64,000 nt of DNA from NCBI GenBank assembly GCA_049273855.1, contig JBASRN010000012.1, positions 4,666 to 68,665 on the forward strand, read 5' to 3'. This DNA is from Blastocatellia bacterium. Its GTDB lineage: Bacteria; Acidobacteriota; Blastocatellia; UBA7656. Of the stretch, positions 1-64,000 are shown piece after piece (positions within the stretch are counted from its first letter, which is position 1; every line of letters starts with the position of its first letter). A program made the position numbers and the translations under genes. The notes beneath the pieces are model-generated. The model was not told where the DNA came from. It ran no database searches and saw nothing but the letters and a program-made list of their open reading frames with translations.

Positions 1-371
1 TCGCGCTTTCAAGCGTGGGTCTGCTTGTAGGCGGAATCGGTGTGATGAACATAATGCTGGTCAGCGTGACGGAACGGACTCACGAAATCGGGGTCCGAAA
101 AGCGATCGGCGCGCGCCGCCGCGACATCACCACTCAGTTCTTGTTTGAAGCGATGACCCTCACTTTTCTCGGCGGGGTGCTTGGGGTCTTGCTGGCGATT
201 GCGGTCAGTCAGATCATCGGGCTGATCTTCCCGTCGCTTCCTGCCTCGGTTCCGCTGTGGGCGGTGATAGCCGGTCTAGTTGTTTCAGCGGCAGTCGGAT
301 TGATCTTCGGAGTATGGCCGGCGAGGAAGGCTTCGAGGCTGGACCCGATCGAAGCGCTTAGATACGAGTAG
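1..371 (+). CDS. ABC transporter permease, C-terminal fragment (FtsX/MacB family); the gene begins upstream of the window
   Basis: The ORF has hydrophobic TM helices and the conserved FtsX C-terminal stretch ending [15 protein letters not shown]. The reading frame is open to position 1. Confidence 0.7.
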
Positions 372-418
372 GCGAAACACTCAAATCCGCGTTAGACCCC
401 CGTGAGTGAGTAGGACCG

Positions 419-3400
419 TCAGGTAGTAAGGCGGCTGTAGATTCCCGGAAGCCGCTCGGGCAGACTTAACACATCATCGATGATCGTATAACCCACCTCG
501 CCGTACATATCTCGAAGCTGGTCTTCTGACTCTCGATCGATCGTTATGCAGAACGGAGTGATCCCCTCCCTGCGCGCCTGTCTCAGCGCCATCCTGGTGT
601 CCTCGCGCGCATATCGACTGTCCCCGTAGTCGTGATCGTAAGGCCGCCCATCCGACAGCACGATCAGCAGCTTGGTGCGAGCATCCTGCCGCCCAAGTCT
701 GGTTGTCGCGTGACGTATTGCCGCCCCGAGCCGAGTATTGTTCTGATAGCTGATTCCGCCGATCCGACGCTCTACCTCTGATGAATAACTTTCAGAAAAA
801 TCCTTGATAACGTAAAACTTCACATTACGCCGGCCCTCGCTGGTGAAGCCTTGCATTGAGTATGAATCTCCGACCGCCTCGAGCGCTTCGCTCATCAAAA
901 CCAGGCCTTCCTTCTCGATGTCAATTATCCGCTGCCCGGGTTGGGTGTAGGGATTGTTCGGATACCGGCTGATGGCTCGCGCAGTGGAGCTGGACATATC
1001 GAGCAGGAATGAAACGGCAACATCCCTGTCACGCCTGAGCTTTCTGGTGTAGAGCCTATCGTCGATTAACCCGGTGCTGCGTTTGTCCAACGCGTAGTCG
1101 ATCACGGCCTGGAGATCGTAGTCCTCGCCATCGATCTCTCCCCGGATCCGGCGAAGGTTCTCGGGCCGCAGCAGTTGAAACTGATAGCGAATCGACGATA
1201 TCACTCCGGCGTAGCGGGTTCGAACCATCTCGACGAAAGCACGGGACCCTCTCGGGCCCCCGCGTTCGATTATCCGGCACCATCGAGTTCGGTAGTCGCC
1301 AAGCTCCCGATCCCATTCATCGTAATAGAAGGCGCGATCACCTTTCTCGAGGTCCAGCTCAGGCGTTTCGGCGCCGCTCAGGCGATTGAAGACATCTTGA
1401 TCGTCACTCATCTCGCTCGTCTGGCCGCTACTCCAAAAGCTAAACGGGTCCTCGCTAACCTGGGTCTGCTGGCTCTGTCCCGACTCGGCAGCGTCCGGGT
1501 TGTATAGCGATGCGTCGTCACCCTGGTCACTCCCTTCGCCTCGATTTGCGGAGTCGTCCGTTGACGCGTCGGACCGGCTTTGGCTCTCAACAAAGAAGTC
1601 GTAAACGCGCCTCGTAGCCATGAGGGAATCGGCAACAGACGCATCGTCGCGAAATATGTAGTTAGCAAGTATCTGCTCCAGTTCACGCACGATGGCCGGA
1701 TAAGCTCGCTCAGTTTGAACAGTCGGGCCGCCGCAGATCGCGAGCTGGAATAAGAGCTCAAAGGGCACCAGCTCCGTCGGGAGGTTCTCAACATCCGGCC
1801 TCCGCTCGTTCAACCTCGCTCTGACAAAGTCGAGATCGCGCCTAATCCCGCGATAGACTGATCGAAGCAGATAATCTATCCTCCCGTTCTCGATCGTGGT
1901 GAAGAGCCGCAACGCCAGCTCGGTATTCGGATACTCGGCGAGCACCGCAAGGAAATCGACTCCAATCGGCGAAGCCGAATCAATGCCAGGCTCGACATTC
2001 GCTACACTTTCACTTTCACTGTCTTTCTTCCGACGCTTAAGCCGATCACTAAAGGCGGTGCGAGTCTCAGCCAAAGCCGCAAGTATCTCCGGTGCGTCCT
2101 TGAAGTAAGTTCTGAATTCAATCTGGCCTGCGGCATGAGCCGCCAGTACTTTGAATAGCCGAAAGTTTTCCTTCTCATCCTCGAACTCCGCAACGACCGA
2201 TGGCAGGTAGATCGTCTTTCCGTCGCCAATCTTTGCCTCATCGGGAATAGAAGCCAGCGAAGCGATATTCAACGAGCGCCCGGTCAAGCCTTCTACGTAG
2301 AGGCGGAGTGTATGCGCAACCGACTCTAGCGTCAGACCGCCTTCAATCTTGAACAGTGCTTCCTGGCTTGCTTTCGACTCGAGTGAGTAGTAGGCCTGGG
2401 TTCGTCGCGAACTACCAACGGTGTGTTGCAAGCCCCGCCGAGCCCAGTCGCGGAACTGTCCGAGCGATGCCGCCCGCAGTGCGAGCGGGCTAGCCTTGAA
2501 GCATTCGACTGCCGCCAGCGTGTTTTGGTCGGCGATCTCTTCAACGACTTCAAGCACCGCGGCAATAACCTGCGCGCGGCGATGTGCGCCGGCGCGGGCC
2601 GCAAGCTCAGCCACAATCTGCGGACTCTGTTTCATGAAGTGGTAGCTTGCGGCGTTGCCCTGAAGAGCTACGCGCCTGGCGAGCGCGGTCCATCGCTCGA
2701 ACGCGTCGCTTCCAGCGACCATCAGTACACGGCTTGCGGCTTTGAAGTATTGAAGTGCGACTCCTCCCGAGCGATCGAGATAAGTTTCCGTGGCCGCGAA
2801 CAGGCGCTCGACTGCGGCTGGCTCGGCTGTCGCGACGACAGGCGTAAGCTCGCTAAAAAACTCGGCGGCGGTGCCTCCGGACCTGAAGGCGAATGCTGAA
2901 GTAAGAGTTAAGGCTCGTTTCACCAGTTCAGGTTGGCCGGTAGCTTCGAGCCGCAAAAGTACCTGGGGGGCGGCAAACAGGAGGTCGTTACTGTGTTTGA
3001 CCGAGTGCCGTGCAAGCTCGAGGCAAATCGTAAGAACCTGTGCGGCGCTGTCGTGATCGGGGATGGCGTTGATGATAGCCGGCGACGAGTTAAAGCACTC
3101 CGTTGCCGTACCGGCGGAAAGGGCAGCCTGTTTGTTGACAAGCCGGAGGACGGGCGAGCGCATATCATCGGTAAGCGCGCTGAGAGTTGCGCAGCTGGAA
3201 AGAAAGAAGCTCATTGCGGTCTCAGCGCTCGTGGCTGACAAGCGCTTGCCCACCTCTCCCCAGACCCGCATATCACCGGCATCGATAAGCCGTGAGACTT
3301 CGGGGGCGGCCTTTAGCATCTCGACGGCGGCTCGCAGATTGGTGGACGCGAGCGAAACGCTTATGTCGGTGGTAAGCAGGAGGCGATCATACGGCAGCGA

Positions 3401-3496
3401 GCCGAGTCGTTTAACCAGACTTTCAAGGGTCGAGCTCGTGACACCTCTCAGATGGCGTTTAAGATGCTTCTTTACCTCCTGTTCTCTTTCGTCCAT
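419..3496 (-). CDS. Large VWA-domain protein (1025 aa), NorD/CbbO-like
   Basis: The C-terminal domain carries a MIDAS-like motif ([15 protein letters not shown] ... [11 protein letters not shown]). The N-terminal two-thirds consists of repeated ~40-aa helical units ([12 protein letters not shown].., [12 protein letters not shown].., [10 protein letters not shown]..). An acidic S/D/Q-rich low-complexity linker lies between them. Confidence 0.7.
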
Positions 3497-3810
3497 GGGT
3501 GAGCCTCATGATAGCAAAAGTGACGCAGCATTTGGAACGGGCGGACTTGGCCGAGCCGTTTAAGCTGGGTCCCGTTTTGCTTTTCCACTAGCCCAGGCGT
3601 CCACGCCTGGGCTGTGTGATGTGTGATGGATGGGATAGCCGCGTTCACGGGCTTCGCACGCGCGCTAATGGGAAAAAAAGTCGGCAGGTTTGGCGCGCGG
3701 GGCCGCCATTTGGCCCTGCGGTTGGAAACCCGACGCGCTACAAAGCGGAGGGGCGTCCGAGCGCGCTTGATTTTTGCGCTTGCAATGGGCCGCTCCCTTG
3801 GCGTAAAAGA

Positions 3811-3828
3811 TGAATGAACGATCATTCA
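3811..3828. promoter_or_regulatory. Palindromic operator-like site TGAATGAACGATCATTCA, 19 nt upstream of the TetR start; resembles the Bacillus FadR (YsiA) box
   Basis: A near-perfect inverted repeat AATGAA-N6-TTCATT read directly from the sequence. It overlaps the presumed promoter of the TetR gene at the head of the fad genes. Confidence 0.5.
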
Positions 3829-3846
3829 TTTTAGGTAAGGAGCAGG

Positions 3847-4461
3847 ATGGCTTTCGTTCGCCGGGCCGCACCGCCAAGGGAGAAGCTCAACGGCAAGTAC
3901 GAGGCAATTCTTCGTGCTGCCATAAAAGTGTTCGCCCGCAGCGGGTTCTTTAATTCCAAGGTCGCCGATGTCGCTCGCGAGGCCGGAGTCGCCGACGGCA
4001 CGGTCTATCTCTACTTTAAGAATAAAGACGACATCCTGGTTTCGATCTTCAACGATCACATGAACGAAGCGCTCGCCCAGGGGCGCAAGAGCCTTGCCGA
4101 ACTCGACGATCCGGTCGAGAAGATAAAGAAGATCGTGCTCGCGCATCTTGATGGGTTGGGGCGCGACCGCGACCTTGCGATCGTGTTTCAAGTCGAGCTC
4201 CGCTCCTCAACTAAATTCATGGAGCAGTTTTCAGCAACCAAGGTGACCGACTACCTTGAGCTGATTCGCGGCGTTATCGAAGACGGGCAAAACCGCGGTG
4301 TGTTTCGCCGGAAGTTGAACTCACAGCTTGTTGCAAAAGTCCTGTTTGGCGCGCTCGATGAGATGGCCACCAACTGGGTGCTGAGCCGCAAGCGCTATAG
4401 CCTGGCTTCCACTGCGGACACGGTTGTTGATGTTTTCCTGAACGGAATTGGTAAGACTTAG
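3847..4461 (+). CDS. fadR: TetR/AcrR family transcriptional regulator, FadR(YsiA)-like
   Basis: N-terminal TetR HTH (KVADVAREAGVADGTVYLYFKNKDDIL). Length 204 aa. Sits directly upstream of the fatty-acid degradation genes. SD aaggag lies 6 nt upstream. Confidence 0.8.
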   Translation: MAFVRRAAPPREKLNGKYEAILRAAIKVFARSGFFNSKVADVAREAGVADGTVYLYFKNKDDILVSIFNDHMNEALAQGRKSLAELDDPVEKIKKIVLAHLDGLGRDRDLAIVFQVELRSSTKFMEQFSATKVTDYLELIRGVIEDGQNRGVFRRKLNSQLVAKVLFGALDEMATNWVLSRKRYSLASTADTVVDVFLNGIGKT

Positions 4462-4624
4462 CAGGCCGCTGAAAAGGGGGAGTGCGCCACCAGGACCCAC
4501 GGCCACAAGGCTGCACCAAGTCAGTGAACGCACCGTGTTATGAATTTTGTGTTTCTTGGTGCCCTCGTGGCCTGGTGGCGATGGATTGGGTATTCAGCAG
4601 CCTGCTGAGCGAAGCACATCGAAG

Positions 4625-6448
4625 ATGAGCATCGAGCCTCAGACGCTTAATGAACTTTTTAACGGTGCGGCCGATCGCTACCGCGACTCGGAGTTCCTGC
4701 GTTTCAAGCGGGACTCCCAGTGGCAGTCACTCGCTTTTGGCGAAGTCGCGCGGCGAGTTCGGGAACTCGCATTGGGGCTTTACTCCGCCGGGGTGCGCAG
4801 CGGCGAGCGGGTTGCCATCTGGTCTGAGGACCGGCCGGAGTGGAACATCGCAGATCTCGGCTCTCTGGCGGTCGGCGCAGTAGACGTTCCGATCTACGCG
4901 ACGCAATCGCCCGCTCAAGTTGAATACATCCTGGCCGACTCGCGGGCGCGCGGCGTGTTTGTCTCTTCGACGTTTCTTGATACGGCACTCGCGATCAAGG
5001 CTCGTGTTCCTTCTCTTGAGTTTGTCTTTGCGTTCGATGCCGTTCCATCCGAAGTTCAGGATGTTGCAATCATAGCCAGCGGGGAACTCGCGAGCAGAGG
5101 CCGCGCGCTCTCTGGCGAACAACCTGGTATTTATGAAAGCCTCTGGCGAGCCGCGAGACCGGAGGATTTAGCGACGCTGCTGTACACGTCGGGAACGACC
5201 GGTGATCCAAAAGGCGTGATGCTGACGCACCGGAACCTGACGGCTAACGCGTTGAATACTGTTCGATGGCTGGGTCTTGAAGGCCGGCGCGATTTGGCGC
5301 TGACCTACCTGCCGTTGTCCCACATTTTCGAGCGCGGAGCTTTCTATGTCTACACACACTGCGGCGCGGTGGTCGCCTACGCGGAAAGCATCGAGACCGT
5401 AGCAAAGAACTTACTCGAAGTCCGGCCCACGGTGATGACCAGCGTGCCGCGGATGTTCGAGAAGATTTACGGGAAGATAATGGAGCGCGGCCTCAACGCC
5501 GGCTTCCTAAAGAAACAGATTTTCCTCTGGTCGCTCGACGTTGGCAGGGAATGGGCGGCGAGGACAAACCGAGGAGAGCAAGTCGGAGCATGGCTTAACC
5601 TGAAGCATAGGCTCGCGGACGCGCTTATCTTTAAGAAGTGGCGCGCGGCGATGGGGGGCAACATTCGGGTCTTTATTTCTGGAGGCGCGGCGCTCGCGCC
5701 GGAAATCGGTTATTTGTTTTCCGCCGCGGGACTTCAGATCTTGCAAGGCTATGGGCTGACGGAAACTTCGCCGTCGGTTTCGTGCAACACCGAACTCCGA
5801 AATCGAATCGGCTCGGTCGGACCGGTGATGGACGGAGTGAGCGTGCGAATTGCCGAGGACGGCGAGATTCTTGTCAAAGGCGACACGGTGATGAAGGGCT
5901 ACTACAATCGGCCGGCCGAGAATGAGGAAGCATTCACAAGTGACGGATGGTTTCGAACCGGGGACATCGGAGAGATCGACACGGATGGCTTTCTGACGAT
6001 CACCGACCGAAAGAAGGACTTGATCAAGACAAGCGGTGGAAAGTACATCGCGCCGCAGCAAGTTGAGAATCTGATCAAGTCGAGCCGGTTCGTGGCGCAG
6101 GTCTTTGTCGTGGGCAACTCGCGCAAGTTTGCTTCGGCGCTGGTGGTGCCGAACCTACAGATGCTGCGCGACTACGCCAAGCTCAAAGGCATCGCTTACG
6201 CCGGGGACGGCGATCTGATCGCGGACCCTCGCATCGTTGATTTGATCCAGCGTCAAGTAGACAAGTACACGACCGGGCTGGCGCGTTACGAGAAGGTCAA
6301 GAAGGTTGCGCTGCTCGAGCAGGAGCTGAGCGCGGAATCGGGCGATCTTACGCTGACGCTCAAACCGCGGCGAAGCCTTATTGAGAAGAAATACGCAGCC
6401 GTCATTGACCGCCTCTACCAAGAAGAGCGGGGCCTTGTGGTGGTCTGA
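4625..6448 (+). CDS. Long-chain fatty acid--CoA ligase (AMP-forming)
   Basis: AMP-binding motif LYTSGTTGDPKGVMLTHRN. Motifs YGLTETS and GWFRTGDIG are present. C-terminal architecture is typical of FACS. The start was chosen at ATG 4625 (MSIEPQTL..), not the upstream 4547. Confidence 0.85.
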   Translation: MSIEPQTLNELFNGAADRYRDSEFLRFKRDSQWQSLAFGEVARRVRELALGLYSAGVRSGERVAIWSEDRPEWNIADLGSLAVGAVDVPIYATQSPAQVEYILADSRARGVFVSSTFLDTALAIKARVPSLEFVFAFDAVPSEVQDVAIIASGELASRGRALSGEQPGIYESLWRAARPEDLATLLYTSGTTGDPKGVMLTHRNLTANALNTVRWLGLEGRRDLALTYLPLSHIFERGAFYVYTHCGAVVAYAESIETVAKNLLEVRPTVMTSVPRMFEKIYGKIMERGLNAGFLKKQIFLWSLDVGREWAARTNRGEQVGAWLNLKHRLADALIFKKWRAAMGGNIRVFISGGAALAPEIGYLFSAAGLQILQGYGLTETSPSVSCNTELRNRIGSVGPVMDGVSVRIAEDGEILVKGDTVMKGYYNRPAENEEAFTSDGWFRTGDIGEIDTDGFLTITDRKKDLIKTSGGKYIAPQQVENLIKSSRFVAQVFVVGNSRKFASALVVPNLQMLRDYAKLKGIAYAGDGDLIADPRIVDLIQRQVDKYTTGLARYEKVKKVALLEQELSAESGDLTLTLKPRRSLIEKKYAAVIDRLYQEERGLVVV

Positions 6449-6545
6449 AATGTACGGGCGCCCCTCCTCGCAACGCCCAACGTTGGGCGGAAGAGAGGCG
6501 GCCACGGAGGGCCGCCCGTACAGGATGCGCAATGAGACAAGGGAG

Positions 6546-8957
6546 ATGCGAGTGACTTACAAGATCAACAAAGTTGCAGTGTTGGGTTCCGGAACGATGG
6601 GCGCGCAGATCGCGGCTCACCTGGCAAACGCCGGGGTGGAGGTGCTGCTGCTGGACATCGCGCCTACAGAGTTGAACAACCAGGAACACGCGCGGGGGCT
6701 GACGCTTCAGAGTCCGCAGGTTCGAAACCGAATCGTGAACGCGGGACTTGAAGCCGCGAAGAAGATAAAGCCCGCCGCGTTCTTTGCGCCGTCGGCCGCA
6801 AGCTTGATCAAGACCGGCAACTTCGACGACGATCTGGCGAAGATCGCCGGGGCCGACTGGATCATCGAAGCCGTCGTCGAGAATCTCGAGATCAAGCGCA
6901 GCCTGTTGTCGCGAGTCGATGCTCTTCGCAGAGCAGGGTCTTTTGTCAGCTCGAACACCTCGGGCATTTCGATCAACGCAATGGCTGAAGGACGATCGAA
7001 CGACTTTCGACGCCATTTTCTTGGCACGCACTTCTTCAACCCGCCCCGGTACCTGAAGTTGCTGGAAGCGATTCAGACGGCCGACACCGATCGCGAAGTA
7101 GTCAGGTCCGTCGCCGACTTCTGCGACCGGAGGCTCGGGAAGGGAATCGTCTACGCCAAGGACACGCCCAACTTCATAGCGAATCGGATCGCGACATTCA
7201 GCGCGCTGAACGCGATGAAGGTCATGATGGAAGGCGGTTACACGATTGAAGAAGTCGATGCGATGACCGGACCCGTGGTAGGCCGGCCCAAGTCTGCGAC
7301 GTTTCGCACCTCGGATATTGTCGGGCTGGATGTCTCGCTTTATGTGGCTGACAACCTTTACGAAGCTGTTCCAAATGACGAGCAGCGCGACCTGCTAAAG
7401 CCGCCCGATCTGCTGCGAGAGATGGTCAAGCGTGGATGGACCGGCAACAAAGCGGGCCAGGGCTTCTACAAGAGAACCCGTGGTGAAGGCGGCAAAACCG
7501 AATACCTGGTGCTGGACTACAACACGATGGAGTACAGGACGGCGCAGAAGGCTCGATTCCCATCGTTGGACTCAGCAAAGACGATCGACGACACAGCCGA
7601 GCGAATTCGAACGCTTGTTTACGGAAAGGATCGCGTTGGTGAATTCCTCTGGAAGACGATCAGCTCGAACCTGATCTACACCGCGAATCGAATCCCTGAA
7701 ATTGCTGACGATATAGTCAACATCGATAACGCAGTGCGCTGGGGATTTAACCATCAGTTCGGCACCTTCGAGCTGTGGGATGTGATCGGCGTCGAGAAGT
7801 CGGTTGGGAAGATGCGCGAAGGCGGACGCGAGATTCCGGCGCTCGTCACGAAGCTGCTCGAGTCGGGGAAGAAGAGCTTCTACGAGCGGCGCGAGGGCCG
7901 GACGCTTTACTTTGACGTTGCGTCGGGCGACTACAAGGAAGTCGAGCCGCGCCCGGGCGTGCTTGTGCTGAAGTCGTTGAAGGAGCGCCAATCCGTCATC
8001 AAGAAGAATTCGGCGGCCTCGTTGATCGACATCGCCGACGGCGTGGCTTGTCTCGAGTTTCATTCGAAGATGAACGCGATCGGCGGCGACACCGTCTCGA
8101 TGATGAACTACGCGGTCAAAGAGGTTGGCGAGAACTTCGAAGCGCTGGTGATCGGGAACGAAGCGGAGAACTTCTCGGTCGGCGCAAACATCATGATGCT
8201 GCTGTTGGGGATTCAAGAAGGCGAGTGGGACGAGATCGGGATGTCGATTCGCCAGTTTCAAAACGCGAACATGAACCTGCGCTACTCAGCGAAGCCGGTC
8301 GTGGTAGCGACGCACGGGATGGCGCTTGGCGGCGGGTGTGAGATTACGATGCACGGTGACAAGGCTCGCGCTTCGGCCGAGAGTTATCTGGGCCTGGTGG
8401 AAGTCGGAGTCGGCTTGATCCCGGCGGGCGGCGGCGTCAAAGAGATGGTCTTGCGGGCGGTCGAAAACGCGCTGCCCGACGAAGACCTGTTCCCGCGCAT
8501 CAGGAAAGTCTCCGAGACGATAGCGATGGCACGCGTCGCGACCTCGGCCGTCGAAGCTCGCGAGATTGGCTTTCTGCGCGAGACGGATCCGATCACGATG
8601 AACCGCGACCGTTTGATCGAAGACGCTAAGCAGACTGCGCTTGCGATGGTGCACGAAGGCTACGCAGCGCCGCATCCAAAGACTGACATTCCGGTGCTCG
8701 GCGAACCGGCGCTTGCGGCGATCAAGCTTGCGGTTCATATGATGACCCGCGGCGGGTTTATAAGCGAGTACGATGCTCACGTAGCCAGGAAGCTGGCGCA
8801 CATCATCACGGGCGGCGACCTGTCGCACAAGACGCTGGTGTCGGAGCAGTACTTGTTGGACCTGGAGCGCGAGGCTTTTGTGTCGCTGTGCGGAGAGAAG
8901 AAGACTCAGGAGCGGATTCAGCATATGCTGAAGACTGGCAAGCCGCTGCGGAATTAG
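6546..8957 (+). CDS. fadN: 3-hydroxyacyl-CoA dehydrogenase family protein (FadN-like, ~800 aa)
   Basis: N-terminal NAD-binding motif VAVLGSGTMGAQIAAHLANAGV. 3HCDH domains followed by a crotonase-like C-terminal region. GGGAG SD before ATG 6546. Confidence 0.85.
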   Translation: MRVTYKINKVAVLGSGTMGAQIAAHLANAGVEVLLLDIAPTELNNQEHARGLTLQSPQVRNRIVNAGLEAAKKIKPAAFFAPSAASLIKTGNFDDDLAKIAGADWIIEAVVENLEIKRSLLSRVDALRRAGSFVSSNTSGISINAMAEGRSNDFRRHFLGTHFFNPPRYLKLLEAIQTADTDREVVRSVADFCDRRLGKGIVYAKDTPNFIANRIATFSALNAMKVMMEGGYTIEEVDAMTGPVVGRPKSATFRTSDIVGLDVSLYVADNLYEAVPNDEQRDLLKPPDLLREMVKRGWTGNKAGQGFYKRTRGEGGKTEYLVLDYNTMEYRTAQKARFPSLDSAKTIDDTAERIRTLVYGKDRVGEFLWKTISSNLIYTANRIPEIADDIVNIDNAVRWGFNHQFGTFELWDVIGVEKSVGKMREGGREIPALVTKLLESGKKSFYERREGRTLYFDVASGDYKEVEPRPGVLVLKSLKERQSVIKKNSAASLIDIADGVACLEFHSKMNAIGGDTVSMMNYAVKEVGENFEALVIGNEAENFSVGANIMMLLLGIQEGEWDEIGMSIRQFQNANMNLRYSAKPVVVATHGMALGGGCEITMHGDKARASAESYLGLVEVGVGLIPAGGGVKEMVLRAVENALPDEDLFPRIRKVSETIAMARVATSAVEAREIGFLRETDPITMNRDRLIEDAKQTALAMVHEGYAAPHPKTDIPVLGEPALAAIKLAVHMMTRGGFISEYDAHVARKLAHIITGGDLSHKTLVSEQYLLDLEREAFVSLCGEKKTQERIQHMLKTGKPLRN

Positions 8958-9019
8958 TTCGCCGGACCTAGCGGACTGGCACAACGTGGGAAGTTCGCGT
9001 ATGACGAGGAATCCCGATC

Positions 9020-9289
9020 ATGCCAATTCTGTCTATGTTCTACGGTATCGTGGTGCGAATGTATTTCTTTGACGACCAGCAGCACCACCTTCCGCATGTG
9101 CATGCCGAGTACTCTGGTGATGAAGCAGTCTTTGCGATTACGACTGGAGAGGTGTTGGCGGGTGGGTTGCCTTCTGGCAAGGCGCGGTTAATGCAAGCTT
9201 GGATAGAGATCCACAAGGACGAATTGCTGGCCGATTGGCAGTTGGCTGTTAACGGCGAAGAAGTGTTTAAGATCGAACCGTTGAAGTAG
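9020..9289 (+). CDS. DUF4160 family protein (89 aa)
   Basis: MPILSMFYGIVVRMYFFDDQQHHLPHVHAEY.. matches the characteristic DUF4160 N-terminus. Tightly coupled (8-nt gap) to a DUF2442 gene. Lower GC than neighbours. Confidence 0.7.
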   Translation: MPILSMFYGIVVRMYFFDDQQHHLPHVHAEYSGDEAVFAITTGEVLAGGLPSGKARLMQAWIEIHKDELLADWQLAVNGEEVFKIEPLK

Positions 9290-9297
9290 GAGGGCCG

Positions 9298-9597
9298 ATG
9301 AATCCGCACGTAGAATCAGTCCGTGCGCTGGACGACTATCAGTTGGAGGTTGCGTTCGAGAACGGTGAACGCCGCATATTCGATGTGAAACCATTTCTGT
9401 CGCGTGGGATTTTCGTGCGCCTGCGAGACCGCTCGCTCTTTCAAGCAGCGCGGGAGGTCGCAGGTTCCGTCGAGTGGCCAGGTGGTCTCGATCTGAGCTA
9501 TGACACGCTTTATCTCGGCGGAAGGCCTATCGGAACGTCACCCCTAGGCGCCGAAGAAGGGCTCGCCTCTGACACCCAAAAAGACGTGCGCGGATGA
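9298..9597 (+). CDS. DUF2442 family protein (99 aa)
   Basis: Conserved pattern ...LEVAFENGERRIFDVKPFL....VEWPGGLDLSYDTLY is typical of DUF2442. Canonical partner of DUF4160. Confidence 0.7.
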   Translation: MNPHVESVRALDDYQLEVAFENGERRIFDVKPFLSRGIFVRLRDRSLFQAAREVAGSVEWPGGLDLSYDTLYLGGRPIGTSPLGAEEGLASDTQKDVRG

Positions 9598-9621
9598 GGG
9601 GTTGGCAGCTCGTGAACTGAG

Positions 9622-10488
9622 GTGAATATGGATGAGATCCACTCGCGGCGACTGGAATTCGGACGACTTACAACGGAGGATCCGCGACAGTTCTTTCCGC
9701 ACGAAGGGAAAGATTTTACTCCCTGGCTCGCGGCGAACATAAGCCAGCTGTCCGAAGTGATAGGGATTCCGCTAAAGGTGCAGCAGGTAGAACAGAGAGT
9801 CGGGAACTACCTATTGGATATCTATGCGCGAGACGAGAACAATGAGTCAGTCGTCATCATAGAGAACCAATTAGAGGAAACCAACCACAGGCACCTTGGC
9901 CAGCTCATGGCCTATGCGGCCGGTCTCGATGCTAAGGTTATCGTTTGGATAGCTACGCAGATCCGGGATGAGCATCGGGTCGCGGTCGAATGGCTTAACA
10001 AGAATATGAGCGACGAAGTCTCATTCTTTTTGATTAGGCTGGATGTAGTTCGTATAGGAGACTCTCAACCTGCGGTGCAGTTCATCTCGGAAGCCGAGCC
10101 AAGTCAGTTCGAGCGCACCCTTGATACGATCATCGCCAAGGCACCTTTTATAACCCCGACGAGAGTAGTTTGGAGCGACGCTCCGGATAATCAAGTGCCC
10201 GTCTCTAGCTGGAAAGCTGTCCTCCGGTGCACGTTAGACCGAGCCATACGAGAGAATGTTAAGCTCGAAAGTCTTCCATTGAGAACAACCCGGAATGCAG
10301 AGGAGGGCGAGGAGTATCACTCATCAGCCTACTTTGAGGCGCAGCAACTGTATGTGGACACTCACGGTAACGCCAAGGGGACGAGGGGAAAGGTGAATAG
10401 CGTGCTAAGGAGTATGGGTAAACCGGAGGGCTTTTTGAGAATAGAGTGCAGTGATGGAACAGTTTTTTCTCTACCCGGGCAACCATAG
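9622..10488 (+). CDS. Hypothetical protein with predicted restriction-endonuclease-like (PD-(D/E)xK-type) N-terminal fold
   Basis: The core is LLDIYARDENNESVVIIENQLEETNHRHLGQLMAYAAGLDAKVIVWIA. It has a D ... E-N-Q arrangement where E-x-K is expected, in a beta-strand/helix context. Third gene of the inserted cassette. Followed by a weak GC hairpin plus TTTTT at about 10490-10510. Confidence 0.45.
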   Translation: MNMDEIHSRRLEFGRLTTEDPRQFFPHEGKDFTPWLAANISQLSEVIGIPLKVQQVEQRVGNYLLDIYARDENNESVVIIENQLEETNHRHLGQLMAYAAGLDAKVIVWIATQIRDEHRVAVEWLNKNMSDEVSFFLIRLDVVRIGDSQPAVQFISEAEPSQFERTLDTIIAKAPFITPTRVVWSDAPDNQVPVSSWKAVLRCTLDRAIRENVKLESLPLRTTRNAEEGEEYHSSAYFEAQQLYVDTHGNAKGTRGKVNSVLRSMGKPEGFLRIECSDGTVFSLPGQP

Positions 10489-10560
10489 GCGGAGGCAGCG
10501 CCTTTTTGATTCAGCAACGCCAGCCCTAGTACGCGATCATTTTACGCAGGAGAATCGAAT

Positions 10561-11736
10561 ATGAAAGACGCAGTGATAGTTTCAGCAGCAAGAACAGCGG
10601 TCGGCAAGGCACCGCGCGGAACACTCAAAGATACGCGGCCCGACGACATGGCTGCAGCAGCGATGAAAGCCGCGATGGAGCGCGCGCCGATTGATCCGGC
10701 GATGGTCGAAGACGTGATCGTCGGTTGCGCCAACCCCGAGGCCGAATCAGGAATGAATGTCGCGCGCCAGGCCGCGTGGCTTGCGGGAATTCCGAAGGAA
10801 GCTTCAGCCGTGACGATAAATCGGTTCTGCTCATCAGGGCTCCAGGCAATCGCGTTCGCGGCCGAGCGAGTGATGTGCGGCTGGTCGGACTGCATCGTGG
10901 CAGGCGGAACCGAAACGATGAGCTTGATTCCGATGGGCGGTCACAACATTCGGCCGAATCCTACGCTTGTCGATTCGTGGCCCGACTTCTATCTGAACAT
11001 GGGGCTTACCGCGGAAAACCTGGCGAAGAAGTACTCGATCTCCCGCGAAGAAGCCGACGCTTTCTCGCTTCGGAGTCATCAGAAAGCGGCAGACGCGATT
11101 TCTGCCGGCAGGTTCAAAGACGAAGTCGTGCCGCTGCAGGTCAAGACCATCGAGTTGGACGCGAAAGGGAAGCGCTCGGTGAAAGAAACCGTGTTCGACA
11201 CCGACGAAGGCCCACGAGCCGACACGTCGATGGAAGCGCTCGGGAAGCTGCGCCCGGCGTTTCACGCGCGAGGCTCGGTGACTGCAGGCAACTCGTCTCA
11301 GATGTCTGATGGCGGAGCGGCGGCGGTTGTGATGTCCTCGGATCGCGCGAAAGACCTTGGCGTAAAGCCGATCGCTCGATTTGTTGCTTATGCGACTGCC
11401 GGTGTATCGCCGGACTTGATGGGGATCGGTCCGGTCGCCGCGATTCCGAAGGCGCTCAAGATTGCGGGCTTGAAGCTCGAGGACATCGACTTGATCGAGC
11501 TGAACGAAGCGTTCGCCGCTCAAGCGCTGTCGGTGATTAGAGAGCTTGGCATCAATCAGGACAAGGTAAACGTGAACGGTGGCGCGATCGCGCTGGGGCA
11601 TCCGCTTGGCTGCACCGGCGCAAAGCTCACCGCGACGATCCTAAACGAAATGCGAAGGCGCAGTGCGCGCTACGGCATGGTGACGATGTGCGTCGGCGGA
11701 GGGATGGGTGCTGCCGGCATTTTTGAATTGCTCTAA
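10561..11736 (+). CDS. fadA: Acetyl-CoA C-acyltransferase (3-ketoacyl-CoA thiolase)
   Basis: Thiolase motifs [26 protein letters not shown] and [19 protein letters not shown]. Confidence 0.9.
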
Positions 11737-11784
11737 AGGTAGGAGTGCCTCTTTCGAGGGTTTGTCGGATAAATGGGTTTCTCC

Positions 11785-11870
11785 GCGCAACCTCAGCGTA
11801 CTTCGCATCTCCGCGGTGAATTCTTTCGCGAATCGGCTCACCGCAGAGACGCCGAGCACGCTGAGGTTGC
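11785..11870. repeat. Nested inverted-repeat element in the fadA-fadE intergenic region
   Basis: Outer arms CGCAACCTCAGCGTAC (11785-11800) and GCACGCTGAGGTTGCG (11855-11870). Inner arms CTCCGCGGTGA and TCACCGCAGAG. Central palindrome TTCGCGAA. Confidence 0.6.
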
Positions 11871-11985
11871 GCAGAGAGAAGTAGACTGCGAACTAGCCCT
11901 TCTTTTTGACACGCACCTTCGAGCGGAATGCTCCAATAGATCGGGGGCCGCCTGAAGGCGGTACTCCAAACTCAAGGAGACGACT

Positions 11986-13770
11986 ATGGCTAGCGTTGTA
12001 GACACCAGGAAGATTGTCAAAGGCGGAAGCTTCATACTCGAAGACCACCGTCCCGAAGACGTGTTCACGCCGGAAGACACCAACGACGAGCAGCGAATGA
12101 TCGCGCAGACGGCGGCAGAGTTCTCTCAAAAGGAAGTGATCCCGCTCGATGCCGAGATCGAAAAGAAGTCTTATGAAGTACACCGTAGCCTGATGCTCAA
12201 AGCGGGCGAGCTGGGGCTTTTGTCCATCGACATTCCAGAGCAGTACGGCGGCGCCGGGCTTGATTTGCTCAGCTCGCTGATGGGCTCCGAGAATCTGTCG
12301 GGGCAGGCGTCGTTCTCAGGAACGGTCGGAGCCCACACGACTATCGGCACACTGCCCATCGTCTACTTTGGCAATGATCAGCAGAAGAAGAAATACCTGC
12401 CGAAGCTTGCGACGGGCGAATGGATCGGCGCCTATGCGTTGACCGAATCGGGATCGGGCTCGGACGCGCTTGCCGCCAAGACGACTGCGAAGCTGACCGA
12501 GGACGGCACGCATTACATCCTCAACGGCCAGAAGATGTGGATCACGAACGCGGGTTTCGCGGACGTGTTCATCGTCTTTGCGAAGGTTGACGGCGATAAG
12601 TTTACCGGCTTCATCGTCGAGCGCAACTTCCCAGGCGTTTCGATAGCACCCGAAGAACATAAGATGGGGCTGAACGGTTCTTCGACTTGCGCGGTGAATC
12701 TCGAAGATGCGCGCGTGCCGGCCGAGAACCTGCTGGGTGAAATCGGCAAGGGTCACCACATCGCTTTCAACATTCTGAACATTGGCCGCTTGAAGCTAGG
12801 GGTCAGCTCGATCGCGGGCGCGAAGCGGTTGACCGGCATCGCGACCGAGTACGCGAAACAGCGCCATCAGTTCGGCGTCCCCATCTCATCGTTTGGATTG
12901 ATCAAGCACAAGATTGCCGAGATGGCTATTCGCGCTTATGTCGGGGAGTGCATGATCTACAGGACGGTTGGGATGATCGAAGAAGCGCTGTCGGCTGTCG
13001 ATCGCAACGTGCCCAAGGAAGCCTTGAAGGCGATCGAGGACTACGCCGTCGAGTGTTCGATTATCAAAGTCACCGGAAGCGAGTATCTGTCGTACGCTTG
13101 CGACGAAGCAGTGCAGGTGTTCGGGGGGAACGGTTACTCGAGCGACTACCCGGTTGAGCGCGCTTATCGCGATTCGAGGATCTCGCGCATCTACGAGGGG
13201 ACGAACGAGATCAATCGTTTGATCATCGCGGGCCAGTTCTTGCGGCGCGCAGCCAAGGGTGAGAACACTCTATTTGCGGCGGCTAAGAAACTGCAAGACG
13301 AGTTGCTTTCGCCTTCGATGCCCGACGACGCGCCGGAGGGAGTGTTTGCCTCAGAGCGCGCAGCGTTGACAAGCTGCAAGAAAGCCATAGTGGCGGTTCT
13401 CGGTTCGGCAGCGCTTAAGTACAGAGACAAGGCGACGCAGGAACAAGAGGTTCTTGCAGCGGCAAGCGACATGATCATGGATGTGTTCGCGATGGAGAGC
13501 GCGATACTCCGGACTGAGAAACTTGCGGCTTCGAAAGGCGAAGCTAATTGCGCTTTGCAGATTGATGCGGCGCGGGTCTTTGCAAGCGATGCGATCGAGC
13601 GGATCGAGCGCAACGCCAAGCACGCGCTTGCGGCGATGGCCGAGGGCGACGAACTGCGCACGATGCTAGCGATGCTTCGTCGATTCATGAAGTTCACGCC
13701 GGTGAACACGGTGGCTGCGCGCCGCAAAATCGCCGAGTCGATCACCGAAGCCGGAAGGTATAACCTGTAG
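11986..13770 (+). CDS. fadE: Acyl-CoA dehydrogenase, long FadE type with C-terminal extension (594 aa)
   Basis: ACAD N-terminal, middle and C-terminal domains are present (YALTESGSGSDA, QVFGGNGYSSDYPVERAYRDSRISRIYEGTNEI). AAGGAG SD. Confidence 0.9.
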   Translation: MASVVDTRKIVKGGSFILEDHRPEDVFTPEDTNDEQRMIAQTAAEFSQKEVIPLDAEIEKKSYEVHRSLMLKAGELGLLSIDIPEQYGGAGLDLLSSLMGSENLSGQASFSGTVGAHTTIGTLPIVYFGNDQQKKKYLPKLATGEWIGAYALTESGSGSDALAAKTTAKLTEDGTHYILNGQKMWITNAGFADVFIVFAKVDGDKFTGFIVERNFPGVSIAPEEHKMGLNGSSTCAVNLEDARVPAENLLGEIGKGHHIAFNILNIGRLKLGVSSIAGAKRLTGIATEYAKQRHQFGVPISSFGLIKHKIAEMAIRAYVGECMIYRTVGMIEEALSAVDRNVPKEALKAIEDYAVECSIIKVTGSEYLSYACDEAVQVFGGNGYSSDYPVERAYRDSRISRIYEGTNEINRLIIAGQFLRRAAKGENTLFAAAKKLQDELLSPSMPDDAPEGVFASERAALTSCKKAIVAVLGSAALKYRDKATQEQEVLAAASDMIMDVFAMESAILRTEKLAASKGEANCALQIDAARVFASDAIERIERNAKHALAAMAEGDELRTMLAMLRRFMKFTPVNTVAARRKIAESITEAGRYNL

Positions 13771-13858
13771 AGAATTGCGGATTGCGGATTGGGGATTGCG
13801 GATTCAATCGAAGCCGTGCCCCAAAAACTTCGCAATCCGCAATCCGCAATCCGCAATA
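13771..13858. repeat. Long hairpin built from tandem heptamers (ATTGCGG)n and their complement (CAATCCG)n
   Basis: 5' arm ATTGCGGATTGCGGATTGGGGATTGCGGATTCAATCGAAG. Loop CCGTGCCCCAAAAA. 3' arm CTTCGCAATCCGCAATCCGCAATCCGCAAT. Ends at the ATG of the next gene. Confidence 0.65.
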
Positions 13859-14802
13859 TGAAAGTTCACCGAATAACCGTACCGACTCCTTTCTATGTCG
13901 GGCCGGTTAACGTTTACCTGATCGAAGAGGACCCGCTGACGTTGATTGACGTCGGGCCGCGCCATGACGGCTCGCTTGAGGCGTTGAGGTCGGGCCTCGC
14001 TGGTCTTGGTTACAAGCTTTCAGACATAAAGCGAATCATCATCTCGCACGCTCACGCGGACCACTATGGGCTCGCAAGGGTCGTGGTCGAGGAATCGGGT
14101 GCGACTGTGCTAATCCACGAGTGGGACGCGCCTGCGGTTTCAGCCAACACGGACTATCGCGCTTATCGTGAGTTGCTGTCGCAGGCGGGCGTGCCGCCGG
14201 AGGCCATCGAGCGAATGGAGGCGGGCTACGAGAAGTTCAAGGGTTTCGCGCATCCGCTCGAGCATGTGGAGACGGTGAAAGACGAGGACGAGATCCTGTT
14301 CGAGCATGAGAGTCTCACTGTAGTGCACACACCAGGTCACACGCCGGGCTCGATCTGTTTGGTGAGGACCAGCAACCGGCTGGTGTTCGCTTCAGACACC
14401 GTGCTCAAAAACATCACGCCCAATCCGGTGCTGAGTCCGGATCCAATAGACGAGAAGCGGCGCTTCCAATCGTTGGGAGAATACCTTGTTTCGCTCGCCC
14501 GAATCCGATCGCTCGCGCCGACTGTGTTAAAGGGCGGCCACGGCGACGACGTCACCGATTACGACGAGCACTTCCATCGGCTGTATCGGTTCACTCAGAT
14601 GAGACAATCCAAGTTGATGGGCTTGCTGCCCCGAGAAGGGATAACTGCGTGGGAGGCTTCGAGTTTGTTGTTCCCGGAAGCGAAGGGCTACCATCGCTTC
14701 CTCGCGCTCTCGGAGACGGTGGCCCATCTCGACTACGCGGTTGCTGAAAGCAAGCTAGCGAGTGAACGAAGATGTGGTCGTGACCTCTATCGCCTGCCTT
14801 GA
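13858..14802 (+). CDS. MBL-fold metallo-hydrolase
   Basis: Metal-binding motifs ISHAHADHYG and HTPGHTPGS. Start placed at ATG 13858 (MKVHRITVPT..), immediately after the hairpin. Confidence 0.8.
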   Translation: MKVHRITVPTPFYVGPVNVYLIEEDPLTLIDVGPRHDGSLEALRSGLAGLGYKLSDIKRIIISHAHADHYGLARVVVEESGATVLIHEWDAPAVSANTDYRAYRELLSQAGVPPEAIERMEAGYEKFKGFAHPLEHVETVKDEDEILFEHESLTVVHTPGHTPGSICLVRTSNRLVFASDTVLKNITPNPVLSPDPIDEKRRFQSLGEYLVSLARIRSLAPTVLKGGHGDDVTDYDEHFHRLYRFTQMRQSKLMGLLPREGITAWEASSLLFPEAKGYHRFLALSETVAHLDYAVAESKLASERRCGRDLYRLP

Positions 14803-15701
14803 GCATAGGTATCGCTGGGCGATGGTCGCAAGTGGGAATCCATGGACATACTACCAAATATCGGCTTTTCGTAAAGAAGGGCCTTGGCCGATCCTTGTGC
14901 CGTATAACGAAGAAAGGCCTGAGGACCCAATGCATGGTAATGACGGTAAACCGTTAGATAGATGGAGTAAATTTGACAAGTACGTCCGACCTGTTGTGGA
15001 AGACATAAATCCAATCTCATTTCTCGGGCACTCTTTCGTCTTGATACAGCAAAGAAACAAGGAATCGAACAGCTCACAAAGTTGTCGCAGCTTTGCGATC
15101 AATTGGAATCAACTATTTCTTTACTCGATGCGGCCTTGGAGGATACGCCCTTAGTGAGGTTTGAAAGGACAAACATCGCTATTGTCATATGGCCAAAACA
15201 GGAATATGCGAGCGAAATCAAACAACTCACGCGCGAATTTCGCAAGCTGCATGCCGCTTGGATAGCATGGGTAGAGATTGTGCAATAGAGCGTGCACATT
15301 TCTTGACCGTCTCTGAATATGACTACACAGGCCGTCAGCCTCGGCAGATGGAGCGGCAAAAAGAGAAGATCAAAGACCAACAAGATCGAAGAACCCAATA
15401 GCCGTAGAAAGGTCAAACGAAAGAGGAAAGCAAAAGGATCAAAAAGCAGCAAACGTGATAAGGTCAGAAGAGATTCATCACGAGCAAAGCGCACGGGAAT
15501 ATCAGAGAATCAGGCTAAAGGGTCCGTTCCGGCTCCGATGCGTTTGGTTCGAGCTGAGCGCCAACTTCCCCGATCTGAGGGTTTAAACAAACCGAGGGCC
15601 TCTGTTCAAAACGTTGAAAGACAAGTGGGAGAAAGGTCGATTGCGATAACTGGAACACTACATAGTGTTCAGTTGAACGCTGTAGATTCTTGAGTCTCAA
15701 A

Positions 15702-15785
15702 GAGTTTCGAGATAGCCGGATCGCCGATGGCGAACTTAACGCCGTGGGGGGTGAGCCGTCGCCGACCTGCTTGGTGGTCTCCTAG
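15702..15785 (+). pseudogene. Start-less fragment homologous to the 5' region of an AMP-dependent ligase gene
   Basis: Encodes KEFRDSRIADGELNAVG.., which parallels AVEFRDSRVTYSELRSKV of the intact ligase at 16348. No start codon upstream (TAG at 15663). Shares an 18-nt perfect identity (GAGTTTCGAGATAGCCGG) with 16435-16452. Confidence 0.4.
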
Positions 15786-15857
15786 TTCGGTTAGGACACC
15801 ACCACCTGCTTGCTTGTCTTTCTATGGCATGTAATCATCTGGCATTCGGAGGTTGCT

Positions 15858-16064
15858 ATGAGATTTAACATAACGCTCGACAGAGATGAAGATGGTGTCT
15901 GGATTAGCGAGTGTCCTTCTATACCCGGCTGTGTGAGTCAGGGAAAAACCAAGGAAGAAGCCGTTGAGAATATCAAAGATGCTATCGCGTTGTGTCTTGA
16001 AGTGAGGGCCGAAAAGGGGTTGCCTTTGACCATCGAAACGCAGCAGGTAGAGGTTGCGGCTTAA
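15858..16064 (+). CDS. hicB: HicB-family antitoxin (UPF0150)
   Basis: MRFNITLDRDEDGVWISECPSIPGCVSQGKTKEEAVENIKDAIALCLE is the canonical HicB / RNase-H-like fold sequence. GGAGG SD 4 nt upstream. Confidence 0.8.
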   Translation: MRFNITLDRDEDGVWISECPSIPGCVSQGKTKEEAVENIKDAIALCLEVRAEKGLPLTIETQQVEVAA

Positions 16065-16285
16065 TGCCTTCGCTTCCGGTTCTAAGCGGGCAGGAAGTTG
16101 TGCGCGTCTTTGAGTCCTTCGGTTGGAGCCTCGCGCGTCAGAAAAGCAGCCACATCATCATGACCAAAGAAGGCGACGCTGCGACGCTCTCAATTCCTAA
16201 TCACAATGAGGTAGCGCGAGGAACGTTGCGAAGTCTAATCCGTTCTGCAAATCTCACGGTGGATGAGTTCGTCAAAGCGATCTGA
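16064..16285 (+). CDS. hicA: HicA-family mRNA interferase toxin
   Basis: LSGQEVVRVFESFGWSLARQKSSHIIMTKEG is the canonical HicA (YcfA-like) sequence. 1-nt overlap with hicB. Confidence 0.8.
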   Translation: MPSLPVLSGQEVVRVFESFGWSLARQKSSHIIMTKEGDAATLSIPNHNEVARGTLRSLIRSANLTVDEFVKAI

Positions 16286-16347
16286 GACTCACGCCAACCA
16301 CCGCTGGATTTGATCCACTCCGGTAGCTGACATATAATCGCCGCCGC

Positions 16348-17892
16348 ATGTCAGTCGATCCCTCGCAGTTCAATCTCGTGCAGCACTTTCTCGGGAATGA
16401 GCGGCTGCACCAAATCGGCGATCTCATAGCCGTCGAGTTTCGAGATAGCCGGGTCACTTACAGTGAGCTTCGCAGCAAGGTCGATCAATGGGCGCGGTTG
16501 ATCGTGAACCGGGGGGTGAACGAGGGCGACCGCGTGGCGCTGTTGCTCTACGACTCGCCTGAGTTCATCGCATGTTTTCTTGCGACCCTCTCAGTCGGAG
16601 CCGTCTGCGTTCCGATCAACACGTTTTTACCTGCTAGCGACGTCGCATTCATACTCGCCGATTCCGGTGCTCGACTGCTGATCGTCGAAAGCGAACTCGA
16701 CGACAAGGTGAACTTGAGCCGAGGCTCGCAGCCCGGCTGCAACATCCTGAAGGTGGATACACCCACGCGATCTTGTTCGGAGCGAGGGGATGATGACGTT
16801 AAGCAACAGGCGCGGGCGGCGACGACGCGCGAGAGCCCCGCCTTTATCTTGTACACTTCGGGCAGCACCGGAGCACCTAAGGGCGTGCTGCATCTGCACG
16901 GCTCGATTCCGCATACCGTCGGAAGCTATTGCAAGTCCATTCTGCGCCTGACGAATCAGGACCGAGTTTACTCCTCATCGCGGCTCTTCTTTGCCTACGG
17001 ACTTGGAAATAGTCTTTCGTTTCCGGTCGCCGCAGGCGCTACGGTGATTCTCGATTCCGCGCGCGCGACTCCCGAGCGCATTGCCACTCTGTTCGAGGAG
17101 CAGGCGCCAACCGTCTTCTTCGGGGTGCCCGCAGCGTACCTATCTTTGTTGGAGCATTGCGCGAAGGGAGGGGCGTTGAACACTTCGAAACTTCGTCTGT
17201 GTGTGTCGGCAGGCGAGGCGCTTCCCGCGCGTATCTTCGAGGACTGGCAGCGTGAGGTCGGCCTGACAATTCTTGATGGCATCGGTTCGACGGAGATGCT
17301 TCACATCTTCATTTCCAACAGGGAGGGAAAAGCGCGTCCCGGTTCGAGCGGAACGATTGTGCCCGGATATGCCGCGCGGCTCGTTGATGATCAGGCTTCG
17401 GACGTCGAGGAACTCGGGGACCTCTGGGTCCGAGGCTCGAGCGCAACCGCCGGCTATTGGAACCGGCCCGAGTTGACTCGGGAAACGATTCAAAACGGAT
17501 GGGTGCGCACGGGCGACATCTATCGGTGTGAGCGGGATGGTTTCTTCTATCACGTCGGGCGGTCGGACGACTGCTTTAAAGTGCGCGGCTTATGGGTCTC
17601 ACCGATCGAGGTCGAAGGGGCGCTGCTGGCACACGATTCAGTAGTGGAAGCGGCGGTGGTTTCGGCTGTAGACAAAGACGGGCTGGCAACTGCAAAGGCT
17701 TATGTGGTCATCCGAGCAGAGAAGCAAGACGGGCTAAAGAACGAGTTGATCGGTTTCGTGGGTTCGCGGCTCGCTTCGTACAAGGCGCCGTCGCAGATCG
17801 AGTTCATCGACGAGATGCCTCGCACTGCTACGGGAAAAATTCAGAGATTCAAGCTCAGGGGGCCTGCAAACTCGAGCGGGGAAATAGGATGA
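16348..17892 (+). CDS. AMP-dependent synthetase/ligase (aryl/benzoate-CoA ligase-like, 514 aa)
   Basis: AMP-binding motif ILYTSGSTGAPKGVLH. Motifs GSTEMLHIF and GWVRTGDIY are present. C-terminal Lys motif PRTATGKIQR. Confidence 0.8.
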   Translation: MSVDPSQFNLVQHFLGNERLHQIGDLIAVEFRDSRVTYSELRSKVDQWARLIVNRGVNEGDRVALLLYDSPEFIACFLATLSVGAVCVPINTFLPASDVAFILADSGARLLIVESELDDKVNLSRGSQPGCNILKVDTPTRSCSERGDDDVKQQARAATTRESPAFILYTSGSTGAPKGVLHLHGSIPHTVGSYCKSILRLTNQDRVYSSSRLFFAYGLGNSLSFPVAAGATVILDSARATPERIATLFEEQAPTVFFGVPAAYLSLLEHCAKGGALNTSKLRLCVSAGEALPARIFEDWQREVGLTILDGIGSTEMLHIFISNREGKARPGSSGTIVPGYAARLVDDQASDVEELGDLWVRGSSATAGYWNRPELTRETIQNGWVRTGDIYRCERDGFFYHVGRSDDCFKVRGLWVSPIEVEGALLAHDSVVEAAVVSAVDKDGLATAKAYVVIRAEKQDGLKNELIGFVGSRLASYKAPSQIEFIDEMPRTATGKIQRFKLRGPANSSGEIG

Positions 17893-18854
17893 TCAAGCAA
17901 CACAAATTGATGTTGATCGCCAGCATGGGGGTACTGGTTTCGGCCGCGGCGGTTTCTGCTCAGCAAGGCTGGACGCAAGGGCAAACTATCCAACAGGGCG
18001 GCGGGGCCGCATCGGTCAATGCAGTCTACTACGATGGCGATAACATCTGGGTGGTAGGAGCTAAGGGCTTCGTAGCGCGGTCGCCCGACGACGGAGGGAG
18101 CTTCCAGGAGATCCGCGTTGATATCGACGAGGGGTTGAATGACGTCTACAAGCGAGGAGATAAGATCTGGATAGTCGGAGACCGAGGCACGATACTAAGG
18201 AGCACGGACGACGGTGTGAGCTTTATCAGAACGACTCCTTCTCCGGCCGGCGGCTCGCAGAATCGCTCGGCACCTATCGACCTTTATTCGGTGTTGTTCA
18301 CCGACACGAAGCGCGGATTCATTGTAGGTGATCAGGGGTTGATCCTGGCGTCGAGCGACGGAGGCACATCATGGCGCGAGCAGCGGAGCGGTGCTGACTC
18401 TCAGTTGTTTCACTTGAGCTTTCAGGGCGATCGCGGCTGGGTAGTCGGAACGGGCGGAACAGTAATTCACACCGACGACGCAGGCAAGAATTGGTATCCT
18501 CAGAGGTCCGGAGTCTCTGAAGACCTGAACCGGGTTTACATGGTGAGCGATCGCAGAGGTTTGATTACGGGCGACAAAGGCACTCTGCTGGAGACTGAGA
18601 ACGGGGGAGCGACCTGGGTGAGAGTGTCGTTGAGAGTGAACGAGCCGCTGTTCGGAGTGAGCTTCACTGACAAGAAGACTGGATGGGTGGTGGGCTACGG
18701 TGGGCGGATCATTCGCACTTACGACGGCGGGCACAATTGGGTCGAGCAAAGCAGCGGGACTCAGGCGGACTTGTTCGCCGTGTCGTTCCATAAGAATCGA
18801 GGTTACGCGATCGGCCGCGATGGAGTGGTGATGAGATACTACGAGCAAAGATAG
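17889..18854 (+). CDS. Ycf48/HCF136-like BNR-repeat beta-propeller protein, secreted
   Basis: Signal peptide MIKQHKLMLIASMGVLVSAAAVSA. Six or more repeats of W(V/I)VG..G.I..(S/T).D(G/D)G.(S/N)(W/F). ATGA overlap with the ligase stop. Confidence 0.7.
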   Translation: MIKQHKLMLIASMGVLVSAAAVSAQQGWTQGQTIQQGGGAASVNAVYYDGDNIWVVGAKGFVARSPDDGGSFQEIRVDIDEGLNDVYKRGDKIWIVGDRGTILRSTDDGVSFIRTTPSPAGGSQNRSAPIDLYSVLFTDTKRGFIVGDQGLILASSDGGTSWREQRSGADSQLFHLSFQGDRGWVVGTGGTVIHTDDAGKNWYPQRSGVSEDLNRVYMVSDRRGLITGDKGTLLETENGGATWVRVSLRVNEPLFGVSFTDKKTGWVVGYGGRIIRTYDGGHNWVEQSSGTQADLFAVSFHKNRGYAIGRDGVVMRYYEQR

Positions 18855-18886
18855 GCCTGCGTTTTTGGTCGTCGTGTTAATGAAAA

Positions 18887-18911
18887 GGGCCGGTCACTGT
18901 GCGACCGGCCC
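18887..18911. terminator. Bidirectional intrinsic terminator between convergent genes
   Basis: GGGCCGGTC-actgtgc-GACCGGCCC forms a 9-bp GC stem. It is flanked by AATGAAAA on one side and TTTCCTGCC on the other. Confidence 0.6.
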
Positions 18912-18935
18912 TTTCCTGCCAAGGCAGTGACTAGC

Positions 18936-21773
18936 CTACTGCCAGATTGGCGTGCCCACTTGTAACCCTGCGACAACTATCAACTGCAGGCCCTCGCGAC
19001 GGACACGCAGAAGAGTGGTGCCACATGTCGGGTTTGTAAAGCGAATGACTCTCTGAGCGCCATCCGGGAAGAAGATGCCAGCCTCCTGACCGTTGACCGA
19101 ACCGGCACCGATAAGCTTTGTTCCGCCGGCCTTGACCTTCGCCTTGGCCGTCTCGAAGAACTGGGAGCCTGCCGCGTCATTTGAGATCGCGAACTTGATC
19201 CCCGGGAGGAAGAGCGGTTGAGTGCCTGCGACCGTGCGGAATACCATCCTGACTGCTCCAGTTTGGAAAGCCATGTTTGTGGAATTGATTTGCGGTCCTT
19301 GTTCGTTGATAAAGAAGTCGGAGTTGCTCGAATCAGACGAGACCGCGTTGGTCGTGCTCGTGGCTGTTACGACAACCCTGGCAGTCGATGTGCAAAACTG
19401 TGGTACGACCCAGTCCAGCTCTCTTGCTGTCGCAGGCAGCGCGGGTTGAGTTGGATTCACCTGGGTTATTGGAGTGAACGTTGCTCCATTGTTGGTCGTG
19501 AAGAACACGTCGAAGCCTTTCACTCGATCCTCGAATCCGGTCCCGACTACCCACGTAATCTTGAACGTCTGATTGAACCTCAGGGTCTCGTTTCCGTTTG
19601 GAGTCAACACGGCAAGGGCGACGCCGGTGTCGTTGATTGAAAAGTCTTCGTTGCTGTCATCTTGTGCGGTGCCTGCTGTGTTATCGACCACGGTGATGCG
19701 CACGCGGGCCATCGTAGTGTTTACTCCGATCGGAATGTTCCAGGTAAAGGCGCGTAGGGTTCCGTCTACATTTGAAGCGATGATCGTGTTGAACGTGGAG
19801 CCGCCGTCGGTTGATAGCCTTAGTTCAAAACTATCAATCGTGTCCGCGCCATCCGGGTCATCCGCGGTCCATGTAATTTGAAACGTCCCTCCGCCGCCAA
19901 CCAGTTCTCCTCCATTTGGATCTGTGAGAGTAACGGTCGGCGGGTTGTTTTGCGGCGGCACCGTATTGGCCGCGGCGAGCAGAACGTAGGCTCTGCCGGC
20001 ATCAGTGCGGTTCGCCCCCGCGACTATTTGAACGTCGTTGAAGGGCGCTCCCGCCGCAATGTCACCACCGCCATTATTATCAAAGTCGCCCGTACCAATT
20101 GCCCATCCGAACTCGTCGGCTGGAGCTTGACCAGTTATGCGAACGTCGTCCTGATTCAAAGCCAGATCGCGGCCGGGAAAGATCAACAAATTCGACCCGC
20201 CAAAAAGGATGTGAGCTGAGCCGCGGTTGGAAAGCGCCCCGGGCGCTCCGAGCAACAGGTCCGGAAAGAGGTCGGTGTTGCCTTGAGTATTCACCACACC
20301 GGCCGCTACGGCTGATCCCAGGCGGTCGCCCGGCGCCGCGCCGATCACGGTCAGAGAGGCAGTTGCGAAGGAAACATTGATTCGCCTTTCCGTAGCGGCA
20401 CCCGGGGGATTCAAGGCGGGGCCTCCCGCTATTACGTAAGCCTGCCCGCACGAAGGACGAAAACCGCCGGGTCCCGCCGATTGAGGCGCTCCGATACAAA
20501 TGTCGTTCGCACCCTCGTTGGTTACGTTACCTACGGCAAGCCCCGCGCCGAGGTGATCGCCGCTCACCTCGCCATAAATCGAGAGATTCTGTTGAGTCGC
20601 GCCGATGTCAAAGGTCTTCGTCGTAGCTGGAGGCGTCGGGTTCAGGTTCACGCCACCGAGTACTCCAAACGTTGCTCCGGTCTCAATGACGTCGACCGCG
20701 TCAGGCCGGTTCGCCCTTGGCGCTCCGACAAGCAGATCGCCCGCACCTCCCCCATTGACATCGGCAATTGCAAGCGCGCTGCCAAAGTGGCTCTCAGCTT
20801 TCCCGAAGATCCTCACAGGAGCCGGCGAGGCGTTAAGGTCAATAACCTTCGTCGTCGGAAGCGGGTTGTCGAGAGCCGTGCCGCCTAAGAGCAGGAACGC
20901 GGCACCACCATTGTTCCGCGGCGCGCCAGCGGGATCAGGACCCTTGCTTCCGGTAGCGCCAACCAAGAGATCAGGCGGACTCGTTCCGCCGTTAGCTTCC
21001 CCAATGGCTAGCGCGCACCCGAATCCATCACCGGCTTGCTCGCCTATGATTTGGTCATTCGCGGCGTTGGGCGTGGCGAGATCAACCGTTGTCGGCGTAA
21101 ATCCGGCAACCCCGAATATTATGAAGACTGCGCCGGTGTCGCTGCGCGGTGTTGGGACACCGGCCCCGGTCAGGTCAAAGCCTGGAGCGCCGATCGCCAG
21201 GTCGTCAATTCCATCTCCGTTGACATCGCCCGCAGCGACACCAAACCCCAGATGGTCCTCTGCAGAAGCGCCGAAGATCTTAACGTCAGGCTGGCTGATG
21301 GCAGTCAGGTTGGTGTCGATAATTGTTGGAGTTGAGAAAGAGGCTCTGCCAAAAAGTATGTAGACCGAACCGGCGTCCGCGCGGAGGCTGCCGCCCTGAG
21401 GCGTGAAGTCGGCGTCGGGAGCGCCGGTTATCAAGTCGTCGATTCCGTCATCATTGATATCGCCAACCGCTACTGCGTGAGATCGCGGGAGGGTCGCGAA
21501 GCTATTTGCCGCGCCGTTGCCCGATAGGTGGTCGGCGTCCCCGGCACCCAGAATTTGAATGTTTGCCGCCGCGGCCGACAAGTCAATGAACTGGACGGTC
21601 TGGGTTGAGACATCGCCGGTTGCCGCTTTGAAGGGAACGATCGCTATCGCGATTGAGACGAGGGAGACTGCGAGCAAGCTAATCAACTGATGTGCGTTTC
21701 TGGACGGTGCGATTCTCGGGTTGGACATTCTCTGTGACCCCCAATGCGGATATGGTGGTTCGTGTGAACTCAC
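18936..21773 (-). CDS. Secreted FG-GAP repeat (integrin-alpha-like) protein, 945 aa, with C-terminal Asp-box/BNR-like repeats
   Basis: N-terminal signal/TM segment. Multiple FG-GAP repeats (GD(I/V)NGDGIDDL..GAP). C-terminal repeats of the form S/TTDGGSTF. Confidence 0.8.
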   Translation of the reverse strand: MSSHEPPYPHWGSQRMSNPRIAPSRNAHQLISLLAVSLVSIAIAIVPFKAATGDVSTQTVQFIDLSAAAANIQILGAGDADHLSGNGAANSFATLPRSHAVAVGDINDDGIDDLITGAPDADFTPQGGSLRADAGSVYILFGRASFSTPTIIDTNLTAISQPDVKIFGASAEDHLGFGVAAGDVNGDGIDDLAIGAPGFDLTGAGVPTPRSDTGAVFIIFGVAGFTPTTVDLATPNAANDQIIGEQAGDGFGCALAIGEANGGTSPPDLLVGATGSKGPDPAGAPRNNGGAAFLLLGGTALDNPLPTTKVIDLNASPAPVRIFGKAESHFGSALAIADVNGGGAGDLLVGAPRANRPDAVDVIETGATFGVLGGVNLNPTPPATTKTFDIGATQQNLSIYGEVSGDHLGAGLAVGNVTNEGANDICIGAPQSAGPGGFRPSCGQAYVIAGGPALNPPGAATERRINVSFATASLTVIGAAPGDRLGSAVAAGVVNTQGNTDLFPDLLLGAPGALSNRGSAHILFGGSNLLIFPGRDLALNQDDVRITGQAPADEFGWAIGTGDFDNNGGGDIAAGAPFNDVQIVAGANRTDAGRAYVLLAAANTVPPQNNPPTVTLTDPNGGELVGGGGTFQITWTADDPDGADTIDSFELRLSTDGGSTFNTIIASNVDGTLRAFTWNIPIGVNTTMARVRITVVDNTAGTAQDDSNEDFSINDTGVALAVLTPNGNETLRFNQTFKITWVVGTGFEDRVKGFDVFFTTNNGATFTPITQVNPTQPALPATARELDWVVPQFCTSTARVVVTATSTTNAVSSDSSNSDFFINEQGPQINSTNMAFQTGAVRMVFRTVAGTQPLFLPGIKFAISNDAAGSQFFETAKAKVKAGGTKLIGAGSVNGQEAGIFFPDGAQRVIRFTNPTCGTTLLRVRREGLQLIVVAGLQVGTPIWQ

Positions 21774-22040
21774 CGAGTCTATCGGTGGTCAGCGAAATTG
21801 GCAACCTTGATGTTTCAGCGACGTCACCAGCGTATACAGGCAAGTTGAAATATATGGGAAGATAGTTGTTGACTGGCCCTGGTTTTTTTGGTATTTTCGG
21901 AGCCTCGTTCGGTCAATGGGTGACGGTGTTGAAATTAAACATGGTTTCACTTAGCCAGGATGGGGCCGGGCGTAGTCGTTTTCTCGATTGTCAAAGGAAC
22001 GGAATCCCAGCAGAAGATCGTTTCAGAAGGCACACGCCGA

Positions 22041-25000
22041 ATGTTTCAACCCGTATTCGTCCGTTCATTGATGCCCAGTGAGAGAGAAGGTCTCGCCCTC
22101 TCTGCAAAGTCTCTCAACCGCGAGGAATCGGCGCGGGCTCAGGTGATCCTACTTTCGGCTGAGGGCAAGACTGCGGCAGAGATCAGCCAGCAGATCGGCT
22201 CACATCCCTCGAACGTAAAGAAGTGGATTCGACGGTTTAACGAGCAAGGGTTGGTCGGCGTTTCTGCAAAGAAGCGAGGTCCCCAGGGCGGACCTCGGCC
22301 GAGATTCACCTCCGAGCAAACCGATACCATCTTGCGCTTGTCAAAGACTGAGCCTGCGGCGCTGGGCTACAGTTTCAGGGAATGGACGCCGCAGAAGCTT
22401 GCGACTGCCGCGGTTGAGCGGGGCATTGTAGACAGCATTAGCCACGTCACAGTTAGACAGCTACTGAACCGCCAGTCGAAGGCCGAGTCGCCTCCCCAAT
22501 TGACCGAAACGAAAGCGGAAGCAGCGGGGCTCGCCAAGGGGCGCGAAGCTGACCAGACGGATTTTGAGTTGGGCGAGAAAGCCCTGGCGCAATCGCGGTA
22601 TGACACTGCGGCCGAGCGATTGTATGCAGCGCTCGCCAAGAACACAGGCTCCCCGGAGGAGGAAGCCATCACCCGATCGCTGCTTAGCAAGGCCCTTGAG
22701 GAATTGAGTAAGTATGAGGAAGCTCAGGAGGTCATCGGTAAGTTTGACGATCCGCGGATGCTGGCGTTGCTGTCGCCAAGGACTCGCGCTCGAGTCAGAC
22801 TGCGAACAGGATGGGTGAACAGCTTCCTGCGAGATCACGCGAAGGCTATTGCCGCGCTCAACGAGGCGAGGCGCTTGTTCCTCGAGCTGGGAGACGATCT
22901 CGGGATGAGCGAAGCCCACTATGGGCTGGGGCGGACCTACATAGAGATCAACGAATTTAGAATCGCGCGAGATCATCTCGTGTTTGCGGCGGGCTTTCAG
23001 AAGACCGCTCAGGACCCCACGCTGCTCGCGCAGATCTACAATCGGCTTGGAGTTGTGGACTTTCACGAAGGTGCATTCTCGAGTTCGACGCAAAACTATT
23101 TGAAAGCGCTTGAGCTTGTCGAGGGCTCCGGCAACACAAATCCCCTTGGATTAATTCTACTAAATCTAGGCACGTCTATATTTCACGGCTATCCGAGCGA
23201 ACGAGAGGAATCTGCGACATATCTCAAGCGCGCGATTGAGTGTTTTGAGAAGGGCGGGCATAAGGACTATCTGACGCTTGCCTACAATAATCTGGGAGAC
23301 AACCTGCAATACGCCGGTCAGTGGCGCGAAGCGATTCAGGCGCTGGAGAAGGCCATAGCGGTTTCTCAGCGGTTTGAGCAGCCGAGCTACGAAGCAACGG
23401 CGCGGGTGACTCTCGCGGAGATACTATGCGCGAAGGGTGAATTCACCGGCGCAGAAAGCCATCTCAAGAGAAGCCTTGAATTAATCGAAGGGACGGACAA
23501 GTGGCTGGAGTGCAACGCTCTTCGCGTATTGGCGGCGGTGCATCGAGCGGTTGGGCGTTCCGATTCTGCGCTCAAAACGTTGCGTCAGGCGCTCCAGCTT
23601 TCAACCTCGATCGGCGATCTGTTAGGGGTAACCCTTGCGCAAGTTGGTCTGGCCGACCTTCATTTCTCGCAGGGCGGCTACGATCAGGCGAGAGAGTACC
23701 TGGAGCTGGCGCAGGAGAGATTAAAAGAAGAAAAGAGCCTCTCGATCTCGGGCTTAATCCAACGGTTGACCGGTAAGCTCGAGGCCGCCAGCGGCCGCCT
23801 ACCTGAAGCTAAGCAGCACATCGCCCAGAGCGTATCAATTTTTACAACTACGGAGACCACTTATGAGCTTGGTCTAAGCCACTATGAAATGGGTTTGTTG
23901 TTAAGGAGTGCTCGCGATCTGAAAGGCGCCGAGTCCAACCTGCTTCGAGCTCGTGAGATCTTCGAGAGTCTCGAGGCGGAGCCTGACTTCGAGCTGTGCC
24001 GCAAGGCGCTTGCGTCGCTTACGGAGGGAGAAGATGGGTCTCAGGTTCTCAGGGTCAGTCCTCTAAACGACGTACTCCTGATGCAGCGATTGATTGAGGC
24101 CTCTGCTTCGCGCGAGCTACTAGTCCGCGAACTGGCGGCGGTCATTTCAGAGAACTTTCCGGTGGAGCAGGTTGCGATATTCAGGGTGGCGGAAACCGGG
24201 ATAGCCGAGCCGCTAGCGAGGCAAGGTATAGGTCGCGAGGACGCAGAGCAGCTTGGCGCTTCGTTGGATCAGTCAACTCCCGACGCGATAAGTCGCTCAG
24301 CCAATGGCTATGTCATCCGGATTGGGGATAACTCTCGTGTGCCGATACTTGTGTATATGAAGGCGAACGATACGTTCGACGTCGCACGGCTTCAGCCGCT
24401 GTTCAAGCAGGCAGAACTAGGACTCGAAACTTGCTCGCTACGGGCGACCGTACACAGCGGTCCGGTTCGCGATCGGGAGCAGCCCTTTCAAACGATTATG
24501 CCGGGCTTCATTGTTGCCAGTGCCCCAATGTTCGACGTGATCGATAAGATTTACAAGATCAGAACCAACGATGTTACGGTGCTCATAACTGGCGAATCGG
24601 GTACCGGCAAAGAGTTGGTAGCGAGGCACATTCACGGCCAATCAGCCAGGGCTCGCGCGATTTTTCTGCCGTTCAACTGCACTGCCACACCCAAGGAGAT
24701 AATTGACAGCCAATTATTCGGCCACCGGAAAGGCGCGTTCACCGGCGCGACGACGAACTACCCTGGAATTATCAAAGCGGCCGATGGCGGAACGTTATTT
24801 CTGGATGAAATAGGCGACCTGTCCCTCGAGGTGCAACCTAAACTCATGCGGTTTTTGCAGGAGGGAGAGATTCAACCGCTCGGGGAAACCAAACCTGGTC
24901 GCGTCGATGTGCGCATTCTCGCGGCGACCAATACCGATCTCGAGCGCGCCGTCGAGGACGGGCGCTTCAGGGAAGATCTGTTCCACCGCCTCAACATCAT

Positions 25001-25550
25001 TCGCATTCACGTACCGCCCTTGAGGGAACGCAGCGAAGAAGTGCCAGTACTCGCTGCCCATTTCCTGGAGCATTTTTCGTCAAGATCCGGTAAACAAGGC
25101 ATAATGATGACTCAGGATGCAACTGATGCGCTTTCTAGTCACGATTGGCCTGGAAATGTCAGGCAGTTGAGGAATGAGATTGAGAGGATGGTAGCGTATG
25201 CGCTGGACGGTGCTAGGATCTCGGTTGACGATTTGTCCCCCGACGTCACCAACCCGCGTAGGGAGATGCGCCGAGAACGACCCGGACAAGGATACGCCGC
25301 CTTCGGCGGCTCCATCGGGAGAAGGTTTTTGGAAAGACCCAACGGAAACCACTCAGGGGTTCGGCCCCACGAACCTCGCATAGTCAAGCTCAAGGCGGCA
25401 ACGGCGGAGCTTGAGCGACGGCTGATTCAAGAGGCGTTGGATCGAAACAGGAACAACCTCTCTCGAACCGCGGTCGAGCTTGGTCTCTCTCGGAGGGGGT
25501 TGAGGCTCAAGCTTGGTCAACTCGGGATTTTGCGGGAACAGCGCGCCTAG
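22041..25550 (+). CDS. Sigma-54-dependent transcriptional activator with N-terminal IS630-transposase-like HTH, central TPR region, AAA+ sigma-54 interaction domain and C-terminal Fis-type HTH
   Basis: GESGTGKELVARHIH Walker A. GAFTGA-type region FGHRKGAFTGA. ESR motifs. C-terminal HTH NLSRTAVELGLSRRGL. N-terminus QVILLSAEGKTAAEISQQIGSHPSNVKKWIRRFNEQGL resembles an IS630 Tnp HTH. Start chosen at ATG 22041. Confidence 0.8.
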   Translation: MFQPVFVRSLMPSEREGLALSAKSLNREESARAQVILLSAEGKTAAEISQQIGSHPSNVKKWIRRFNEQGLVGVSAKKRGPQGGPRPRFTSEQTDTILRLSKTEPAALGYSFREWTPQKLATAAVERGIVDSISHVTVRQLLNRQSKAESPPQLTETKAEAAGLAKGREADQTDFELGEKALAQSRYDTAAERLYAALAKNTGSPEEEAITRSLLSKALEELSKYEEAQEVIGKFDDPRMLALLSPRTRARVRLRTGWVNSFLRDHAKAIAALNEARRLFLELGDDLGMSEAHYGLGRTYIEINEFRIARDHLVFAAGFQKTAQDPTLLAQIYNRLGVVDFHEGAFSSSTQNYLKALELVEGSGNTNPLGLILLNLGTSIFHGYPSEREESATYLKRAIECFEKGGHKDYLTLAYNNLGDNLQYAGQWREAIQALEKAIAVSQRFEQPSYEATARVTLAEILCAKGEFTGAESHLKRSLELIEGTDKWLECNALRVLAAVHRAVGRSDSALKTLRQALQLSTSIGDLLGVTLAQVGLADLHFSQGGYDQAREYLELAQERLKEEKSLSISGLIQRLTGKLEAASGRLPEAKQHIAQSVSIFTTTETTYELGLSHYEMGLLLRSARDLKGAESNLLRAREIFESLEAEPDFELCRKALASLTEGEDGSQVLRVSPLNDVLLMQRLIEASASRELLVRELAAVISENFPVEQVAIFRVAETGIAEPLARQGIGREDAEQLGASLDQSTPDAISRSANGYVIRIGDNSRVPILVYMKANDTFDVARLQPLFKQAELGLETCSLRATVHSGPVRDREQPFQTIMPGFIVASAPMFDVIDKIYKIRTNDVTVLITGESGTGKELVARHIHGQSARARAIFLPFNCTATPKEIIDSQLFGHRKGAFTGATTNYPGIIKAADGGTLFLDEIGDLSLEVQPKLMRFLQEGEIQPLGETKPGRVDVRILAATNTDLERAVEDGRFREDLFHRLNIIRIHVPPLRERSEEVPVLAAHFLEHFSSRSGKQGIMMTQDATDALSSHDWPGNVRQLRNEIERMVAYALDGARISVDDLSPDVTNPRREMRRERPGQGYAAFGGSIGRRFLERPNGNHSGVRPHEPRIVKLKAATAELERRLIQEALDRNRNNLSRTAVELGLSRRGLRLKLGQLGILREQRA

Positions 25551-25804
25551 CACAAGAACGTGGCGTAGGCGCTGAGCCTTGTGGGTGGTGAACCAGAAGC
25601 CAATAGGACGAATGCGCTTGACAGGAAAGGACTTTGCCAATATCCTCGACATCGGCGGCAGCGAAACGCGAGGCCCCTTGCGCACAGAATTAGTGGGCGA
25701 GTGTATCCACTCATTCATGCCAAACCTGCGGAGCTGGGTTGGTAAGAAACAAAAAGCGCAGCTCCGTGCCTTCGGCACAAGCAGGGCTTTGAGGGTCAGA
25801 TAAT

Positions 25805-27472
25805 ATGGGCAAGAATCGAATGACTGGTGTTAACTCACTCACTCGACTTGGCATCGCTGCTACGGTGTTGATCAGCTTATTCAGCTTTGCGTCCTATTCA
25901 CCTCGCGCCGATGCAGTCGAGACGTCATATGTGGAGTTGGCGGGGGCAAACGGTAGACAGAATAACGTAGTGTTTGCCTTTGACCGGTACGTGCTCATCG
26001 CACCCTACGCGCCGACGGGAATAATCCAGGAGAACGGTGACTTAAGCCAGCTCGACAATCATTACCTATATATCATTGACACCAAGAAACCCGGCGTAGT
26101 TCTAACCAAAGACCTTACTGCGCGCGCGAGTTCGGATTCACCAAGTACGATTTACTACCCTACCAAGCTGGCCTTTGATCCAACAACCCAGACCGCCTTT
26201 GTAAGGGGAACGAGGTTCGAGCAAGAGCGCGGCGAGATCGAGGCCATCGAAGTCATCGCTTACGTACATTTGAATCTCGGAGACAATGGAAAACCAGTTA
26301 TTGATCCGACCGTCGTTTCGTTTGACATCGAGGGCGTAGGTGGGGAGCTGCGCAGCCCGGACGCTCCCACGGACTTGGCTTTGAGTCACAATGGGAACCA
26401 TCTTGTCTTCACAAACGGCGCATCCGTTTTTACGTACAGCCTGGAACAGGGATACCTCTACAAGGTCGACCTGGTGCATCCGAGCGAGTACGGTGCAGGT
26501 AACTTTATCTCATACCTTGCTGTTGATAGAGACAGCAATGTTTTGAGCGTTTACTCCACCAAAAAGGTCGTCGACAAAGACAACGTTGGGCACGACCAGT
26601 CCGAGGTTTCCTTTTACAGGTTGATAGACGACGGGTCTCTCACGCTGCTCAAGCGTGCGTACGCAGAAGATCTCCCGCAAGGGGCGGCGCTCACAGCCGG
26701 GAGTAACGTTGCGGTCTACTCGGACGCTGACAAACTCGATGTCCAGTACGCGCTATTTGTCACGAGCGATGGATCACTTTGTCAGGTGGACCTTCACACT
26801 GACGGATTATCTGCAAACGTCAGACAGTTGGTCGTATTTCCAGAATTGGCTCAACAGGGGTCGGATGACACAGGCCCGCGTTTGGTAAAGTACGATCCAG
26901 CAAAGCGGGTCGTAGGGATTGTGAGCCAGGGATACTCGGCCCAGATCTCCCGGCCCGGGAATGGACGAAGAAGGCGGATCTCTCGGCCAGGTAACCTCCA
27001 CGTATTGACGTCGCAACCCGTGCTCGCAATGGCAAGGTTTGGCAAGAAGGGTAAAGTAACCTCGCGGAACCTGTTCTCCGAGGATTTCAGAGATCAAGGC
27101 GGGTTGTCTGAGCTAGTCCCCGTAAAGGACACCGAGGATTGGTTGATGGCCACCTACTCAGGCAAGCTGCTTTCGATCACGGCATCTGGCGATTTCGAAA
27201 AATCGCGCCCGCAGCTGATTGCCAGTATTGCTCCACGCACAGAGCGGCTCGACTATCTCACCAGCCGCGACAGGTTCGTTGCAGTCCAGTCGTGCGCATC
27301 TGATGAGGAGGCATTGCCGGTAACGCAGCCCGGTTCGGTGGTAGTGGGCAAGGTGATCTCAGCCAACGGAAAGTCTTTGTTGGCAAGCGCAGCACTGATC
27401 TCGCCTTCTTCATCGCCGGTGCTTCGGCAAGCGCCGGCAATACGCAGGCCAGGCAATCTCAAGCGACGATGA
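25805..27472 (+). CDS. Secreted hypothetical protein (555 aa), probable beta-rich/propeller fold
   Basis: Signal peptide ..GIAATVLISLFSFASYSPRADA. No recognisable catalytic motifs. Contains a short internal tandem duplication (ISRPGNGRRRRISRPGN). Confidence 0.55.
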   Translation: MGKNRMTGVNSLTRLGIAATVLISLFSFASYSPRADAVETSYVELAGANGRQNNVVFAFDRYVLIAPYAPTGIIQENGDLSQLDNHYLYIIDTKKPGVVLTKDLTARASSDSPSTIYYPTKLAFDPTTQTAFVRGTRFEQERGEIEAIEVIAYVHLNLGDNGKPVIDPTVVSFDIEGVGGELRSPDAPTDLALSHNGNHLVFTNGASVFTYSLEQGYLYKVDLVHPSEYGAGNFISYLAVDRDSNVLSVYSTKKVVDKDNVGHDQSEVSFYRLIDDGSLTLLKRAYAEDLPQGAALTAGSNVAVYSDADKLDVQYALFVTSDGSLCQVDLHTDGLSANVRQLVVFPELAQQGSDDTGPRLVKYDPAKRVVGIVSQGYSAQISRPGNGRRRRISRPGNLHVLTSQPVLAMARFGKKGKVTSRNLFSEDFRDQGGLSELVPVKDTEDWLMATYSGKLLSITASGDFEKSRPQLIASIAPRTERLDYLTSRDRFVAVQSCASDEEALPVTQPGSVVVGKVISANGKSLLASAALISPSSSPVLRQAPAIRRPGNLKRR

Positions 27473-27561
27473 TTTCCCGGGACTAATTGGCGACTCCACC
27501 TTGAGTGTCGAGTGTTTGATCGGTTTCCGCGCAATTCGCAAGGTATAGAGCTGACCTGGTA

Positions 27562-27594
27562 GAAGGACCAATCTTTGGTCCTTCTTGTTTTTGG
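27562..27594 (+). terminator. Rho-independent terminator
   Basis: GAAGGACCA-atctt-TGGTCCTTC forms a 9-bp perfect stem. It is followed by TTGTTTTTGG. Confidence 0.7.
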
Positions 27595-27716
27595 CGCATA
27601 CCGGGTTCATCTTTAATGCTTGCGAAGATTCACTACAAACGAAGCGTCATAACCAGCCGGCGGCTTTCAGGGCGAGGACTGATTCTTACCCGATTCATAA
27701 GGAAGGAAAAGGCGAA

Positions 27717-28013
27717 GTGGCAGAGCCGAAGGAAGAATCGTCGAAGGGGCCGCATCCATCAAGGAGTCTCATTTCGCGAGCAGAGGGCTACGGAATCGCG
27801 GCCGGCTACGAGAGGCCGTATCGGCGGCGGCGGACTGCTGAACCGCACGTGCGCCAAAAGGACGAATATGGCCCAATCCCGGATTCGGGCTATTACGGCT
27901 CAGGAGAATCAGCTCGCCCCTTCAAGCGAGGACAAGCCGGCTACAGAGAAGAACTGCTCTGGTATCAACCTCAATACGGCGAAGAGACAAGCGGATACGA
28001 GCCAACCGAGTGA
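27717..28013 (+). CDS. Possible small Tyr/Gly/Glu-rich hydrophilic protein (98 aa from GTG)
   Basis: AAGGAAGGA SD 9 nt before GTG 27717. The product is low-complexity (..GYGIAAGYERPYRRRR..SGYYGSGES..YQPQYGEETSGYEPTE). Another frame is also open over the same region, so the coding call is weak. Confidence 0.25.
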   Translation: MAEPKEESSKGPHPSRSLISRAEGYGIAAGYERPYRRRRTAEPHVRQKDEYGPIPDSGYYGSGESARPFKRGQAGYREELLWYQPQYGEETSGYEPTE

Positions 28014-28042
28014 ACTGCTAGTCGGTTGTAGTTTTGCACCGA

Positions 28043-28429
28043 TCAGCCACGGCTTCGGATCTTCTCTCCAGAAAGCAGCGTACTAGCTTCCCCCGCTTCC
28101 TTAGTGTACCCGGTGCTTTTCTCGACCTGCCAGACCTCTCCGTCTCGGCTTAAGATGTATCCGAGATACTCTTTCTTGAAATTGCCATCGCTTGACGCGA
28201 AATTGTGCGTCAGCGTTGCCGATATATACGCCTTATCGGGAAAGCTTGGGTCGGTATGAAAGAAGTCAACCTTAACCTCTCGAATACCTCGACTCTTCAG
28301 ATGCTGCTCCAGTGTTTTCTCGGCCGAAGACCTCGCGCTTTTGCAAGAGCCCGCGGTGACGGCCAAGCCAATTATGACCAACAGAATGGATAGGCTGGAA
28401 CGCCGAATTCCTGTTTGTATCTTCCGCAT
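28043..28429 (-). CDS. Putative lipoprotein (128 aa)
   Basis: Signal peptide with lipobox-like LAVTAGSC. No known domain. Confidence 0.5.
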   Translation of the reverse strand: MRKIQTGIRRSSLSILLVIIGLAVTAGSCKSARSSAEKTLEQHLKSRGIREVKVDFFHTDPSFPDKAYISATLTHNFASSDGNFKKEYLGYILSRDGEVWQVEKSTGYTKEAGEASTLLSGEKIRSRG

Positions 28430-28482
28430 AGAGAGTTTCTACCTGATGTGTTTCAGTTTTTCAAGCACGGTCTCGGAGTCGT

Positions 28483-29226
28483 ATGATAGCGGATGAAGAC
28501 AACAAGGATGACACTATGGCTTTGTATGTGAAACAGCTTCTGGCGGGTCGCGATTTTGCAGAGTTTGATGCCTTTGCCTCGCAGATGGCAAACTTTGTCT
28601 ACCTGGTTGGCGACGATGAGCAACGGACGTGCATGATTGTCGATCCAGCTTGGGACATACCGGCCATTCTCGACTTCATCGATCGCGAAGAGATGAGATT
28701 GACCGGCGCACTTGTCACTCATTACCACCCCGACCATGTCGGAGGCGAGATATTCGGTCACAACATATCGGGCTTGGCTGACCTGCTCAATATGCGACCG
28801 GTCATTGTCCACGTGAACGAAATCGAATGCGAAGGAGTGAAACAGGTGACCGGGCTTTCCGACAGCGACTTTCAGAAACACCCCGGTGGAGACGTTGTCG
28901 CAATCGGCGATGTCTGTGTTCGGCTCTTGCACACGCCCGGTCACACACCAGGAAGTCAGTGCTTTCTCGTGGACTCTGTCCTTATTTCGGGCGATACCTT
29001 GTTCATAGGAGGTTGCGGCCGAGTTGATCTGCCCGGCGGCGACCCAACACAGATGTACTACTCACTCACTCAGGTTTTAGGTAAGCTGCCTGATGATACT
29101 CTGCTGTTTCCCGGTCACGACTACGCACAAAAGCCCACGAGCACGATCGCCGAGGAAAAGAGAGAGAATCAGTATCTCCGTATGAGGACCCTCGACGACT
29201 GGAAACGCCTGATGGGCGAGCGTTGA
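28483..29226 (+). CDS. MBL-fold metallo-hydrolase (glyoxalase II-like)
   Basis: THYHPDHVGG and HTPGHTPGSQ metal-binding motifs. 247 aa. Confidence 0.8.
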   Translation: MIADEDNKDDTMALYVKQLLAGRDFAEFDAFASQMANFVYLVGDDEQRTCMIVDPAWDIPAILDFIDREEMRLTGALVTHYHPDHVGGEIFGHNISGLADLLNMRPVIVHVNEIECEGVKQVTGLSDSDFQKHPGGDVVAIGDVCVRLLHTPGHTPGSQCFLVDSVLISGDTLFIGGCGRVDLPGGDPTQMYYSLTQVLGKLPDDTLLFPGHDYAQKPTSTIAEEKRENQYLRMRTLDDWKRLMGER

Positions 29227-29350
29227 AAGTCACGAGAATCGGTTGACGGCAAAGCCTCCGAATGACTCTTCTTCAGTACCGCCCCTTGTTAGTTGTTACC
29301 GGAGCGGGTTATGCCGGGCAGAAATCGTCGTAGATTAGTATTGACTGCTA

Positions 29351-29365
29351 ATCCTTAATAAGGAT
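29351..29365. promoter_or_regulatory. Perfect palindrome ATCCTTA-A-TAAGGAT in the AT-rich region upstream of the chemosensory operon
   Basis: 7-bp inverted repeat with a 1-nt spacer. Adjacent TTGACT -35-like hexamer at 29341-29346. Confidence 0.3.
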
Positions 29366-29586
29366 AATGAGCCCAATTAGTTGGCTGCTCAGTTATCGGT
29401 TCTGCTCCCGTCCTGCGCCCCGTCAGGCCCGCTCTCCGAACATCGATAAACCAGCGTAGGCCTGCCCCTTTTCTGATACAAAAAAGTAAAGTCGACTAGC
29501 CTGAGGTTGTGAAGGCAGCCCGGAGTGCATTCGCCCCATTTCTCTGCCGGTCCTCAGGGTTCAAGATCAAGAAACGGTGAGTATTT

Positions 29587-31908
29587 ATGGACCTGATGGA
29601 AGGAAGCAATCGCGCGGGAGAAGGTGATTCTCATTTAGTGTCGGTTCTCAGCAGAATGGGTTTCAAGTCTCTCAGCGAGAAGCTGACCGTGCTGTCACTG
29701 ACGTTGCCTTGCTTGTTGAGCCTGATTGTCTTCGCATGTGTCTATTTGGGCTTTCACAACACACCGCAACAACAGGTCCTCACTGTTGCTGTGATCAGTG
29801 CCAGTGCAATAGGCCTGCTTTCGCTGTTCGGAATGCTGGGCCTTTCCGTGGTCTTCGGCAAGGGAGTGAGCGTCAGTGAAACCAGGCTCGAAAACCTAGT
29901 CGCCGAGCGCAAGCAGTCGGACTTGGTTCACTCCGCCCTTTACCGCATCGCCGAGATGACAAGTTCGGCAGAGGACCTTCCCGCTTTTTATGACGCTGTC
30001 CACAAGATCGTTGGCGGGTTGATGTACGCGGAGAATTTCTTCATTGCTGTATACGAGCCTTCGACCGATCTAGTTAGCTTCCCGTGTTTTGTTGATGTCG
30101 TCGACACCTCCCCTCAACCACGCAAGTTGAAGCGCGGAATGACCGAGTACGTATTGCGGACGGGGCAGCCGCTTCTCTCCTCCCGCGAGAGTATAGAGCC
30201 TCTCGTTAGGCGGGGGGAGATTGAGGTGATAGGAACCATGCCGGCATGCTGGCTGGGCGTTCCTCTCAAACTCGGAGACGAAAGCATCGGCGTGATCGCG
30301 GTGCAAAGCTACAGGGAAGATATTGCGTTCGGCGAGAAAGAAAAGGAAGTCCTCACCTTCGTCTCGCAACATCTGGCAACTGCACTAAATCGTAAGCGCG
30401 CCGACGAGGCGTTGCGAAGGAGCGAAGAGAAGTACCGCACTATCCTTGAGAGCATCGAGGACGGTTATTACGAAGTCGATCTGGGCGGGAACTTGACCTT
30501 CTTCAACGATCCGGTCTGCAAGCTTCACGGATTCTCACCCGACGAGCTGAAAGGTATGAACAACCGTGACTACATGGATCCAGAAGTAGCGCGTAACGTT
30601 CATAAGGAGTTTAACAAGGTCTTTCGTACCGGTGAGCCGAGCGGCGAATTTTCGTACGCGATAAACCGAAAAGATGGTGAGAAGAGACATGTCGAAGCCT
30701 CAATTTCGCTCGTGCGTACTCCCGAGGGCGAGCCAAACGGATTCCGGGGCATCATACGCGACGTAACCGAGCGCCGAAGGTTAAAGGAATCGTTCGAGCG
30801 AAGTATGGACGAATTCCTGTCAATCGTCTCAAAAGTCTCAGAGGGCGACCTGACCCGCCGGGGTGCCCAAGGAGATGACACGCTGGGAAGAGTTGTTCAG
30901 TCGGTTAACAAGATGCTGGATCATTTCAGCACCATGCTCACCGAAGTGAAACAGATAGGGTTATCGGTTTCCTCAAGCGCAACGGAAATCCTTGCAGCCG
31001 CAGAGCAGATTGCGGTCGGCTCGCAGCGTCAGGCCGACGAGATAACTAACACCTCGAGCGCCGTAGAAGAGATGGCCGCATCTATGAATCAGGTTTCCAG
31101 AAATGCAGAAGCGTCTGCCGAAGCCGCTCGGCGCGCGCTCGACATGGCCCAGCACGGAGACAAGTCGGTACGCGACACTTCCGAGGCGATGTCAAGGATT
31201 GACTCCGCAGTCTTGCAGACTTCCGACAAGATGCGTCTGCTCGGCGCTCGGAGCTCGGAGATATCCGAGATCATAGACCTGATCAACGACATCTCCGCGC
31301 AGACCAACCTGCTGGCGCTTAACGCCGCAATCGAAGCCGCTCACGCGGGCGAGGCCGGCCTCGGATTCAGCGTTGTGGCGGACGAGATCAGAAAACTGGC
31401 CGAGCGCTCGGCTCGCGCCACCAAAGATGTGGCGAGCTTGATCAAGTCGATCCAGAACGAAACCTCGGAGGCCCTCCTGGCGATGGAAGCCGGTATGAAC
31501 GAGGTCAAAGGCGGAAGCTCATTAGCGTCGCAAGCGAGTCGAGCGCTTCAAGATATATCCGCGGCCGTACGCCAGTCATCTGAGCTTATCGAGGAAATCT
31601 CGGCAGCCTCCGACGAGCAGGCTCGCGTCACTAGCAATCTAGCCGGCGCAATGCAAACCATCTCGAGCATTACGCTCGAGACCTCGGCCGGTGCTCACGA
31701 GACGGCGCAAACGATTCAGGGCATGGTAGGGCTCTCGGATCGGCTTAACCGTGCCATTTCGCAATTCCGAGTCCAGGACGACTTCATACATCCGTTCGCC
31801 TACGACCCGCCGACTTCAGCAGGCGGAGTTATCGGGCACAGTTCTCAGTCCTTTCGATTGCGACAAGCTGACCGAGTGCGGGACCAGGGAGGCGCGAGTG
31901 ACCGTTAG
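29587..31908 (+). CDS. Methyl-accepting chemotaxis protein with N-terminal TM helices, GAF and PAS sensor domains
   Basis: Two N-terminal TM segments. GAF-like region (..IGVIAVQSYREDIAFGEKE..). PAS (EEKYRTILESIEDGYYEVDL..). MCP signalling domain (LLALNAAIEAAHAGEAGLGFSVVADEIRKLAERSA). Confidence 0.9.
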   Translation: MDLMEGSNRAGEGDSHLVSVLSRMGFKSLSEKLTVLSLTLPCLLSLIVFACVYLGFHNTPQQQVLTVAVISASAIGLLSLFGMLGLSVVFGKGVSVSETRLENLVAERKQSDLVHSALYRIAEMTSSAEDLPAFYDAVHKIVGGLMYAENFFIAVYEPSTDLVSFPCFVDVVDTSPQPRKLKRGMTEYVLRTGQPLLSSRESIEPLVRRGEIEVIGTMPACWLGVPLKLGDESIGVIAVQSYREDIAFGEKEKEVLTFVSQHLATALNRKRADEALRRSEEKYRTILESIEDGYYEVDLGGNLTFFNDPVCKLHGFSPDELKGMNNRDYMDPEVARNVHKEFNKVFRTGEPSGEFSYAINRKDGEKRHVEASISLVRTPEGEPNGFRGIIRDVTERRRLKESFERSMDEFLSIVSKVSEGDLTRRGAQGDDTLGRVVQSVNKMLDHFSTMLTEVKQIGLSVSSSATEILAAAEQIAVGSQRQADEITNTSSAVEEMAASMNQVSRNAEASAEAARRALDMAQHGDKSVRDTSEAMSRIDSAVLQTSDKMRLLGARSSEISEIIDLINDISAQTNLLALNAAIEAAHAGEAGLGFSVVADEIRKLAERSARATKDVASLIKSIQNETSEALLAMEAGMNEVKGGSSLASQASRALQDISAAVRQSSELIEEISAASDEQARVTSNLAGAMQTISSITLETSAGAHETAQTIQGMVGLSDRLNRAISQFRVQDDFIHPFAYDPPTSAGGVIGHSSQSFRLRQADRVRDQGGASDR

Positions 31909-32401
31909 GCGGCAAGTAGTGGTGTTTAAGATCGGGGCAGAAGAATTCGCCGTCGACATACTGCTGACAAAGGAAGTTCTTGTCCCACGAGAGATAACGC
32001 CGGTACCTGATACTGAGGAGTTTGTTGAGGGCGTGATGAATCTCAGGGGAAATCTCTTACCGATAATTGATTTAAGAAAGCGGTTGAGGGCCCGGGCAAC
32101 GCCAACTCAGCGAGAACACCGCATCGTTATAGCGAACATCGATGATCGGACAGCGGGTCTGATTGTCGACGGTGCTTCCGAGGTCATAAGAGTGACTGAT
32201 GACATGATTGAACCTGTGCCCGACGCCATTTCAGAGATGGGCGCGGGGTATGTTGAAGGCGTCATCAACGTGAGGAACAGGTTTATTACACTGATCGATC
32301 TGCGGAAGGCGCTTTCTGGCGAAGTTCTCAGCGAATTGGATTGCGTAATCGAAGCGCTGTCCCGGCTGCGCGAGTTGCCTCCTCCAGCGAAGGCAAGTTG
32401 A
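31898..32401 (+). CDS. cheW: CheW coupling protein
   Basis: CheW domain (VVVFKIGAEEFAVDILLTKEVL..). GTG start with GGGAGG SD. Overlaps the MCP stop. Confidence 0.8.
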   Translation: MTVRRQVVVFKIGAEEFAVDILLTKEVLVPREITPVPDTEEFVEGVMNLRGNLLPIIDLRKRLRARATPTQREHRIVIANIDDRTAGLIVDGASEVIRVTDDMIEPVPDAISEMGAGYVEGVINVRNRFITLIDLRKALSGEVLSELDCVIEALSRLRELPPPAKAS

Positions 32402-32445
32402 CAACTTGCTTCGCCGGATTGGGTTGTTCGTGAGGTTATTAGCCA

Positions 32446-33303
32446 ATGCATCACATTGGATCAGAGTTACGCCAGCCGGAAATCCTTTCTGACAGTGAAT
32501 TCAAGCTGTTCAAGGACCTGATCTACTTCGAGTGTGGCGTCAGCATTGGAAACGAGAAGCGAACATTTCTCGAGTCAAGGCTAAGGAGAAGGATGGATGA
32601 TCTCGGCATCCGAAGCGGCTACGAGTACTACTGCCTCATTAAACACTCGCAGGGAAGATCGCAGGAGCTCCCATCGCTACTCGACACGCTGATGATATGC
32701 GAGACCGCTTTCTTCAGGAATCAGCCGCAGTTTGACCTGCTTAGGCAAGTGGTCCTACCGGAAATCATCGAGAGGAAGGAACGAGCAGGGACGCGCCTGA
32801 TTCGCGTGTGGAGCGCGGGCTGCTCGACCGGTCAGGAGCCATACAGCGCAGTCATCGCGATGCTCGAGTCACTCCCCGAGGCGCAGACATGGACTCTGCG
32901 GGTGTTTGCCTCTGATCTTTCGTTTACAGCGCTCGAGCGCGCGCAAGGCGGAGTTTATAGGGAGGATCAACTGAAAGGAATCGAGCCTGGCTGCATATCG
33001 AAATACTTTCGACGCGAGAACGGCCACTATGCCGTGAGCGATGCGGTAAAGAGACGCGTTATCTTCGACTATCACAATCTGAAGCACGATAACGGGCTTC
33101 GTGGTCTGGACGTGGTTTTTTGCAGAAACGTGATGATCTACTTTGACGGGAATGAGCAACGGCGCCTTATCGCTCGCTTCGGGAATTGCCTTTTGCCAGG
33201 CGGGTATCTCTTTCTTGGTCACGCGGAGAGTTTGCAAGGTTTGTCGGGCAGATTCTCAATGGTACATCGCAACAAAGGCATTGCCTACAAACTGGAGTCG
33301 TGA
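32446..33303 (+). CDS. cheR: CheR-type MCP methyltransferase
   Basis: CheR N-terminal and SAM-binding domains (RVWSAGCSTGQEPYSAVIAM). Confidence 0.9.
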   Translation: MHHIGSELRQPEILSDSEFKLFKDLIYFECGVSIGNEKRTFLESRLRRRMDDLGIRSGYEYYCLIKHSQGRSQELPSLLDTLMICETAFFRNQPQFDLLRQVVLPEIIERKERAGTRLIRVWSAGCSTGQEPYSAVIAMLESLPEAQTWTLRVFASDLSFTALERAQGGVYREDQLKGIEPGCISKYFRRENGHYAVSDAVKRRVIFDYHNLKHDNGLRGLDVVFCRNVMIYFDGNEQRRLIARFGNCLLPGGYLFLGHAESLQGLSGRFSMVHRNKGIAYKLES

Positions 33304-33309
33304 GTTCGA

Positions 33310-35064
33310 ATGGATGAGCTGAGCAAAGAAGAGCTAGAGCAGTTGCTTGAGGTGTTTCGCGAGCAGTCTGTCCGCATTCTTGACGAGATGGGGGACGATC
33401 TGCTGGCGCTCGAAGCCGGAGCAGCGGACCCCGAGATCATGACTCGACTGCGGAGAGCCGCGCATACGATAAAGGGCGATTCGGCTTGTGTCGGCTTCGA
33501 GGGCGTGACCGAGGTAGCGCACCGTATCGAGGATGTCTTCGACGCGGTTCTGAATGGAGAGGTCAAACTGGAGAGGCGAGTCGTTGACCTGGTGCTGCAG
33601 AGCCTCGATGCGCTCCGAGCCGTTGTTGGCGCGGAGGACGTCACCGATCTTGGCGAGCATACCGTCTCGAGCTTGCTGGCTGGCCTCGGAAAGGTCAGTT
33701 CCGAATCTACCGCTTGTGCGATTCACCACGAGGCGAAGCGGCTGGCAAGGCCGGCGGCGGTAGGATCGGACGCTCAATTGCTGCCCGCGGCGGTCGAGCG
33801 AGGCTCAAGGCCCCGTCGAGAGTTTGTCCGCGTCGAAGCCGGGAAGCTGGATGCGCTTATAAACCTCGCCGGCGAGATGGTGATTGCGCGATCTGTTCTC
33901 AACCAGCCAGGTCCAGAGCTTGGTTGCGTGCTCGCGGCGCATGAGTTGGCAGGCAGCTTCAGCAGCGCCAACGCGCAGATCGGCAAGCTCATATCCGAGC
34001 TTCAGAAGAGCGTTCTCAAGATGAGAATGGTGACGATCGACAACGTCTTCAAGAGGTTCGCAAGGCCGATGCGCGAGCTTGCAAGCGCGACGGGGAAGCA
34101 GATCGAATTTGGGTTCGGCGGCGGTGAGACTGAGCTTGACCGAGCGCTGGTTGACGTTCTCTATGAACCGCTCCTTCACCTGCTACGAAACGCTATCGAT
34201 CACGGCCTTGAAGTGACAAACGAACGAATTGCTTGCAGCAAGCCGGCGGTTGGCCGAATAGCCTTGCGAGCTTATCACGAAGGCAATCAAGTGGTCGTCG
34301 AGGTTAGCGATGATGGTCGTGGGCTAGATTCAGCCAAGCTGAAACAGCGCGCGCTGCAACTCGGCTTGATCTCAAAGCAAGAAGCCGAACAGATGGATGA
34401 CGAAGACGCGCTCGGGCTGGTTTTTCGCCAGGGCTTTTCCACCTCCAAGGAACTTACGCGGCTCTCCGGGCGGGGAATTGGCGCGTCGACAGTCAAAAGC
34501 GTCGTCGAGCAGCTACGAGGAACTGTCAGCGTCAAGAGTCAGTCGGGTGTGGGGACGACGTTCGCGCTTCGGATGCCGCTGACGCTCGCAATAATCAGAG
34601 CGCTGCTATTTAAGGCCGGGGGGCGGCTGTTTGCTCTTCCGCTTCTAGTCGTAAGCGAGATAGTTCGTTTGGACGTCAACGAGATCGTGCACATAGATGG
34701 CCTCGAGGCGTATAGGCTTCGCGATTGCTTCATCTCGGTTTTTAGACCGTGTGACGTGCTCGGATTCGAACGGCGCAAAGGCGGCGTCGGCGCTGCCTTG
34801 AGGGCCGAAAGCCAACAGTTATTTGGCATGGTCTTGGCAACCGGATCGAAACGGTATTGTCTGATCGCAGACGAATTGATTGGTGAGCAGGAACTGGTCA
34901 TCAAGCCGCTTGATAGTCGCTGGTTACAGAACGACGCCCTTGCTGGAGCAGCGGTCCTTGGCGACGGCCGAGTGGCGCTGATTATGGACGCTGAGATGCT
35001 TTTTCGCCGAGCAGTAAAGCAGGAACGAAATAAAGGAGCCGCGAGGGAGACTTATGCAGTCTAG
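33310..35064 (+). CDS. cheA: CheA histidine kinase
   Basis: Hpt domain (AAHTIKGDSACVGF). HATPase (LRNAIDHGLE.., GRGIGAS). C-terminal CheW-like domain. Confidence 0.9.
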   Translation: MDELSKEELEQLLEVFREQSVRILDEMGDDLLALEAGAADPEIMTRLRRAAHTIKGDSACVGFEGVTEVAHRIEDVFDAVLNGEVKLERRVVDLVLQSLDALRAVVGAEDVTDLGEHTVSSLLAGLGKVSSESTACAIHHEAKRLARPAAVGSDAQLLPAAVERGSRPRREFVRVEAGKLDALINLAGEMVIARSVLNQPGPELGCVLAAHELAGSFSSANAQIGKLISELQKSVLKMRMVTIDNVFKRFARPMRELASATGKQIEFGFGGGETELDRALVDVLYEPLLHLLRNAIDHGLEVTNERIACSKPAVGRIALRAYHEGNQVVVEVSDDGRGLDSAKLKQRALQLGLISKQEAEQMDDEDALGLVFRQGFSTSKELTRLSGRGIGASTVKSVVEQLRGTVSVKSQSGVGTTFALRMPLTLAIIRALLFKAGGRLFALPLLVVSEIVRLDVNEIVHIDGLEAYRLRDCFISVFRPCDVLGFERRKGGVGAALRAESQQLFGMVLATGSKRYCLIADELIGEQELVIKPLDSRWLQNDALAGAAVLGDGRVALIMDAEMLFRRAVKQERNKGAARETYAV

Positions 35065-36142
35065 CAAGATTCGAGTGTTGGTCGTAGACGACTCAGCAGT
35101 CATGCGCAAGCTCATCTCGAAGTACCTTGAGAAGGACCCCGATATCGAAGTGGTCGCAACCGCGATCGACGGTGACTTCGCCTTGAGCAAAGTCGATCAA
35201 CTCAAGCCTGACGTTGTTACCCTGGACGTCGACATGCCCAGGATGGACGGGATCACCGTGCTTGGTCACATCGTAGCGAAGCACGACATCTCCGTGGTTA
35301 TGCTGAGTTCATTAACTGCGCGCGGCGCTTCTCTGACCATGCGCGCATTGGAGAAGGGTGCTGTTGATTTCATTTGCAAGCCCGGCGACCCCTCGCAAAT
35401 CGGCACGATGGCGGCTGAACTCATCTCGAAGATAAAAGGCGCCTCGCGAGGAAAGATCGTCGCGGCAAACAACCGGGCCCTCGATATACGAGTCACTAAG
35501 ACTAGACCGGCCTACGTCCCGCGCGGATCGAAAGCTCAGAAGATAGTAGCCATTGGGGCGTCTTCGGGTGGCCCGCACGCACTCAGATACCTGTTGCCGA
35601 GAATTCCGGCTGATCTGAATGCGTGTTTGTTGATCGTTCAGCATATGCCTGAGAGCTTCACTTCTATGCTGGCCCGCTGGCTCGACGAGATATGCGATCT
35701 CGAGGTCAGAGAGGCTACGGAGGGCGATTTGATCGCGCCCGGACGGGCGTTAATCGCGCCGGCGTGCGCGCATATGAAGGTACGTCGAGGTCGTTTTGGT
35801 TGCGAGGTCAAGCTTGAGCGCAGCGCTGTGGTAAATGGCCATATGCCTTCAGTTGATGTGCTGTTTCGATCCGTGGCGGCCGAGTACGGCAAACACGCAT
35901 TGGGAGTAATCATGACCGGGATGGGAAGCGATGGAGCCTTGGGCATTGGCGAGATCAAGAAGGCCGGAGGCACGACATTTGGTCAGAATAAAGAGAGCTG
36001 CTCGGTGTTCGGAATGCCGCGAGTTGCCATCGAAAAGGGCTTTGTTGATGAGATCGTGCCGCTCACTGAGATGGCTTCACGTGTAATAGCCGAGGTGGGC
36101 AGGGTGTCAGTTGGGGAGGAATGCCATGCGTTCAGTCGCTGA
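35054..36142 (+). CDS. cheB: CheB methylesterase/response regulator
   Basis: N-terminal receiver (VLVVDDSAVMR..DVDMPRMDG). C-terminal CheB methylesterase (AIGASSGGPHAL..). Confidence 0.9.
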   Translation: MQSSKIRVLVVDDSAVMRKLISKYLEKDPDIEVVATAIDGDFALSKVDQLKPDVVTLDVDMPRMDGITVLGHIVAKHDISVVMLSSLTARGASLTMRALEKGAVDFICKPGDPSQIGTMAAELISKIKGASRGKIVAANNRALDIRVTKTRPAYVPRGSKAQKIVAIGASSGGPHALRYLLPRIPADLNACLLIVQHMPESFTSMLARWLDEICDLEVREATEGDLIAPGRALIAPACAHMKVRRGRFGCEVKLERSAVVNGHMPSVDVLFRSVAAEYGKHALGVIMTGMGSDGALGIGEIKKAGGTTFGQNKESCSVFGMPRVAIEKGFVDEIVPLTEMASRVIAEVGRVSVGEECHAFSR

Positions 36143-36533
36143 AGAGCCGGCGGTCTTGAAATCGCCGCTGACCTGTTTGATTGTGGATGATTCCGCGTTC
36201 ATGCGATTTCATCTGAAGCGAATGATGGATTCGTTTGACAACGTGGTTGCAAGCGAGGCAGCTAACGGCACTGAAGCCATCAGAGAGTACGGCCGATTGA
36301 GGCCAGACATAGTCCTGATGGACATCGTAATGCCCGGAATCGAAGGTGTCGAAACCGTAAGGCGGATTTGTGACTCGGACCCGGCGGCACGCGTGATAAT
36401 GATCAGCTCAGTCAGCTATCGGGGAAAGGTCGAAGAAGCTCTTGCGGCCGGGGCGAAGTGCTTCTTACCGAAACCGGTCACAACCGAACAGCTCAGAAAG
36501 GCCATCGAGCAAGTATGCTCGGCGGCAAGTTAA
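36126..36533 (+). CDS. cheY: CheY-like single-domain response regulator
   Basis: Receiver domain LIVDDSAFMR ... DIVMPG ... K. GGGGAGG SD before ATG 36126. Confidence 0.85.
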   Translation: MRSVAEEPAVLKSPLTCLIVDDSAFMRFHLKRMMDSFDNVVASEAANGTEAIREYGRLRPDIVLMDIVMPGIEGVETVRRICDSDPAARVIMISSVSYRGKVEEALAAGAKCFLPKPVTTEQLRKAIEQVCSAAS

Positions 36534-36542
36534 GGGATAGAC

Positions 36543-37007
36543 ATGAGGTTAGACTTCGTCAAGATCTTCGTTGACTCGACAAGCCTGCTGTTTAAGGAAC
36601 TCGTGGGTGCATCGGTTGACGTTCCTTCGATAAGCATGAAGGCGAGCCCTGTTGCAGGCAGGGAAGTGATGGCTATCATCGGGCTCACCGGAGAGGCCCA
36701 GGGTCGGGTGATTTTTGACATGGATTTGTTCACCGCCGTTCAGCTTGCCGGGCATATGATGGGAGAGCCTTCACCAGGGTTGACGCCGCTGGTTCGCAGC
36801 TCGATCGCTGAGCTCGCATCGATGGCCATAGGGCGCGCGATATCCAGGATAAACGACCAGGGCACCCGGCTGAAAATGAGCCCGCCTACCGTGATCACCG
36901 GCGCGAATCTCGTAAGCTATGACCAGTGCCTTGAAACGCTGGTGGCGCCGATCAGCACTGCTTATGGCGAAGTGCGAGTCAACGTTACCATTCAGGATTT
37001 GGACTAA
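36543..37007 (+). CDS. cheX: CheX/CheC-like chemotaxis phosphatase
   Basis: 154 aa. CheC-like fold signature (..AIIGLTGEAQGRVIFDMDLFTAVQLAGHMMGE..). Confidence 0.65.
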   Translation: MRLDFVKIFVDSTSLLFKELVGASVDVPSISMKASPVAGREVMAIIGLTGEAQGRVIFDMDLFTAVQLAGHMMGEPSPGLTPLVRSSIAELASMAIGRAISRINDQGTRLKMSPPTVITGANLVSYDQCLETLVAPISTAYGEVRVNVTIQDLD

Positions 37008-37020
37008 AGAGGAGCGCCCA

Positions 37021-37842
37021 ATGACACAGAAGCCTGAAGAAATACTGACAATTTTCTCGAAGAGCGAAGAGCTACTCGAGCTATTCAGGAGGGGCAAGGC
37101 ATTCACCGAGGAACTTATGTGCGAGAACGAACGGCTTCGCTATCGCGTGATCCATCTCGAGACTGAGAAACTTGATCTCTCAGACATGCTGATGAAAGAA
37201 ATCGAGCGCGTCAGGCTTGAGAATAAACAGCTTGCGCAGAAGATAGACTTCCTGGACGGCCGCTTTCACGAGGTTGAAGAAGAAAACAAGGACTTCGCGC
37301 TTCGTTACGTCGAGGTTGAGGAGCAGAACGAAAGCCTCGCAAACTTGTACGTAGCGAGCTACAGGCTTCACTCAACGCTCGATCCGGCGGAAGTAGTTGA
37401 GTGCATTAAGGAAATCCTGGTGAATATGGTCGGGTCGGAGGAGTTCGGCCTCTTCGTTGTGGATGAGGAGACCAGCGAACTGGTGCTTGCCGGCTACGAA
37501 GGCGAGATTGCTCAACGAGTGGAGAAGGGAAGGGTCCCGCTAGGCGAGGGCCTTGAGGGGATGGTAGCAGAAACCGGCGATCCCTTCTTCACAGAAGACG
37601 CAAGCGACGGGGGTGAGGTCTGTGCCTGCATACCACTTAAAATCAAGGAGCGTGTGGTCGGCGTCATAGCAATGTACAAGCTGCTGGCGCATAAGGCAGG
37701 TCTGACACCGCTGGATCATAAGCTTCTCGAGCTTCTGGCGGGACATGCGGCGAGCGCAATCGTAAGCTCAAAGCTCTTCGCGCAAGCCGATCGCAAGCTC
37801 CGGACGATGGAAGGCTTCATAAGCCTGTTGCGCACACAGTGA
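37021..37842 (+). CDS. Coiled-coil plus GAF-domain protein (274 aa)
   Basis: The N-terminal ~110 aa are heptad-rich (LRYRVIHLETEKLDLSDMLMKEIERVRLENKQLAQKIDFLDGRFHEVEEENKD). The C-terminal region is GAF-like. GAGGAG SD. Confidence 0.6.
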   Translation: MTQKPEEILTIFSKSEELLELFRRGKAFTEELMCENERLRYRVIHLETEKLDLSDMLMKEIERVRLENKQLAQKIDFLDGRFHEVEEENKDFALRYVEVEEQNESLANLYVASYRLHSTLDPAEVVECIKEILVNMVGSEEFGLFVVDEETSELVLAGYEGEIAQRVEKGRVPLGEGLEGMVAETGDPFFTEDASDGGEVCACIPLKIKERVVGVIAMYKLLAHKAGLTPLDHKLLELLAGHAASAIVSSKLFAQADRKLRTMEGFISLLRTQ

Positions 37843-37849
37843 AGGAGGA

Positions 37850-38236
37850 ATGATGGACGGCAGATCTTTGTTAGTCGTGGATGATTCGGCGACCTTCAGG
37901 CAGTTGCTGTGCATGAGCTTGCAACGGGTCGATGGGATATCGCGAGATGACATAATGGAAGCATCGGACGGCGCGGACGCGCTTGAGAAAGTAAAGAGCA
38001 ACAGCTTTGATCTGGTCCTTACCGACATACGGATGCCCAGGATGGATGGCTTGGAATTCGTCAGACAAGTAAGGACAGAGCTGCATCGGCAAGACCTACC
38101 CATCATAATCATCAGCACAAAAGGAGCGGAAGAGGATATTGAGCTGGGAATGACCCTCGGGGCCAGCGGCTACTTATCGAAGCCGATTTCGATGACCAGG
38201 CTGAAGGAGCTTGTTACGCGCTTCTTGCCACAATAG
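37850..38236 (+). CDS. CheY-like single-domain response regulator (second copy)
   Basis: LLVVDDSATFRQ.. DIRMPRMDG .. GASGYLSKP receiver signature. Confidence 0.85.
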   Translation: MMDGRSLLVVDDSATFRQLLCMSLQRVDGISRDDIMEASDGADALEKVKSNSFDLVLTDIRMPRMDGLEFVRQVRTELHRQDLPIIIISTKGAEEDIELGMTLGASGYLSKPISMTRLKELVTRFLPQ

Positions 38237-38244
38237 TAAAAGCC

Positions 38245-39420
38245 ATGGAGCTAAACGGCGATCTGAGCGATTTCGCTCTGACTGACATCCTGCAGATATT
38301 GGCGTTAAGCAGAAAGACAGGCACGGTTGTGCTCGAGAACGACATTCTGGCGGGCAAGATTGTCATGGAACATGGGCGCATAACACATGCATCGTTATGG
38401 CCTGGCGAAAGCTTTGTGGATGGATTGGCAACGAGGGAAGTGCTCGGATTAGATATGCTAGGGAAGTTCAAAGAGATAGGAATGCAGGGCGGAGGTATCT
38501 GGACAGTTGAGAGCTTGATCGTCGAAAGCGGGATAATGACTCGAGGGGCGCTTCAAGCCGAAGCAAGACGTCACGTTCAGCGTGTCGTAGGAAAGTTGGT
38601 TGGGCTCGAGAAGGGCCGGTTTGGAATTGCAGTCAACCAAGCATCGGTCCCAAACCTGCTCGACGAGGTCAAACTGAGTGATGGACTGGAAGTCGGCGAG
38701 GTCTTGCTGGGGTCGGCAAAGGAAAGGGATGAAGCGTTTCGCGACAGGCTCGGGTATGAGGAAAGGACGGATGATTCCAAGACCGATGCGTTGAGCCGTG
38801 ACGAAGGGATGGCCGCGCTGGGCACGGATAATGCCACCCAATCAGATGAACGGACGATAACACCGATACGAAATAGCCACTTGGATCGATCCCAGCTGCT
38901 TTGTTCGCTGCTTGCGGAGTTGCGGTTCCACTCGTATGAAGCAGAAGTAAGCCTAGCAATAATGAGATACGCGAGCGAAGTAGCCACGCGCGGCATTCTC
39001 TTCGTGGTGAAAGAGTTTGAGCTTTGTGGACGTGGTCAGTTCGGATTAGGTTCGAACGGGGTCGACGGAACGGCCGATCGGTTTGTCAGGGGATTGCGCA
39101 TTCCGCTTGACGTAGACAGCTTGTTCTCGCGAGTTGTCCGCAGCGGCTTACCCTTTGTCGGTCCAATCCCACGGGATTACTGGAACCTGGAGATATTGAG
39201 CAAGCTCGGAGGTATTGAGCATAATCTGGCGCTGTTCGCGCTGCCGATGTCTTGCAACGATAGAACGGTCTTCGTGATCTATGGTGACAACTATCCCGGA
39301 GGAAGCAATCTAAACGGAATCCGCGAGTTAGAAGCGCTTGTCAGCCAGGCAAGCCTGGTTCTTGAGAAAATATCGTTAGAGCGAAGGTTGATGGATGCCG
39401 AATTGAGAGTCTCAACCTAA
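38245..39420 (+). CDS. DUF4388 (PATAN-like) domain protein
   Basis: N-terminal hallmark GDLSDFALTDILQILALSRKTGTVVL. The C-terminal half is GAF-like/degenerate. Confidence 0.6.
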   Translation: MELNGDLSDFALTDILQILALSRKTGTVVLENDILAGKIVMEHGRITHASLWPGESFVDGLATREVLGLDMLGKFKEIGMQGGGIWTVESLIVESGIMTRGALQAEARRHVQRVVGKLVGLEKGRFGIAVNQASVPNLLDEVKLSDGLEVGEVLLGSAKERDEAFRDRLGYEERTDDSKTDALSRDEGMAALGTDNATQSDERTITPIRNSHLDRSQLLCSLLAELRFHSYEAEVSLAIMRYASEVATRGILFVVKEFELCGRGQFGLGSNGVDGTADRFVRGLRIPLDVDSLFSRVVRSGLPFVGPIPRDYWNLEILSKLGGIEHNLALFALPMSCNDRTVFVIYGDNYPGGSNLNGIRELEALVSQASLVLEKISLERRLMDAELRVST

Positions 39421-39499
39421 AACCGGTTCACGGTGCGTCCGATAATGCAGATTATGTACCAAGAGGGCATTAGCCTTGAGCTTTTTTGCATCTTGCCGT

Positions 39500-40669
39500 T
39501 TACTCGAACGCGTTCAGTCCGGTCAGGTGTTGGCCGATTATCAGTGTGTGTATTTCGTTTGTGCCCTCATAGGTGTACACCGACTCTAGGTTGCACATAT
39601 GTCTCATGATCGGGTAGTCGCCGGTGATCCCATTAGCACCCAGAATGCTCCGCGCTGCGCGCGCGCACTCCAACGCCATTGCCACGTTGTTCATCTTCGC
39701 CATTGAAACATGCACAGGTTTTGCCGTTCCTAGATCCTTCATCCTTCCAACGTGCAAACATAAAAGCTGAGCCTTGCTGATTTCCGTCGCCATATCCGCT
39801 AGCTTCTTCTGCGTCAACTGAAATCCCGCAATCGGCCGTCCAAACTGCACTCTCTCCTTCGAGTACTTTAAAGCTACATCGAAGCAGGACATCGCAGCCC
39901 CAACTGCGCCCCAGGCGATTCCGTATCGGGCTTGCGTCAAACACATCAACGGACTCTTCAATCCCTCCGAACCAGGCAAGAGGTTCTCTTCCGGTATCAG
40001 ACAGTCCTCGAACGACAGCTCGGACGTCACTGACGCTCGAAGGCTCAGCTTGTGCTTTGTCTCGCGAGTCGAGAAACCCATCCTGTCCTTCTCAACAATA
40101 AACCCCCTGATCTCGTCGCCGTCTACTTTCGCCCAGACAACGGCTATATCGGCGACCGATCCGTTAGTAATCCACGCCTTCGAACCGTTCAACAACCAGC
40201 CGTCACGCACCCTTTCGGCCCTGGTCAGCATGCCGATTGGATTCGACCCAAAGTTAGGTTCAGTCAGACCGAAGCATCCGATGACCTTGCCCGCAGCCAT
40301 CTCAGGCAAGTACTTGCGCTTTTGTGCTTCGCTGCCGAATGCGTAGATCGGATACATGCAAAGCGCGCCTTGCACCGACGCAAAGCTTCGTACGCCGGAA
40401 TCCCCGGCCTCGAGCTCCTGCATTACCAGCCCGTACGACACGCTATTCATCCCCGCACAGCCATACTCTTCAGGCAGGTTGGCCCCAAAAACTCCCAGCG
40501 CTCCTAGCTTGGGTATGATCTGGCTTGGAAAGTAACCCTCCTCATAGCACTCAGCTATGATCGGATTGACCTCCGCTTCCACAAACTCTCTTACCGAGCT
40601 TGTTACTAGTTTCTCGTCCTCGGAAAGTAAAGCCAAGATCCCCAGAACATCCAGTCCCTCAAATGACAT
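39500..40669 (-). CDS. Acyl-CoA dehydrogenase, glutaryl-CoA dehydrogenase-like (389 aa)
   Basis: ACAD domains are present (..GLTEPNFGSNP.., YEGTNEIHTLIIGQHLTG). The size and motif pattern are typical of GCDH. Confidence 0.8.
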   Translation of the reverse strand: MSFEGLDVLGILALLSEDEKLVTSSVREFVEAEVNPIIAECYEEGYFPSQIIPKLGALGVFGANLPEEYGCAGMNSVSYGLVMQELEAGDSGVRSFASVQGALCMYPIYAFGSEAQKRKYLPEMAAGKVIGCFGLTEPNFGSNPIGMLTRAERVRDGWLLNGSKAWITNGSVADIAVVWAKVDGDEIRGFIVEKDRMGFSTRETKHKLSLRASVTSELSFEDCLIPEENLLPGSEGLKSPLMCLTQARYGIAWGAVGAAMSCFDVALKYSKERVQFGRPIAGFQLTQKKLADMATEISKAQLLCLHVGRMKDLGTAKPVHVSMAKMNNVAMALECARAARSILGANGITGDYPIMRHMCNLESVYTYEGTNEIHTLIIGQHLTGLNAFE

Positions 40670-41430
40670 TATGTTTCCCTCGAGTCGAATTCAGAATTGT
40701 TCAACCGACCAATGATTTCAGCCACGATCGAAATCGCGATTTCCTGTGGCGATCTCGCTCCGATTCGCAATCCGATCGGTGCGTGAACCTTCATAAGTTC
40801 GTCGCGTGAGAATCCTTCGCGATTGAGCTTGTCAAAAACCGCCAAGACCCTCCTCCTGCTTCCTATCATTCCGACATATCGAGTTCCCGAGCGTAGCACG
40901 CTACGGAGGCAGAGCTCATCATACTGATGCCCTCGCGTCACGATCACTACAGCCGTGTTGAAAGTCAGATCGAGCTTTCCAGATGCTTTTTCGTAATCGG
41001 TCACCAAGAGGTTGATGACCGGGTCCGGAATCCGTTTTCGTGAAGCAAACTCCTCTCGATCGTCGATAACGGTAACTCGATATCCAAGTATCGCGCTCAT
41101 CAACGCAACAGCTTGTCCAACGTGTCCCGCGCCGAAGATGACGACGTGCAACTTGTCTCTTACCAGTTCAACGACAACCCTGGCTTGGTTGCCCTCTGCA
41201 TCCCGGACTTCAATCAGGTCCGCTTCAACCCCTTTCCGGCTCATTTCTTCGACCGCCCTCGAAATACTCTGGGTGATACGTTCATCTCCTATTCGGGGAA
41301 AGAATCCTCCGGGCCGATACACTGTCGTCATCGGGGAACTTCTGGCCGGGTTCAAGACTCTGATAACCGCGATGAGTCGCCCTTCCCTTGTGTCCTCTTC
41401 AAGCGCGCTAAGCAGCGAGTTAACCGGCAT
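40669..41430 (-). CDS. XdhC/CoxI family accessory protein (Rossmann-like)
   Basis: VVIFGAGHVGQAVALMSAILGYRVTVIDDREEF motif. Start placed at internal Met (MPVNSLL..) to avoid overlap with the upstream VWA gene; the longer ORF runs to 41583. Confidence 0.65.
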   Translation of the reverse strand: MPVNSLLSALEEDTREGRLIAVIRVLNPARSSPMTTVYRPGGFFPRIGDERITQSISRAVEEMSRKGVEADLIEVRDAEGNQARVVVELVRDKLHVVIFGAGHVGQAVALMSAILGYRVTVIDDREEFASRKRIPDPVINLLVTDYEKASGKLDLTFNTAVVIVTRGHQYDELCLRSVLRSGTRYVGMIGSRRRVLAVFDKLNREGFSRDELMKVHAPIGLRIGARSPQEIAISIVAEIIGRLNNSEFDSRET

Positions 41431-41524
41431 ACTCTGACACAGAGCTCCGATGGATTGCTCAACCGATTCTGGCAATGACAATGTGCGATCCCTTCCGGGG
41501 CCTATTCCTTGCCCTTTCGTTTCT

Positions 41525-42559
41525 TCACTGTGAAGCGCGATAGGCTGGCCGCGCCCGAACCTGCACACCGGGCCGCGAGACATCCACTCTAATCTTGCGA
41601 TCCCGTGCGTCCTTCTCTCGATTGGTCGGGTAATAGCCCAATAGGTATTGGCGGCGCAGTTCGTCGGCTATCCTGGTAAATGCACCCTGCAAGTCTTGCA
41701 AGGTGTCTGCCCGTTCAAGGATGCCGCCCGACATCTCCGCAAGCTGGTTCAGATACTCGTCCGCCTTTCTGTAGGTGCGGTCGATCTCGCGCTGGGTTCG
41801 AGCGATCTCGTTGAGAACCACGTCATTTCCTTTGCTGCCGAGAGATGATCTGATGCGAGGTTCCACCTTTGCCTCGACATCCGCGCGCGTGCTATAACGA
41901 ATGGGGTAGATTACTATATCTTCGGACTCGATCACTGCATCCAGAGTATCCTCTGCCGCAATCTCGCTGCTGGCTGTGTCGATGCCATCGCTGAAAAGAA
42001 TAACGGCCTTTCTACCCTTGATTTCCTGGAGCCTTTCCCAAACCGCCGTGTAAACAGCTTCATAAACCTGAGTGAACTCTCCGGGCGCAACCGAAACGAC
42101 CGCGCGCTTTAGAGTCTCACGATCACCGGTCAAATCACATTGAACCTGGACGCTGTCATTGAACGAGATCACCATTGCGCGATCTCGCGTCCTCATACTA
42201 TCGACGAAGGCCAGCGCCGCCGATTTAATCTGGTCAACTTGAGCCGCCGTAGAGCCGCTGGAGTCCAGCAGCAACGCAACACTGAACGGCTCCTCTACCG
42301 ATCCAAAGAACTCTATACGCTGCTTCACCCCATCCTCGAAGATCGAGAAGTCGCTTTGCAAGAGATCGGTGACATATCGTCCTCCCGGCGAGCTGACAGT
42401 CACCGGCACTTGAACGAGCGTTGTTCTCAGCTTGATCGGTTCTTCATCTCGATTGACGGGGATTTGGTTTCGATCCTTCTGCGCGAAGGAGGCGAGACTC
42501 AGTGAGATAACCACAAGGCCCCCTGCCCCTAAGTGCTGCCAGTAGCGAAGCCTGTCCAT
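41525..42559 (-). CDS. Secreted VWA domain-containing protein
   Basis: Signal peptide. VWA MIDAS motif (VALLLDSSGSTA .. ILFSDGIDTAS). Confidence 0.75.
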   Translation of the reverse strand: MDRLRYWQHLGAGGLVVISLSLASFAQKDRNQIPVNRDEEPIKLRTTLVQVPVTVSSPGGRYVTDLLQSDFSIFEDGVKQRIEFFGSVEEPFSVALLLDSSGSTAAQVDQIKSAALAFVDSMRTRDRAMVISFNDSVQVQCDLTGDRETLKRAVVSVAPGEFTQVYEAVYTAVWERLQEIKGRKAVILFSDGIDTASSEIAAEDTLDAVIESEDIVIYPIRYSTRADVEAKVEPRIRSSLGSKGNDVVLNEIARTQREIDRTYRKADEYLNQLAEMSGGILERADTLQDLQGAFTRIADELRRQYLLGYYPTNREKDARDRKIRVDVSRPGVQVRARPAYRASQ

Positions 42560-42586
42560 CGCTAACCTCCTGGAGAGAGAAACATA

Positions 42587-43888
42587 TTAGGTCCGACCCA
42601 TTCCAACATACCTGAATCCAGCGGACCGGACCATGTCCGGTTCATAGACATTGCGGAGGTCTATAATGTTAGGCTCGCGCATGCCACGCTTTAACCTACC
42701 CAGATCAAGGCTGCGGAACTGGTTCCACTCTGTCACCACTACCAGCGCGTCGGTTCCGCGAGAGGTTTCATATTCGTCCTCGCAATACTCCACGCCGCTC
42801 AAGAATCTCCGCGCCGCCTCCGTCGCCGCTGGATCATAGGCTCGGATTCTCGCCCCTGCTTCCACCAAGTCCGCGATTATCTTGATCGATGGAGCTTCTC
42901 TCATATCATCGGTCTCCGGCTTGAACGCCAGGCCCAGCAATCCGACGGTCTTGTTTGTGAGATCGGGAAGAAGCATCCGTATCCGATCGATGATCGACTG
43001 CTTTTGAAGCTCATTGACCTCAAGCGCGGCTCGCACGATTCGCACGTCGTAGTTTACGCCCCGCCCGATCGCCACGAGCGCCTTTGCATCCTTCGGGAAG
43101 CAGCTTCCGCCAAAGCCGGGGCCCGGGTGAAGGAACTTGTTGCCGATCCTCCCGTCCATTCCCATGCCCTTTGCGACATCGCGAACGTCTGCCCCCAGCA
43201 GGCTGCATAAGTTTGCGATCTCGTTAATGAAGGAGATCTTTGTGGCAAGGAAAGCATTCGATGCGTACTTGATCATCTCGGCCGACTCGGGGGTGGTGAT
43301 GACAAAAGGGGTCTCGATCAAATAGAGCGGCCGGTATATCTCACGAAGTATCGCAATGGCCTCCTCTTCCCGACAGCCGATGACCACGCGATCGGGCCGC
43401 ATAAAGTCGTTGATCGCCGCTCCTTCCCGTAGAAACTCAGGGTTCGCCGCCACGGAAAAGCGGCTCGACGTAGCGCGCTTCTCCTCGATGATCTTGCGAA
43501 TGCGAGACGCGGCTCCAACCGGGACGGTGCTTTTGGTGACGATGACCTTGTACCCGTTCAGCGATTTTGCGATTTCGTTCGCCACCTCGTCGATCTGGCT
43601 TAGGTCCGCTGATCCGTCACCCGTTGGCGGAGTTCCGACTGCCAGAAATACAACAAGCGACTGTTCGACTGCCCGGCTGACATCGGTGCTGAACTCCAGT
43701 CTGCCGGCGCGAACATTCTTGGCTACTAGAGAATCAAGCCCCGGCTCGTAGATTGGCAGCTTGCCGTCCATAATTTGTCGAATCTTGGCCTCGTCTTTGT
43801 CGACACAGATGACGCTCATACCGAACTCTGCGAAGCACGCTCCAGTAACAAGGCCAACATAGCCCGTGCCGATTACAGCAATGTGCAT
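42587..43888 (-). CDS. ugd: UDP-glucose 6-dehydrogenase
   Basis: MHIAVIGTGYVGLVTGACFAEFG NAD-binding region. Motif GFGGSCFPKD holds the catalytic Cys. Confidence 0.9.
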   Translation of the reverse strand: MHIAVIGTGYVGLVTGACFAEFGMSVICVDKDEAKIRQIMDGKLPIYEPGLDSLVAKNVRAGRLEFSTDVSRAVEQSLVVFLAVGTPPTGDGSADLSQIDEVANEIAKSLNGYKVIVTKSTVPVGAASRIRKIIEEKRATSSRFSVAANPEFLREGAAINDFMRPDRVVIGCREEEAIAILREIYRPLYLIETPFVITTPESAEMIKYASNAFLATKISFINEIANLCSLLGADVRDVAKGMGMDGRIGNKFLHPGPGFGGSCFPKDAKALVAIGRGVNYDVRIVRAALEVNELQKQSIIDRIRMLLPDLTNKTVGLLGLAFKPETDDMREAPSIKIIADLVEAGARIRAYDPAATEAARRFLSGVEYCEDEYETSRGTDALVVVTEWNQFRSLDLGRLKRGMREPNIIDLRNVYEPDMVRSAGFRYVGMGRT

Positions 43889-44003
43889 CCCATCCTCCAG
43901 AAATCCCGTCGTCGATCGTTGGTCACGCGATTCCTAACTTCGCATCTACTTCAAGAAATCAATGAGAGCGCCCTCATTGCGAGAGTCCAATTACCAAGCT
44001 CGG

Positions 44004-44972
44004 TCAAATGATCGATCCAAAGTACCGAATAGTGCTTGCGAGTCCTTCTTCCAAGCTCACCACCGGCTCCCATCCCAACACGCGTTTTGCGCGCGTAATA
44101 TCGGGTTGTCTGACTCGCGGGTCGTCGACCGGGAGTTCCCTGTGCTCGATCGTGCTTCGGCTGCCGGTCAGCCGTATTACTTTCTCAGCTAGTTCTGACA
44201 CGGTGAACTCGCCGGGATTGCCCAGGTTAACAGGTAGATGAATGTCGCGAGCAGCGATGCCTTCCTCATTCGCATCGTTATCCTCAATCATGAGCAGACG
44301 CACGATCCCTTCGACCAGATCGCTAACATAACAGAACGAGCGGGTTTGTTGGCCGTCGCCGTAGATCGTTAGCGGTTCTCCATCCAGCGCCTGGACAATA
44401 AAGTTCGACACCACTCTGCCGTCGTTGGGCCTCATCCTCCCGCCATACGTGTTGAAGATCCTGACAATTCGAGTGTCGACTCCATGGTAGCGATGGTACG
44501 CCATCGTGATTGCCTCCGCGAAGCGCTTCGCCTCGTCATACACGCCACGCGGACCCACGGGGTTAACGTGACCCCAGTACTCTTCAGGCTGCGGGTGCAC
44601 CTGCGGATCACCATATACTTCGGACGTAGATGCGAGCAAAAAGCGGGCGTTCTTCGCCTTGGCCAACCCCAGGGCCTTGTGCGTTCCGAGGCTTCCAACC
44701 TTCAAAGTCTGAATCGGCAGTTGCAGGTAATCTATCGGGCTGGCCGGTGACGCGAGGTGCACCACTGCGTCCAGGTGGCCGGAAACGAAAAGGTATTCAG
44801 TGACGTCCTGCTTTATGAACTTAAATCGATCGTTGCCCAGATGGTGATCAATATTGTCAACTCGGCCAGTCAGCAGGTTGTCAAACACGACCACTTCGTG
44901 GCCCCTCGCAATCAAGAGATCAACAATGTGCGACCCAAGAAATCCCGCCCCCCCTGTAATGAGCACACGCAT
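44004..44972 (-). CDS. UDP-glucuronate decarboxylase (UDP-xylose synthase) / NAD-dependent epimerase-dehydratase
   Basis: [28 protein letters not shown]. YxxxK region YDEAKRFAE. Highly UXS-like. Confidence 0.85.
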
Positions 44973-45427
44973 CTGAACATCCACCTCCAATTCTTCATCA
45001 CGATGTCCTGCTTGTGGCAACCTAAGTCAGTGAATGATATCGTGAAGAATCCCAGCGAGTCAAAGATGCCGGTCGAGACGGATCTTTGACTTACCGCCTG
45101 GCGCCTGCTCTGGGCGGCCACAAACGACTTTGAAACCGATCACTCCAGCCAAGATAACAAAAACAGTAATCGCTCAATGACAAATTCTGTGAGCAGAGGA
45201 CTGGGAATTGAGTTGTCGCTATGAGCAAGAGACGGAGGATCAACAGTTAGAGATAGTCTTAGCCCCAAAGAGGCGTGGCATCGCGCTTGCCAAACTAGAG
45301 ACGAGCTTCGAAAAAGACGGAAGGGCCGAAATGATCAGGGCAACGGGGGCTGCGCTGATTGCTTCGGTCCTTCTATATTTTCGGGCCAGAAGTACCGGTT
45401 AAGGAAGCTTAAGGACCAAGCGAGAGA

Positions 45428-46699
45428 CTACTTTGCTGCCGCAGCACTCTTCCTGTCTTTCGCTTTTCTATCATTAAAGAAGTCGTTGATCCAGTGATAC
45501 TGGCTTACGTACTTGCTGGTCTCGTTCCGAAAAATGGGTCGCGTATACTTCTTCACCACGTACCGCGTGCGAATGCGTCCACGTGTTCGGACTTTCACCG
45601 GCACTCGTTTTGTTACGGTCATCGTCGGCCTGCTGGTGCCGTCTGGCGACTCCATCCATTCGTTCTGATCGTGCGCCAAAACTGAGAGGACGCGGCCCAC
45701 GCCTCCGTTGTAAGCCGCAGCCAGATACGGCCCTATTCGATCCCGCGGGATAAAACTCCGGGAATTAATCGCTTCCCAATCAGCGTCGCACAGGAGGATT
45801 TGAGCCACCACTGCATTGACCGGATCACCCATGCAAGCAAAGAAGTTTGATGGCAGCCCTGCGCTGGGATATTTGCGCAGCAGTAACGAGTAGGTAGAGG
45901 GGATCATCTGCACCAGTCCACGAGCGCCCGCGGGGCTGATTGAGTAGGCGTATGCATTCTCGCGGTTCGTAGCGATGATCGTCAGCACCCGCGCCACCAG
46001 CGTTCGAGCCAGTCCCGCGCTCTTAAACTCACCGGGATCGATGTGCTCGTTCACCAGGAGGACTCGCAGCACGTCTTGCGGGATGACTTCGGTGATCTTA
46101 TGGCCCGGGAGCGCCCGCGAGAGGATACCCCGGCTCGAAAGGCGGGAGTAAGCCCTGTCGATGAAGTGATCTGCTACTTCAATCCCACGTTCAATGACTG
46201 CGTCATTCTTCACCTCAGCCGAATATGGAGTATAGAGAGCTTGGATAACTGAGGGTCCGGGACCGAACCTCTGACCCTCGTTGGACACCGGGTATTTTAC
46301 CGCCAAGACCTTGCCGCCGGGCGGCTCGATACACTGAATGTCTGAATTAATCCCGTTCTCCCGACGCATTGAAAGGGTCAGGCCAGGAGTTAAGACCTCG
46401 AACCCCGGATCGCGCTTGATCGCGCGGGCTATTCGGATCTTGCCGCCGGGTTCCATCACTGCGAGCGCCATCTCGCGCCCAATGATCCCGGTGACGGGCA
46501 CCTCCACGAACCTGCGCCGGCCAACTCGGATTCGCCGAGTGCCGACAGTTCCCATTAAGATCTTCACAGACTCGTCTTTCAGGTGTTCCCTTCCCTCTTC
46601 GATCTTTGCAAGCAAGGGGTCGGCATAATGTTTAGTGTCGGAATCAGCGAAAGCGGTTCCGAGGAGGAAACCAATGAGGAGCGGCGCAGTGCAGGTCAT
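45428..46699 (-). CDS. Lytic transglycosylase (SLT domain) protein, secreted
   Basis: Signal peptide MTCTAPLLIGFLLGTAFA. SLT catalytic region (..RGLVQMIPSTYSLLLRKY..). Confidence 0.75.
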   Translation of the reverse strand: MTCTAPLLIGFLLGTAFADSDTKHYADPLLAKIEEGREHLKDESVKILMGTVGTRRIRVGRRRFVEVPVTGIIGREMALAVMEPGGKIRIARAIKRDPGFEVLTPGLTLSMRRENGINSDIQCIEPPGGKVLAVKYPVSNEGQRFGPGPSVIQALYTPYSAEVKNDAVIERGIEVADHFIDRAYSRLSSRGILSRALPGHKITEVIPQDVLRVLLVNEHIDPGEFKSAGLARTLVARVLTIIATNRENAYAYSISPAGARGLVQMIPSTYSLLLRKYPSAGLPSNFFACMGDPVNAVVAQILLCDADWEAINSRSFIPRDRIGPYLAAAYNGGVGRVLSVLAHDQNEWMESPDGTSRPTMTVTKRVPVKVRTRGRIRTRYVVKKYTRPIFRNETSKYVSQYHWINDFFNDRKAKDRKSAAAAK

Positions 46700-46820
46700 C
46701 TGAAACTCCCACGCTTGAATAAAGGGCATGTAGATAGTAGCAGGCGGGCATCAATCAGCTCAACAGTTTTGTCCGACGCAACATATTCGTAATGGTTGCC
46801 GATCTGCTTGCGCTTCGAGT

Positions 46821-47645
46821 TTGGGAGATGTAGCTTGCTCAGGACAAACATCGAAGGAAGGGTCCTTGCTCAGCGATCAGATCGACAAAATCAAAATCAG
46901 CTTGATTGAGTACACGCCGGCGTTGTTTTTCGCGGGGTGCATACTCTTGCTCGGCCTGTTGGCTTCAAGGTTCGGCAAACGCTGGCTCGGTGCGATCCTG
47001 AATCGTAGCCGGATTCGGGAAGATTTGTTGCTCAAAGATTTCTTCCTTCGAGTTTTCTCGGGATCAATATTGCTGCTTGCGTTGCTGACCGCTCTCAGCA
47101 AAGTTGGAGTTGATGTCCGCACTTTCATCGCCGGTCTCGGAGTAACTGGAATAATACTGGGCTTCGCACTGAGAGACACGCTCTCGAATTTCGCTGCCGG
47201 AGTGCTGCTGCTCATTTATAGACCGTTCAGCGCCGGCGAGTTGATCGAGGTTGAAGGCACGAAAGGTATGGTAGAAGAACTTACCATAGTGAACATGCGT
47301 ATGACGACAACCGCCGGCGTCCCGGTAATTATGCCAAACTCGAAGGTATGGGGCGCAAAGATCACAAACTATTCTCCTAGCCGCCGCCGCAGGATCGAGT
47401 TCACCTTGAGGGTTCGCGATGCGGACACTGAAACTGCGATAAAAATCATCGAATCCGCGCTCGACGAAGACGCCAGGATTCTGAAGAACCCGGCCCCGGT
47501 AGTTCGGGTCGTGTCGGTGGCAAACGGCGCCGTCAGACTTTCAACTTTGATATGGACGGATCCGAGAGACTACGAGCTGGTAAACGGCGATGAGTACGTG
47601 CGAATGATGTCCGCGCTTAGTCAACGCGCGATTCAAATCCTGTGA
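46821..47645 (+). CDS. MscS-family mechanosensitive channel
   Basis: Three TM segments followed by the MscS beta-domain (GELIEVEGTKGMVEELTIVNMRMTT). Confidence 0.75.
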   Translation: MGDVACSGQTSKEGSLLSDQIDKIKISLIEYTPALFFAGCILLLGLLASRFGKRWLGAILNRSRIREDLLLKDFFLRVFSGSILLLALLTALSKVGVDVRTFIAGLGVTGIILGFALRDTLSNFAAGVLLLIYRPFSAGELIEVEGTKGMVEELTIVNMRMTTTAGVPVIMPNSKVWGAKITNYSPSRRRRIEFTLRVRDADTETAIKIIESALDEDARILKNPAPVVRVVSVANGAVRLSTLIWTDPRDYELVNGDEYVRMMSALSQRAIQIL

Positions 47646-47652
47646 GCCACGC

Positions 47653-48384
47653 TTAGGATCCGTCCAGTATCGAGGCTAAGAATTCAGTTACACAGTTCCA
47701 AGCATCTTGAGCCGCTATGCGATCATAAGCCTCGGGCCGTGTGTCGTTGAAGAACGCGTGTCCGACTCCGTTGTAGATCTTGACCTCGCCTTCCTTGCCG
47801 AACTTTTGAATGGCTCCGCGCAACCGCTCCATCTTATCCATGGTGATCCACGGATCATTCTCCGCGCCGATGAACAGGACGGGTGCCGATAGATTCTTGA
47901 TAACTTCATCCGGCGGCACATCTCCGTAAAACGGAGCCGAAGCCTTGATGCTGCTGTCATGGCAGGCGAGCAGGAGAGAAAAGGTCCCACCCATACAGAA
48001 GCCTGTGACACCTATCTTTTCAGAGTTCACGCCAGCTTGACGCCTTAGGAAGTTCACCGCCCCGCTCAGGGTTTCTAGCGCCTTTCCCTGATCGAGTCCC
48101 TGCATCAGCTCGGCCGCCTTTGCGGAGTCCTTCGTAACCGTACCGTAGTATAGATCGGGCGCGAGTGCCACATAGCCCTTCTCTGCAAAACGCCCGGTGA
48201 TGTCTTTGATGTGATCGTCCAATCCCCACCACTCGTGGATCACAATCAAGGCGGGATGCGACCCCTCCTTTTCTGGTTCGACCAGGTACCCGCCGGCGGC
48301 GCGACCGCCAGCTTGAAACTCGACCATCCTTCCTACGTTTGCCATTGATACTCTCTCCTTTTGGTTATTGTCCACATTGTCCAC
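47653..48384 (-). CDS. Dienelactone hydrolase family protein
   Basis: ALIVIHEWWGLDDHIKDITGRFAEKGYVALAPDLY. Nucleophile motif GFCMGG. Confidence 0.8.
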   Translation of the reverse strand: MDNVDNNQKERVSMANVGRMVEFQAGGRAAGGYLVEPEKEGSHPALIVIHEWWGLDDHIKDITGRFAEKGYVALAPDLYYGTVTKDSAKAAELMQGLDQGKALETLSGAVNFLRRQAGVNSEKIGVTGFCMGGTFSLLLACHDSSIKASAPFYGDVPPDEVIKNLSAPVLFIGAENDPWITMDKMERLRGAIQKFGKEGEVKIYNGVGHAFFNDTRPEAYDRIAAQDAWNCVTEFLASILDGS

Positions 48385-48444
48385 AACCCAAAAAGGGCGA
48401 GCCGAAGCCCGCCCTATCTCGTTATTTCCGTGTGACGACCATAG

Positions 48445-50025
48445 CTACAGACCTGCGTAAGAATGCAAACCTGGCAACAAAAAGCTCACGCCCAGCCACG
48501 TGAATATCACCAGAGCGAAACCGAGCAATGCAAAGTAGGCGCTTCGCCGGCCGCGCCATCCGTGGGCGATGCGGGTGTGCAAGAAGCCGGCGTACGCAAT
48601 CGTCGCCACAAGCGCCCCGGTCTCCTTTGAGTCCCATCCCCAGTAACGGCCCCAAGACTCGTTCGCCCACACTGCTCCCGTGATCAACAGCAACACCAAC
48701 AGCGGGAATGCCACGCCGACCGTTCGATATAGCAGGCTGTCGATCTTCTGAATATCAGGTAGCGCACTCACAACTTCTTCTCGCTTCCAGGCGAACAGCG
48801 ACACGCAAATCAGCGCGACCATTAGTCCGATCAAGCCTCCAAAGTCGACGGGGTTCGCGCTAGGTTTTAGTGTAAAGCTACCCGCATTGTCTTGAATCCA
48901 TTGCTTCGCTCGATCGACTGAGACGGGTTGCTGCGTCTGTTCCGACATCCATGCGGCGAAAATCGGATACTCTCGCTCAGGGATGTTACCTAGGATGTTG
49001 CCGGCGTTCTTTACCTGAATGAAGAGCATCGCAACCACGATGATTTGCACTACCGCCGCAGCGCGGAAGAGCGACCAACCCCGCTTGGATGTTTTCTCGT
49101 CCTCTCCGAAGCGACCCATCAAAAACATCGCCAATGCCCCGGTAAGCAACAACAGCGCGATCACCATTAGCGGTCCCACTATAGGAAGTTCTGTTCGAAT
49201 CGGGAGAAATCTCTCCATCGAGTTGCTGAATACGCTTACCGTGTACCGCCCTTGAAATGGCACGCCGAAATGTACAATCGAACGCTCGAAAGTGCCAACG
49301 GTGAAGAACACCAGCAAGCCGTAGAGTATTACTGCGAATCCAACGGCTTCGGTGCGGACCCCGTCCTTGAGCAGATAAGCGAAAGCAAGTCCAAAGCTCA
49401 ACAGACACACGCCATAGCCAATCGTTGCAATGGAAACGTGAATCGGCCGCCAGTAGCTGTCCAGAATCGGCGGCAAGGTTTGAATTGCGCTACCCAGCAA
49501 CATCCCGAGCGCCAGCACAACAACGAGGATCGGCATCGACAGAGCGCCAAGCATTCGATACTTTGGCTTGCGAATGACTACCAATGTCGCAAGCGCCGCT
49601 CCTGCGCAAAACCCCATCGTTAATGCGTAGAGGTTGTCGAGCGGGTAGTAGCGCCAGAATCCGTTTATTCCTTGTTTCCAACCTTCTTTGTCACCGGCTT
49701 CAATCCAGCGAATCATCCACCCCGAGAGATTGAAGAAATACCCGAGCGAAACCGAGATCAGACCGAGCCTGTCGAGAACACTCTCTTTGACAAACAGGTT
49801 GGTCAGCAGTACGACCGCAGCGCTGATATAGCATACCAATGCCAGCAGAATCAGCGCTTCGCCATACAGAAATCCTACCGCGCGCCCAGCGTAGATGCGT
49901 GCTCCAAGTAGCAGCATCGTTCCCGCAACGGGGGCGATGATCGGCCACAATCCGACAATCTTCTTCGGCCAGCTCAGTTCCAACTCTGGCAGCATAGCCT
50001 CCTCACGACTTATGGCTCTACTCAT
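48445..50025 (-). CDS. ccsA: Cytochrome c biogenesis protein CcsA/ResC (system II)
   Basis: Polytopic membrane protein with the Trp-rich WWD motif WANESWGRYWGWDSKE. Confidence 0.85.
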   Translation of the reverse strand: MSRAISREEAMLPELELSWPKKIVGLWPIIAPVAGTMLLLGARIYAGRAVGFLYGEALILLALVCYISAAVVLLTNLFVKESVLDRLGLISVSLGYFFNLSGWMIRWIEAGDKEGWKQGINGFWRYYPLDNLYALTMGFCAGAALATLVVIRKPKYRMLGALSMPILVVVLALGMLLGSAIQTLPPILDSYWRPIHVSIATIGYGVCLLSFGLAFAYLLKDGVRTEAVGFAVILYGLLVFFTVGTFERSIVHFGVPFQGRYTVSVFSNSMERFLPIRTELPIVGPLMVIALLLLTGALAMFLMGRFGEDEKTSKRGWSLFRAAAVVQIIVVAMLFIQVKNAGNILGNIPEREYPIFAAWMSEQTQQPVSVDRAKQWIQDNAGSFTLKPSANPVDFGGLIGLMVALICVSLFAWKREEVVSALPDIQKIDSLLYRTVGVAFPLLVLLLITGAVWANESWGRYWGWDSKETGALVATIAYAGFLHTRIAHGWRGRRSAYFALLGFALVIFTWLGVSFLLPGLHSYAGL

Positions 50026-51598
50026 TGTCTGATCCTCCTCGTGGCACTCCAGTTATGGACTGTACCAGCAAATTGAATCGGCCCTCGAAAGCGGGACGGT
50101 TCCGATTCGTGTTTCCGCCAAAGTAGATCTTCGACCCTTGTCCATCAGGTTCTATCACCGCCCACACTCGCTGATGCGATAGGAAAAACACGAAGCATAA
50201 AGCCAAACAAAGCAGCGTGAACCCGATGTAGACCGGAGTTCGTCCCGGGTCGTACTGGATCGTCAAGATATGGAAGGTCGAAACTTTCTCAAAATCTCGA
50301 AGAATGATCTTGTGGCCGTTTACCAACAGCGGGTTCGTTCCACCGTCCGGGCCCAGCTTGTCGTTTGCTTTCGACATGTATTCTTCGGCAACCCGAGGGT
50401 TGAACGCGAACGCCGAGCTTCGTTTGCCATCGGCATTCAGGATTTCAAGCTGAACGGCCGGATTGTTGTAGTTGGGCGAGATCGTCGTAGGGCCCGAGTC
50501 CTCGATCTCAAAATCGGGATAGAAATCCAGATACCTAACAGTCCCGATTCCGGAAACTTCAGCGCTGCCGTTGCGGATTATCTTCACCGGCTGAATGGCT
50601 GATGTGCCCCCGGTGGCCGGCTCAAAGCTAAGAGTTATCTCGCGAGCATTGCCCACCGGCGAAAATTGAGATTGGAAGAACCTATAACCGCGATAGTCGC
50701 CCACGTTGTTCAAATGCACAAGCAGGTCCTTCTGAGCCGCGCCGTCTTTGATCGTTATGTAGCTCAACCAATCGATCGTGTTCTCAGCTCCCAATCCGCC
50801 CTCGGGCCTGATTAGCTTCTGTTGCAAGTCGCGGCATTCAACCTGGAAAGGAAGCGCGATTGCCATCTGCCTCGGACCTTGATCGATCGTGATTTCGGTA
50901 GTCGTGAACTTATCTGCGGCCTTGCCAGGTCTAAGCTCCATCGCGCCGCCAACGCCGTAACGGCTCGTCAGAAATCCTCCAGTGAAGATGGTCAGCAACG
51001 CGACGTGCACTACGTACGCGCCGAGGCGGTTTAGCACATTGCGCTGCGCGAAGACGGTCACGCGACTCTTCTCCTGGCTGATCCGCGCGCGGAACCCGTG
51101 TGCCTTCCACGCGGCCCGTACGTTTTCTGCAACGATACTGGGCGCCGCGCGGTCGGACGACTCGGCGTTGAACATCTGCGCAGCTATGAACTTCGGGGAA
51201 GCTGTGAGCTTCGGCTTGCGCACATACTGCCAAGCCGCCGGGAAACGATCGATCGACGCCAGAATAATGTTGAGTCCGGTGATAGCCAGAAGCAGCAGGA
51301 AATACCGCGAACGATATATGTCGAAGAAGTTGAGGGCTCCGTAGACCGTCTTCTGTGAAGCCGAGAGAGTCGCGTAGTACTTGTCGAATCCGTCGACGTT
51401 GACCTGCATGATTAGCATACCGATCATGCAGCAGATCAGAAGGACGCCTAGCATCGTGACGCCAAAGCGAACCGAACTGAGGAGGCGGAGCACCTTGTCA
51501 AGCACTGAATCGCTTTTCTGCGAAGTGACTTTAACGGTCGGCCCAGCGCCAGTTGGAGTCTCGGTCTTCGACCCTAATTCAGTTTCAGTTGTTGCCAT
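50018..51598 (-). CDS. ccsB: Cytochrome c biogenesis protein ResB/CcsB
   Basis: ResB-like topology: N-terminal TM, large periplasmic domain, C-terminal TM. Overlaps ccsA by 8 nt. Confidence 0.85.
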   Translation of the reverse strand: MATTETELGSKTETPTGAGPTVKVTSQKSDSVLDKVLRLLSSVRFGVTMLGVLLICCMIGMLIMQVNVDGFDKYYATLSASQKTVYGALNFFDIYRSRYFLLLLAITGLNIILASIDRFPAAWQYVRKPKLTASPKFIAAQMFNAESSDRAAPSIVAENVRAAWKAHGFRARISQEKSRVTVFAQRNVLNRLGAYVVHVALLTIFTGGFLTSRYGVGGAMELRPGKAADKFTTTEITIDQGPRQMAIALPFQVECRDLQQKLIRPEGGLGAENTIDWLSYITIKDGAAQKDLLVHLNNVGDYRGYRFFQSQFSPVGNAREITLSFEPATGGTSAIQPVKIIRNGSAEVSGIGTVRYLDFYPDFEIEDSGPTTISPNYNNPAVQLEILNADGKRSSAFAFNPRVAEEYMSKANDKLGPDGGTNPLLVNGHKIILRDFEKVSTFHILTIQYDPGRTPVYIGFTLLCLALCFVFFLSHQRVWAVIEPDGQGSKIYFGGNTNRNRPAFEGRFNLLVQSITGVPRGGSDNE

Positions 51599-51803
51599 AA
51601 TTTGGATACCGGCTTGAGTTAATTAGTCCAGATGATCGCAGCTTTAACAACCGCGCAAATTCTAACAAGCCCTAATTTAGCCTGTCAACGCGGACCAAGG
51701 TTTACGTCACGGCGGCGAAAACTCTGGCGACCGCCGCCCGCCCTCTGCTTTGGAAGCTCCCCGAATCGTAAATCTGCGCGCTCGTCGCATACAAAACGCG
51801 ATG

Positions 51804-52325
51804 CTACTTTTTTGGCTCAGAAGGCCTAAGCTCGCCGCGACTGGGCAGAGCGCGCGGGTCCATTTCAAGCAGGTTGACAACGACAGTCGCCACGTCTTCG
51901 GGTGCCAGCTTCCACGAAGTTCCCGGGTCTTGCTCGCCGCCTCGACCGAAGCCTGTGTTTACGGAGCCTGGCATAACGTAGCTTACGCGAATGTGGTCGT
52001 AGCGGGCTTCCTGCATCAACGCCTCCGTAAAATCTATCAGCGCGAACTTCGATGCACAGTACGAAGCCCCTCCAGGAAACGCGTTCTTTCCTGCAAGGCT
52101 GCCGATGTTTATGATGTAATCTCTCACATCGCACGCGGTGCCCTGAATACGGTCGCCGTATTCTGAGCTTAGGGTAGCCACGGTCTGCTCGACATCGGCT
52201 GAGGTGCGAGCGCAGACAAAGACATTAGCGCGTCGTTGCAGGAGTGTTCGCGAAATCGCGAGTCCTATTCCCTCGTCGCTCCGGTGACGATTGCCGACTT
52301 TCCTTCGATATTGCTCAAGAACCAA
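51804..52325 (-). pseudogene. Short-chain dehydrogenase/reductase (SDR) remnant
   Basis: Only 173 aa. The cofactor motif reads KVGNRHRSDEGIG, but the +1 frame of the same nucleotides encodes KVAIVTGA. Inserting one g further on restores SEGIG. This is a compensating double frameshift. In addition, about 75 aa are missing between ..CDVRDY and IINIGSLAG. The YCASK catalytic region is retained. TTG start. Confidence 0.6.
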
Positions 52326-52346
52326 CTTGTGCGAACTATCGCTATT

Positions 52347-52994
52347 TCAACCCGTAAACGAGTACCCGAGTCGCCGCGCCAGACGATAGACGAGAGGTAT
52401 TGGAAGACCTACCACGTTCGAATAGTTCCCTGCTATCTCTTCGACAAACATCGCCGCCACACCTTGAATGCCGTACGCGCCCGCTTTGTCCATCGGCTCG
52501 CCGCTTTCAACGTACCAATCGATTTCCTGGTCGGTTAATCTGGCGAACCTGACCAGAGTCTTTTCATAGTCGGCTACCTCACGATGGCTGGCTGCATCGA
52601 AAAGAGCGACCCCCGTCAGGACCGCGTGCCAGCGGCCAGACAACTCGCGCAACATTCGCCGAGCGTCTTGCTGGCTGCCGGGCTTCTCCATTAACACTCC
52701 ATCAAGAACCACAACGGTATCCGCGCCGATGATCAGGCCGGCATCGCGGTGCCTCGCCACGGCGACAACTTTAGCGCGTGCCAGGCGTGTGATATAATCG
52801 CCGGGCGGTTCATCAGGATGAGCCCGCTCTTGAACGAGGCTGGGAACGATCTGAAAGTCGACACCGATGGCTGCCAGCAGATCGGCACGCCGGGGCGACG
52901 AAGAAGCAAGGATGATTTCTGGTTCGCTTTCACGCATCGATCGTTGGCAGTAAAGAGCCCCAAAATTCCTGTTTGCGTCGTTGCCGAAGTCCAA
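52347..52994 (-). CDS. maf: Maf-like nucleoside triphosphate pyrophosphatase
   Basis: ILASSSPRRADLL .. Maf family signature throughout. Confidence 0.85.
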   Translation of the reverse strand: MDFGNDANRNFGALYCQRSMRESEPEIILASSSPRRADLLAAIGVDFQIVPSLVQERAHPDEPPGDYITRLARAKVVAVARHRDAGLIIGADTVVVLDGVLMEKPGSQQDARRMLRELSGRWHAVLTGVALFDAASHREVADYEKTLVRFARLTDQEIDWYVESGEPMDKAGAYGIQGVAAMFVEEIAGNYSNVVGLPIPLVYRLARRLGYSFTG

Positions 52995-53023
52995 GATATT
53001 TTGATCGAACTTGGAGGTCTACC

Positions 53024-54571
53024 TTGCGCCGCAAGATTTCGCTGTTGATCATAGTCGCATTTGTGGCCGCGCTCGCATCGATCAATCACGGTTGCTCTCG
53101 TTCGTCGGATCCGGATGCGGAGATGGACGGCAGCGTAAGTTTTGATCTCAGCGACCCCAAGCTAAAAGAGCGGCTCGGCGAAGATGATGGTTATGCTTTT
53201 GCTGTTCTGTATGGCGCCGACATTCACGGCAGCCTCGAGACCTGTGGCTGACCAAGCCACCCTATGGGTGGACTGGCACGGCGTGTCAGCTATATCAAGG
53301 CCTTTAAGCAAAGATCGAATTTAGAAGTACCCGCCTTGTTCGTCGACGCGGGCAACCTGTTCAGCGATGATCGCACCGTCGGCGATCAATTGTCCGCTGA
53401 GGTTATGACAAAAAACAAATGGGTAGTCAAGGAATACGGAAATGTTCGCCACGATGCGGCGAACATCGGCTACCACGATTTGCCCTACCTCGGCGAGTTG
53501 CTCAAGAAGGAGGGCTATGACAAGAGGGTGGAGCAGTATCCGTTCATAGAGCAACTGATATCGGCGAACATTCAACCGGTTGACGACCAGCGTCGAGCGC
53601 CGGCTCCTTACGTAATTCGCGAAATCACCCTCAAGCGGGGGGTGCCCGGCAAGAAGCTTCGAGTGGGAATAGTTGGCTTCACCGAGGCCAAGTCAATCAA
53701 CAATATCGATAAGCAATTGGTTTACGGCGGCTTTCGTGTGGACGACGTGTTTGAGTCGGCGAAAAAGGTATTGCCTGAGTTGAAGCAGAAGACTGATTTC
53801 ATCGTTGCGCTTGCCTACGTGCCATCCGACGTCGCACAACGGCTGGCTAGCGAGAACCCGGAGATAGACACCATCATCGGCGCACGGCAGCTTAACAGCA
53901 TGGATGAGCCTCAGCACTTCAACCGGGCCACAATCGCCTACGCCTACAACCAGACCAAGTACCTTGGCGAGATGCGAGTCTACGTGAAGAGCGACGGGAC
54001 TGTTGAGAACCAGGTGAACCGGTTTGTCGCACTTGATTCCTCGATACCCGACGATTCATCGGCCCTCGAAGCGGTGACAGCCGCGCACGATGAGTTCACC
54101 AAGTTGCAGAACGAAGCCGCTCAGTCGCGGTTTGGCGGCAACGGGACTTCGGCCCTGGAGAGCGCAGCGTTGTCTCCCTTCGTGGGAGGCGCCACCTGCG
54201 CGGGATGTCACGTGGAGGAGGACAGGATATGGTCCACGACGAGGCATGCCCACGCGATGGCCACGCTCGAGGAAAAGAAACAACAGTTCGACAACGAGTG
54301 CGTCGGATGTCACGTGGTCGGTTTTGAGAAGGGGGGCTTTCAGTCGCTGATAACTACGCCGCAGTTCGCAAATGTACAGTGCGAGTCGTGTCACGGCCCG
54401 GGCCGAGAGCATGCCGGCAACCCGGGCAAAGGCTACGGGCTGGTGGCAACGCCGGTCGGCTGCACACAGTGCCACGCTCCGCCAAACGACCCCGACTTTG
54501 ATTTCGCGGTCTACTGGCCGAAGATAAAGCACGGAAGTACGGACCCGATCGCTAGCGCCAAAGTGCCATGA
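53024..54571 (+). CDS. Secreted 5'-nucleotidase/metallophosphoesterase-like domain fused to a C-terminal tetraheme cytochrome c domain; the ORF contains an in-frame TGA at 53249-53251
   Basis: TTG start with GGAGG SD. Signal peptide MRRKISLLIIVAFVAALA. Metallophosphatase motif I GADIHGSLE precedes the TGA. UshA-like motifs GGLARRVSYIK / LFVDAGNLFSDD follow it in the same frame. Four CxxCH motifs near the C-terminus (CAGCH, CVGCH, CESCH, CTQCH). Confidence 0.6.
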
Positions 54572-54585
54572 ATCGGACCTGACCT

Positions 54586-55047
54586 GTGGTTACCGTTATG
54601 TTGACCGAGTTGCTCGCGCTGCTTCCCCGGATGATTCGCCAGTCGGGCGATTCAGATGAAGCGCGCGAACAGGCGGCGTTCGCCGCGTGGGAAGTAGGGG
54701 CAGGCTCTCATGTCCGCAGGGTCACCAGGCCGGTGAAGCTCGAGCGAAAAACGCTGATCGTTGCCGTCCCCGATGCAACCTGGCGAACGCAGCTTGGTCA
54801 AATGCGAGGGCAGTTCCTGTTCAAGCTCAACTCGCTGCTGGGCAGCCCCCTGGTGACCTCGCTCGAGTTTGTTGTAAACCCGAGTCTGATCGGCAGCGAC
54901 GTACAGTCCCCTCAATCTGTTCAGTTCATCGCCCCCGAAAGAGAGGCGCTTCCCCTGCGCGAGCAGGCCGACCGGATCGCTGATCCGGAGATCCGCGCAG
55001 CCTACCTGCGCGCGGCTGGAAAATGCCTGGAAAGAAGGGCCAGATGA
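54586..55047 (+). CDS. DUF721 (DciA-like) protein
   Basis: ..AAFAAWEVGAGSHVRRVTRPVKLERKTLIVAVPDATWRTQLGQMRGQFLFKLNSLLG fits the DUF721 pattern. Confidence 0.55.
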   Translation: MVTVMLTELLALLPRMIRQSGDSDEAREQAAFAAWEVGAGSHVRRVTRPVKLERKTLIVAVPDATWRTQLGQMRGQFLFKLNSLLGSPLVTSLEFVVNPSLIGSDVQSPQSVQFIAPEREALPLREQADRIADPEIRAAYLRAAGKCLERRAR

Positions 55048-56009
55048 CCGCGACATCAACCGCCAGATCTAAAGTAGTAATCGAGATCGACCAGCTCACC
55101 AAAGACTACGAAGTGGGCTTTCTGAAGAAGAAGAAAGTTCGCGCGCTCGACCACCTCACTCTGGGCGTCACGGCCGGAGAGATTTTCGGTTTCCTCGGGC
55201 CCAACGGCGCCGGGAAAACCACAACGCTCAAGCTGCTTACCCGGCTGATCTATCCGACCGAAGGAACCGCTCGCATACTCGGTCAGCCGATAGACGACGT
55301 TGCGACTCGATCGCGCGTCGGCTACCTTCCTGAGAATCCGTACTTTTATGATTACCTTTCGGGCAGGGAGCTGCTCGAATACACCGCCGCTCTGTTTGGC
55401 GTCCCTAAACGGAAAGCTTCATGGCGCGCGGACGAGTTGCTTCATCTGGTGGGCCTCGACCGCGACCAGGCTGACCGCCAACTTCGCAAGTACTCCAAAG
55501 GCATGCTTCAGCGAATCGGCATCGCTCAGGCGCTGGTCAACGATCCCGAGATCGTGTTCATGGACGAGCCGATGTCCGGTCTCGATCCAATTGGTCGCCG
55601 CGAAATTCGTGACCTGCTGCTGTCCCTCCGCGCAAAGAACAGGACCGTCTTCTTCTCGTCTCACATTCTTTCGGACGTTGAAGCACTATGCGATCGAGCT
55701 GCGATTCTGAGCCGAGGCAAGCTTCTTCGGAGCGGAACCGTTCAGGAGTTGTCCGGCGCGCAGGACTCAGCCCTCGAACTCGTCGCCATTGGAATCGACT
55801 TCTCCAGTCTCCGCGAGTTTTCTGCATCGATGTCATCGCTTCAATCGGCTACCCCGACGCCAAACGGGGTTCACCTGGTGCTTGGCGATGAAACCGAGGT
55901 TGACGAAGCGCTGGCGGTGATTCGCAGATGCGGTGGCAAGCTTGTCTCGATAAATCCGCGGCGGCGCTCGCTCGAGGATATTTTCTCGAACTCCCAACAG
56001 CAGCGCTGA
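55044..56009 (+). CDS. ABC transporter ATP-binding protein (ABC-2 type)
   Basis: Walker [11 protein letters not shown]. Signature [13 protein letters not shown]-like ([15 protein letters not shown]). Walker [13 protein letters not shown]. Confidence 0.85.
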
Positions 56010-56021
56010 CTCTTCGTACGA

Positions 56022-56800
56022 TGTCGATAATCAGACTTAGAGCCAGCGGCTGTGCTAGCTCCTTTACTTCTCTGTCATTGCTTGAGCGCTGGCGACGCGC
56101 GCGCTGGTTTGCCGCCGTTGCCGCGACTGCTTTACTATACCTCGCGGTATGCGCGGTGGCGCATGCGACGAGCTTACTGGCGACGATCAACATCACAACG
56201 CAACAGACCCCCGACCTCGGCGCGTTGATCGACGGTATTCAGAGCAAGTACTCCCGAATACGGGGCATCGCAGCGGAATTCGTTCAAGTGTACCGGGGCA
56301 ACGACGGAAGGACGATTCGCGAGTCAGGACGTCTGTTGCTAAAGCGCCCAAGCAAGGCTCGTTGGGATTACTCGGAGCCCGGAAGAAAGCTGTTCGTCTC
56401 AGACGGAAAGAACGTCTTTTTCTACGTGCTCGGCGAGAGGCACGCGACAAAATCGACAATCAAGGAATCGGTTGATCCTCAGATCCCGTTTCTCTTCCTG
56501 CTCGGCAGAGGAAATCTCCGACGGGACTTCAGCCGGATTGAGCTTGTCAGCGGCGAGCGGCCCGCTGCAGCAGGCAACGTAGTGCTGAAGCTTGTGCCAA
56601 AACGCGCTCCGGAAGAGTTCAAGCAGTTGCTGGTCGAAGTCTCGCCCGCTTCCTTTGAGGTTCGGCGGCTTGTAATCTTTGAGCAAAGCGGAGCGCGAAT
56701 GGATTTCTTGCTGTCGAACGTGCAGGAAAACTATGTGGCTTCCGACGCCCAGTTCCAATTCACGCCTCCTACGGGCGTTACCGTCAAACAGGCGCGTTAG
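56022..56800 (+). CDS. LolA-like outer-membrane lipoprotein carrier/chaperone family protein
   Basis: Signal peptide. LolA signature GRLLLKRPSKARWDYSEPGRKLFVSDGKNVFFYV. Confidence 0.6.
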
Positions 56801-56866
56801 GTTTCCGCAGACCGACGTTAAGAGGGCACAACCAGAACTGCCGTTAGGCGGAGCCGTCAAGTACTG

Positions 56867-57349
56867 CTATTTCACCTTCAGACCATGGACCTCGATGATC
56901 ATATCTTTAAGAGTTAATGGGTCGGGGATCGGCTCAATATAAAGGTCGATGGGCATCGACTGGTTTGGCCCCAGAGTCTCCTTGATGTTCGGAACCGGAG
57001 TTATGATCTTCTCCCTCACCACAACGTCGCCAAGGTCGATGGCCGCAGCGCGAAGCTGAAGTGCCGACAGCACGCTGTCGCCTGTGTTTTCGACCGTGCA
57101 CGTTATGCGCCCGTACCGGTTGTTCAGCCTTTCCCCGTGACGCTTGTCAACGTTGTTGATCTTGATGAACTGAGCGTATGAGTCAAACTCCGCGGACCCG
57201 GCGCGCGCACTCTCCAGGGGGGTATTGTGCTTGCGAAAGGAAGTCACCAGTATGATCAAGACGACGACCAACGTAACCGCTATGCCACTCACGATCATAA
57301 CCGATCTCGATCGGTCTTTTTCTTCGTTCCCTGCTCTTGGCTCGAACAT
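56867..57349 (-). CDS. Membrane-anchored hypothetical protein (160 aa)
   Basis: Single N-terminal TM helix. Lies 4 nt downstream of pmbA in the same orientation. Confidence 0.45.
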   Translation of the reverse strand: MFEPRAGNEEKDRSRSVMIVSGIAVTLVVVLIILVTSFRKHNTPLESARAGSAEFDSYAQFIKINNVDKRHGERLNNRYGRITCTVENTGDSVLSALQLRAAAIDLGDVVVREKIITPVPNIKETLGPNQSMPIDLYIEPIPDPLTLKDMIIEVHGLKVK

Positions 57350-57353
57350 ATGA

Positions 57354-58703
57354 TCAGGCTCCTATCGTCATCCGTCCGATCAACAGCGTCGGCGAGACCA
57401 CGCTTCCTCGAAAGTCCAGGTCGCTCCCGATCATCTCTACCGCGTTCAGCATCTCCTTGAGGTTCCCCGCGATCGTCACACCTTGAACCGGAAAAGTGAG
57501 CTCCCCCTTCTCAATCCAAATACCGGAGGCTGAGCGTGAATAGTCACCGGTTACGATGTTCACGCCAAAGCCGATCAACTCCGTCACGTAAAAGCCTTTC
57601 GAGACGGATTTGATAATCTCCTCCGGCGAATGCGGGCCAGGCTCGATGTACAGGTTCCCAGCGTCAACGCTTGGCGCTCCGACCAGACCCCGCGACGCGT
57701 TACCAGTCGACTTCAACCCCAGCTTCCGTGCGGTGTAGGTGTTCAAGAGATAGCTCTCAAGCCTTCCGTTGTTGATAACCACCGTCCTTCGGGTCGGCAA
57801 TCCTTCCGCGTCGAACGGGCGAGAGCCGATTCCTCTCGGCTTCGCGCCGTTGTCCACCACGGTCAGCCTCTCGGACGCGACGCGCTCGCCCAGTTGTCCA
57901 ACCAGAAAACTTGATTTTCTAAAGATCGATTCGCCCGAGACCGCATTCAAGATATCCCCGACAAGATCTCGTGCGATATTTGGCTCGAACACAACGGGCA
58001 CGTTCTGAATCGGAACCGGACGCGCCCTGAGCTTTCGCAGCGTACGCCTGGCCGCCATCACTCCGATGTCCTCGGGCGTGTCGAGCTCCGACAGCTTCCG
58101 CCGGACGTCGTACCAGTAGTCGCGCTGCATCTTGCCGTCCACCGCGGCTACCGGGACTGCTATCAGCGAACAGGAGGTAGACCAGTACTCACCGGCAAAA
58201 CCAAGCGAGTTCGCAAGGATTGCAGTACCAGAAGCCGAATCAAACCCGCCCCCGTCAAAGTTTATTATTTGATCGCTGTAGTCCTTTGCTGCGCGCTCCG
58301 CTCTTAGCGCAAGCTCGATCTTTTCCTCGGTTGGAAGCTGTTCGATCGCTGGGTCGTAGAGGTCAAGATCCGGGATCGAGGTGGCAAGCTCCTCCTGTTC
58401 AGGAAGCCCGGCGGTGTCGTCCGGGGAGGTAGCTCGGGCAAGCTCGATCGCTTCATCCATCAGCGTCAGCACAGTATCGCGACTCAGCTCCGAACCGGAG
58501 ACCGATGCCTGTTTGCCGTCGATCAAGACGCGCAAACCGAGCCCTTGATCGCTTGACTGCTTGAGCGTCTCTACCTCACCCAGCCTGACACCCACGGAGA
58601 ACTCGGTGCGATGCCGTATGATGACCTCGGCCGCGCTTGCGCCGCGCCTCACTGCCTCATGGGCCAAATCCAGAGCGGATTCTTTCGTAGGTTCAAGTTT
58701 CAT
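57354..58703 (-). CDS. pmbA: TldD/PmbA family metalloprotease (PmbA-like)
   Basis: TldD/PmbA domain similarity along the full length. Pairs with the adjacent TldD. Confidence 0.85.
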   Translation of the reverse strand: MKLEPTKESALDLAHEAVRRGASAAEVIIRHRTEFSVGVRLGEVETLKQSSDQGLGLRVLIDGKQASVSGSELSRDTVLTLMDEAIELARATSPDDTAGLPEQEELATSIPDLDLYDPAIEQLPTEEKIELALRAERAAKDYSDQIINFDGGGFDSASGTAILANSLGFAGEYWSTSCSLIAVPVAAVDGKMQRDYWYDVRRKLSELDTPEDIGVMAARRTLRKLRARPVPIQNVPVVFEPNIARDLVGDILNAVSGESIFRKSSFLVGQLGERVASERLTVVDNGAKPRGIGSRPFDAEGLPTRRTVVINNGRLESYLLNTYTARKLGLKSTGNASRGLVGAPSVDAGNLYIEPGPHSPEEIIKSVSKGFYVTELIGFGVNIVTGDYSRSASGIWIEKGELTFPVQGVTIAGNLKEMLNAVEMIGSDLDFRGSVVSPTLLIGRMTIGA

Positions 58704-58767
58704 TCAGCGTTTTGAGTTGTAAGATCGCGGGCGATTGTTGGATTGCGTACAATAGCCGGAGGCGGCT

Positions 58768-60204
58768 TCATCTTTGAGTGCCGCCGACGGTCATCTCGCT
58801 TATTTTGATCGTAGGAATTCCGACGCCCACGGGGATGTTCTGCCCGTCCTTGCCGCACACTCCCACGCCTGGGTCGAGCTCGAGGTCGTTGCCCACCGCG
58901 GTGACGTGTTTGAGTGACTCGGGACCGTTGCCGCGCAGGGTCGCGCCCTTAACGGGCGCCGTAACCTTACCGTCTTCGATCAGATACGCCTCGGAAGCCG
59001 AAAACGCAAACTCCCCGCTTGTGATGTCAACCTGGCCGCCCCCGAACTGCACCGCGTAGATGCCTCGCTTCACCGACCGGATTATGTCTTCGCTGGTGTC
59101 TTTGCCAGCGAGCATAAACGTGTTGGTCATGCGTGGCAACGGCATGTGCTTGTAACTTTGCCGACGGCCGTTACCGGTGCGCTCGGACCTCATTAGACCT
59201 GAGTTCAAGTAGTCACTCATGTAAGCGCGAAGGATTCCGTTCTCGATCAGCACGGTTCGGCTTGTCGGGTGACCTTCATCGTCAATATTGAGTGAGCCGC
59301 GCAGGTCCGGTATCGCGCCGTCGTCGACGACTGTGCATAGCTCCGAAGCTACAGGCTGGCCGATAAGACCCGAGAACGCCGAGGTCCGCTTGCGGTTGAA
59401 GTCCGACTCCAACCCGTGCCCGACTGCTTCGTGCAACAGAATGCCGGGCCAGCCTGGACCAAGCACGACTTCAAACTTCCCTGCAGGAGTGTCGACCGCC
59501 TCAAGCTGAATAATCGCCTGGCGCGCGGCTTCCTCGCCCAGGTGCTCGGGAGTCAACTCGTTCTCGAAGAAGTGGAGACCGATCCTTCCGCCGCCTCCTG
59601 CGCGGCCGACTTGAAGATTCCCGTCGTCGTCCGCAATACAGCTCAGTCCAAACCGCGCCATTGGCTGCACGTCACCCACCAATCTTCGGTCGGACGAAGC
59701 AATCATCACGTACTTCATCTCATCAGTGATCGAGGACTGTACCTCGCGTATTCGAGAGTCGTATCGGCGCGCGACCACGTCTCCTCTCTTGATCAGCTCG
59801 ATCTTGGTCGCCAGCTCGACGGAAGACATCGGCGTTTCAACCGGATACAGATCCAACTCATTAGGCGTCGCATTCACAGCCGACGGCTGTCTGCTCCCGC
59901 CGGTTCGCGCAATGTGGCTCGCAGTTTCGGCGGCGCGGCGGATTGCGTCAAACTCTATCTCGTCGGTGTATGCGTAGCCCGTCTTATCGCCGATGATGAC
60001 GCGAACTCCGACGCCCTGCGTGACTGACTTGGTCGCCGCCTTGATGATCTGTTCTTCGAGGTTCACCGTCGAGCCTACCCGGTGTTCGAAATAGAGGTCG
60101 GCGTAGTCCCCGCCACGCGCAAGCGCCGTCGCCAGCAACTTATCCACGTCGCCCTCGGTTAATCCAAATCGGTCAAAGAAAAATCGGATTGGGTCTCTAG
60201 TCAT
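58768..60204 (-). CDS. tldD: TldD family metalloprotease
   Basis: HEAVGHGLE HExxxH motif. 478 aa. Confidence 0.85.
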   Translation of the reverse strand: MTRDPIRFFFDRFGLTEGDVDKLLATALARGGDYADLYFEHRVGSTVNLEEQIIKAATKSVTQGVGVRVIIGDKTGYAYTDEIEFDAIRRAAETASHIARTGGSRQPSAVNATPNELDLYPVETPMSSVELATKIELIKRGDVVARRYDSRIREVQSSITDEMKYVMIASSDRRLVGDVQPMARFGLSCIADDDGNLQVGRAGGGGRIGLHFFENELTPEHLGEEAARQAIIQLEAVDTPAGKFEVVLGPGWPGILLHEAVGHGLESDFNRKRTSAFSGLIGQPVASELCTVVDDGAIPDLRGSLNIDDEGHPTSRTVLIENGILRAYMSDYLNSGLMRSERTGNGRRQSYKHMPLPRMTNTFMLAGKDTSEDIIRSVKRGIYAVQFGGGQVDITSGEFAFSASEAYLIEDGKVTAPVKGATLRGNGPESLKHVTAVGNDLELDPGVGVCGKDGQNIPVGVGIPTIKISEMTVGGTQR

Positions 60205-60291
60205 ATTCCCTTTGCCGGCGAGCTCAAAACCTGCAGCTAAGACTCAACCACCCCGTCTCAAAGTAAACAGATAAAGAAAAGCATTCGTGCT

Positions 60292-61086
60292 TTATTGTCG
60301 TTGGGGTTCTTTCTTTCTCTGCAAATTCTTCTCGCCCACGTGTAAGGCGGCGATCCCGCCAGCGAGATTGTAATATCTGACGCTTGAAAAACCAACCGCC
60401 CGCATTCTGTCCGCAAGAGCGTTCTGGTCCGGAAACGTCAGCACTGACTCGGGCAAATACCGATAAGCGAAGCTTGAACCCGAGACGGCATTTCCTATGC
60501 GAGGAAGCACCCGGGTGAAGTAGAAGTGAAAGAGGCTGCGAAAGATCGGCATTTGCGGGCGGGAAAACTCAAGCACCGCCGCGCATCCGCCTGGCTTCAA
60601 CAAGCGATAAACTTCGCGCAACCCGTCGCCGATGTTTTCCAGGTTTCTCAGCCCGAACGCCATCGACACCACGTCGAAGCTGTCGTCGGCCATCGGGCAC
60701 TGGAGCGCATCTCCTTCGACAAGTTCAACCGGAAGCGTTCCGCCGCGAAGTTTCGTCCGCCCGAGCGTGAGCATCGGATGGCAAAAGTCTACGCCAACAG
60801 TCGGAGCCAGCGCCGCAAGCTCCACTGTAAGCTCCGCTGTGCCACAACAAAGATCGAGCGCCTTCGAACCCGGCGCTTGCAAACGCTTGGCGACCTTACT
60901 TATCACAAACCGGCGCCACCGTTTATCGATGTTAAACGACAGGACGTGATTCAGCAGATCGTAGCGAGGCGCAATCTCCGCAAACATCTCGCGGACACGC
61001 GCCGCCTTGCCACTTGCGCCAACGTCATCTACGCTGACTTGCATCGCGTCGGATGTCCGGGGCCTTCGAAAGACACCCCTCATCAC
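60292..61086 (-). CDS. ubiE: Demethylmenaquinone/ubiquinone methyltransferase UbiE/MenG
   Basis: SAM motif ALDLCCGTAEL. Motif FDVVSMAFGLRNLENIGDGLREVYRLLKPGG is present. Confidence 0.85.
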   Translation of the reverse strand: MMRGVFRRPRTSDAMQVSVDDVGASGKAARVREMFAEIAPRYDLLNHVLSFNIDKRWRRFVISKVAKRLQAPGSKALDLCCGTAELTVELAALAPTVGVDFCHPMLTLGRTKLRGGTLPVELVEGDALQCPMADDSFDVVSMAFGLRNLENIGDGLREVYRLLKPGGCAAVLEFSRPQMPIFRSLFHFYFTRVLPRIGNAVSGSSFAYRYLPESVLTFPDQNALADRMRAVGFSSVRYYNLAGGIAALHVGEKNLQRKKEPQRQ

Positions 61087-62528
61087 TTGGAAACCGTGAC
61101 CGTTCCGAGCGACTTCAACTTGGTTTCGAGCTTGCTCGCGGGTCCGGCTATGACCAGGGCGGCAGACTGCGGCTTCAAGTAGCTTCGCGCGGCGCGCTGC
61201 ACATCGGCTGGCGTGAGCGCGGCCACCCTCTCCGCGAGATTTATCAAGTAGTCCCGGCCCAGCCCATAAGTCTCGATATCGAGAATCAGCCCTGCCGCGC
61301 CGTCGTTTGCCTTAAGCCTCTCGGCCACCGCAGCGATCAAACGGGACTTCGCCGATTCGACTCGCTCGGTGTCGGGCGTCTCAGATTGCAGGCGAACCAT
61401 CGCCGTTTGCACAGAATCCAAGAGGCTCGGAAGGTCCGCCACGTTGGATTTGAGCTTCACAACCAGCGGCCCAGCGATCTGTTGGGGAGTGTGTTCGACC
61501 TCAATCGTTACGCCGGGCGTTGCGGCTGCGATCGCCGAACAAGCCTGGGTGAGCAAGTCAATCGTGATCGTAGCCGCGAAGTAATCGTCTCCGCGCCTCG
61601 AGAATCCGATCTGCGCAATCACCGCGCTTGCAAGCTGCGCGTCCGGCCGGTCCATAATCAGAACGGTCCTGGCCGAGCGGGGCGCCGGCGGACGGAATGT
61701 CGGAGCGACCTTCTCACCTTTTTTCCATGCGCCGAGCTTGCCGCGTCCGAGCCGAGTAACTTGTTCCGCTCCGGCATCGCCGGTCACAACAAGCTCGGCA
61801 TTGTTCGCAAGGTAGAAACGAGAATGATAGTACAGCAGATCTTGCCTCGCGATTTGAGAAATCGATTCGGGAGTACCGCGAGCCGGCCTCCCGCAAGGGT
61901 TAGTGCCAAAAACGGATTCGACGGCCTTTTGCCGCAAGACCTCGCCATCCTCGGACAGTTCCTGTTTGACCGCCGCGATACGCATTGACTTTAGAGCATC
62001 GAGCTCCCTCTGATCGAACGCCGGTGCGATAACCAGTCGCCCCACCAGATCAAAAATCCCTTCCAGCGCATCGGAAGGCCCGCTGATCACAATATTGGTA
62101 GTATCCCAGCCAACCGAGATGTTAACGGTAAACCCCGAATGCTCGACGGTGTCGGTTACGCTCTTGGCATCGAAGCCGGGCCCTCCTTTTAGCAGCATCC
62201 CCGCAGTCAGGTCCGCCAGCCCGCCCTTCCCCGCCAGGTCAAACAAAGCTCCGCTGTTGATCCGCAGGCGTGTTGAGACGGTGCCCGTTCCCGGCTGTTC
62301 CAGAACGATTAGTTGCAGCCCATTCAAAAGTGAATCGCGCTTTACGATCGGCAACAAGAATGGCGACGCTTGCCGCTGCATTTGCCGGCGATACTCTCCC
62401 AGCGAGTGAGCAGCACCGAAAACAAGAGCGACAAGAATGCACGCAATGCCCAACCGCAAATTAACTAGCAAGGAACCCTCCCACTCTGGTTTAACGTCGA
62501 GTCTAACCACCGGAAAAAAGCGCGTCAA
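61083..62528 (-). CDS. M16 (pitrilysin) family peptidase-like protein
   Basis: N-terminal TM/signal. Two-domain M16 fold pattern. No clear HxxEH, so it may be an inactive subunit. Confidence 0.7.
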   Translation of the reverse strand: MTRFFPVVRLDVKPEWEGSLLVNLRLGIACILVALVFGAAHSLGEYRRQMQRQASPFLLPIVKRDSLLNGLQLIVLEQPGTGTVSTRLRINSGALFDLAGKGGLADLTAGMLLKGGPGFDAKSVTDTVEHSGFTVNISVGWDTTNIVISGPSDALEGIFDLVGRLVIAPAFDQRELDALKSMRIAAVKQELSEDGEVLRQKAVESVFGTNPCGRPARGTPESISQIARQDLLYYHSRFYLANNAELVVTGDAGAEQVTRLGRGKLGAWKKGEKVAPTFRPPAPRSARTVLIMDRPDAQLASAVIAQIGFSRRGDDYFAATITIDLLTQACSAIAAATPGVTIEVEHTPQQIAGPLVVKLKSNVADLPSLLDSVQTAMVRLQSETPDTERVESAKSRLIAAVAERLKANDGAAGLILDIETYGLGRDYLINLAERVAALTPADVQRAARSYLKPQSAALVIAGPASKLETKLKSLGTVTVSK

Positions 62529-62675
62529 CCTTTGTGTAGAGCCCCAAAAACTTTCGTGTTATACTCTGGACCGTTGCTCCCAGCCAAACAGCCGTACGGC
62601 ATTCGTGGGACGCGAACGAATCGCCAGGCCTTTGCCCCTGTTCAAACAGCCACCTGCGAAACCCGGAGAGATCTA

Positions 62676-63311
62676 ATGTATTGCCCTGGCTGCTCGACTC
62701 AATCAAACGAAGGGGTGAAGTTCTGCAAAGTCTGCGGCATGAATCTGAGCACAATCACCCAGGCGCTCAGCGGAGTAGCAGTCGTTTCCGATCCCATACG
62801 TGACCGCGAGTTCAAGCGAGCCCGCAAGCAGATCAGCGACGGTATCCAGGGTTCCGCAGTCGGCGCCGCCATCCTACTCGCCGCCGCCCTTCCGTATTTC
62901 ATAGTCACACCGCTCGCTTCGTGGCTGCTGGTATGGTCGCTGGGGCTGGCACTTTTCGGAATAGTAAAGCTCTTTCGTAGCATCGGCGAGATCATCGACG
63001 CCAAGGTAGGCCCTAAGCTGCTCGACCCGTCGCTACAGCCGCGCGCGACGGGCGGGCTGAATGGCTCACAGCTCGCCTCGAGTGCGCTGGTTAGACCTAG
63101 CCAGCGGTTGGTTGAGCCTTCGGGCAAGCCTGTCGGTCAACGCTCTCACACCCAGCCGTTTGGTGTTGCAACCGAGCAGGAAACCGCCACCCCGCCGAGC
63201 CCACTCGAGAATCCCTCTCGACCAGGCACTGGCCGCATCAATCGGGAGCTCTCGAGCCCACTCAGCAGACTCGAGGCTGGCGATGACATGGTCTCGAAAC
63301 TCCGAAATTGA
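62676..63311 (+). CDS. Zinc-ribbon domain membrane protein
   Basis: MYCPGCSTQ..CKVCG zinc ribbon. Two TM helices. Ser/Pro-rich tail. GGAGAG SD. Confidence 0.6.
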   Translation: MYCPGCSTQSNEGVKFCKVCGMNLSTITQALSGVAVVSDPIRDREFKRARKQISDGIQGSAVGAAILLAAALPYFIVTPLASWLLVWSLGLALFGIVKLFRSIGEIIDAKVGPKLLDPSLQPRATGGLNGSQLASSALVRPSQRLVEPSGKPVGQRSHTQPFGVATEQETATPPSPLENPSRPGTGRINRELSSPLSRLEAGDDMVSKLRN

Positions 63312-63400
63312 GAATAGTCCGTAGCCCGTAGTCCCTAGCTCGTGACTCGTAGGCACAACGGACACTCCTGACTACGGACTACTGACTACGGACTAATCAC
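63312..63400. repeat. Imperfect long inverted repeat between convergent genes (ATAGTCCGTAGCCCGTAGTCC ... GACTACGGACTACTGACTACGGACTA)
   Basis: CTACGGACTA/TAGTCCGTAG motifs repeated in opposite orientation. Likely a bidirectional terminator or REP-like element. Confidence 0.5.
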
Positions 63401-64000
63401 TACTTCGACTTAATCTCCGTCCAAAACCGATCATACAAACTAATCACCGGGCCCAGTTCTCTGATGAACTCACAGCGATCCAGAGCCTCGCTCGGCGGGT
63501 AAGCTGCTTCGTTCGTCAAGAGGTCGGGACGGATCAATGCGCGTGCCGCGAGGTTGGGCGACGAGTAGCCAGTGCCGTTGGCTATGTCGGCGGCCGTTCT
63601 CGCTTCAAGCACAAAGTTGATGAACTGATGCGCAAGCTCCGTACGCCGCGACGAACGAGGGACGCACAAGTTGTCCACAAAAATCGTGCAACCCTCTTTC
63701 GGGATCACGTAGCTGATGGCCGGATTCTCAGCCATCGCTTTGGCAATCTGGCCGCTGTAACTGTGAGCTAGCCACACGTCCCCGCTCAGTAGCAACTGAT
63801 CAAAGCCCCCGCTGTCGTAAGCCTTCACCAGCGGTTTCTGCTCGGACAAGAGTCTCGCCGCTTGCTCGAGCTCCGTCGGGTCGGTGCTGTTCAGTGACTT
63901 ACCCATCAGTTTGAGCGCTGCTCCCAGCGTCTCGCGGACGTCGTCCAGCATCGACAGGCGATCCTTGTATCTACTGTCCCATAGCGCAGCCCAGCTCTCG
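63400..64000 (-). CDS. Polyamine (PotD/PotF-like) ABC transporter substrate-binding protein; the N-terminus lies beyond the window end
   Basis: ..WLAHSYSGQIAKAMAENPAISYVIPKEGCTIFVDNLCVP is typical of PotD-family solute-binding proteins. The frame is open to position 64000. Confidence 0.7.
   Translation of the reverse strand, partial: ESWAALWDSRYKDRLSMLDDVRETLGAALKLMGKSLNSTDPTELEQAARLLSEQKPLVKAYDSGGFDQLLLSGDVWLAHSYSGQIAKAMAENPAISYVIPKEGCTIFVDNLCVPRSSRRTELAHQFINFVLEARTAADIANGTGYSSPNLAARALIRPDLLTNEAAYPPSEALDRCEFIRELGPVISLYDRFWTEIKSK

Follow-up and report, generated by a model that had tools for sequence, protein, structure and literature searches.

A conserved ten-gene chemosensory operon of Blastocatellia with a putative split PatA-type output

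The window analysed here, a stretch of 64,000 nucleotides (64 kb) from a Blastocatellia bacterium, was found to contain ten closely spaced genes on the + strand at positions 29587-39420 (whole-window numbering), arranged in the order MCP-CheW-CheR-CheA-CheB-CheY1-CheX-CC-GAF-REC2-PATAN. The initial annotation had described a ten-gene chemosensory module with these proteins, and all ten domain calls were upheld by Pfam scores above the gathering cut-offs. Neighbouring genes overlapped or lay 6-44 nt apart, and the CC-GAF, REC2 and PATAN genes were joined to the che genes by gaps of 7-13 nt. As judged from the sequence, the ten genes are best explained as a single operon for a chemosensory pathway that is complete and adapts by methylation. 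The convergent gene before which the module had been annotated to end was identified as an acyl-CoA dehydrogenase gene (39500-40669, - strand), the 3' neighbour of the PATAN gene, and UDP-glucose dehydrogenase and epimerase genes, also convergent, were located downstream of the operon and linked to it in closer relatives only. A candidate sigma-70-type promoter (TTGACT-16-GATAAT, 29341..29368, +) was located 219 nt 5' of the MCP start and showed 10 of 12 consensus matches, with such sites occurring in the region at chance-level number; no sigma-54 -24/-12 site was present upstream of the MCP gene. Between the PATAN gene and the acyl-CoA dehydrogenase gene, we found a weak terminator-like hairpin with a T-run (39464..39477, +), which had a 5-bp stem and a site count at chance level. 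In agreement with the annotated lack of flagellar genes nearby, none of the window's ~40 large ORFs encoded a flagellar or type IV pilus protein, and a PilB/PilT-type Walker A motif was found neither in the window nor in any of 78 related loci.

The first gene (29587..31908, +) encoded a methyl-accepting chemoreceptor (MCP) of 773 aa, in which Pfam assigned a GAF domain (residues 130-267), a PAS domain (residues 281-395) and the MCPsignal domain (residues 512-696); a HAMP region was also present. A hydrophobicity analysis revealed a pair of hydrophobic stretches (residues 31-58 and residues 62-96) and a loop of 7 residues, which indicates that the protein is membrane-anchored and that its sensors are cytoplasmic. 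The annotated cytoplasmic location thus holds for the GAF and PAS sensors and not for the receptor as a whole, which is tethered by a membrane hairpin at residues 31-96. The signalling domain belonged to the 40-heptad class; it was aligned without gaps to that of Pseudomonas PcaY (6s18) from the HAMP region to the C-terminus and was 14+14 residues longer than that of Tsr (36H). The sensor part differed between orthologous operons, with dCache_1 in L077 and multiple PAS domains in L078.

The Che core contained a receptor signalling domain, CheW, CheA, CheR, CheB and a receiver with an acceptor Asp. The first in-frame start of CheW (31751..32401, +; Pfam CheW, 121 bits) overlapped the MCP gene, and the CheW orthologues had 171-173 aa; translation probably begins near 31898, giving a protein of ~167 aa. 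The CheR methyltransferase (32446..33303, +; Pfam CheR_N and CheR) showed 63-89% identity across orthologous operons. The CheA kinase (33310..35064, +; 584 aa) contained Hpt, dimerisation, HATPase_c and CheW domains, with the phosphorylatable His52 located within HTIKG of the Hpt domain; Pfam revealed no P2 match, no receiver and only one Hpt domain in this protein. Kinases of the Tfp class typically carry several Hpt domains and a C-terminal receiver; the plain form seen here, with one Hpt domain and no receiver, speaks against the type IV pilus reading proposed below. The CheB methylesterase (35054..36142, +; NF001965, 406 bits versus a cut-off of 293) carried a receiver and the catalytic motifs GASSGG, QHMP and GMGSDG, and CheY1 (36111..36533, +) was a single-domain receiver with Asp26, Asp27, Asp70, Ser99 and Lys121. 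The phosphotransfer residues were complete in CheA, CheB, CheY1 and REC2.

The next gene (36543..37007, +) encoded a CheX-like protein of 154 aa (Pfam CheX PF13690, 55 bits versus a cut-off of 27); no other protein of the operon was as strongly conserved. The active-site motif of the CheC/CheX/FliY family is D/S-x3-E-x2-N-x22-P. The CheX-like protein was aligned over its whole length and without gaps to solved CheX/CheC-like proteins, and it had E90-L-A-S93 (nt 36810-36821) in place of the E-x-x-N found in 3hzh (EVGN), 1squ (ELGN) and 3iic (ELTN). Compared with the CheX phosphatases of Thermotoga maritima and Borrelia burgdorferi, it showed a whole-length match, the same family and fold class, and retention of the active-site Glu and the downstream Pro; in contrast, the catalytic Asn was replaced by Ser in every window-type orthologue (E-x-x-S in 23 of 23). 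This replacement suggests that the protein may bind phospho-CheY and have a phosphatase activity that is weak or changed.

The CC-GAF ORF opens at 36919; the real start was placed at 37021 (37021..37842, +), because the resulting 273 aa is the length of all orthologues. In the AlphaFold model (pLDDT 83), a single helix spanned residues 5-118 and was followed by a GAF domain (residues 122-261; Pfam GAF_2/GAF_3, with 51.7 bits for GAF_2), and the long helix probably forms a dimeric coiled coil. Foldseek identified the cAMP-binding GAF domain of Lcd1 (5w10, E 3e-10, TM 0.70) as the nearest solved fold. The orthologues were 66-93% identical and shared the invariant stretch VEEQNESLANLYVAS. The CC-GAF protein was present only in the Blastocatellia version of the system.

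The last two genes encoded REC2 (37850..38236, +), a single-domain receiver with Asp11, Asp12, Asp58, Thr90 and Lys111, and a PATAN-GAF* (DUF4388) protein of 391 aa (38245..39420, +; Pfam PF14332, 60.5 bits versus a cut-off of 25). The latter consisted of a PATAN/DUF4388 domain (residues 1-170), a disordered linker (residues 171-229) and a GAF-fold domain, GAF* (residues ~230-390). The helical (four-helix) insertion of the PATAN domain was present in the AlphaFold model (pLDDT 74). GAF* carried the motif YGDNYPG and had no Pfam match in the window protein, although that of a relative (P0275) was above the Pfam GAF_2 cut-off, and its Foldseek matches were GAF domains (3eea, TM 0.70-0.72, E ~7e-6). 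No relatedness was detectable between GAF* and the GAF domain of the CC-GAF protein. With a cut-off of E<=1e-30, the PATAN-GAF* family contained 300 clusters formed at 50% identity, and 49 of the 150 best representatives had at least 500 residues. Eight of the ten long representatives tested were single PATAN-REC-GAF* proteins, with the receiver between PATAN and GAF*, and a ninth contained two receiver stretches, the better-scoring of which was N-terminal to PATAN, as in the gene order of the window. These fusions argue for control of the PATAN protein by REC2, in the manner of Synechocystis PixG, which binds PilB/PilC. The window and every Blastocatellia orthologue had one gene for PATAN and another for the receiver, whereas the two were fused in relatives from other phyla. 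Additionally, receivers located beside PATAN-GAF* genes in other phyla scored 84-111 bits to REC2 versus 0-60 bits to CheY1.

The ten-gene order was kept in ~25 Blastocatellia/Acidobacteriota genomes, down to 41% PATAN identity, and persisted where the flanking genes differed. A variant operon (L021) had eight genes; CheY1 and CheX were missing, and CC-GAF, REC2 and PATAN-GAF* were retained. The three terminal genes, which the initial annotation had grouped with the che core, were syntenic with it across differing flanks, in a window free of flagellar genes, and gene order thus shows that CC-GAF, REC2 and PATAN-GAF* were co-inherited with this core across Blastocatellia. Outside this class, REC2-like receivers adjoined PATAN-GAF* genes in Desulfuromonadales (Desulfuromusa, Malonomonas) and unclassified bacteria, and in several cases CheA and CheW came next. 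At the sequence level, the two extra output proteins of the initial annotation are better seen as parts of two units: REC2 and PATAN-GAF* are an older pair found in several phyla, and CC-GAF and the atypical CheX are a Blastocatellia-specific addition. In Desulfuromusa kysingii, housekeeping genes surrounded those for PATAN-GAF* and a receiver, and no che gene occurred within 10 kb; Blastocatellia also contained PATAN-GAF* paralogues lacking che neighbours. A type IV pilus ATPase is known in Blastocatellia (Chloracidobacterium PilB). The Blastocatellia isolate Pyrinomonas has a near-complete flagellar gene set, so that flagella are possible in the source organism and their absence is no safe assumption; the occurrence of flagellar genes in at least one Blastocatellia isolate speaks against a non-flagellar reading. 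No PATAN-GAF* match was found in the Pyrinomonas genome.

The conserved output of the operon is best explained as a split PatA-type regulator and not as a binder of the flagellar switch. By analogy with studied systems, we give about an even chance to a non-flagellar chemosensory pathway that probably controls, through its split PatA-type output, either type IV pili or cell polarity; the operon would then probably govern surface behaviour and not ordinary swimming. In this pathway, CheA would phosphorylate CheB, CheY1 and REC2, and phospho-REC2 would bind PATAN-GAF* and free or re-localise its PATAN domain, a step modelled on the fused receiver of cyanobacterial PixG and of the PATAN-REC-GAF* relatives. 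The PATAN domain would then act on machinery for motility or polarity, for which the type IV pilus motor (PilB/PilC) is the likeliest candidate; with no pilus gene in the 64-kb window and no Walker A motif in the 78 loci, the pilus target rests on analogy. CheY1 and the CheX-like protein may form a side branch that serves as a sink or buffer for phosphate or counteracts REC2, and the CC-GAF protein may serve as a dimeric coiled-coil scaffold or as a small-ligand input to the output complex. A bolder extension, which we consider rather doubtful, is an undescribed class of Blastocatellia pathway in which the CC-GAF scaffold, REC2 and PATAN-GAF* would merge CheA phosphorylation with a GAF-read small-molecule signal and thereby set pilus activity or polarity. 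The Asn-less CheX would then be a phospho-CheY-binding adaptor, and the catalytic role may have passed to an invariant E-x-x-N/Q face of the CC-GAF helix.

An alternative-cellular-function (ACF) pathway that controls something besides a motility organelle, such as exopolysaccharide, biofilm matrix or development, with the GAF proteins as adaptors or second-messenger receptors, is a rather unlikely reading. The gene order resembles the MCP-W-R-A-B-RR order of Wsp, the GAF domain of the CC-GAF protein is closest to a cAMP-binding GAF domain, and neither the ~40 window ORFs nor the Walker A screen of the window and 78 loci revealed flagellar or pilus linkage. As a possible parallel in role, Geobacter beta-group che clusters are reported to affect the extracellular matrix. 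However, none of the output proteins had an enzymatic or DNA-binding domain, and the studied PATAN domains act on pili. The UDP-glucose dehydrogenase and epimerase genes downstream would fit exopolysaccharide control, but they are convergent and linked in closer relatives only. Similarly, the CheA of Pyrinomonas, a Blastocatellia CheA listed in the table of Berry et al., has the same domain architecture and was classed as ACF, yet the lack of a PATAN-GAF* match in that genome suggests that it probably belongs to a different system.

Ordinary flagellar F-class chemotaxis, in which CheY1 binds the flagellar switch, CheX is a phosphatase and the three terminal genes modulate the response, appears improbable to us. 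The canonical CheA architecture, the full CheB/CheR adaptation, the CheX-family gene and the flagellar genes of Pyrinomonas are consistent with it, as is the 40H receptor, which also occurs in flagellar F3/F6 systems and does not discriminate between the classes. Nevertheless, the window has no flagellar gene, the catalytic CheX Asn is gone in all orthologues, and the PATAN pair is conserved more strictly than expected of an add-on; in particular, the L021 operon retains REC2, CC-GAF and PATAN-GAF* and has neither CheY1 nor CheX, which indicates that CheY1 is not an indispensable output. It is far less probable still that the three terminal genes form a module of their own, functionally unlinked to the adjacent che operon. 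The Desulfuromusa kysingii pair and the Blastocatellia paralogues, both removed from che genes, show an arrangement of this kind, whereas the 7-13-nt gaps to the che genes, a junction constant in ~25 genomes with different flanks, and the relatives in other phyla that again precede CheA and CheW argue against it.

Few groups of soil bacteria are as abundant as the Acidobacteria, and their sensing and movement are almost uncharted; the operon is conserved across a whole class (Blastocatellia) of soil Acidobacteriota. It joins themes that have been studied separately, namely Che signalling with adaptation, PATAN domains, which are understood mainly in cyanobacteria, and GAF domains. The split and fused REC/PATAN/GAF* forms offer a ready, testable prediction of signalling partners, and the naturally Asn-less, strongly conserved CheX is a useful case for roles of the CheX family other than dephosphorylation.

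The initial annotation regarded the terminal arrangement as undescribed; this stands for a CC-GAF plus PATAN-GAF output, of which we found no description in the literature, whereas the PATAN output of a chemosensory system has a cyanobacterial precedent. Among other systems, the Frz and Dif pathways of Myxococcus xanthus are comparable as chemosensory pathways that act on gliding or pilus polarity or on exopolysaccharide; they differ in that FrzS, FrzZ, DifB and DifG were absent from the window and no MglA/MglB genes were found near the operon. M. xanthus has many PATAN proteins, of which one (SgnC) is required for social (pilus) motility. Pseudomonas Wsp, an ACF system, has the same order of receptor-CheW-CheR-(CheW)-CheA-CheB-response regulator and is not beside motility genes. 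In contrast to the window CheA, WspE includes a receiver; Wsp has the diguanylate cyclase WspR as its output, whereas the window outputs have no enzymatic domain. In Pseudomonas aeruginosa Pil-Chp, whose genes adjoin pilus genes, PilG and PilH are opposing single-domain receivers served by one CheA-type kinase in pilus polarity, and by analogy they are a possible model for CheY1 versus REC2; unlike the window CheA, ChpA carries a receiver in addition to its many Hpt domains, and Pil-Chp has no PATAN, GAF or CheX protein.

The cyanobacterial Tax/Pix systems (Tax1: PixG, PixH, PixI, PixJ and PixL) differ in several respects: in the window, the receiver has a gene of its own ahead of the PATAN gene, the PATAN protein has an additional C-terminal GAF domain, CheA has one Hpt domain and no receiver, and CheB, CheR, a CheX-like protein and an extra CC-GAF protein are present. 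To our knowledge, Tax systems have neither CheB nor CheR. Tax systems are described as needing no temporal adaptation, and the presence of CheB and CheR speaks against a Tax-type reading. Tax/Pix is linked to pili, whereas for the window operon such a link is putative. [quoted passage not shown] In the window and in Tax/Pix alike, a che-type operon encodes a PATAN protein and, as a protein of its own, a single-domain CheY; the receptor has GAF-type sensing, and one CheA feeds two receivers, as we infer for the window. In addition, true fusions of PATAN to REC occur in relatives of the window protein.

The operon occupied positions 29587-39420 of the plus strand and consisted of ten genes that were separated by intergenic gaps of 6-44 nt or joined by short overlaps. 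All of the domains named in the initial annotation were matched by Pfam above the curated cut-offs: GAF, PAS and signalling domains in the chemoreceptor (MCP); Hpt, dimerisation, kinase and CheW-like domains in CheA; CheW, CheR, CheB, the receiver CheY1 and a CheX-family protein; and, as the last three products, a coiled-coil GAF protein (CC-GAF), a second single-domain receiver (REC2) and a DUF4388, or PATAN, protein. The NCBIfam calls for the che core agreed with Pfam, and NCBIfam provided no model for the last proteins of the operon. The phospho-acceptor and catalytic residues were complete in CheA, CheB, CheY1 and REC2. As annotated, the cluster ended before a convergent gene, which encoded an acyl-CoA dehydrogenase. 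The cytoplasmic location proposed for the GAF and PAS sensors of the MCP was also upheld, with the addition of a membrane anchor: hydrophobic stretches at residues 31-58 and 62-96, separated by a 7-residue loop, indicated that the receptor was membrane-anchored and that all of its sensors were cytoplasmic. The MCP aligned without gaps with Pseudomonas PcaY from the HAMP region to the C-terminal helix and exceeded E. coli Tsr by 14 + 14 residues; given the heptad classes of these two reference receptors, it was therefore assigned to the 40-heptad class.

A 1196-aa protein in which helix-turn-helix domains and TPR repeats were combined with a sigma-54 activator module was encoded 4 kb upstream of the operon (21960-25550), and a sigma-54 activator gene likewise lay upstream of the operon in the related locus L078. 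Sigma-54 control, which the upstream gene had brought to mind, was rejected because no -24/-12 site was found 5' of the MCP gene and the matches in the window were at chance level. Scans for sigma-70 promoters and terminators also gave site numbers at chance level. The approximately 40 large ORFs of the window included fatty-acid oxidation, cytochrome c maturation, peptidase and sugar-nucleotide genes by Pfam, and four ORFs had no Pfam match (9622-10488, 288 aa; 25805-27472, 555 aa; 27616-28086, 156 aa; and 45428-46729 on the minus strand, 433 aa). Additionally, cytochrome c maturation genes (ResB, CcsA-like) adjoined a gene encoding a cytochrome c554-type domain at 48445-54571.

Of all the operon's proteins, the CheX-like protein was the most conserved. 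It was in register with solved CheX/CheC-like proteins carrying E-x-x-N, and its residues 90-93 (window 36810-36821) read E90-L-A-S93, with Ser replacing the catalytic Asn; this Ser was invariant in 23 of 23 orthologues. Judged by its sequence, the protein belongs to the CheX family while failing the active-site test, and the Asn-to-Ser replacement predicts that its phosphatase activity is weak or altered.

The CC-GAF gene (37021-37842) encoded 273 aa, a length shared by all orthologues. The AlphaFold model (pLDDT 83) revealed a single helix of approximately 115 residues that led into a GAF domain, to which a cAMP-binding GAF was nearest. Where the coiled coil meets the GAF domain, residues 96-113 formed an invariant helix stretch, YVEVEEQNESLANLYVAS, in which E-x-x-N plus a Gln were reminiscent of the catalytic residues that CheX and CheZ carry on a helix. 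Cysteines were conserved at C128 and in a C-A-C motif at 201-203. The source annotation as a methionine sulfoxide reductase was not adopted, as the spacing of C128, C201 and C203 is not known to be that of the cysteines in these enzymes.

In the AlphaFold model of the PATAN protein (pLDDT 74), the N-terminal PATAN domain carried an insertion of four helices, and a disordered linker (171-229) connected it to a C-terminal domain, here termed GAF*, that Foldseek found to be similar to GAF domains (3eea, TM 0.72). One relative of the protein exceeded the Pfam GAF_2 cut-off in the GAF* region. A sequence search for a solved structure of the PATAN protein returned none, and its nearest public relatives were 72-86% identical; protein matches assigned the window to Blastocatellia (Acidobacteriota). 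A common origin of GAF* and the GAF domain of CC-GAF was also considered and rejected, as a profile-profile comparison detected no relationship between the two.

When one genome per species was scanned, relatives of the PATAN protein turned up at 76 loci, with which the ten window proteins were compared by tblastn. The complete order MCP-CheW-CheR-CheA-CheB-CheY1-CheX-CC-GAF-REC2-PATAN was kept in approximately 25 Blastocatellia/Acidobacteriota genomes, wherever the contig was long enough, with PATAN identities down to 41%, and two further metagenome contigs showed the same order of called genes. Lack of synteny between the three terminal genes and the che core, which the initial annotation had named as speaking against its proposal, is therefore not what the genomes revealed. 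The sensor part of the receptor differed in some operons: it was replaced by dCache_1 and HAMP in L077 (1154-3598) and by several PAS domains in L078 (1129-3504), with the nine downstream genes unchanged. A Blastocatellia locus, L021 (7606-11188), carried an eight-gene operon without CheY1 and CheX, in which CheB was followed after a gap of 47 nt by CC-GAF, REC2 and PATAN-GAF*; the receiver singled out as always kept is REC2, not CheY1. An MBL-fold gene upstream (28483-29226) and acyl-CoA dehydrogenase, XdhC, VWA and UDP-glucose dehydrogenase genes downstream (39500-43888) were common to many closer relatives only, and distant genomes carried the ten genes among other neighbours. These flanking genes were therefore left out of the module, and their conservation is probably plain chromosomal synteny. 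Some Acidobacteriota (L025, L027, L028, L029 and L031, around 10001-11170) also encoded, away from any che genes, a PATAN-GAF* paralogue of approximately 35% identity; its neighbours in L028 were unrelated metabolic or housekeeping genes.

Full-length PATAN-GAF* relatives outside Blastocatellia, with identities of 24-37%, fell into two groups, one from Desulfuromusa, Malonomonas and Geopsychrobacteraceae and the other from unclassified bacteria. In both groups the PATAN-GAF* gene was followed by a receiver gene that scored 84-111 bits against REC2 and 0-60 bits against CheY1, and at several loci CheA, CheW, MCP and CheR came after this receiver. No homologue of CC-GAF or of the E-x-x-S CheX was found in the loci of either group. 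REC2 and PATAN-GAF* form an older core pair.

In the unclassified bacteria, the protein was a single chain of 600 residues with the architecture PATAN-REC-GAF*. With E <= 1e-30 as the threshold, an exhaustive profile search of the PATAN-GAF* family gave 300 clusters (50% identity), and members of at least 500 residues made up 49 of the best 150 of these clusters. Eight of the ten long members tested were PATAN-REC-GAF*, and a ninth had two receiver stretches, the better-scoring of which was N-terminal to PATAN, corresponding to the gene order of the window. Proteins that are encoded separately in one lineage and as a fusion in another show a classic sign of cooperation; the split and fused forms point to REC2 as the probable cognate receiver of PATAN-GAF*, for which they are the best available evidence.

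At L072 (9881-19198), the 600-aa PATAN-REC-GAF* gene was followed by genes for REC, CheA, an AAA_22 ATPase, two CheW proteins, an MCP and a zinc-ribbon receiver, and this series recurred in seven other loci of unclassified bacteria (L038, L042, L048, L054, L055, L060 and L068). The AAA_22 protein resembles ATPases of the ExeA/MshM type, which belong to secretion and pilus systems. In the cultured Desulfuromusa kysingii DSM 7343 (L057, 7753-14978), PATAN-GAF* and two receiver genes were located between der, which encodes a GTPase, and leuS. Their neighbours were unrelated housekeeping or metabolic genes, and no che gene lay within 10 kb. In Malonomonas (L034), the equivalent position was followed by a full che cluster. 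It is possible that these Desulfuromusa and Malonomonas loci are linked to the 'beta group' che clusters of Geobacter.

The Che pathway encoded by the operon is complete and includes adaptation; both of its single-domain receivers are phosphorylatable, and three accessory proteins are co-inherited with it. We infer that CheA phosphorylates REC2 and that phosphorylated REC2 would switch the PATAN-GAF* protein, which would in turn act on a motility or polarity machine. CheY1 and the CheX-like protein may form a side branch that is dispensable and serves as a phosphate sink or as an antagonist, and CC-GAF would be a dimeric scaffold or provide a ligand input. By analogy, the most likely target would be type IV pili. 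In the Synechocystis Tax systems, PATAN-REC regulators bind two pilus proteins, the ATPase PilB1 and the platform protein PilC. The CheA homologue phosphorylates both PixG (PATAN-REC) and PixH (CheY), which oppose each other; a pilus ATPase has also been reported in the Blastocatellia member Chloracidobacterium. However, several results count against a pilus target or a Tax-like pathway: a search for the PilB/PilT Walker A motif found none in the window or in any of 78 related loci, CheA is of the plain form with one Hpt and no receiver, unlike the Tfp class, and CheB, CheR and a CheX-family gene are present.

Less probably, the pathway would control flagella in the source organism. Among the approximately 40 large ORFs of the 64-kb window, Pfam identified neither flagellar genes, as the initial annotation had noted, nor type IV pilus genes. 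A general lack of flagella in Blastocatellia could not be used as an argument, as the Blastocatellia isolate Pyrinomonas has a near-complete flagellar gene set. The consulted portion of the table of Berry et al. lists one Blastocatellia CheA, from Pyrinomonas, and classes it as ACF; this entry was not taken as a guide to the Che class of the operon, as the Pyrinomonas genome had no PATAN-GAF* match.

The literature searched placed PATAN in cyanobacterial, Myxococcus and Geobacter contexts only and gave no PATAN-GAF protein, coiled-coil GAF partner or operon of this kind, which agrees with the initial view that the terminal arrangement is undescribed. The module is a chemosensory pathway found throughout this acidobacterial lineage, its PatA-type output is split, and its distinguishing features are the extra GAF on the PATAN protein, the coiled-coil GAF partner and the Asn-less CheX. 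These findings do not overturn the current view; they offer concrete testable predictions for a phylum in which signalling and motility are almost unstudied. The cyanobacterial systems are not known to have CheB, CheR or a CheX-family gene. The Tax papers themselves state only that a dedicated phosphatase is not known and that the systems can do without temporal adaptation. The Tfp/Tax group is defined by a PATAN domain fused to the receiver and by a CheA that has extra Hpt domains and a receiver, whereas in the window PATAN and the receiver are separate genes, CheA lacks both additions and the adaptation enzymes CheB and CheR are present; the operon therefore stands outside this group. The order of its genes recalls that of Wsp, and in its working the module is most like the Tax/Pix systems of cyanobacteria and the two-regulator scheme of Pil-Chp.

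Follow-up and report, generated by a model that had tools for sequence, protein, structure and literature searches.

To our knowledge, no member of the UshA-like (seleno)protein family has been characterised, and the function of the family is not known. The family has been part of the selenoprotein literature since 2008 and is listed as 'UshA-like, COG0737, CxU' in selenoprotein surveys (PMC2398784, PMC9312934, PMC13188914). In NCBIfam, it is represented by NF041198, 'UshA-like (seleno)protein' (UshA_like_PCGU), a model of 519 positions with an UshA-like N-terminal domain followed by a C-terminal multihaem domain. Better-known systems resemble single parts of such a protein. E. coli UshA, of the 5'-nucleotidase family, has the same N-terminal fold and a C-terminal nucleotide-binding domain. 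SoxB, which belongs to the same fold superfamily and has a dimanganese site, is periplasmic and acts in a sulfur-oxidising system with c-type cytochromes. Cytochrome c554 of Nitrosomonas (PF13435; PDB 1bvb) is a free-standing electron carrier with four CxxCH motifs. In bacterial SECIS elements (the bSECISearch consensus; E. coli fdhF), one stem-loop follows closely 3' of the UGA, within the coding sequence. Our literature search found no paper joining selenocysteine (Sec), nucleotidase and multihaem, and none joining Blastocatellia and selenocysteine.

We analysed a window of 64,000 nucleotides, i.e., the whole stretch of DNA presented here, in which one gene encodes a member of this catalogued family; the existence of the family is not new. 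Comparison of homologous sequences indicates that the UGA at 53249–53251 of this gene is very probably a genuine Sec codon within one exported, probably lipid-anchored protein of 515 residues. The features of the gene and its product are as follows.

53013–53017, forward strand: Shine-Dalgarno-like GGAGG that precedes the TTG start by 6 nt, read from the sequence.
53024–54571, forward strand: complete coding sequence of 515 codons by translation, with the proposed Sec at codon 76 and an ordinary TGA stop at 54569–54571.
53024–53095, forward strand: signal peptide with a probable lipoprotein cleavage and acylation site (MRRKISLLIIVAFVAALASINHG-C24), from its sequence pattern.
53186–54133, forward strand: domain with a predicted UshA/5'-nucleotidase-type metallophosphatase fold, with other residues in place of most canonical metal ligands.
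53243–53251, forward strand: Cys74-Gly75-Sec76 (TGT GGC TGA), the putative C-x-U motif, invariant across clades.
54185–54532, forward strand: tetrahaem cytochrome c554-like domain (CAGCH, CVGCH, CESCH, CTQCH), from Pfam PF13435.
54197–54211, 54299–54313, 54380–54394 and 54461–54475, forward strand: the CxxCH motifs, from the translation.

A sequence-only reading of this DNA had described a single frame interrupted by one in-frame TGA. Translation bore this out: the forward frame 53024–54571 comprises 515 codons and the terminal stop, and its only internal stop is the TGA at codon 76. All the motifs named in that reading were found, with GADIHGSLETCG 5' of the TGA, PSHPMGGLARR and LFVDAGNLF 3' of it, and four CxxCH motifs; the sequence around codon 76 runs GADIHGSLETCG-TGA-PSHPMGGLARR. 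The start codon is TTG at 53024, and GGAGG followed by a TTG start was also present in related loci. The hydrophobic N-terminus with its G-C-S sequence is a probable lipoprotein-type signal, in which close full-length homologues scarcely vary at G23, C24 and S25. Such a signal is absent from the PCGU-type relatives. A search within the window for other split open reading frames gave one plausible same-frame pair (32446–35064), which was rejected as a second recoded gene: it consists of two ordinary genes, cheR and cheA.

Codon 76 was TGA in 41 of 41 closest genome loci covering the region (57–83% identity, species-level), which come from assemblies of different studies, samples and assemblers, and tblastn matches crossed the TGA without a break in 41 loci. 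The context in the close loci was ETCG-TGA-PSHP(M/L)GGLARR, with PAHP in a few. TGA occurred again, as EPCG-TGA-PRNP, in three distant loci of approximately 31–34% identity. The aligned codon was Cys (TGT/TGC) in 32 loci of a clade approximately 40% identical, which has the same Maf and DciA neighbours as the Sec-form loci. Cys was also found at this position in 11 metagenome homologues (10 full-length, 1 partial) with approximately 55–67% identity over the region. In total, 44 loci had TGA and 32 had TGT/TGC, and TAA or TAG was never seen among the Sec-form loci compared. The alignment of homologues that the sequence-only reading had proposed as a check strongly supports its proposal of one protein with Sec two residues after a Cys. 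Moreover, E72, C74, G75, C/U76 and P77 were invariant in all clades aligned.

A stop in the frame would also result if this one genome had suffered a nonsense mutation or pseudogene lesion, or if its sequencing or assembly were at fault. The neighbouring SDR gene (51804–52346, reverse strand) carries a frameshift and a deletion of approximately 68 codons relative to its orthologues; therefore, lesions or errors do occur in the window. However, an identical TGA in 41 independent species-level assemblies and in three distant loci effectively refutes this alternative, which the sequence-only reading had raised. Purifying selection acts on both flanks of the TGA, in one and the same frame; 5' of it, synonymous codons vary in the ordinary way and the amino acids are conserved, indicating that the upstream piece is translated in the 53024 frame. 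In addition, approximately 100 of the 120 best database matches are products of approximately 420–435 aa that begin just after codon 76, i.e., the same gene-calling artefact recurs. These shortened products are publicly labelled 'multiheme c-type cytochrome' or 'hypothetical protein'. A lookup by exact sequence gave no record for the 435-aa product of the window. We therefore give a lesion or error practically no credence.

The view of the gene callers, with products of 435 aa and approximately 420 aa, amounts to two genes: a 75-residue lipoprotein ending at the TGA and a 435-residue protein starting from the ATG at 53264, which lies four codons 3' of the TGA. Of 42 sequences, the window counted, 5 have CTG (Leu) in place of this ATG, and no ribosome-binding site lies 5' of it. 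The homologues in the Cys form are single continuous proteins, and the invariant motif E-x-C-G-U/C-P-x-x-P-x-G-G straddles the TGA. The downstream piece had been described as having no export signal of its own, which was borne out; yet it carries four c-type haem motifs. In System II cytochrome c maturation, haem is attached to CxxCH in the periplasm, and resB and ccsA are present in the window at 48445–51598. A downstream protein with four motifs needing periplasmic haem attachment would thus be left without a signal peptide. The two-gene arrangement, also raised from the sequence alone, is very improbable given the variable ATG and the continuous Cys homologues.

The RNA that follows the UGA can form two tandem hairpins, in place of the one in the bacterial SECIS consensus and in fdhF.

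53257–53271, forward strand: hairpin 1, CCACCC-UAU-GGGUGG, the core of the hairpin described in the sequence-only reading, which folds at −8.8 kcal/mol.
53273–53289, forward strand: hairpin 2, CUGGCAC-GGC-GUGUCAG, a 7-bp stem with a 3-nt GGC loop and a candidate SECIS.

Hairpin 1 was present as described and was paired in 100% of 42 sequences. In its extended form (53252–53276), it folded at −13.6 kcal/mol. The z-scores against shuffles were −2.3 for the core, −3.1 for the extended form and −0.8 for the 71-nt context; judged on one sequence, the fold beats shuffles only by a modest margin, and its significance lies in its conservation across genomes rather than in its folding energy. The paired synonymous sites of hairpin 1 (His CAC, Gly GGT) were invariant, whereas the Pro codon in the loop used all four bases. 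Across codons +1 to +13 after the UGA, the mean codon entropy was 0.28 bits and 42% of positions used a single codon, compared with 1.25 bits and 0.6% for 177 conserved codons elsewhere in the gene.

We compared both hairpins with the bSECIS rules (PMC13188914), which ask for a loop of 3–9 nt with a G in its first two positions, a stem of 4–16 bp, a distance of 16–37 nt from the UGA and a minimum free energy of −7.5 kcal/mol or lower. Hairpin 1 falls outside them because its loop starts 11 nt from the UGA and lacks a G at loop positions 1 and 2. The loop, stem and spacing of hairpin 2 are within the rules, its loop beginning 28 nt after the UGA, and its energy of −7.1 kcal/mol is slightly weaker than the limit; the two hairpins together fold at −18.3 kcal/mol. 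Hairpin 2 shares UGG 53274–53276 with the extended stem of hairpin 1. It was paired in 100% of 42 sequences, including single changes that preserve pairing as wobbles. One compensatory change from an A-U to a G-C pair was seen, in loci L020, L021, L031 and L041, and the covariation is thin, as the loci are 97% identical in this region. Of the three distant Sec loci, two (L078, L080) have a comparable hairpin, whose GGUCUG loop is separated from the UGA by 18 nt. The sequence-only reading thus placed a conserved RNA structure correctly; it differs from the present analysis in which element matters, as the SelB-binding SECIS stem-loop is most likely hairpin 2 and not hairpin 1.

An alternative long-range stem that pairs 53244–53251 with 53286–53293 and encloses the UGA was 98% compatible with the alignment. 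It showed no compensatory change and nine mismatched cells; we regard it as a possible fold and did not adopt it. The 45-nt folds of Sec-form and Cys-form loci had energies of −18.5 ± 1.2 and −15.5 ± 3.1 kcal/mol, respectively; this difference is too small to serve as evidence, and folding energy was dropped as a discriminator of the two forms. Rfam gave no match, SECIS families included, across the whole window at gathering thresholds, and a search with the 151 nt surrounding the TGA, in which E values of up to 10 were admitted, returned one spurious microRNA match only.

Of the 20 Pfam-verified genes in the window, 11 end in TGA as an ordinary stop, this gene included, indicating that TGA is not reassigned. 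The genes selA, selB and selD and a tRNA-Sec were found neither in the 64-kb window nor within the 10-kb flanks of the 44 Sec-form loci. ARAGORN detected no tRNA genes of any kind in the window or in these 44 loci. Motif scans for SGDKLLGG (SelA) and GHVDHGKT (GTPase) gave no match in the window or the loci, scanning the loci for the SelD-type GxGCK yielded one spurious match only, and Pfam scans of 30 open reading frames of the window revealed no sel genes. That no Sec machinery was observed in the window or locus flanks fits a UGA recoded to something other than Sec, i.e., read as Cys by a selC*/SelB*-like system, by a suppressor allo-tRNA or through near-cognate read-through, with the hairpins as the recoding signal. 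A UGA followed by C, as here, is a leaky termination context, which fits as well. There are also precedents: SelC* tRNA(Cys) opal suppressors with a dedicated SelB* occur in delta-proteobacteria, and unusual allo-tRNAs, possible nonsense suppressors, occur in Acidobacteria (PMC5389517). However, selC* is not reported for Acidobacteria in that study, whereas the Sec-decoding trait is on record for them and Sec-utilising Acidobacteria are documented (PMC1794560, PMC12013277). Furthermore, a conserved C-x-C position of redox type that alternates between Sec and Cys is the classic mark of a selenoprotein, and NCBI and three surveys label the family a selenoprotein. Recoding to another residue is accordingly improbable, with a small share of our confidence, and we retain selenocysteine as the residue at codon 76. 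In that case, the UGA at 53249–53251 would be read as Sec through an mRNA element within the coding sequence (hairpins 1 and 2, 53257–53289), with hairpin 2 and its GGC loop, 28 nt from the UGA, recruiting SelB that carries Sec-tRNA(Sec). The comparison shows that the codon, the frame and the RNA pairing are conserved; SelB binding and selenium insertion are what we infer from the sequences.

The protein was then compared with NF041198, with Sec entered as Cys. The model matched both domains (E = 3.4e-81, 273.4 bits), and the score missed the curated equivalog cut-off of 275 bits by 1.6 bits. The match consisted of two stretches, the better of which aligned residues 332–494 with profile positions 352–518 of 519. 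All the Acidobacteriota relatives tested scored 256–266 bits, also below 275; therefore, the clade is a sister group that would not be named by NCBI's pipeline. The loop that follows the first phosphoesterase motif bears the C-G-U/C motif (ETCG-TGA-P), although this reads T-C-G-U here and P-C-G-U in the model. The architecture is also that of NF041198, i.e., an UshA-like N-terminal and a C-terminal multihaem domain in approximately 520 aa, with 515 aa here, and the Pfam and fold results are in agreement for both domains. The fusion of a phosphoesterase fold to a tetrahaem domain, which had been taken for an oddity in the sequence-only reading, is thus already covered by this model.

The N-terminal domain was examined using a structure model of a Cys homologue, P0100, as a stand-in. 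The pLDDT of this model was 85–97 in the N-terminal domain; its Cys-Gly-Cys loop (residues 71–84) and haem domain were of low confidence, and active-site geometry is therefore not derivable from it. Foldseek matched the model to E. coli UshA (1hp1, 1.3e-16; 1ush, 2.0e-16) and to SoxB (2wdc, 1.5e-13), indicating the alpha/beta sandwich of the 5'-nucleotidase family. Sequence similarity extends to YfkN and CpdB, and the DxHG sequence of the UshA/5'-nucleotidase family is retained. Pfam Metallophos gave no match to the protein at E < 0.1. Among the dimetal ligand motifs (DxH, GD, GNH(E/D), H, GHxH), DxH alone is kept: in an HMMER alignment to YfkN (3gve), GD is replaced by GN, GNHE by GYHD and H by Y, and GHxH is not recognisable. 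Family-wide, even the Asp and His of motif I vary (e.g., TGNIQG, SADIGG). The invariant E-x-C-G-(U/C)-P motif is carried by the loop predicted to overlie the former metal site. The comparison with SoxB, offered earlier as a distant analogy, holds for the shared fold superfamily and not for membership, as the score against TIGR04486 was 26.6 bits versus a cut-off of 550. The ligands of the SoxB dimanganese site are mostly absent here, whereas the window protein has a Cys-x-Sec loop and a fused haem domain, both of which SoxB lacks.

At the C-terminus, PF02872 (5_nucleotid_C) gave no Pfam match, and the cytochrome c554-like domain stands in place of the nucleotide-binding domain of UshA. PF13435 membership is clear (53.7 bits; cut-off 20.8), and the family profile matched cytochrome c554 (1bvb) with E = 7.8e-16 over approximately 100 residues. 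All four CxxCH motifs were invariant in the family alignment; outside them, only three histidines were invariant, for four haems. Here, unlike in cytochrome c554 itself, the domain is fused to a catalytic-looking domain.

We consider it possible, though on balance unlikely, that the fold no longer serves as a metallo-hydrolase and that, the dimetal centre having been lost, an invariant Cys-Gly-Sec loop connected to the four haems has taken its place. A redox mechanism may be proposed tentatively, with appreciably less than an even chance of being correct: the Cys-x-Sec pair would cycle between selenol/thiol and selenenylsulfide, and electrons would be exchanged between this pair and the respiratory chain through the four haems. 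The substrate may then be a small periplasmic species (peroxide, inorganic sulfur or selenium), and phosphate esters would not be hydrolysed.

If true, this would be a mechanistically new class of periplasmic selenoenzyme, e.g., a selenoperoxidase coupled to the respiratory chain or an oxidoreductase with sulfur or selenium species as substrates. Taken as a set, the invariant C-G-U/C loop, the lost metal ligands and the fused haem wire provide a concrete and testable hypothesis of new redox chemistry on an old hydrolase fold. The shortened annotation touches the 41 Sec-form genome loci examined and approximately 100 of the 120 best metagenome matches, and the whole clade falls a few bits short of the NF041198 cut-off. 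With the TGA read as Sec, the gene regains its signal peptide and catalytic loop, and a major group of soil bacteria would gain one more selenoprotein. The gene would then belong to the core of Blastocatellia, syntenic and nearly universal there and systematically shortened by current annotation.

The UshA-like gene was translated as a single frame of 515 codons plus a terminal stop, and the frame contained one internal stop only, TGA at 53249–53251 (codon 76). It opens with TTG behind GGAGG, an arrangement common to related loci.

Features of the UshA-like gene and its neighbours
48445–51598, minus strand: ccsA (Cytochrom_C_asm) and resB, System II cytochrome c maturation (Pfam), on the strand opposite the UshA-like gene and ~1.4 kb upstream of it
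52347–52994, minus strand: maf, divergent neighbour
53024–54571, plus strand: UshA-like selenoprotein coding sequence
53024, plus strand: start codon TTG, GGAGG six bases before
54185–54532, plus strand: haem domain (residues 388–503), four invariant CxxCH
54569–54571, plus strand: the gene's own terminator, an ordinary TGA stop
54586–55047, plus strand: dciA, downstream neighbour

The product begins with MRRKISLLIIVAFVAALASINHG-C, a signal sequence closing in G-C-S, which is nearly invariant among close homologues in the alignment and suggests a lipoprotein-type signal. The motifs follow in the order GADIHGSLETCG-TGA-PSHPMGGLARR, LFVDAGNLF and four CxxCH near the C-terminus. The signal peptide, motifs, TGA and haem sites listed by the sequence-only reading were all found in place.

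Scanning a single genome for each species gave 80 loci for comparison, almost all of them with Blastocatellia or Acidobacteriota labels. TGA occurred at exactly codon 76 in 41/41 close loci covering the region (57–83% identity), never TAA or TAG, and its context was invariably ETCG-TGA-P(S/A)HP(M/L)GGLARR with the frame running on. The sequence-only reading had proposed aligning homologues for Cys or Sec at this position, and the alignment agreed with it: a clade at ~40% identity carried TGT or TGC (32 loci, context EVCGCPIHPLGGVARR), the three distant loci (~31–34% identity) carried TGA again in the context EPCG-TGA-PRNPAGGLARR, and Cys was present in all 10 full-length and 1 partial protein matches (NCGCPxNPMGGLAWR). 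About 100 of the best 120 protein matches are 419–437 residues long and start just past the Sec codon; these products are mis-called Sec forms. A downstream piece of this type (435 aa) has the c-type haem motifs and lacks an export signal, and the ATG at 53264 chosen by gene callers is CTG in 5/42 sequences. The codons 5′ of the TGA varied synonymously as in ordinary coding sequence while the amino acids they encode were conserved, indicating that the 75-codon upstream piece is translated in the same frame. In addition, TGA is the ordinary stop of 11/20 Pfam-verified genes in the window, including the UshA-like gene's own; therefore, the genetic code is not reassigned. The rival readings, a nonsense mutation, an error of sequencing or two separate genes, are effectively excluded.

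The RNA 3′ of the UGA was under strong constraint at the codon level. Over codons +1 to +13, mean codon entropy was 0.28 bits and 42% of positions had one and the same codon throughout the 42 sequences; in the rest of the gene, the 177 conserved codons averaged 1.25 bits and 0.6%. The frozen synonymous sites are the paired positions of two hairpins; free variation is seen at the third base of the Pro codon in the hairpin 1 loop (all four bases) and at the third base, unpaired, of the Gly codon between the hairpins.

RNA structures around the UGA
53257–53271, plus strand: hairpin 1, CCACCC-UAU-GGGUGG, −8.8 kcal/mol
53273–53289, plus strand: hairpin 2, CUGGCAC-GGC-GUGUCAG, −7.1 kcal/mol alone
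53244–53251 with 53286–53293, plus strand: alternative long-range stem, GUGGCUGA/UCAGCUAU, enclosing the UGA

Folded jointly, the hairpins reached −18.3 kcal/mol, and pairing in both was 100% in every one of the 42 aligned sequences. Hairpin 2 showed one compensatory A-U to G-C exchange (L020, L021, L031 and L041), and its single changes all keep wobble pairing; covariation is limited because nucleotide identity across loci is 97% in this region. The bacterial SECIS model requires a loop of 3–9 nt with G in its first two positions, a 4–16 bp stem, a distance of 16–37 nt from the UGA and MFE ≤ −7.5 kcal/mol (PMC13188914). Hairpin 1, which the sequence-only reading had described, is real; however, it fails the spacing (11 nt) and the loop G. 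Hairpin 2, absent from that reading, fits with its GGC loop, 7-bp stem and 28-nt spacing, its energy alone being marginal, and is the more SECIS-like of the two. Among the three distant Sec loci, L078 and L080 have an analogous hairpin of different sequence whose GGUCUG loop lies 18 nt away from the UGA (−10.6 kcal/mol). Rfam gave no family match to the element, either for the window at gathering thresholds or for the region around the TGA, as is usual for bacterial SECIS elements. The alternative stem and hairpin 2 exclude each other; the stem is 98% compatible across the 42 sequences and has zero compensatory changes. Gly(−1) GGC before the UGA and Tyr(+14) UAU are both invariant, which this stem might explain.

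The TGA itself is confirmed, and its interpretation as selenocysteine is supported by codon conservation, Sec/Cys exchange, frozen codons and paired hairpins. Very probably, the element at 53257–53289, chiefly hairpin 2, would recruit SelB carrying Sec-tRNA(Sec), and Sec would be inserted at the UGA at 53249 to give a single exported protein, whose haems the System II machinery (resB and ccsA) would attach in the periplasm. Recoding of the UGA by an atypical tRNA of the kind described in PMC5389517, with Cys or some other amino acid inserted, is a residual explanation. ARAGORN detected no tRNA genes in the 64-kb window or in ~800 kb of flanks of 44 related loci, and there were no sel genes in the window or the fetched flanks of related loci. 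The Sec-decoding trait is documented at phylum level only, for Acidobacteria (PMC1794560, PMC12013277).

Divergent maf lies beside the UshA-like gene in 41/41 Sec loci, 16/32 Cys loci and 3/3 distant loci, and dciA in 40/41, 25/32 and 2/3, respectively; the order maf (divergent)–UshA-like–dciA is thus kept well outside the Sec clade, and either a functional link or housekeeping synteny may account for it. Because these neighbours are often common to both, the Sec and Cys forms look orthologous, which extends the sequence-only reading to an exchange between syntenic orthologues. The neighbours resB, ccsA, ABC, lolA, pmbA and tldD are conserved in the Sec clade only (ccsA/resB in 30–34 of 41 loci).

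Several other features of the window and loci were recorded.

Other features
25805–27472, plus strand: ORF of 555 aa, no Pfam match at E ≤ 1e-4
29587–36142, plus strand: chemotaxis cluster, MCP with GAF and PAS, cheR, cheA and cheB (Pfam)
32446–33303, plus strand: cheR, same frame as cheA
33310–35064, plus strand: cheA, a TGA plus two codons after cheR
45428–46729, minus strand: ORF of 433 aa, no Pfam match at E ≤ 1e-3, relatives in 16/41 Sec-clade loci
51804–52346, minus strand: SDR gene between maf and resB

The likeness of cheR/cheA to a split ORF is superficial; they are two ordinary genes. The SDR gene looks like a pseudogene or the result of assembly errors: a frameshift falls inside its TGxxxGIG Rossmann motif (SNIEGKSAIVTGATRE* in one frame, with the ORF resuming in another), and ~68 codons are missing after 'CDVR' relative to intact ~245-aa orthologues in L001, L002, L003 and L013. 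Thirteen loci with an Acidobacteriota-type gene and synteny (L007, L009, L019, L034, L042, L047, L056, L059, L061, L063, L064, L077 and L078) bear record titles of unrelated taxa, e.g. 'uncultured Clostridia', 'Heliomicrobium', 'Heliobacteriaceae', 'Gammaproteobacteria' and 'Acidimicrobiia', which suggests mislabelled MAG taxonomy.

We modelled P0100, a Cys homologue, in place of the window protein. Its N-terminal domain was confident (pLDDT 85–97) and matched E. coli UshA (1hp1, 1ush; E = 1e-16). SoxB, a distant analogy in the sequence-only reading, was matched more weakly, and the window protein, with 26.6 bits where 550 are required, does not qualify as a SoxB. The C-terminal domain resembles cytochrome c554 (Pfam PF13435, 53.7 bits; PDB 1bvb, E = 7.8e-16); a Pfam search of the window protein found no Metallophos and no 5′-nucleotidase C-terminal domain. 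Compared with the YfkN/CpdB ligands, GD is replaced by GN, GNHE by GYHD and the motif IV His by Tyr, the GHxH motif is not recognisable, and even the first motif is variable in its D and H across the wider family (TGNIQG, SADIGG). At the sequence level, then, the dimetal ligands are lost family-wide, a point beyond the sequence-only reading, and phosphoester hydrolysis is unlikely because of this loss. What is invariant across the wider family is G-x-(L/I)-E-x-C-G-(U/C)-P-x-x-P-x-G-G, together with the scattered residues N131, W133, N147, D152 and S180-A181-N182. We infer that the C-G-(U/C) loop, low-confidence in the P0100 model, overlies the former dimetal site, because in the UshA fold it comes after the first metal-binding motif. 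Only three histidines outside CxxCH are invariant (H408, H463 and H503) for four haems; therefore, one haem may be five-coordinate or be bound by another distal ligand, as happens in cytochrome c554. Tentatively, and at rather less than even confidence, Cys74-x-Sec76 might form a two-electron selenenylsulfide redox centre that the four haems would couple to the respiratory chain, with a small oxidant or chalcogen compound of the periplasm as its substrate.

The GOS selenoproteome paper (PMC2398784), like two reviews (PMC9312934, PMC13188914), lists a 'UshA-like, COG0737, CxU' family, and none of the three assigns it a function. The NCBIfam model NF041198, 'UshA-like (seleno)protein' (UshA_like_PCGU, 519 positions, cut-off 275 bits), matched the window protein over both domains with E = 3.4e-81 and 273.4 bits, just under the cut-off. 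Other Acidobacteriota members, both natural Cys forms and Sec forms given Cys at the Sec position, scored 256–266 bits; since the tested members fall below 275, this phylum-level group lies just outside the curated boundary. The sub-cut-off score together with the TGA accounts for the truncated 'multiheme c-type cytochrome' entries in GenBank; the truncated calls among the 120 best matches (e.g. P0017, P0039 and P0079) are also named 'hypothetical protein' or '2′,3′-cyclic-nucleotide 2′-phosphodiesterase'. To a selenoprotein family that has already been catalogued, the window protein adds a new member, which scores below the threshold and is routinely mis-annotated; it is not a new kind of system. 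In its clade, annotation systematically drops the Sec codon and the 75 codons before it.
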